A DNA stretch of 32,750 bases from NCBI GenBank assembly GCA_038496445.1, contig JALMLS010000167.1, positions 1-32,750 of the forward strand. Direction: 5' to 3'. Below the pieces are notes generated by a model. It had not been told where the DNA came from. It saw nothing but the letters and a program-made list of their open reading frames with translations, and ran no database searches. How positions within the stretch are numbered: position 1 is the first letter of the stretch; each line of letters starts with the position of its first letter. The stretch is from Trichosphaerium sp. ATCC 40318 (lineage: Eukaryota; Protista; Tubulinea). Positions 1-32,750 of the stretch are shown in pieces. A program made the position numbers and the translations under genes.

Positions 1-973
1 AGCATCCAACGCGTTTTATGTACCTTAAAAATCCACGTAATAGAGTACCATACGTTCTAATATTCGGAATAACACCATGTTCATGCATTTCATTCAGAAC
101 AACCAATGCTTGATCCATCATCATTTCATTGACGTAACCTTTTGGAAAAAAAAAAAATTGCTGTCAGAATCACATATTTTATTGGTCTTTAAACGTACCT
201 TTTAGCACCGTCGTAAATACTACTGTATTTGGTTTAATCCCAGGAGTATTTTTAAGTTCTTCAAAAGTATCATTAAGCTTCTGGGAGTGCCCAATTCTAA
301 AAAACAATTTTTAGAACAAAAAGTGTTAAAAAACAGGTCAAGTACTAACCTGGCGTAAACGTTTAGGAGTGCTGAGTATGAGTATATATCAGGCTTTAGT
401 CCAGTTTCAAGTAACTGCTCCCATAGGGCCTCTGCAAGCTCGACATTTCGATATTTTGCGGCATCATTCATGTGACGGTTGTATAGTTTTAAATTGCTTC
501 TCTTACGCGTTGTAGTAAGGATGCGCACCATTTTCTCGCGCCAAACGTCAACTGGAGGAAGATCTTCTGGAGAAAAAATGATTAATAAACTGTTTATACG
601 TTTTAATAACGTAAATAGCTTTATGAAAGTGTGCTTACGCTCTTTATCGGGTCTAAACCTGTCTTCATCTCCTTGGCCTTTTTGAAGCCCTCTACCGCGG
701 CTTCGTACAGATACATCCACTTGTCTGAATGAGGGATTCTCCGCTGGGCGTTCTACACGCGTTGCCTGTATTTTTCGCTTTTTTCTTGCTTTAACACGCT
801 ATCAGTACAATAGTCTAAAATACTTTCGTACCAGGTATTGGAGTATCTCTAGCACTATCTATGAGGTTTTTCCAGTTTGTTGTTTTCAATTTATGGTCAA
901 ATTCCATGTGCCGTGGGCGCTTATAACCGCCATCGCGATTATTGCGATTATTTCTTGATTTGTTCCTTGACAT
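1..973 (-). CDS. Pentatricopeptide-repeat (PPR) protein, multi-exon, runs off the left edge of the window
   Basis: ATG at 973 (MSRNKSRNN...). Removing GT-AG introns gives consecutive 35-aa PPR motifs: LYNRHMNDAAKYRNVELAEALWEQLLETGLKPDIY / SYSALLNVYARIGHSQKLNDTFEELKNTPGIKPNTV / VFTTVLKGYVNEMMMDQALVVLNEMHEHGVIPNIR / TYGTLLRGFLR. Confidence 0.9.
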
Positions 974-1121
974 TTTAACAAAAGCGTACAAGTTCAAATA
1001 AATAAAAGATGTTTGTTGACTTTTTTGTTGTGCGCTTTTTTACCCATTAAGTAAAGTCACGCAGTAATAGCAACATTATTACGACTGTATAATACGTTTG
1101 TACCTGTTGTATTTAGATCCT

Positions 1122-3419
1122 ATGGATTCAAAATGGCTATTACGCGCTCTGGTTATTATTGGTTTATGCCACTCAGTTTCAGCTCTTGTAGTGACAAACG
1201 CTACAAAATACGTGGGAATGGTGCGTAATAATAATCACATTTGTCAGCTCCTTTAAAATTACTAACAACGGCTTAAAAAGAGCTTCAATACGCCTAGAAT
1301 GAGAGCAGTAGCAAAATCTTGGAGTGAAACCTTTCAAGACATATCACTTGTACTGTCAACGCGTGCAAATGTATCCAACAGGTACGCAGAAACGGTTTAA
1401 TCCAATTGCCTTTTTTGCAGTTGGCGTTTGGTTTTTTTATCTTTTGTTGTAAACCTCATTAAAGCTCACACCAGACACAATTAGGCTTGTTTTGTGGCTT
1501 GAAGAGGAAAAATTAGAAGATGACTCCGGTATAGGACGAGCGTACGAAAGTGGTGCAAAAGGAGTTATATTCATTAGCGCACGTACGGTTAACTGCCTTG
1601 TTCGAATTCTAGTCTATTTTGATCAAACAACTTTTTTCGTTTGAATTCTGGACTTGTTTAAACATGTCCTAACGCAGCTCAACAGCTATTACAATACCTC
1701 CCGTCACCTTTTATTCAAAACAAGAAATTAGTACTTAAGTGAGTAAAACGTCTAAAACTAGGTTTACGTAGGTAGAATCGCTGGGTTGTTCATAATGACA
1801 CATCCTGATAAGGTTAAAGACTATGCTGGAGTAAATTTTCCCACATTTCAAATATCTAAGCAAGACGGCCTTCAACTCGAGGAATTAATATGCGCAAATA
1901 ACGGATCAATCCAGGTTACGATTGATGGCAATGGTACGAACACCCTAACTTTTTTTTCAAGTGTCAGAAATCGTGATTCTTTTTTTTTCTTTTTTTTTTT
2001 TCTTTGATTGTGTCCCAATCGAGTGGTGTGGGCTGACTTGTTTAGATACTAATGTTTGGGAAGAGTATCTTCGAAATATAGTAAATATTCTATTATTCAA
2101 TGTATTGCTGGGTTCATTTGCTCTAATAACAATGGCGTTTGCAGCTGCCAAGTTTTATCAATATACTGTAATAAATGTACGATTTCAAGAATGTACTTTT
2201 TTTTTTGGTTTCTTAAAAGATTCTTAGGGATTGCACTGGTCTGTTTGTCAAGTATGCCTTAGCATGGAAATTTTTGCAAATTTTGGTACGCTTATACCCA
2301 CATCTAATAACACAGTCTCAGAGAGGCAGTTTTTTAATTTAAAGCTTGTGTAAACTGATTTTTGTATTTGTAGTGAGGGCGTTTTATTTGTTCATAGATC
2401 CAGTATTTACAAGGCTTATATTCCCAGATATTTTAGCAAATATATTACTATCCATAACATTCCCTTTTATGCTACTCACAACTGTATTAATTGGTTTATA
2501 TTGGTACACCGAATTTGTTGATAAGCAAATTTATTGGAAATTCTGACTCTTTTTTTTTTCTCAGGCAGGAACTAAGCAGGAGGCAATCTGTCGCTATACT
2601 GGTTTTTATTAAAAGAATGAAGATACCTTTCTATATTGTATTCTGTACTCTTCTATTATTTGATATCGTTTCTGCTAGTATGAGGTCTATAGTACAGGTA
2701 CGTCAATGGTTTTGCGTTCTTGAATATAGTCAGTTTCACTGAACCTTGTTTAGTCGATTGGTGAACAAATGGTGTTTGCTGCATCTTCGATTTACCTTAT
2801 ACTCACTATTCTTATTGTTATTTTTTTCCTTTGGGCTGGATCAGCTATTTTAAGTAAGCTCGAGGTTCCGTCTGATTCTCAATCAAAACAAAACAAGAGG
2901 TTGAAAAGGCTCAGACTTGTTACGATTCTTATCATGTCAAGCGCTATTTTTCAAGTTGTTCCCATAGTTGCTGTAGCTATTACATTATCAACAGGTCTAA
3001 TTTGGTACCTTTGAATATTCTAAGAACTAAACAAAGTCTTCGTAGTCTTCATAAACATTTTCTCTTTTTTTTCTTGTTTTTTTTTATTCACGTTGTTTTA
3101 ATGACTTTTTTGTAGGGAGTATCCTGAGCTATATACTACTTCTTGGTTCGTTTTCTATTTTTGTATTATTGCTACAAGTTTTATTCAAATAATGGCTTGG
3201 GGGACTTCACGTAAGAAAGGAGGAAGTACAAGAAATACTTCAAGTTATATATCAACAACACAAAGAGCCACAGGTGTTGATAAGAGTATTGCTGACGCAT
3301 CTAATTTTAATAATAATAACACTTCTGGTACAGTTACTTCTATACCAGTTGATGATGAAACTAAAACGGTAAATGGCAAGGATGAAAAGGAGTCTGTTGA
3401 TAGTCTTGAAAACTGCTAA
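1122..3419 (+). CDS. Signal peptide + protease-associated (PA)-like domain + multi-pass (about 7 TM) membrane protein with S/T/N-rich cytosolic tail
   Basis: Signal peptide MDSKWLLRALVIIGLCHSVSA. PA-like motifs RAYESGAKGVIFIS and VNFPTFQISKQDGLQLEELI...VTIDG. Hydrophobic helices follow (e.g. QVCLSMEIFANFVRAFYLFIDP, ILLSITFPFMLLTTVLIGLYW). Exons join via GT-AG introns and the stop is at 3419. Confidence 0.75.
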
Positions 3420-3774
3420 GAAAAAAACAAGGAAAAAATATAAACTCAATGTAATTATAAAATGAAATAAAAGACACAACAGTGGATAAGTCAGTTTTGT
3501 AGCAATAATTTAAAAGCATAAGTATATACTCTAATTAAAATGACAACCATTTGCAGTGTTTGACAAAGACTGCTAAAATGTCGATCTCAAGCACTAATAC
3601 CCTCAAATATTTTGTAATGCGCATCAAATAACTCTTCACAACACTCATCGAAGACATAGAAACTTGAAATTCAACAGCTACTAATTATACAATACAACGT
3701 ATATTACACTGAAACTTTAAGAATGTAATAGTTCTGAAATTTGTGCTTACAACAATCACGTTTCGTCAGAATAG

Positions 3775-4459
3775 TTAATAAATTTCAAGTGATTCTCCCT
3801 TTGGAGACCATCTTTTCGTTATGCCAACAGTGTTACCTTTATCATATGTTTTTGTTTCAGCTAATACCTTACCATACATGCAATCTTCTGGGCAGTGGTA
3901 CCTTTGAACAAAACAAATTAGTATCAAGTTTTTTTTTCCTTTTTTTTTCTTCTTTTTTTTTACCTTTTGTATTCGCCATGTAATTGATTATTGTCGTAAT
4001 GACTCGATATCCATATACTCCCATTACTAAAATACTCTATTGACGGCCCATGCTTTTTCCCTTTTACAAAATAACACTCTGATACTATATTTCCTTGTTC
4101 ATCCCATCGTCTTAAATTACCTTCATGCAACCCATTTTTTGTATAAAACTGAATTGCTAACCTTCCATTTGACCACCACCATCGTGTTACACCCTCAGTC
4201 TTATCACCTGATATCCAACTCTCACTCCTTAAATTGCCTAAGAGTTACAAGCTTGTCAGTACGGAGGTGTGAGCTTTTAGAGTATTGTACCTAATGCATC
4301 CCATTTTCTCCAATGGCCACGTTTATTCAAATTATTATCGAACCTTGAGCACGTGGCTGCTGCAAAACATAGTTCAGGCCATGCCATAAATACTTCTCTG
4401 TCCAATTCGTATATGAGACGATGAATCTCAACGGGTAGAGTCATCAGAAAAGATGTCAT
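3775..4459 (-). CDS. F-box-like N-terminus + MORN-variant (YwqK-type) repeat protein, 2 introns
   Basis: N-terminus MTSFLMTLPVEIHRLIYELD is F-box-like. The spliced product has repeats EGVTRWWWSNGRL, NGLHEGNLRRWDEQGNI, KGKKHGPSIEYFSNGSI, NNQLHGEYKRYH and KGNTVGITKRWSPKG. Stop at 3775-3777. Confidence 0.8.
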
Positions 4460-4791
4460 TTCGCTCGAACCTTCTTTTAGTTGTTTTAACGCTTTTTCGC
4501 TTTACACGCTATAGTATGAGCGTAGACGACTTACCAATCGTCCAAATAATAACTGGGCGTACTGTAGCCCAAAAGTAGAGCGGGTGGTGCTAATTTAGCG
4601 GTTGGAACGTGATATTATGCAGCAAGCGTAAACCTGAAGCTACTGCTTGTTTTTTACCTGAAAAAGCGTCTACGGTAAAAATGGAAAGCGAATGTTCAAG
4701 CAAGTCGCTGTAAGTCGTTAAACATACCAGATTTGCCTGTACAAAGGTATACCACTACACCGTTGCTGTACGCTCAGTTGACTTGCTTTAG

Positions 4792-6681
4792 ATGCGAATT
4801 GCTGTTATTTTCCTTTGTTTGGCGATTGCTAGCGCTGTAGCTATGCAATCCATGTCTATCAAGCGTACTAAGCCTGGTGTAAGCACTAACGACTTGAGAA
4901 ATTTCCTTAGACTTGACCATCCTGGCAAAAACATCCCTGTGGGCGGTAATATTGTTCCTCTTGGTATTTTTTATATTGAGGTAACAATTGGCTCTCCTCC
5001 CGTCATTTTCAATGTTGCTTTCGACACTGGTACGTTTAAACGCCCACATACACCGTACGTCGCTAACAAGAACAGGAAGCGGCGATTTAATTGTACCAGG
5101 CGAAGGTTGTGTAGGATGTCATCTAGAGAGTACGTGATACCCATAAAAATGATAGTAATTGTATTAGAGGAGGGTATTTACGTTCCTGAAAACTCCACGA
5201 GCTCAAAGAAAGTTGACTGTGAATTTTTCACTTGCCCTAAATGCGTCGTACGCTCTTTATACTTTCAACACCGCTTTACTGATTAACATACTCGCTAACA
5301 GAACCAACAATGCGCTTTCAAAAACACGTACGACTTTTCGAACAGAAAACTTTCCTTTTTCGTTTTATATGGCTTTAACTGCTTGCAAATGTGACATTAC
5401 CGTGTGCTGTAGTATATGAACATATTTTAAACGAACTTGTGGAACACAGTGCCGAGAAACGACTTGATTTTTTTTTTCAAACTTTTTTTTTCTTTTTTGC
5501 TAACTTTTTTGACCTTGTAGCTACGAAACATGTAATATCACTGATCCAAACCAACCTTGTACTGTAAGCGGTCCTGTATACGAAGATGTAACTGCTCTTG
5601 CTGGTCTCAGCACACCTGTTCGCTTTGGAACAATCGTACGAGATTTGTTTTAATCAATTCAGTTGACTTACTCGTTTTTTGACCTCTAGACTTTCCAAAC
5701 AGCAAACTTTGAACAATTTTATGTCATTGATGGTGTAATTGGTTTCGCAGATAGCTCTGGTTTTGGTGTACGTTTACTTTAAGTGACAATAAGTTGTATT
5801 GAACACTAACATGATAAACAAGGCCACAACACCTTTTGCTTCATTGGCAAAAGCAGGAAAGGTCGATAATGTATTCTCATGGTGTTTTAACGCTGGTAAA
5901 TTTCCTCACTCTGGTGTTCTTACTATTGGTGGTGCTGATCCTAAATACTACACTGGTGAGATCTCATACACACCACTTACATCCGGATACTTCAAGCACG
6001 TTCACTTTATTGTGTTTCCTTGAAAATCAATAGTTTTTTCTTACTTGTTCCTAGTGGCTACACTATTGAACCACAGGTTTGAGCCTTGGTCAAGACTCTA
6101 TCAGATCTAGTAGTGCTGGTACGTAGTTGTATAAACGAGTTATACAGCAGGTTTTTTGTTAAATGTTTGATATTAGAGTACATTATTGATAGTGGTACCA
6201 ATACCTTGCTTCTAAGCCAAGATGATTACCAATTGATCAAAAAGCAGTTCATTGGAAACTGTAATGGTGTCAGGTTACCTGGTATCTGCAACAGTGGAAA
6301 GACTTTCTTTGATGGTGTTTGCTTTGAGGTAAAAAAACCAAAAAACCAAACAAACTTGACACACGAGCTAGGTCTCTGCTGATGAGATGAAAGATTTCCC
6401 AACAGTATCAATGAAATTCTCTGGTGATGTAACCATGACAATGAGTGCTGAAGAGTATCTCTTACCAGATATTAAGAAAGGTAAAGAAACGTCAACTTTT
6501 CTTATTTTTTTCTGACTCCTTGTTTACAGGCGGTGACTACAAATGCTTTGGTATCCTTCCTAGTTCAATTCCTATTATTGGTGATGTCCTCATGAAGCCA
6601 TACTACACCGTTATCGACAATGCACAACAAAGATTCGGATTTGCTCCTGTAGATCGCACTGCTTGCTTAAAAGGAGTATAA
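4792..6681 (+). CDS. Secreted pepsin-family (peptidase A1) aspartic protease, multi-exon, with one apparent 1-nt frame break near 6070
   Basis: Signal peptide MRIAVIFLCLAIASAVA. Both catalytic motifs are present: FNVAFDTGSGDL (spliced) and YIIDSGT. Also FSWCF, GVLTIGG...YYTGEISYTPL and C-terminal IIGDVLMKPYYTVIDNAQQRFGFA. Confidence 0.93.
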
Positions 6682-6899
6682 ATCGCAAATAAACATATTT
6701 TTCTCGACATTGTTTTTCGTAGCGACTGCCTAAGTTTCACTGGTAGTTACATGCGTTCAGTTTTGGTCAAGTTAAATCTTTGCCAGTTGAAACTACAAAA
6801 TAGTGTTTGGATAGATAGACAGCGTCATAATTACCATGTTGTAGATGAATACGCCATTATACGCGCATTGTAAGTTAATATAAGCTTATACGTTTGAAA

Positions 6900-9189
6900 A
6901 TGTTAAATGTCACAGCTAGGAGATTGCCAAGCGCACTTGTGAACGAAAATATCATTAAAACACGCTTTAAACGTACAATAACGAAAAAAAGACGTACCAA
7001 GGTACCAAGTGGATATTGGGATAGCAAAGACAATCAACGCACTTTTTTTGCCCATGTAGAAGAGGAATTAGGCATTACAAAGCATGAACAGTGGTATTCA
7101 GTGTCAACAAATGATATTGCGTCTTTGGGAGGCAAAACAATGCTGTTAAGGTATTAATACGCGTCGTGACGCCCTTACAACTAGTTTGAGGCAAAAACTG
7201 CTTTTTTGATTTGTGATGCTTATTTGTTAGTAGATATAGCAATTCCCTGTATAAAGCTCTATGTACATTATACCCAAAGGTTAATTGGATTAAATGGCGT
7301 TTCGTGTACGAAATTCCACTTCTTTTTTCCAAGTTTTTTTTTCTTTCCTCTCTTCTCCGTTGTTCTGTTCTGAACATGATTTTATTGATACTCTAATAGA
7401 AAATTACATTCTCCAGATAATCACAGGGTTCAGATAAACATATTAGCGAAGGATATGAATGTTAAAACACTTGATGATTGGTATAATGTTAACTACAGTG
7501 AAATACGAAATAGAGGGATAAGTAATATTCTTACAAAGTGAGTTAGTTGTTGCACACGTGATATTGAAAAATAACAATATTTATTTAGATTCAGTGGGTC
7601 TATATATAGGTGTCTTGAGGCTATATATAGCGATTATGATTGGCAATTATGGAAGTTCAAGTGCGTTCTTTATCCTTGAGATTTTTTTTATTTTTTTTTT
7701 CGGGTTCAACAGTTGATATAGATTCCTAATTCTTTTAGGAATCCTCCAAAAGGAGCTTATGGTGAAGGAAAATCTCAGATGTCTGCATCTGAAGATATGG
7801 CAGAGCACCTCGGTATTAAAACATTTGATGGGTGGTACAATATATCAGGTAAAGATTTTCGGCGTAATGGCACTCTATCTCTACTCTCAAAGTAAGTTTG
7901 CAGAAACGCATACTACTTAATTACCACCTAACATTTTTAAAAGGTACGACATGGATATTCCTTCAGCACTTCAATCTCTCTACCCAGTATACAATTGGGA
8001 TGACAGTCAGTTTAAGTAAGTTCAAACTTAACTGATTTCTCATTTTTGGTTCTCACCAGTTTGCAAAGGTTCAAAAAGCGTATTATGACGCCTATGGCTA
8101 AGCTATGGAAATCAGGTGATCATGTCAATACGATGAGAATTCTTGAACAAAAACTTAAGGTCTATGAACCTGAATCATGGTACGTCATACAAAGCAGCTC
8201 TAATGTTAACTTAAGGAAGGTATCGAATATCACTTGCGCAGCTTTTAGAGCATGCTGGTGGTTCTGGTGTATACTTGGCGTTTCCCAATGTACTATCCTT
8301 GATGTATCCAAATGTTAGATGGAGATGGAAATCATTTGCTTTGAGTAACAAGAAGTCTAGACAAAGGTAGCAACTTTTTAGCTATGTTTTTTTTTTGACT
8401 TGTGCAAGAATTTTGATTGAGAGCATCCGCAAGGTTCTACCTCAAGCTAAAGTTCTAGAAGAGCAATACATAGATGTAAGAGAGTATCAAAAATCTCTAC
8501 TAAGTGTAGATGCGTTTTTACCAGAGTATAATCTAGCGTTTGAGTATCAAGGTAATTTCTAAAAAAAAAAAAAAGAAAGCGAATCAAAGTTGTTTAAGCA
8601 CGCTAAAAATACAACCAAGGTGAACAACATTTTCATGATGTACTTCCGCATGATGTTCCTTCGGTTGTAAGTAAGGCAAGGGATGAAGAAAAGAGACACT
8701 TACTAAAAGAATCTGGTACTACAATGCTTCAAAGAAAAACCATTCTAAAACGGCACTAACTTTTTCATTCGAAAAGGCGTAACACTTGTGGCTATTCCGT
8801 ATTGGTACCTTTTTTAGAATTTTTACATTTTTAAACTACTACAGTATTATACAATATCGTCATTATATTTTAAAGACAGACACTGTTCTGCTTACTTCAA
8901 TATTGTAACATAAAAATAACACCTTTTTTTTTTTAAACTATGACGCATCTCTATTTGTTTTTGACTGCTTTTTTGCAGGTGGAATGGTGATATAGATGTT
9001 CTAGGTGCCACAATAATGTATTATAGAGAAGATATAAAATGTAATTGCAACTGGAAGGACGCTGAGCCTATTCTTATTGACGAGTTTGATGAGAACCCAA
9101 AATTTAAAAGAAAAATAGGAACTGTAATGAACCCTGCAAAGTTACTTGCTTGTACGTCTATTTTTTATCCCCATTGTAGTTATACATAA
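6900..9189 (+). CDS. Protein with 4 tandem ~60-aa Trp-rich repeats and a C-terminal PD-(D/E)XK-like (DUF559/Vsr/RAP-type) nuclease domain; possible mitochondrial presequence
   Basis: Hand splicing of about 11 GT-AG introns gives an uninterrupted frame. Repeat consensus is L.IK...WY.V....I...G...LL.RY..SL..AL..LYP...W..W.F. The C-terminal domain reads LSVDAFLPEYNLAFEYQGEQHFHD...RDEEKRHLLKESGVTLVAIPYWW. The N-terminus is Arg/Lys-rich. The exact 3' end is uncertain. Confidence 0.8.
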
Positions 9190-9449
9190 CATAATGATAT
9201 CATTATAGAACAATATCATTAACTCAAAATACCACCGAGCAATAACCTGCTTTCTTGTATAATTAAAAGATTTAACAAAACGTTGATGTGAAAAGTCTTG
9301 ATTAAGAGAAAATCAATGAATGCTTTAATCAAAGTTACGCATTTATTGGTGGCGTCATAAATCAAATCTTATATGGAAAATAATATCTTGAACTTATCAC
9401 GTGATGTGTAAAGGATACAACACACAAATAGCATGTGATGCATGTATCA

Positions 9450-10620
9450 AGGAAAATAAGTGTTGCATAGTACGTGTGACACTGTGTCAAGTTCTGTTAT
9501 GCTTTCTTTTAACGTATGACTGCTTTTAGTGTCATCATAGAAATAGCATCCCATTTTAAGCTGGTTAAGTCCATACCCAATAGGCTCAATAGTTGATTTT
9601 TTGGACCAATCAACTTCTTTGCTCAACTTTTAAAGAAAATTAATTGGAAAAAGAAATAACAAAGAGACTAGCACTGCATCCATACTTTTTCACGAATTTG
9701 TTCCTCGATAAGTGCCAGGTCTACAATAGAGTTTAGAGGCCTCATAAATAGCGTATAAATTATTACTTAATTCACTAAGAGGCAGTAGTAGATGTAGAAT
9801 GGCAAAACATGAAGAGATTTTTAACTTTTGAAAGACTTGCCTGTTTCTGCATTAGCAGGTCTTATAATGAACTGAGCTTTGCATATAGGGAACTTTTTCT
9901 GCTTTTGTATGTTTGAGGAATCATCCTACAAAATATCACATGAGCGATGACAAGTTTCGTAGTCAGTTTTTTTTTGAAGTACTTTTTTTTCCCAAGTGCG
10001 TTGTTCTTCTTTACTGAAAGACGATACTTGGTTAAACCACCGTAAAACGTTTTGTAATCGTTGATCTATCACCTTAGGCAGGTGTTCAAGTGCTTTAACA
10101 TCTGCTGACGTTGGTTCAGAGCTATTATCATAATATCAACAGCCACAGCTTTTATATTGCATTATTTTACCCGTTTATGTATTTGTTAGTGCTTAGATGC
10201 GTATTCAGTGCCTCAAGTCCCTAAATCTGCGTTAGATTCAAACCATTCAATGAGCGCTTTCTTTATCATCGTAGTACTGTTTAGCCATTGTTGATGAGTT
10301 GGTTTATCGGGTTTCCGTTGCACGATTTAAGTCAACCAATGTAGATAGATACGCAGATAGTCAAAATCGTTCACGGTATTTTTCCAAACACAAAGTTTCC
10401 TTGTACTCCACTGCTCTCTAAGTGCCTATATCGCTATGTGCAGAAGTTTTGTAGCTCCTGAGGGTAAAATTATCTCTGTACGTGCGTCTTATTGGCCCCA
10501 CTGGGAAAAAAGTGCATGTGTATGGTCGTAATGGCTCCAAACCATTGCCAGTACGCTGTAAACATCCAAAAAAACTATCTCTGGAAATTTTGAAGGAGTC
10601 TGTACGTAGGGAAACGAAAT
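9450..10620 (-). pseudogene. Possible decayed coding sequence of unknown family
   Basis: Long near-open minus-strand frames are broken by isolated stops (e.g. ...SAHSDIGT*RAVEYKETLCLEKYRERF*LSAYLSTLVDLNRAT; YYDNSSEPTSADVKALEHLPKVIDQRLQNVLRWFNQ). No intact gene model could be built. Confidence 0.3.
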
Positions 10621-11397
10621 AGTTCTATTTATTCTGTTTGTGCAAACTGAATTAGTTGTTTGTACGTCAAGATCACTTTGTGCATACTAAAAATGTTGTA
10701 TGAGCTCACGTACACGGCAAACGCCAAAGTAACTTTTATTTGTAAAAGCGTTTTTTTTGAGCTATTATTTTCGGTCATTTCGCGTAATCAAAACTATTTG
10801 GTGACGTTTCTCATGCGTAAGTAATGTGGTTGGGAGGAACTTTGCTTGTTTTATAGTGTAAACTCTACCTTTTGTACTGACACACTCCAATTACATGTAC
10901 ATTAGCTAATAGAATGGTTTTAAGGAATTACAGGTCATTTGTTGTACGAGAGTACGAGACTTTTGGTTTTCACGTAACTGGTAACAAAAACCTAAATCAG
11001 GCACAAGTCACTTTTACTCCCCAAAATTGTACCATCACAAGGTACACGTTATAAATAACATTAGTAACGATTCTTTGTGCCATGTACAATTAAAAACCCA
11101 AACTAGAAACAAAAGGACGTGTATTAAGCATTTTTAGATGCGTTTAGGGCAGTAGGGATGCTCAAATAGTGTTTCTTTTATCGTTGAACTGATCTTTGTT
11201 TATCGCTGTGTGCTGGGCGGAAAACGTACAGTGACAACGTAACTTGGGATGTAAAACATATGTAGCGTACGCAGGATTCACAAAACAAGGAGCATTGCGT
11301 GTACGAGCTATTGGACTTTGGGTGGATATTGCAAAAGAATTTGCCTATCCCGCCAGATTCTATATCGGGTCCGTTGCACGCGTTAAGTCAACCAATG
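10305..11397. repeat. Imperfect ~36-bp direct repeat (10305-10341 and 11363-11397)
   Basis: tatcgggtttccgttgcacgatttaagtcaaccaatg vs tatcgggt--ccgttgcacgcgttaagtcaaccaatg. Confidence 0.75.
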
Positions 11398-11503
11398 GTA
11401 TCGTATTGTTAAGTCACTTGCAGAGATTTAGGCCGTTTAGTTTTTAACGCTTTCGCAGTTGCAACTGACCGAAAAAAAAGTTGATAGCAATGAATGCGAA
11501 TGT

Positions 11504-12940
11504 TTATTGGCCTATTTTAATTGCAGCACTACACAGTCCACCAGAGCAATATTTGCAAGTAGCTTGATCGCAATCAGTATCAACAACACAGTGTGAATTA
11601 CATGGGAGACCAACAGAGCACCTAGAGCTTACACATCTAACACAAATTGTTACAATACACCTTGGTTGATATTAGTGACAGTACTTGGAACACTTTCCAC
11701 CACATGCATTGTTGTTAGAGCAAGGAGCACCACATTGATCGGATGGCTGACATTTACCTTAATCAGACGTTGTTAGAATAGTATTGTATAGTTATGTAAT
11801 GTTACCTTCTTTGCATTGACCACATCCAGTTAAAACTTCATAAAACCGTTTAGAAACACGTGCCATAAAATTTAAAACTAAATAACGTACCACCGTTACA
11901 ATCACTGTTAGAAGAGCATGTATCATTGCAGGCAGTAACACAATGTTGTGAGTTACAAGTAGTACAATGTCCTAAAGATAATACTTAATTTGTACCAAAA
12001 CCAAGACTTGGTGACTCTCGTGACGGCCACGTGTTCTAGTTTGTCGAAAATATTCAAGGAACTTAGTTCCTGTAGGTACCTTGATCTCTACAGTCGCTAT
12101 CAATGAGACAAGTGGAGCCACAACCACCAACTTGGCATCTTTGATCGATACATTGCTTACAAGAAGTACCTAAAGAAAAGTCAAAAAAGTACAACAAAAT
12201 CATCTCAACAAATACTTACCTGGGTACAAACACTGTTGCGCTGTCTCACACACTTCACCGCATTTAGAATAGCACTTATTGTTAACACAAGAGTGACAGA
12301 CGGCTAGAAATTCACAAATTAAAACAAACTTTCAAGTTTGTGAAAAAAAGATCCGGCAGAAGTTCTTAAAACGTACATCCATAGCAGTCTAGGTCTGTAT
12401 CACAGTAGCTGAAGCAGTTACCTCTTCCTTGGCACTTTGTGTTTCCAGGAGTGCCTAGAATAGCGTTAAAACATTACCATTTGAACCCCAAAGCTTTAAA
12501 AACTAGGTTCTTAGCGTACCTCTGCAAACAGGACAACTTCCGTTTTGCGCGCAGTCTGTACCGACTAAACAAGAAGAACCACATGGTAGACCAGCGCCAC
12601 AACGACCTATACAATGATTAATACGCTAATAACTTCTCTTTGGAGTATTCTAGTTGTTTTAAATGTCGTACCATTGTCAAGACACTTGGAGCAACGGTAG
12701 TCGTCTTCACAGTCTTAATAGTCGTGTTAGAGTGTAAAATAAGCTAGTTTAACCAAGTTTATGAGGTACCGTTGTTATTTGAGCAGAAGCCACCGCATCC
12801 ACTCGCGTCTACGTTAACAAAAGGTTAGTTTCTCGATGGTAGTTTCTGTGTCCCACAAAAAAGTTCAATCACGTGCCTGTTGATTGAAGGGATAGTAAAG
12901 CGATTAATACTACAGCAAGGCAGGTATAATGAAGAAACAT
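11504..12940 (-). CDS. Secreted cysteine-rich protein made of 8 tandem six-Cys knottin-like modules (11 exons; first intron GC-AG)
   Basis: Signal peptide MFLHYTCLAVVLIALLSLQSTDA, then 8 modules C-x3-C-x5-C-x(3-6)-C-x2-C-x(4-8)-C, e.g. CGGFCSNNNDCEDDYRCSKCLDNGRC, CGSTCLIDSDCRDQGHCTTCNSQHC, CNSHCVVDTDCDQATCKYCSGGLC. All exons join in frame to the TAA at 11504. The ORF track misses it completely. Confidence 0.9.
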
Positions 12941-13319
12941 GTCAAATGTAATCTGTTTATTGTTGAAATGAGTTTAAGTAAGCTCAGTTTCTTGTTCAGC
13001 GAATTCAAGAAAGTTACTGAGGTCACAAGAGCAAGCAATTCAGTGTTGTAGGAAGTCTATTTATCGTATCACCAGGCATGCTTTTCTCCTTTAAGTTGAC
13101 TCATACTCCACAATGATAGAGTTGTTGCAAGTTTAAATTAACTTCGTTTATTCTCGAACCAACAAAGAACAATTGTATCTTGAAGAATGTTCAGTGCCTG
13201 TGCTTGATTGTGCGTTTCTCAATATACCAATTGGAAGTAAGAGACTCAAAGTATTCCAGGAGTTATTGATTCATGCTTAAAGGATTGAACTTAGGTTTAT
13301 TACAAATACAATCCGGCAT

Positions 13320-14586
13320 TCAAAAAGACATATCAATCTTGCTTATACAGTTAGATTTATGAACAAAATACAAAGCATCTCCATGCCATATTGGACTTAG
13401 TATGTTAACAATGCCAACCATTGGAATCTTTACCAAATCTTTTGTCTCAATGAACAAACAATACAAGCTATGATCATTGTAATGCGTTTCTTTATCATTA
13501 ACAAAAAGTAAACATCCTAACAGATTGTTAATGACCAAGCTTAGTGTTCACTCTTCTGCCTGTTGGTACCTTTGGAATAACAAAACTTCCTTGCAACAAA
13601 ATCAGGAAGCTTGTAGAAGAGCTCTGTTACAAAGTCTTTGTTTGTTTTATAAATGGAGCTACCACAAACAAAGTAGATGTTTTCATTGTTGTCAACTACA
13701 ATCCAAGAAGTAGGTGCTTTGTTGTTATCTGAAGCAATGATTTGACAGTGTAAAGGTGCCACATTTGGCATTTGAGGGTGTTTTATATATTCCAGCTGGA
13801 AACCATTATGATTAGTAAAGAAAACATGTCCGTGAGCAATTGCAACTGCTCCAATAGCGTTGATTTTATTGCTGTCCTTTTTTATTAACTGTTTGAGCTC
13901 TTCAGACTGACTGTCTATGTATACTATTCCCTAAAAATGCAATGAGAATTACAATAAGCAAACTAGAATTTTCAAGTCTTTTTGCTTGTCATGCGAACAA
14001 TAGCGGAGCACATACCCTGTATCCACTATTGACAATAAATATGTTATTCCATTTATCTACTGTAGTGACACAAGTAAATCCGAGGTTACCAGCAGTGGCT
14101 TTGAATGTGCTAACTTTATTTGTTTTAATGCACAACTTGCGTATCGAATGGTTATCACTGATAATGAGCTTAAACAAGTAACATGAGTTGTGGAAAACAT
14201 AGAAGAAACCTCAAATGCGGATTCAGATGCGTACATCACCCATATTATCAACAGTCACGTAATTAATGTGTTTAAACATGGCAGATTTGAGCGCATCACC
14301 TACATCCATCAAATCATGTAAAACCCAACTAGTATCCATTTTTGTACCATCTTGGTGTCCATATTCATAGCCACCTCCTGCTACTCTGGTTACCTTGTGG
14401 TTACTCTTCAGGAACTAATTTGGACAAAATAAGCGTAGAAATGAGTGAGGAACTGTACTTTGTATAGCGGCATGATTCAGCAATAAACGTAAACAAAGAA
14501 CACGTGAGCATGGTGTTTCTTAGATACGATGGGCTGTTAGCATACTCAATGATGTAAAGTAGTATTTCAGGAGGTAACTGTTCCAT
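13320..14586 (-). CDS. F-box + NHL-like beta-propeller protein, multi-exon
   Basis: F-box MEQLPPEILLYIIEY...MLTCSLF. Spliced NHL-type repeat VTRVAGGGYEYGHQDGDALKSAMFKHINYVTVDNMGDLIISDNHSIRKL, with further VDKWNNIFIV and VDNNENIYFV blades. The first junction needs an unusual acceptor or one extra A. Confidence 0.75.
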
Positions 14587-15005
14587 TCGCTAACCCTATA
14601 TTTCTGTATGCAACGCTAAAGTCAAATAAAGTAATTATCACGTGATACTAAAACTCGTTATCTTGTACCTCTCTAACATATATCTGGACGTTACGGAACT
14701 TGTCACTCGTGTATTTATACGTACTTCACGAGCTGACATGTACTTTGTGGGTTGATATTATGCTTAACTCAGTTGAACGAGATGAAAATGTACAAAAATC
14801 AGATGAGAAAAAAAACAAGAAAGGCATCATATAACCAGTACCACTCACAGTACAATATTGTTTTAGCTAACAAAGCTACAACAAAAAGAGAACAGATGGA
14901 CGGTATTGTCTCTCGCCTTCGTGTATTCATGCGATTAACCGTCAGAAACATAATTGCTTTATTTATGAGCTTAGCAATGTTGGCTTATTGTTTATTTACT
15001 AAGGT

Positions 15006-18000
15006 TTAGACTGCTAATTTAGTACTCAGGCTAAGAGGCGTTCCAAACAATGCAACGAATCCTCCCTCACAAAACCCAATATTTTGTACTCCTACACGTT
15101 GCTGAGTGAGACAAAAGTTGTGGATTGGTTTTTTTTGGAAAAGTACCTGAAAGTCTTCTACACTTCTCCGCAAGTGGCATACGATCACCCCATCTCCAAA
15201 CTATTTTCTGTAAGTTGCTGGTAACAAATACATCTAAACGTACCTTGTCCAAGAGCCGAAACTACCACGACAGTATGTCTGTGAGCAAACACTTTAGCAA
15301 TACTATCATTTGGTTCCAAGTTAAGAATAACAACTTCTTGTACTGCTTCAGCAGTATTGTTGGTCGATTGATTTGCTATAACAGGGCCACGTATACCATC
15401 ACCAACTAAATGCGGTTAAAAGAAGAGGATACTTGTGATTGTGCTTAAACATACGTGTGCAGCTACCAAGTTGGCCTTTGCTGTTAGCACCAAAAGTGTA
15501 AACGCTTCCATCTGAGCACAAAATAACAGCAAAATCAATACCACATGCAGCCTTAATGATTTTCTTATCTGGAATAGAAAACTCTGTAAACGAAGCATAT
15601 TTGGGGTCGTCATCTTCAGTAAGATCGAATAGTTTACCATGGTAGTAGGCAGTTCCTTGTTGAAAAAAAGAAGTAAGAAAAAAAACAAGAAAACAACTAG
15701 CGTTTACCTGTTGATGTGACTGCAATAAAGTTATATGGTCCAGCAGCTATATACACAAACTTGCTTGAACCCGTGGTTTCTTTTCCAGATACCATGGTTG
15801 GATAAGGAGGATACTTAAAGTCAAAAAGTTCAGTTTCTTTCGGCACAGAGCACACTTCACCCCAAAGATAAAGAGCTCCTTTAAAAAGAATTTAACCAAT
15901 GTGAACGGAATATAATAACATACCAGTACTATCCAATGCAATAACAAATCCTTCTCCACATGAGAAATCAACAATAGAAGTATAGAGAAGAGACTTGAAG
16001 AACATTAAAAATACAAACAAATTGCAACTTGAGGAGACGTACTTGTACTAGCCTTGGAGCATATGCTGGCTGATAACCAGCATGTCCAAGTGCCCCAGTA
16101 TCATTCATACCCTTTTTTGATTTAGTAAAAAAGTCACGTGATGTAAAACCAGCAGACGTACACAAGTATAGAGATTTCCAGAAGTGCTCAACAATACAGA
16201 AAACAAAATCTTCGTTGTGATGAAAGTTGATGATCCTACTTTGCAAATACCTTCAAGAGGTATACTTTCTAGAATACACTCATGTTCCCTAACATGACTT
16301 CCCCAAGTACCAACACGGCCAGTATGGTCACAACATATAACATGATGTAGGTTATTCAACCTGACCAAATACGCAATAGAGTTACTATCTGCAGGCTGGT
16401 GAAGCAAACTAGTAGGTGTTTGAATAAACGAAACTGCTCCACCTTTTAATTTTTCTCGGTAAAATGATAGTGTTCCTGGTAATCTATTGACTGTATGATC
16501 CGAATACAACGGTGGATAGAAATAAACTCCATAGCGTGTAAAAATACGGATGAAACAAGGAGGTTTTGAATCTAAGTCAATGTCAAAAAAAAAAAGAGAC
16601 TTAACTTGTTTTATAGGTACCTTCGTCATCATAAACACCAATTACACCAAGTCCACTCATCCCATAAAATATGTCTTTAATATTGCCTATTAAATATTTA
16701 ATCATTTCAAACTACAAAAAGGGGTAGAAGTTACATGCCTGTTGGGATTACTAGTTTTGTTTCATTTGCTGGAAAAACATATTTCGTCTTCTCGTCACCG
16801 CCTCTCCTACCTTGAGAGTGTGATATTTCATCCTTACTTACATTATAATGTATAACTAAGTCGTCTCCCCTCTTAACATGAGGAGGGATAGCATAATACC
16901 GATCAGTTATTGACAAAATAGTAAACTCGTCTTTTAAAGCAAACCAAGAACTTGGAACTAATATCGAGTTTTTGTTGCTGTAGTTGCATACTGCATAATA
17001 ATTAATTAGCTTGGCGATTAAAGAAGTTCTCAGCAACAATGTATAACATCACAAAGGAGTTGTGCGCCGTTTGTTAAACGTACCATATTTTATCCAAGCT
17101 CTAACTTCAAAACTATCGTGAGGGTATGATTCATCTTGGATTACATTAAAGTTATCAGGTGGTTTTACGTATTCTAGTTGCATCGGATTAAACAATCTTT
17201 CGCGGTATGCTTCTCCTTGTCCTTTATCATATACAATAGGTATAGGAACAGGAGTATAGAATACATTACTACCAACAGAGTAAGAGAAAAGAAAAAAAAA
17301 CGCAAACAAACAGGACATACCGATTACTCTCAATGTCTCCAGGGAAGGGATATTGATGATAAGCAACCCTAAATTGATATACCCTTTGATTTTTGTGAGT
17401 TTAAAAAGCTAAGTTACTAGCGCGCAGAGATATAGTACCAGTGCAAAATGAGTCTGACTTTTGCTTCTTTGTGGAATATAATTGTCAAGATATTTACAAT
17501 AATCATTATTATTGGGTCATGACTGTAATTTCTCGTTAATTAAACATAAAAAAACCGTTGACCAAACCTTGTATTATCCCAAGAAAAGGCCTCTTTACCG
17601 TATATCAAGGGAAAGTCTAAGAAAAAAATGAGAAAGTAACTGTGAAACAAACGTTATGTTACTTGAAGAATGTTTGATGCCATAAAGAGCCTGCATTAAA
17701 TATTTTGTCGCTTCTTCATATTTCTAAGTTATATAAGTAGGTAGCACTATTAAAAAACCACATACCCTTTCTTGAAAAAACGCCATACCACGAACAAGAA
17801 AATAACGAATAAAAATGCCAACTGGTATTTGAGGTCCCTCTGTTGATTGTTGTATAGTAACAAGAGCTTTGTTCGCAGTTTCAACTAACGTATCTGAAGA
17901 TACACCTTCTTTGAGGGCATCTAAAACCGCATCAAAAGCCAAGTACATAACATGGGACTACCTTCCAATATTTTAGCCAAAGTACCGCCGGCTTGGTTGT

Positions 18001-21000
18001 TAATGGATTCTTGAACTCCTTCTTGTGAGCCTATTTTTGGTCCTTTCACTGTGGCGTTGATTGATACTATGTCTTCAATTTCAAACGGTTGTGTTTTCTC
18101 AAAGAGATTAGGATCAGATACTAACGCCTCCTTCTTTTCGAAGCGTATCTGGATACCAATCTTTTCTTCAAGCGTCTAAATATATTAACATTACTTAACC
18201 TTTACACTTGAAATGTACATTGAGGAGGGAGTTTTTATTAATGGAAGACCTACGAAGTTATAAGATACTGTATATAGTAATATCTCACCTCATATCATAC
18301 TTTCCAAGACCTTCGTCTTGGTCTAATGGAGAGCCAATCTAATACAATTTCAGAAAAAACAGTTGTAAATAAATGGCAAGTCACGCACTTGTGCGTATTT
18401 CAACATGATTTGAAGCTTTAAAACTTCTCTCCACAGAACATCAGCAGCTTTGTGGTGACCAAATACAAGGTTGAGTATACTCACAACCTTTTCAGTAACA
18501 CAACTGTCACTTAAGTCAGGGAGAGCACGAAAGTGCCTTAGAGTCATATTTTTAATACAACGTGCAGCCATTTCGGCTAGTATAAGGCTGTAAATAATAA
18601 ATTAGCAAACAGCGGTAACACAAACGGAAAAATACTTAAAATAAATAACCTACAGTCCGAGGCCAATGTGCTTCTCGGAAAGCCAAAAAAAAACAAAATA
18701 AATGTTACTTAAAAACCTGTTCGTAGCTGTTTGTCATGTACCTAGAAGTTTGAAAAATAGAAATACGAGAACGCAAAAGACCCAAGTATCTTAAATTAAT
18801 ACCATGTTCATGCATATGTTTTACGATGTCCTCACTCGAAGTAAAGACAATTTCATGTGATTCTATTTTGTGCACTAATCTACAGTGGTTGTTAGACCTA
18901 CCAACTAGTTTTTAATCTATAGCGTACTCTCCAATTTTCTCTTGTCTCATGAAGGTTGTAGCTTCAAATACTTCTGGATCATTCACTGCTTTATCATGCG
19001 AGCCAAAGTTTGTACACTAAACCGAAAAAAGTAAGAATAAAAGATTCAAAAACCGGATTTCTTTCAATGAGGACATACAGCATCAGAACTAAGAGGTTTT
19101 TTGTAATTTATAACAAGTTCTGGACGTGTTTGATAGTAAAGTGATCTGCCAGAAAGACTGTAGAGCATTAGAATTAGGTAGGTATCAAGTAAACAACAAA
19201 CGGACCCAAAGACCAAATACACATCACCATAAATAGGCTGTCCCGCTATTATAGATACTACTCTATTTAAGGGGGTTTCTGTATCTATTAATAGAAATAA
19301 GTTTAGAGGTTGTGGGAAACGCTAATATGACTGTACCATTGTCACCAATGATCACTCCTTCGGAAATTTTTATCACTTTTTTATTTTTCAACAGATTTTT
19401 GATTCTTCTAAAGACAGTGTTAAGGTTAAGTTATTAAGCTCCTAATCATATCCATAGTAACATACGGGATACTTAGATCATGAACAAACATTTTTTGATC
19501 ATGTTTTACTTCAACAACTAAAGCAGCATGTTTAGTTGCAGTGAAAAAAAAGCCAAACAGCTTACCGTTTCTGTACCCACAAGTGTGCTCGGGTGGAAAT
19601 ACTCTTGCAGTATCTAGTACATAATAACATCCATCTTTACCAAGATGTACTTCAATATCACATGGAGCAGCTAGCAAGACCTTTTGCTTTGAAACCGTAT
19701 GCTCCTTAATATTTAAATGTATTGCACACTGCTTCATTATTTGAGCTACTTTAGGATCAAACATACACGTCTTCCCTGCATCATCTACAACTTGTATTAA
19801 TTTCACTGTATCTAATTTTCACGTGCTAGATCCATAAAGAAGTGTTGATGTGGTATCTATGGGTAACAACGGTGCTGCAAGCAAACGGTAGCCTCTGAAA
19901 AAAAAAGTCATTAAAGTAACTTTCGTTTTATTTTGACGTACTTGTAATCAATGGTGATTAACAGGGGCACTCGTAATTTTCCTGGTAGTTTGTATTGCAT
20001 AACTACATTACGATACGCTTCCAATCCAATTAATTCAAGATTTGCTAAAAGAAGTATCACAGCGTCAGTATTCCAACCAAATATGAAACAACGCACAAAC
20101 TTTTTTAGCAAATCCATCATTATCATAGAGACCATGGGTGTCAATACAGAATTTGAAGAAAATCCTGATACCTATTATGTATGAGACATATTTAGGATAA
20201 TAATTACTTACTATATACTTCTCTCCACCTGCTACACCACCTTGAAAAATCTTGAGTTTACAAAAAAAAAATCACAAAGTACTAACCAACGTTCACTGGT
20301 TGTATACTTCTCATATTTGGAGGCTTTTTATACTCATTTATTATAGTGCACCCAATTTCTTTTGCTCTAATATTAAACGCTTCAACAATTGAAGCTAGCT
20401 CTACGAAATCAGCAGCATCAACAGCATCTTGAAAGAGAGTGTTCCAGTTGTAAACACCTACAATTAACAAAAAAACTTTAGCTATTCGGTTGGATGACTA
20501 CCAAAAATTACAATAGCTCCTAGAGGAGTTACACTAATTCGTAGGTAACAAAAAACATATATAATACATACTAACACTTATCACAAACTGACGAAAATAT
20601 CGTACCTCCTTTCTTATATTTTTCTTCTTTTTGTGAATAATTTTTAATATCGCTTGCAGTATCGCTTGTGTTATCTTTTATAGCCTCAGGATTTGTATCC
20701 TTAAATTCATTCGTATATCCTTGAATATTGGAAGGTATAGTATACGCCTTTTAAAACAAGTTAAAGAGGGTGAAAACAAGCCAAAACGTCAAGTCCAAAA
20801 AAAAATTAACCGCATTACGCACTGTGGAGTAATTGACTTGAGTATCATCCGAAACATCTTCCTCCGTGCCGTAGAAGCCCAATTTGGCCATATTTAGTGT
20901 ATAAACGTATGCTGTTGGGTCTTCAGGTAAAGACGCTCCAGAGTTCTCTACATAGTAGTATTCTGCCTCCAAATTGGCGTTTAGCCTCTTTAAAGTAATT

Positions 21001-21424
21001 AAACAGTGTATAAGTAGGTATAATGGTACGAACTTCGACATTAGCATCGCTGACGCTATATTGTGGTGCTGAACAGTATCCTGACTTGTTTTCGTTTAAT
21101 TCTTCTGTAACGTCTTCATTTTCCTTCCATGGATTCAAAAACCACTTAAATAGCCCGCTGTCATCTCCTTGACGCCTTCGCTTTGGGCCTCGGCCAGGTG
21201 TAAAATAGGTTACGCCACCATGCGCACCTCCTCCCAAATTTACCCTGTGACCACTTCTCATAAGTTTACGAAGTAGTTGTAAGCTTGGTGAATGCCTAGC
21301 CGAAGATGGAAAGTGGAGACTACTTTACTAAACGTTTGATGAACGACTTAATTTGTACAAAATTTCCCTTCTGAGTTTACAACGAGTGGGTTTCTAACGT
21401 ACCGCCACATCTGAGATTGTGGCA
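15006..21424 (-). CDS. Large Clu (clustered-mitochondria/eIF3-p135-like) domain protein with C-terminal RCC1-like repeats; 5' end uncertain
   Basis: Clu-family motifs after splicing: GGVAGGEKYI, FKFCIDTHGLYDND...NLELIGL, VPLLITIDYKGYRLLAAPLLPI, LLYGSNDAGKT, APCDIEVHLGKDGCYYVLDTARVFPPE, RPELV..YKKPLSSDA, MHEHGINLRYLGLLR, ILAEMAARCIKN. RCC1 motifs: STSGNLYTCGMNDTGALGH and IIKAACGIDFAVILCSDGSVYTFGANSKGQLG. The junctions I checked between the two parts are in frame; not all were checked. Confidence 0.8.
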
Positions 21425-22114
21425 TAGTACACTTCAATACGAAACTTCTGAGAATGACTAGTGATCCCTAGAAATGACAACTTTTAGTGGAATAGTCATT
21501 CCATGAAACATAATCTGTAAAGTCACGTCTGTAGGTATATCTTTAGACATGTTTCTGGCTCAAGCTGTCTAATATTCGCTATTGTTTACCATTTTTAACG
21601 GTACTCAGAGTGCTTGAGTTAATTGAAATACTGGAAGGTTATATTACATGCTACCAAAAATTGCAATGCCTCAAACTTACCTATACGAATTGCATCAATC
21701 ACTCATGACATCTCACCAAGCAAACTTCACTTATGCTGTCTCATTAATGAAGTAAGAAATAGCAGCATTCTCTAGATCATAACTTCGCACCTATCACTTA
21801 CAATACAACTTGAGGAGTTGCAACTCTTGCACGATTTCTTCCAAAGAAGGGGTTGACGATAGAGCAGAAACAAAGCAATACAAAAACTTGAGTCGTACTA
21901 CATTGATTGATTATCCTTTTAGCGTCCCTGATTTCACTGATTACTAGACACACCTTACTATTGTAGATGGTTTGGTGTTTAATAAGATAAATGGTAATGA
22001 TCAACCAGTATCGTGTATAGTAAAACGAAGCTGATCGATTTTGATGATTGATTTTCTGTCGCGATAAGTAGCACCACACTTAAACGTACATCATAAATAT
22101 ACAACCAAACACAA

Positions 22115-22804
22115 ATGACAACTAAACGCAAACAAGTACACTAAAAATTATATTCCCTTCGTTTTAAACAGCTAACCAAAGCATAGAATAATCCAATTGA
22201 AAGAAAACTGCACTTATTCGATCTACCATTTGAATTGCATCTTGAAATTGTTGATTTGGACCCTGAAGTGTATATTAAATGGCCTCTACTATCTAAACAA
22301 AGTGCCAGTATGAGATTTGATTTCTCCTCTCAATCAGTAAAGAAGAGCGGTAAATGGAAGAAATTCAGCCGTGAAGAAGGAAGCTTGAAAAAAAAGCAAA
22401 GGCAAGACTGGGTTAATGATAAATTCCAAGGAAGTTACAAAACGTGGCATGAAAATGGACAGTTGAAAAAACACTTTCATTACTCAAAAGGAAGACTTAA
22501 TGGTCATTGTACTGAGTGGCGTGATAATGGTAATTTACGTATGCAAGCTTATTGTATAAATGGTAAAAGACATGGTGAGGTATTAAAGTTTCATAACAAT
22601 GGTCAAATTGAAGCACATTGTATATGTATCAATGGTAAGATTGACGGATCCTACAAAGAGTATCATGATAACGGTCAGCTTCGTCAACAATTGCAATACG
22701 TCAATGGCATGCGCCAGGGACTATTCAAAATGTGGAATTCTGAAGGGTACTTGGTTGATAAAGGTATCTTTGTTAACAATCAATTTATTGGCAAAGCAAA
22801 TTGA
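22115..22804 (+). CDS. F-box-like N-terminus + MORN-variant (YwqK-type) repeat protein, paralog of 3775-4459
   Basis: Short first exon MTTKRKQ, a GT-AG intron, then NNPIERKLHLFDLPFELHLEIVDLDPEVYIKWP. Five 24-aa repeats G.Y..WH.NGQL......NG follow. The N-terminus aligns with LPVEIHRLIYELDREVFMAWP of the other gene. Confidence 0.85.
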
Positions 22805-22948
22805 TTTCCAAACAACGAAGACGTCTATTTCAAAAATTGTAACACTATTTGTTGGCGACTAGTTTACTTGGTACAATACTGAACATATTTCCATTTGACA
22901 TCTATCTACAACTGCAATCGATATTGGACAACCAAAAGCAATACTAGA

Positions 22949-24707
22949 TTACATAATCTTATCTGGTTTAAGTACAACATGAGCAGTTGTTCCTGTATTC
23001 ATTGGTCTCTTCTCAAAAGGAAATATTCTTGCTCTGAGTGACTGTTTAAAATAAAACATAAGTATTTGCAACAGTAACTATTTTTTTGTTGTCATCTAAA
23101 CGTACTGGTACATAGTATGCGACAATCATCGCAACAACGATCAATAGTACAATCAATATTGCTATGCTTATGACCAAGTACTTCCACCAATCTGAACACG
23201 TGTTATTGATGTTCATAGCAACTGAGAACTTTGAAGATGTCTGTTTGATTGAAGATTCTACTTTTTTACAACCATCACTATGAACAAAAAGTATATCTGA
23301 GAATCCTTCTGTTGAATTAATACAACTGTATTCAAATAAAGTGCGTTCTGTGTCTTGTTTCTCATCTGTATGGACAACAAGTGTTCCAGAAGGAGTAAAA
23401 CAACCTTGATTTAACTTGTATGAGCAAAAGTATGAGTATGACGTTTCAATACCTGTAATGTTGACATGTCCTCCTTCACGAAAAGTGACCTTGTGGTTTG
23501 GTGTGAGTATGTAATTTCCGTTGAATACTGTAGTTCCAATTATATCAATAGTTAGTGGCAACTCGACAGTTGTAGGACTCATTGGCTCAGTTGGCGTGTC
23601 TATCTGAAGAGAACTAAATGAAATTAGGAGAAGAAACATGATTCCGTTCGTACGAATTTCGTCTTTCAACTTCTTGGCCGAGAAAAGACACACTCACATT
23701 GTTCCTTGAAATAACTGGATAATAGTCGTTGTCAAAGTTAAAAAAGTAAAGTAAATCAGGATTCGTTGTATTGGGAGAGTATGCCAATTCAAGAAGCTCG
23801 TCATCTGATAGCTCCCTTTTTTAAAACAATTACAAAATAGTCAAAAGGTTGTTGTAGTACTTATTCCAAATACTCAAGTTGTCAATGTCACCCTATAACA
23901 GTACTTAGCGCAGGCAATAGCAAATGAAGCTTACAGAAAATCCAAACTTAACTTCATCCGAGCGGTCACTGACCACACCACCAATCGTAAAGTGTCCCTT
24001 TTGTGAATTACTAAGCAGCATCTACAATATCATTTCATAGCGTACCTTGTCCGAGTGAGAGAGGGGAAGCGTGGCGTTTACACTTTTAACTATTGTATTG
24101 TTCGATATTGTCTTCATTGTTATTGCATTGCTGGCTAAATCACGTGATAAAAAAACATAAATCTGCTTTTGGTTAACAACTCGTCTCGTATATAAACTTG
24201 CTTACCCATTCATTTATTGGCACTTGTGGGTGAATCGATGCATCGAAAGCACCGTCAGGATATTTTATCCTCTGCATGTCGTGGAAGGTATGGAACGTGA
24301 GTTGGCTGGTAGAGCTACCAAGAGTTCCAACAGAAAACATGAACCCATTATCTTCAAAAACAGAAGACATTGTCGAAAATATAGTATAAACGCAGTCTCC
24401 ATTGAAAGAACATTCACTATTCACGTTAGAAAAAGAAAAACCGCAGATAAAAACCAACGAGAACCTGTCAAAGTTTACCCATGCGCCAACTGAAATGATA
24501 GAGTAGTTACTGAAATCTTCGCCTTGATAACGAATGCTACCATTACTTGGTGCTTGAATGCTACCACTGCCTGAAAAATGAGCAACCATATCACCAGGAT
24601 AACCTAAAGTAAGCTTGTTAGGTTTTTGTTTACAGATAGTAATATGGCTTTAGCGTACAATGAGTTGGGGTAATCGTGATCAAGCAGAATAGTAGTAGTA
24701 AAATCAT
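22949..24707 (-). CDS. LamG/concanavalin-like single-pass surface protein, copy A
   Basis: Signal peptide MILLLLFCLITITPTHC. LamG hallmarks SVGAWVNF, VPINEWIYV and FTIGG...GFSGDIDNLSIWNKELSDDEL. Short P/T linker, Cys-containing membrane-proximal domain, TM WWKYLVISIAILIVLLIVVAMIVAYYVP, and spliced tail SLRARIFPFEKRP... Confidence 0.85.
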
Positions 24708-24884
24708 AGCAATTTGGCTATTTTTTTCGGGATGTAAAGAGGCCTCCATTCTATGTCTAAAGGCTTTTTGTGCTTTTGTATGGTTTTATGTTATCAGAAG
24801 AGAACCTAGTGGTTGTTATTGGCAGCTTACTTGAAATAGTGTGAGTCATCTAAAACCGCAAATGTGTGACTCTGAAACCTGGTT

Positions 24885-25432
24885 CTTACCAATAACTGAA
24901 GCCAAGTACTGGTAAACAAATGCGCTACCACAAATGCAAGGGTTATCAAGTGCGGGTTTTTTTTGAAAGTTTGGCGAAATTTGGCGACAAGTTCTGTTAC
25001 AGAGTCCTAACGTATTACAACACGACTGTACGGTCTTTTATTCAGTGTATGGAAGTCTGATCATTGAATGGTAATGTTAGACACTATTCTGAACATTCAA
25101 CGTAAAAAAGATCACTTTAGTGGTACGTTACGTATCCTAACACTCATCGAGCTGCTCTTGCAGACAATGTAGTGTAGCTGATGAACCGGTTGATGTGCTG
25201 ATTGACGTAACTCTAAGTTAGGTGTATACTGTCGTAATAAATAGCAGTAAGTTCAGCAGCTGCTGGCGTAATCAGGCCATTTACAGACGAACACTTATTT
25301 AGGGCCTGCGTGGGGCCTCACGTACGAAAGAGGTACGTGTCTGGGAGGAGTATGTTTAGTCAGTAAGCCAACAAATACAGACATACAAAAGGCAACAGTG
25401 AGCAAGGTGGACATTGCTAAAACACGCTTCAT
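24885..25432 (-). pseudogene. Decayed spliced gene for a signal-peptide protein, lying between copies B and A
   Basis: ATG at 25432 gives MKRVLAMSTLLTVAF|YTYLF|PAAELTAIYYDSIHLT*SYVNQHINRFISYTTLSARAAR*VLGYVT|IVSNITIQ*SDFHTLNKRP|TCRQISPNF...CICGSAFVYQYLASVI. Intron boundaries are consensus-like but there are in-frame stops at about 25213, 25144 and 25061. Confidence 0.55.
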
Positions 25433-25462
25433 TTTAGCCAATGTACATGAGTTCTTATGTAC

Positions 25463-27309
25463 TTATCTTGTCTCCATCGCTACATGAGTTGTTGTTCCTG
25501 TATTCATTGGTCTCTTTTCAAAAGGAAATATTCTTGCTCTGAGTGACTGTTTAAAAATAAAACATAAGTATTTACAACAGTAACTCTTTTGTTGTTGTCA
25601 TCTAAACGTACTGGTACATAGTATGCTACAATCATTGCAACAACGATCAATAGTACAAGTAATATTGCTATGCTTATGACCAAGTACTTCCACCAATCTG
25701 AACACGTGTTATTGATGTTCATAGCAACTGAGAACTTTGAAGATGTCTGTTTGGTTGAAGATTCTACTTTTTTACAACTATCACTATGAACAACAAGTAT
25801 ATCTGAGAATCCATCTGTTGAATTAATACAACTGTACTCGAATAAAGTGCGTTCTGTGTCTTGTTTCTCATCTGTATGGACAACAAGTGTTCCAGAAGGA
25901 GTAAAGCAACCTTGATTTAACTTGTATGAGCAAAGTATGAGTATGACATTTCAATACCTGTAATGTTGACATGTCCTCCTTCACGAAAAGTGACCTTGTG
26001 GTTTGGTGTGAGTATGTAATTTCCGTTGAATACTATCATTCCAATTATATCAATAGTTAGTGGCAACTCGAAGCTTGTAGGCCCACTCGTTGGTGCCTGT
26101 GTTGGTGCCTGTATTGGTACACTAGTAGGACTCATACCGGTAGGAGGAGTAGGCGGTACAGTTGGTGATTCTATTTGAAGAGAACTAAATGTATAAGGAT
26201 CACATAAAAAGAACTTTCGTACGAATTTCGTCTTTCAACGTCTTGGCCGAGAAAAGACACACTCACATTGTTCCTGGAAATAACTGGATCATATCCATTG
26301 TCAAAGTCAAAAAAGTAAAGTAAATCAGGATTCATTGTATTGGGAGAATATGCCAATTCAAGAAGCTCGTCATCTGATAGCTCCCTTTTTTAAAACAATT
26401 AAAAAATAGTGAAAAGGTTGTTGTTAGTACTTGTTCCAAATACTCAAGTTTTCAATGTCACCCTACAACAGTGGTTCAATAAGATATAGAGATTAAAAAC
26501 AAATAGCTTACAGAGAACCCAAATTGAGCTACAGTACCATTACGTAGACAACCAATCACAAAATATCCCTTTTTGTTGTTATAAGACTCATTACTACTAT
26601 TTAAAGGATTTTATACCTTGTCTGAGTAAGAGAGGGTTGGTGATGCGTTTACGCTTTTGACTACTGTGTTGTTTGATATTGTCTTTAGTGAAATCTTATT
26701 TTTGGATATATCACGTGAATAATAAACATAAATCTGCGGTAAATATCAGAACATATCCATTACAATCTTACATACCCATTCATTTGCAGGCACTTGTGGG
26801 TGGATGGAGGAATTAAATGCCTCGTTTTTTGGATATTCGTCCCAATTGCCATTGTAATTCTCAAACGCGAGTTGCCGGTTGGAATAGTGGGGAACGAAAC
26901 TACCAACGCTACAGAAACCACCAGTGTCACCACGGTTAAATGATATTGTCGAAAATATAGTATGTAGCCTGCAATCCTCAGAAACACAGTCCCTATTCAT
27001 ATTAGAATAGAAAAGCGTATTAAAAGCAACGAACTTGTCAAAGTTTATCCAGGCGCCAATTGAAATGATAGAGTAGTTACTGAAATCTTCGCCATCAAGA
27101 AGAATACCACCATTTTCCATTCCATCGTCATCACCTCTACCTGAAAAGTGTGCTGCCATACCGAGTGGATTGCCTTGTTAAAGAAAGTGGGTTATGTCGT
27201 AACAATATTTTCGAATTAATTAACTACGAAACATACCACCAGTGCATACTGTTGCCGTAAAAAACGTGACCACGCATAAATACTTCAAAAACACCTCTCT
27301 GTTATACAT
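25463..27309 (-). CDS. LamG/concanavalin-like single-pass surface protein, copy B
   Basis: Leader MYNREVFLKYLCVVTFFTATVCTG. Same exon structure as A, with a P/T-rich stalk (PTSVPIQAPTQAPTSGPTS), TM, and tail SLRARIFPFEKRPMNTGTTTHVAMETR*. Confidence 0.87.
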
Positions 27310-27668
27310 TTAATACTCTGGGTTGGTATCGTTTAGTGCTTGTTATGATGACAGTGTTTGAAGTGAAGAGAACTAGAGTTACCTTAACTAACAAAATTAG
27401 TATTTGTTTTGTGAACAACAAAAAACAAAGATGTCTTGGCGATGAGCCAATGAACAGGTTGATTAATACCTATGACATTTTTTTCCAACAATTCGAAAAA
27501 ATTACCGGCCTTAGATTGTTCAGAAGTTTGTAATGCCATCATTAGCACAAAGTATGACTGTCGGTATTAATTTACTCAGCGTTTGTTGCGAAAAAGTTGT
27601 AAAAGTACGCGCACAACGTTTAACACATACAAGCCTTTTTTCTTTGGCGGCTAAAACTTGTAGGACGA

Positions 27669-27677
27669 TCACGTGAC
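27669..27677. promoter_or_regulatory. Palindromic TCACGTGA (E-box/G-box-like) candidate element ~360 bp upstream of copy B; also at 30822-30830 (copy C) and 14638-14645 (F-box/NHL gene)
   Basis: Exact motif seen at equivalent positions upstream of B and C. Function is inferred only. Confidence 0.3.
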
Positions 27678-28258
27678 AATTTCGTTTTTTTGGTTTTTTT
27701 TTTTGAATGAATTAAATATGTCTGGCAGTTCGGCGTTTGAATTAGTGAGACCGAAGCTGAACTCGAACTCAACAAAAGAAACACCAACACGATTAACGAT
27801 GGCTAATATCAACAACACCCACAAACCCAACCAACTTGAACACCCTATTAGTAATGTACAACAAACACAATACCCCTAACCAAATTCAATCAAAACTAAC
27901 TAAAGAACAAGGTTGCGTCTAGTGATCAATCAGGGACACACTCAAGGGATAATGGTCACCAATCAAAGTATTACGGCACCTCGAGTGCCAAGTGATTGAA
28001 AACTATGGTCGTAGAATATTAACACCTGTAACCACCCTTACGTGAAAACTCCACAAAGTTTTTTTTTTCTCTTTCTTTTTTTTCTTGTAAAATTCTCTTC
28101 TGTACAGAAGGTATCATAATTTCGCACAAATGCACTGTAGTGTTTTAATGTACAAATATATACATAACATCAGTGCGCTATTGATAGCCACTAAGACATT
28201 GTCTTTCCTCCCAAACAGTCGCGTATTTATCGTCTAGGCGCAATGGTTATTCTAACAA

Positions 28259-28572
28259 TCAAATTAGCAGGCAAAGCGTTATAATTACATCCTCAATAGA
28301 TCCCTTAGCCTTAGTTGCTGGTATAGTTGTGTTGATGTCACTGCTGGGTTTGAGATGAAACTCAAATGGGAAGAACAAAGCTCGAAAGCGCTATGCAATA
28401 CAATTAGTATCACGTTCTATATTCACAGACGAGAACTTATATGTAGGACCTCTACACCACTAATGTACGAAAGAGGTACAGATCTGGGAGGAGTATGTTT
28501 AGTCAGTAAGCTAACTAATACAGACATACAAAAGGCAACAGTGAGCAAGATGGACATCAATAAACACCTTCA
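28259..28572 (-). pseudogene. Chimeric relic: first two exons of the 25432 pseudogene fused within an intron to an orphan copy of the last exon of gene D
   Basis: 28420-28590 matches 25280-25450. 28285-28418 matches 30955-31090. The orphan exon 28259-28390 reads RFRALFFPFEFHLKPSSDINTTIPATKAKGSIEDVIITLCLLI* behind an intact ttgcatag acceptor. Confidence 0.75.
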
Positions 28573-28596
28573 TTTAGTCAATGTACATGAGTTCTA

Positions 28597-30455
28597 TCAT
28601 CTTGTTTCCATTTCTACATGAATTCTTGTTCCTGTGTTCATTGGTCTCTTCTCAAAAGGAAATATTCTTGCTCTGAGTGACTGTTCAAAATAAAACATAA
28701 GTATTTGCAACAGTAACTCTTTTGTTGTTGTCATCTAAACGTACTGGTACATAGTATGCGATTATCATTGCAACAACGATCAATAGTACAAGTAATATTG
28801 CTATGCTTATGACCAAGTACTTCCACCAATCTGAACATGTGTTATTGATGTTCATAGCAACTGAGAACTTTGAAGATGTCTGTTTGGTTGAAGATTCTAC
28901 TTTTTTACAACCATCACTATGAACAACAAGTATATCTGAGAATCCATCTGTTGAATTAATACAACTGTACTCAAATAAAGTGCGTTCTGTGTCTTGTTTC
29001 TCATCCGTATGGACAACAAGTGTTCCAGAAGGAGTAAAGCAACCTTGATTTAAAACATGTCAGAAATTGTGCGTGTGGCGTTCCAATACCTGTAATGTTG
29101 ACATGTCCTCCTTCACGAAAAGTGACCTTGTGGTTTGGTGTGAGTATGTAATTTCCGTTGAATACTATCATTCCAATTATATCTATAGTTAGTGGCAACT
29201 CGAAGCTTGTAGGCCCGCTCGTTGGTGCCTGTGTTAGCGCCTGTGTTGGTGCTTTTGTTGGTACACTAGTAGGACTCATACCGGTAGGAGGAGTAGGCGG
29301 TACACTTGGTGATTCTATTTGAAGAGAACTAAATGTATAAGGATCACATAAAAGGAACTTTCGTACGAATTTCGTCTTTCAACTTCTTGGCCGAGAAAAG
29401 ACACACTCACATTGTTCCTGGAAATAACTGGATAATAGTCGTTGTCAAAGTTAAAAAAGTAAAGTAAATCAGGATTCGTTGTATTGGGAGAGTATGCCAA
29501 TTCAAGAAGCTCGTCATCTGATAGCTCCCTTTTTTAAAACAATTACAAAATAGTGAAAAGGTTGTTGTTAGTACTTGTTCCAAATACTCAGGTTGTCAAT
29601 GTCACCCTACAACAGTGGTTCAATAAGATATATAGATTTAAAGCAAATAGCTTACAGAGAACCCCAATCGAGCTGCACTTCCCTCACGTAGACAACCAAT
29701 CACAAAATATCCCTTGCTGTTATTAGACTCATTACTACTATTTAAAGGATTGTACATTGTCTGAGTAAGAGAGTGTTGGTGATGCGTTTACGCTTTTGAC
29801 TACTGTGTTGTTTGATATTGTCTTTAGTGAAATCTTATTTTTGGATATATCACGTGAATAATAAACATAAATCTGCGGTAAATATCAGAACATATCCATT
29901 ACAATCTTACATACCCATTCATTTGCAGGCACTTGTGGGTGGATGGAGGAATTAAATGCCTCGTTTTTTGGATATTCGTCCCAATCGCCATTGTAATTCT
30001 CAAACGCGAGTTGCCGTTTGGAATATATAGGCTTTAAACTACCAACGCTACAGAAACCACCAGTGTCACCACGGTTAAATGATATTGTCGAAAATATAGT
30101 ATGTAGTAGGCAATCCTCAGCATCACAGTCCCTATTCATATTAGAATAGAAAAGCGTATTAAGTATAAAAGCAACGAACTTGTCAAAGTTTATCCAGGCG
30201 CCAACTGAAATGATAGAGTAGTTACTGAAATCTTCGCCATCAATAAGAATACCACCATTTTCTATTCCAATATTGCCTCCACGTGAAAAGTGCGCTGCCA
30301 TATCGAGTGGATTGCCTTGTTAAAGAAAGTAGGTTTCTCTCGTAAAAAATATATTTTCGAATTAATTAACTTCGAAACATACCACCGGTGCATACTGTTG
30401 CCGTAAAAAACGTGACCACGCATAAATACTTCAAAAACACCTCTTTGTTATACAT
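28597..30455 (-). CDS. LamG/concanavalin-like single-pass surface protein, copy C (closest to B)
   Basis: Same exon structure as B, stalk one 4-aa unit longer, tail SLRARIFPFEKRPMNTGTRIHVEMETR*. Confidence 0.87.
29221..29262 (-). repeat. 12-bp coding minisatellite (APTQ-like units) in the stalk of copy C; one unit fewer in B (~26089-26118), absent in A
   Basis: gttggtgcctgt-like units repeated on the + strand. Confidence 0.7.
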
Positions 30456-30950
30456 TTATTGCTCTGGATAGTACGCTGTGGTATCTTTTAGTGGTTGCTA
30501 TGATGACAGCGTTTGAAGTGAATAGAATTGGAGTTGGCTTAACAATTGTAGTATTTGGTTTGTGAACAACAAAGAAAAATTCTTGGTGATGAAGATGAAC
30601 AGGTTGAGCCTTGCCTCTACGTATTTTTTTCAGAATATTTGAAAAAATTCGCAAAAAAAAACCAGGTTTCGAATTATTCAGAAGGTACTAGCGTGAGATT
30701 CGTCCTGTCCAACAAAAGGAGGGAACTGCTAGTATTAATTTACACAGCTTTTAAAAGTACACGCACAACGTTTTAACGCATGCGAGCCTTTTTTTTTGGC
30801 GTCTAAAACCTTGCAGCTCAATCACGTGACAAATACTTTTTTTGATTGAAAGACGACATTACGAAGCTTTTATCCTTGATGAATGCTATTTTATAGACCT
30901 AAAAACAGCAAAGCCACAAACTTGGATGAAAATATCAAATAAACACAGTG

Positions 30951-32750
30951 TTAATTTACATCCTCAATAGATCCCTTAGCTTTAGTTGCTGGTGTGCTTG
31001 TGTTGCCATCATTACTGGATTTGAGATGAAACTCAAATGGGAAGAACAAAGCTCGAAAGCGCTATGCAATACAGTCAGTATCACATTCTACTCAAAAAGA
31101 AAAGAAAAGAACTTACAGGGACAAAGACTACCAAGATCCCTATGGCGATTGCTACAGCTATAACTGTTACTGTCAAGGCTATAAGCATATATCCCCACCA
31201 ATGCAAACATTTCGAACGTATTCTCAATACAACAGAGAACTTTGAAGGCTTATACACCTGATTGTTTTCAACTGTCTTGCACTGGTCACCTTGACTAACA
31301 TCTACATCAGAGAAACCACCATCCGCAGGATCATAGCAATTATAATGAACCAAGACAACTTCTTCAAACGCCATCGTTCGCGTACCATGTAGTACAAGAT
31401 TCCCAGCAGGTTTGAAGCAACCTACAAACAGTTTTTAACAGAAACGTTCGTTGAGTGATCTGAGGTACCCGTAACGTTAAGTACACCACCAGGATGAAAA
31501 CTTATTGTATGATTCTGCTTCAGAATATAGTTTCCTACTAGAGTAATGCTTGAAAAGATCTCAGGATCTTCTGGAAGAGATTCAACAAACAAGTGATTTG
31601 AAGGCTGTCCACCAAGAACAGAAGTGGGCTCTATTGAAGGCGCATCGGTCATTGATGTGTTGTGTCCAGGTAGATAGGGAAAAGGTGACCTGTGCAAGTA
31701 AGAAGAACTTTATTCTAAGATCAGAGATTACCCAACTAAAACTTGTGGTTGTATTTGTCCTATAAACGATATATTTGCTTGACCGACAGGATACCGTGGA
31801 TTGAATTCATCTTCAAAATCAAAGTGGTATAGTTTTGAGGTATTTCGCGTGGATAACGAGTCTCTTGCAATCTGTTGAATCTCATCTACTGATAAAGCTC
31901 TGTTCGAAAAGAAAGTAAGACAAAGATTAGTCATACTAACGCACGTGCTCCATATCATCAAGTCATCTATTTCACCCTTAAAAGGAAATTAATTTACTGT
32001 TTTATGTGTAACTTAAGTACACTGAACCCAAACTTGCACGTCGTTTTGTTAAATCTTTGTGAAACACCACCTATTGTAAAATATCCCTAAATTTATTAAA
32101 CCTCCTCTTCTACTGGAAGTTATTTTAGGGCGAACGCACCAATTCAGACTTTTCTATTGGTACTCCTACAGATCCTGAATAATTACCTCGCAGCGAAGTG
32201 TCATTACTCAATACTACTATGTTCACCATCCCAGAAGCCTGATGTCTCTCAAAATATACATACATCTACAATTGTTTAGTGTTGCGGAAAGTTTTTCTGC
32301 AAACGTACCCATTCGCTTTCCTTAATAGCGTTCGTGTCTGTAAAATATTGTTCAAACTCATTATCTTGGCCTGCTACTGTGACTGTTTCAATAAATAACT
32401 GGAGTGATGACAGGGTAGGTACTATATGGCCTATGCCATAAATAGCACCGTATTGAGCGCCCAGACCGTTTGGTTTTGTAGATAAAATAGCGAACAATTG
32501 GCAATCTGAACCAACACAAGATCTTTTTACTGGATAAGTCACGTGATAAAATAAAAAAAAACGGCCTAAAATGAACAAAAAACAAGCATAGTCGCCTACA
32601 CTTGCCTGTTGAAGTTTATCCAAGCCCCTATTGACAACACTGGATAATCTCTAAAATCGGTACCAAAAACACGTATAGCGCCGCATCCTGTATCATAGTC
32701 GTCACCGTCACCACCAAAGTGAGCTGAAGAGCCTCTTGGAAAACCTGCGC
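30951..32750 (-). CDS. Divergent LamG/concanavalin-like single-pass surface protein, copy D (5' end beyond the window)
   Basis: SAHFGGDG...LSIGAWINFNR, ESEW, GYFTIGG...GFSGEIDDLMIWSTALSVDEI, GGVLNVTGCFKPAGNLV, TM WWGYMLIALTVTVIAVAIAIGILVVFVP, and tail RFRALFFPF... Intron positions match A-C. Confidence 0.85.

What the first reader, a model, noticed from the sequence alone, without database searches (positions are those of the whole stretch)
22949..32750. Tandem array of LamG-like surface proteins with hypervariable patches: candidate diversifying recognition system
Seen: four same-strand paralogs, each with signal peptide, LamG-like domain, P/T stalk, Cys domain, TM and a short R..FPF tail. 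B and C are near-identical over long exon and intron stretches, yet differ in tight clusters of amino-acid-changing substitutions in the distal domain: GRGDDDGM vs RGGNIGI, CVSEDCRL vs CDAEDCLL, SFVPHYSNR vs SLKPIYSKR, RNGTVAQF vs REGSAARL. A and D differ most in the same segments, while the membrane-proximal domain, TM and tail of A-C are almost invariant. Known: LamG/ConA folds bind ligands through loops, and variable-tip/constant-base tandem arrays are typical of allorecognition, adhesin and variant-antigen loci (e.g. Dictyostelium Tgr proteins). Inference: a rapidly evolving prey, pathogen or kin recognition receptor family in a protist.
Basis: partly seen in the sequence, partly recalled or inferred. 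Interest (0 to 1): 0.8.

Follow-up and report, generated by a model that had tools for sequence, protein, structure and literature searches.

The report
Diversifying LamG-head surface receptor gene array
Four neighbouring genes of an unnamed, apparently non-photosynthetic marine protist encode membrane proteins whose lectin-like head changes fast in a few short loops while the membrane anchor is kept uniform, as in a cell-surface recognition repertoire; what they recognise is unknown.

Summary
Window 22949-32750 carries four minus-strand, 10-exon genes (A-D; D lacks exon 1 because the contig ends). Each encodes signal peptide, Laminin_G_3 head, Pro/Thr stalk, 4-Cys membrane-proximal domain (predicted short beta-helix), TM helix and a short tail with an FPF motif.

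Amino-acid-changing differences are clustered (p<0.0002).

B and C are separate loci, not haplotypes placed in tandem. A second contig (C191) carries the same four-gene array at 94-96% identity, and public transcripts confirm B, C-like, D and paralogue I.

The family has at least 11 loci. A search of 1.84 billion proteins found relatives only in this organism.

Diversification is partly supported. Site models find 2-4% of head codons with omega about 9-14 (LRT 19-33) and none in the anchor. However, whole-gene dN/dS is 0.3-0.5, synonymous changes co-cluster with the patches, and gene conversion is pervasive. Conversion swaps head cassettes and homogenises the anchor, introns included.

The ligand and any prey, pathogen or kin role are untested. 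No 3D mapping of the head was possible. Another first-reader note (s1-397238) flags a similar array elsewhere in this genome.

The parts
22949..24749 (-). Gene A, 10 exons, 455 aa: 24749-24659, 24603-24465, 24416-24206, 24162-24046, 23997-23935, 23892-23861, 23815-23654, 23613-23453, 23404-23106, 23041-22949
   Evidence: Clean ORF with GT-AG at all nine introns. The near-identical copy A' on C191 keeps the structure. BLASTP to transcript protein P0002 gives E 7e-81.
25463..27309 (-). Gene B, 10 exons, 468 aa: 27309-27237, 27173-27035, 26992-26776, 26733-26617, 26568-26512, 26462-26431, 26384-26223, 26184-25958, 25910-25612, 25546-25463
   Evidence: Model. Spliced contigs of public run X1 confirm intron 3 (26775-26734), intron 4 (loose ends at 26618/26568) and intron 8 (25957-25911); one 99%-identical contig lies on B.
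28597..30455 (-). Gene C, 10 exons, 471 aa: 30455-30383, 30315-30180, 30131-29915, 29872-29756, 29712-29656, 29606-29575, 29528-29367, 29328-29090, 29043-28745, 28680-28597
   Evidence: Model. Its counterpart C' on C191 groups with C, not with B, at 87 of 107 informative sites. C-type spliced contigs occur in X1.
30951..32744 (-). Gene D, exons 2-10 only (exon 1 lies beyond the contig end): 32744-32606, 32522-32309, 32265-32140, 32086-32021, 31976-31945, 31899-31732, 31689-31469, 31421-31117, 31061-30951. Intron 2 (32605-32523) is GC-AG.
   Evidence: Transferred from the complete copy D' on C191. The MMETSP transcript protein P0001 is 100% identical over 159 aa and has introns 1-3 removed.
26223..27173 (-). 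B exons 2-7: Laminin_G_3 (ConA-like lectin) head plus a short conserved post-LamG segment, residues about 26-266
   Evidence: Homologous to P0002 residues 39-223, which match PF13385 at E 2.4e-10. ESM features agree.
25612..26184 (-). B exons 8-9: Pro/Thr-rich stalk, 4-Cys membrane-proximal domain (predicted short right-handed beta-helix) and TM helix
   Evidence: Family alignment. AF2 model of the homologous part of P0002 has pLDDT 73.5, with 10 strands plus a helix. Beta-helix matches: Z 9.1 to 7jvi and 7.6-8.1 to autotransporter C-terminal regions; TM 0.52-0.64 to PATR, pertactin and PEP-CTERM models.
25463..25546 (-). B exon 10: short cytoplasmic tail with the conserved R..FPF motif; same exon in A (23041-22949), C (28680-28597) and D (31061-30951)
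   Evidence: Conserved in all 16 modelled family members.
27118..27141 (-). Patch 1 in B (C: 30263-30283). Contains codon R37 (27138-27136), which has high posterior for omega>1 in the 7- and 12-gene sets.
   Evidence: The region has indels and as many synonymous as nonsynonymous changes (6N/5S). The C and C' versions are unique in the family.
26965..26988 (-). Patch 2 in B (C: 30104-30127). Contains codon R79 (26970-26968), four different residues among seven close genes.
   Evidence: Posterior 0.96-1.0 in every taxon set.
26875..26901 (-). Patch 3 in B (C: 30014-30040). Contains codons V104 (26895-26893), H106 (26889-26887) and Y107 (26886-26884).
   Evidence: Posterior 0.83-1.0. Pairwise B-C is 7.2N/1.8S. 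Variants have no donor elsewhere among the family loci fetched.
26521..26544 (-). Patch 4 in B (C: 29665-29688): exchanged cassette
   Evidence: B's version is 97% identical to gene E/E2 on C386/C342 but only 89% to its own counterpart B'.
26273..26308 (-).
   Evidence: Identical DNA in A and C, in B and A', and in B' and C'. Within-array site patterns occur only here.
26993..27034 (-). Intron 2 of B (A 24417-24464; C 30132-30179; D 32523-32605). In-frame and stop-free in A, B and C, so the naive ORF reads through it.
   Evidence: Frame-shifted or stop-bearing in most paralogues. Removed in transcripts P0001 and L019. Possibly retained in one C-like X1 contig.
28285..28419 (-). Relic of a D-type last exon downstream of gene C
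   Evidence: 90% identical to 30956-31090, which overlaps D exon 10. Also seen downstream of C'.

Best explanation
This is a real tandem array of four expressed genes. It belongs to a lineage-restricted family with at least 11 LamG-headed loci, plus at least 12 further loci that share only the anchor.

Each gene encodes a type I membrane glycoprotein. From the N-terminus: signal peptide, Laminin_G_3 (ConA-like lectin) head, Pro/Thr mucin-like stalk, a 4-Cys domain predicted to be a short beta-helix, a TM helix, and a short cytoplasmic tail with a conserved FPF motif.

The genes evolve in two regimes.
- The anchor half is kept uniform among A, B and C. Gene conversion homogenises it (introns included), and purifying selection acts on it (omega 0.04-0.15).
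- The head diverges in short patches. The exon 2-3 patches carry unique, multi-state codons with omega well above 1. The exon 5-7 patches are swapped as cassettes between paralogues.

Inferred, not shown: the proteins sit at the cell surface and act as a repertoire of recognition or adhesion receptors. Their ligand-binding loops would be under diversifying pressure from a variable partner, such as glycans on prey, parasites or viruses, or conspecific cells.
For: Gene models and intactness of 16 family members.

Transcript support: P0001 (MMETSP) equals D; L019/P0002 is a spliced cDNA of paralogue I at 99-100% identity; X1 contigs carry B and C-type splices.

Domain calls: Laminin_G_3 at 41.2 bits; ESM features 0.96-0.98; beta-helix-like anchor.

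Lineage restriction: a 135-position profile against 1.84 billion proteins found only P0001 and P0002 as true hits. The word search and the metagenome scan were blank.

Independent second array on C191 with the same order. B groups with B' and C with C' at 87 sites, against 13 and 7 for the alternatives.

Selection: M2a over M1a in the head gives LRT 19.2, 33.0 and 32.7, with the same codons (79, 104, 106) recurring; the anchor gives LRT 0. Null simulations gave a maximum LRT of 6.3 on a single tree and 9.2 on a mosaic tree.

Gene conversion: Sawyer-type runs at p<=0.0005 for ten gene pairs; a 0-difference stretch of about 500 nt in C/C' flanked by windows with 17-24 differences per 100 columns; cassette sharing; A-B 95% identity over the 3' 613 nt against 73.5% in the head.
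Against: Whole-gene dN/dS is 0.3-0.5, and most patch windows have omega at or below about 1 with few changes.

Synonymous differences co-cluster with nonsynonymous ones. Recombination is pervasive, which inflates site-model tests. Adjacent multi-nucleotide replacements, such as 8 changes in 10 nt in patch 3, can mimic positive selection.

The site models are my own implementation, checked by only 18 simulations.

No structure of the head could be obtained, so clustering of the sites on one surface is untested.

Surface localisation, ligand and function are all inferred. No population or second-strain data were available.
Confidence: 0.55

Rival explanations
1. This is an ordinary lineage-specific adhesion or glycan-binding family. 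The variable patches are simply unconstrained surface loops, and the apparent omega>1 is an artefact of gene conversion, micro-conversion from unsampled copies and multi-nucleotide mutations. There is no diversifying pressure.
For: Overall omega is 0.3-0.5. Synonymous changes co-cluster with the patches. Conversion tracts are strong. Mosaic simulations raise the null LRT to 9.2. Loops of LamG domains vary in any family (general knowledge).
Against: M1a already allows a neutral class, yet M2a fits much better in three taxon sets (LRT 19-33). The same test gives 0 on the equally recombining anchor half. Sites 79, 104 and 106 carry 3-4 different residues among five genes that are 5-15% diverged. 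Patch 1-3 variants have no donor among the fetched family loci.
Confidence: 0.27
2. The window array and the C191 array (and the single-gene version on C386/C342) are alleles of one hyperpolymorphic locus. The patch differences would then be allelic specificities kept by balancing selection, as in allorecognition or mating loci.
For: The arrays are 94-96% identical with the same gene order. A/B/C gene bodies differ 4-10%, while D/D' and the 5' flanks differ 1-2% and the shared flank about 2%. One contig has one chimeric gene where the other has four. C and C' each carry a unique patch 1.
Against: Relative to the shared flank (window 1-10.6 kb) the two arrays lie on opposite sides and in opposite orientation, which fits inverted duplicate arms of one locus. 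Three versions of that flank exist, so ploidy or strain mixture is unresolved.
Confidence: 0.15
3. This is an assembly artefact: B and C (or the whole array) are haplotypes or collapsed repeats wrongly placed in tandem.
For: The assembly holds uncollapsed haplotigs (paired hits). The window is a short contig that ends inside gene D.
Against: A second, longer contig has the same four genes in the same order. The B and C 5' flanks differ by 27-34%, while each matches its own counterpart at 1-2%. There are 87 orthology-type sites against 20. Distinct B-type and C-type transcripts exist.
Confidence: 0.03

Closest known systems
Laminin_G_3 (PF13385) / concanavalin A-like lectin-glucanase superfamily domains
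   Same: The head of the family matches the profile nearly end to end (positions 4-151 of 151) above the curated cut-off on the paralogue transcript P0002. The usual C-terminal motif of the domain is conserved in A-D.
   Different: The domain is fused to a Pro/Thr stalk, a beta-helix-like 4-Cys domain, a TM helix and an FPF tail. This architecture has no relative outside this organism among 1.84 billion representative proteins. The head is too diverged for a half-domain profile to find any other LamG protein.
Neurexin-type LNS/LamG domains
   Same: In both, a LamG beta-sandwich varies in loops. From general knowledge, variation and splice inserts in LNS domains sit on one rim that binds ligands. 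Here an in-frame, stop-free micro-intron (intron 2) lies after the conserved GAW strand and may be retained in one transcript contig.
   Different: There is no sequence relationship beyond the superfamily. Here variation is germ-line, between paralogues, and not shown to come from alternative splicing. The position of the patches in 3D is not established.
Dictyostelium TgrB1/TgrC1 allorecognition genes
   Same: Both are type I membrane proteins encoded by neighbouring paralogues, with a fast-evolving ectodomain and a lineage-specific expansion.
   Different: Tgr ectodomains are IPT/TIG (immunoglobulin-like) repeats, not LamG. A matched ligand-receptor pair and strain polymorphism define that system, and neither could be tested here.
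Variant surface protein families of protists (for example Giardia VSPs, ciliate surface antigens)
   Same: Both have a variable ectodomain joined to an almost invariant TM segment and a short conserved cytoplasmic tail. Both form families shaped by gene conversion.
   Different: There are no CXXC-rich repeats and the family is far smaller (tens of genes, not hundreds). Several members (B, C-like, D, I) are seen in bulk transcript data, so strict one-at-a-time expression is neither shown nor excluded.
Bacterial autotransporter / PATR-type beta-helix stalks
   Same: The predicted fold of the membrane-proximal domain is a short right-handed beta-helix placed next to the membrane anchor (Z 6.6-9.1; TM 0.52-0.64). 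It plausibly serves as a rigid spacer.
   Different: The resemblance is at fold level only (8-14% identity) and the Z scores are near the background range. This is a eukaryotic type I protein with four conserved cysteines, and there is no beta-barrel.

Membership tests
Laminin_G_3 / ConA-like lectin superfamily | Match to the Pfam profile PF13385 above its gathering score | tested here: met
   P0002 (the transcript of paralogue I) scores 41.2 bits against 27.6, residues 39-223, profile positions 4-151 of 151. A-D themselves gave no hit when scanned exon by exon, but they align full-length to P0002 at E 1e-64 to 1e-84. The joined A-D proteins were not sent to Pfam.
Laminin_G_3 / ConA-like lectin superfamily | Beta-sandwich (jelly-roll) fold | tested here: inconclusive
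   The single-sequence AF2 model of P0002 failed (mean pLDDT 37). A family alignment of exon pieces could not be built correctly. ESM feature search points to LamG_3 clusters at 0.96-0.98.
Tgr-type allorecognition system | IPT/TIG (Ig-like) ectodomain repeats | tested here: not met
   Pfam finds only Laminin_G_3 in the ectodomain.
Tgr-type allorecognition system | High allelic polymorphism between strains and a co-evolving ligand-receptor pair | not testable with these tools
   Only one assembly is available. Whether the C191 copy is an allele or a paralogous arm is unresolved.
Variant surface antigen families | Mutually exclusive expression of one member per cell | not testable with these tools
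   Only bulk transcript contigs exist. B, C-like, D and I are all represented.
Variant surface antigen families | Variable ectodomain on a conserved TM segment and tail | tested here: met
   Head against anchor identity is 63% and 94% for A-B and 89% and 99% for B-C. The tail motif is conserved in all 16 members.
Genes under diversifying selection | A class of codons with dN/dS significantly above 1 | tested here: met
   M2a against M1a gives LRT 19.2, 33.0 and 32.7 in the head (omega2 9-14, 2-4% of codons) and 0 in the anchor. The null maximum was 9.2 in 18 simulations. Caveats are recombination, multi-nucleotide changes and the use of my own code.
Autotransporter/PATR-like beta-helix | Right-handed parallel beta-helix fold | tested here: inconclusive
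   The model has pLDDT 73.5. The top 11 VIA matches are all beta-helices, but Z is 4.8-9.1 and the best Foldseek E-value is 0.023. Atlas TM scores are 0.52-0.64.
Membrane-proximal autoproteolytic modules (GPS/GAIN, SEA) | Profile match to GPS or SEA | tested here: not met
   No such Pfam hit on P0002 at E up to 0.1. The predicted fold is a beta-helix, not a GAIN or SEA fold.

The most novel reading that the evidence does not exclude
The four-gene array, its 94-96% identical counterpart and the one-gene version on a third contig are haplotypes of a single hyperpolymorphic self/non-self (kin, fusion or mating) recognition locus in a marine heterotrophic protist. Identity would be written in a few LamG loop patches and re-assorted by cassette exchange between paralogues. 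This would be an allorecognition system built on a domain and in a lineage where none is known.
Probability: 0.15. Interest if true: 0.85.

Novelty: new variant of a known kind. Interest (0 to 1): 0.55.

Why it matters
Free-living marine protists must tell prey, parasites, viruses and kin apart at the cell surface, yet very few of their receptors are known.

This locus offers a concrete, compact candidate. It is a family found in one organism only, with a lectin-type head, a handful of codons that change far faster than neutral, and a visible mechanism (cassette exchange plus anchor homogenisation) that makes new head variants on a fixed signalling or anchoring base.

If the ligand could be found, it would give an experimentally tractable model of receptor diversification outside animals, plants and the classical parasites.

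If the rival is right, it is one more expanded adhesion family, and the value is mainly in annotation.

Tried and rejected
- Pfam on single exons of A, B and C gave nothing relevant.
- The word-index protein search with B exon 2-3 was blank.
- A JGI metagenome scan with the anchor profile returned one spurious TM match.
- PDB sequence searches with P0002 and with the exon 2-3 profile gave no usable template.
- AF2 on P0002 without an alignment failed, with pLDDT 37.
- Two attempts to build a family alignment from exon pieces (A2, A4) were misaligned by MAFFT and were not used for folding. The variable sites could therefore not be mapped on a head structure.
- The run index found no RNA run and only one small run. 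That run nevertheless turned out to hold spliced contigs.
- One literature search for LamG_3 families under selection in protists gave nothing relevant.
- GPS/GAIN or SEA identity of the membrane-proximal domain was considered and rejected.
- The organism could not be named. It is an MMETSP culture without light-harvesting-complex genes.
- The joined (spliced) proteins of A-D were built only inside scripts, for alignment, dN/dS, codon models and BLASTP against P0002.


Full report
**What is there**

The window is the whole of contig C336 of a 70.3 Mb, 642-contig eukaryotic assembly. Between 22949 and 32750 the minus strand carries four genes. I modelled them from three-frame reading, paralogue alignment and splice signals.

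- Each gene has ten exons with identical phases. Introns are 38-83 nt, all GT-AG except D intron 2, which is GC-AG.
- A has 455 aa, B 468 aa and C 471 aa.
- D lacks only exon 1, because the contig ends six bases into its first intron. The complete copy on contig C191 supplies that exon, with a signal peptide.

One correction to a naive ORF reading: a 42-48 nt stretch after the conserved GAW strand is intron 2. It happens to be in frame and stop-free in A, B and C. It is frame-shifted or stop-bearing in most paralogues and is removed in two public transcripts.

**Transcript support**

An exhaustive profile search returned two true hits, both from this organism.

- P0001 is an MMETSP transcript ORF, 100% identical to D over 159 aa. 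Introns 1-3 are spliced, including the GC-AG intron, and intron 4 is retained.
- P0002 is the ORF of a 1488-nt JGI contig (L019). It aligns at 99-100% to paralogue I on contig C385, as a spliced cDNA.

The one run found by the read index (X1) holds spliced contigs. They show the following:

- a piece 99% identical to B that joins exons 3-4 exactly at 26776/26733;
- loose ends that fit the exon 4-5 junction;
- removal of B-type intron 8 (25911-25957);
- C-type pieces;
- one contig that retains the 38-nt intron 7 (26185-26222).

**What the proteins are**

Exon-by-exon Pfam scans were blank. The full-length relative P0002 matches Laminin_G_3 (PF13385) at E 2.4e-10 and 41.2 bits against a cut-off of 27.6, nearly end to end. 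ESM feature search gives LamG_3 clusters at 0.96-0.98. A-D align to P0002 over about 440 residues at E 1e-64 to 1e-84.

Behind the head come four elements:

- a Pro/Thr-rich stalk of variable length;
- a domain of about 110 aa with four invariant cysteines;
- a TM helix;
- after a conserved intron, a short tail with an R..FPF motif.

The membrane-proximal part has no sequence relatives. An AF2 model built on a correct 14-row alignment (pLDDT 73.5) is all-beta. It resembles short right-handed beta-helices: 7jvi at Z 9.1, the C-terminal regions of IgA1 protease, IcsA and pertactin at Z 6.6-8.1, and PATR, pertactin and PEP-CTERM models at TM 0.52-0.64. I treat this as a tentative fold assignment.

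**Family and locus**

The head exon finds 24 places in the genome. I could model 16 intact members with the same ten-exon structure. Adding C34 and C118 brings the LamG-headed family to at least 11 loci. The anchor profile finds 37 places, and at least 12 of these loci show no LamG head.

Contig C191 carries the same four genes in the same order (D' C' B' A') at 94-96% identity.

- C191 continues, after a 13-kb segment, into sequence 97.6% identical to window 300-9986.
- Relative to this shared flank the two arrays therefore lie on opposite sides and in opposite orientation.
- This fits two inverted arms around a spacer of about 36 kb. An allelic inversion is not excluded.
- A third contig (C386) has one chimeric gene (E) in the array's place, followed by the same flank. 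C342 is its 95.7% partner.
- The flank exists in three versions, so ploidy or strain mixture is unresolved.

B and C each have their own counterpart (87 orthology-type sites against 13 and 7). Their 5' flanks differ by 27-34%, yet each matches its counterpart at 1-2%.

**How they evolve**

- Nonsynonymous differences are clustered: dispersion 2.77 for B-C, p<0.0002.
- Synonymous differences co-cluster with them: r=0.59, p=0.0002.
- Whole-gene dN/dS is 0.3-0.5. The head gives 0.3-1.1 and the membrane-proximal domain 0.04-0.15.

Identity along the genes is mosaic.

- C and C' have no difference over about 500 nt, flanked by windows with 17-24 differences per 100 columns.
- A permutation test on runs of matching polymorphic sites is significant for most gene pairs.
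- The 3' 613 nt of A and B, introns included, are 95% identical, against 73.5% in the head.
- The exon 7 patch exists in three versions shared as identical DNA between non-orthologous genes (A with C, B with A', B' with C').
- B's patch 4 matches E/E2 better than it matches B'.
- In contrast, the variants of patches 1-3 have no donor among the fetched family loci.

**Selection test**

I wrote a codon-model fit (GY94, F3x4, M0/M1a/M2a, all branch lengths optimised).

| Data set | LRT, M2a vs M1a | p | omega2 |
|---|---|---|---|
| Head, 7 genes | 19.2 | 7e-5 | about 11 |
| Head, 12 genes | 33.0 | 7e-8 | about 9 |
| Head, 5 gap-free B/C/E genes | 32.7 | 8e-8 | about 14 |
| Anchor half | 0 | 1 | none |

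- The omega2 class covers 2-4% of head codons.
- The recurring codons are 37 (7- and 12-gene sets only), 79, 104, 106 (12- and 5-gene sets), 107 (12-gene set only) and 244. Codon 263 appears in the 5-gene set.
- With separate trees per segment the signal stays in exons 2-3 (LRT 13.7, p=0.001). It is not significant elsewhere.
- Simulations under M1a gave LRT at most 6.3 on one tree and at most 9.2 when half the codons followed a swapped tree, with nine replicates each.
- Sites 244 and 263 lie in the shuffled cassette and are probably recombination artefacts.
- Sites 79, 104 and 106 carry three or four residues among five close genes.

Remaining caveats are adjacent multi-nucleotide replacements, unsampled donors and the small number of simulations.

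**Reading**

The array is real and expressed. It encodes LamG-headed type I membrane proteins of a family seen only in this organism. The head diversifies in a few loops by two routes, unique fast-changing codons and cassette exchange. The anchor is homogenised.

This is the pattern of a surface recognition repertoire. Surface location, ligand and biological role remain inference. The organism is an MMETSP culture without light-harvesting-complex genes, so a phagotroph or osmotroph is likely. That makes prey, parasite or kin recognition plausible but untested.

**Left out**

The joined proteins of A-D were used only inside scripts and were not sent to search, family or fold tools. A head structure with mapped sites could not be produced.

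Noticed in passing
window 24417-24464 (A), 26993-27034 (B), 30132-30179 (C): Intron 2 is a multiple of three and stop-free in A, B, C, B', C' and both H copies, but is broken in the other paralogues. One C-like contig of run X1 seems to run 16 nt into it. Retention would insert 14-16 residues (46 in H) into a LamG loop, a possible alternative isoform.
   Followed up: partly
window 32523-32605: D intron 2 uses a GC donor. The MMETSP transcript P0001 shows that it is spliced exactly there.
   Followed up: yes
window 28285-28419 and 30956-31090: A 135-nt relic of a D-type last exon lies downstream of gene C, and also downstream of C' on C191. This looks like a trace of an earlier unequal exchange in the array.
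   Followed up: partly
window 1-10596; C191:103700-113692; C386:16681-27283: The flank exists in three versions that are 97.6-98.3% identical to the window copy and mosaic with respect to one another. Both other contigs end near window 10-10.6 kb. This means more than two haplotypes, a strain mixture or a repeated segment.
   Followed up: partly
C386:6800-8670 and C342:1-1714: A single chimeric gene (E/E2) stands where C191 has four genes. Its head is 74-77% identical to B/C and its 3' end is like A'. This is copy-number variation at the locus. E2 is truncated by the contig start and has a frame break in the TM region.
   Followed up: partly
G000 contigs C137, C96, C138, C22, C197, C12, C29, C205, C91, C176, C18: The membrane-proximal domain plus TM 'anchor cassette' occurs at 12 or more further loci with no detectable LamG head, so other ectodomains may be mounted on the same anchor.
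   Followed up: partly
window 26185-26222: The 38-nt intron 7 of a B-type gene is retained in one 644-nt X1 contig that has the next intron removed. Retention gives a premature stop.
   Followed up: no
window 22235-22804 (+): An ORF with MORN-type repeats lies directly beyond the 3' end of gene A on the other strand.
   Followed up: no
C191:94806-100135: About 5.3 kb present in C191 but absent from C386 has many 72-92% copies across the genome, so it is probably transposable-element insertions in one haplotype.
   Followed up: no
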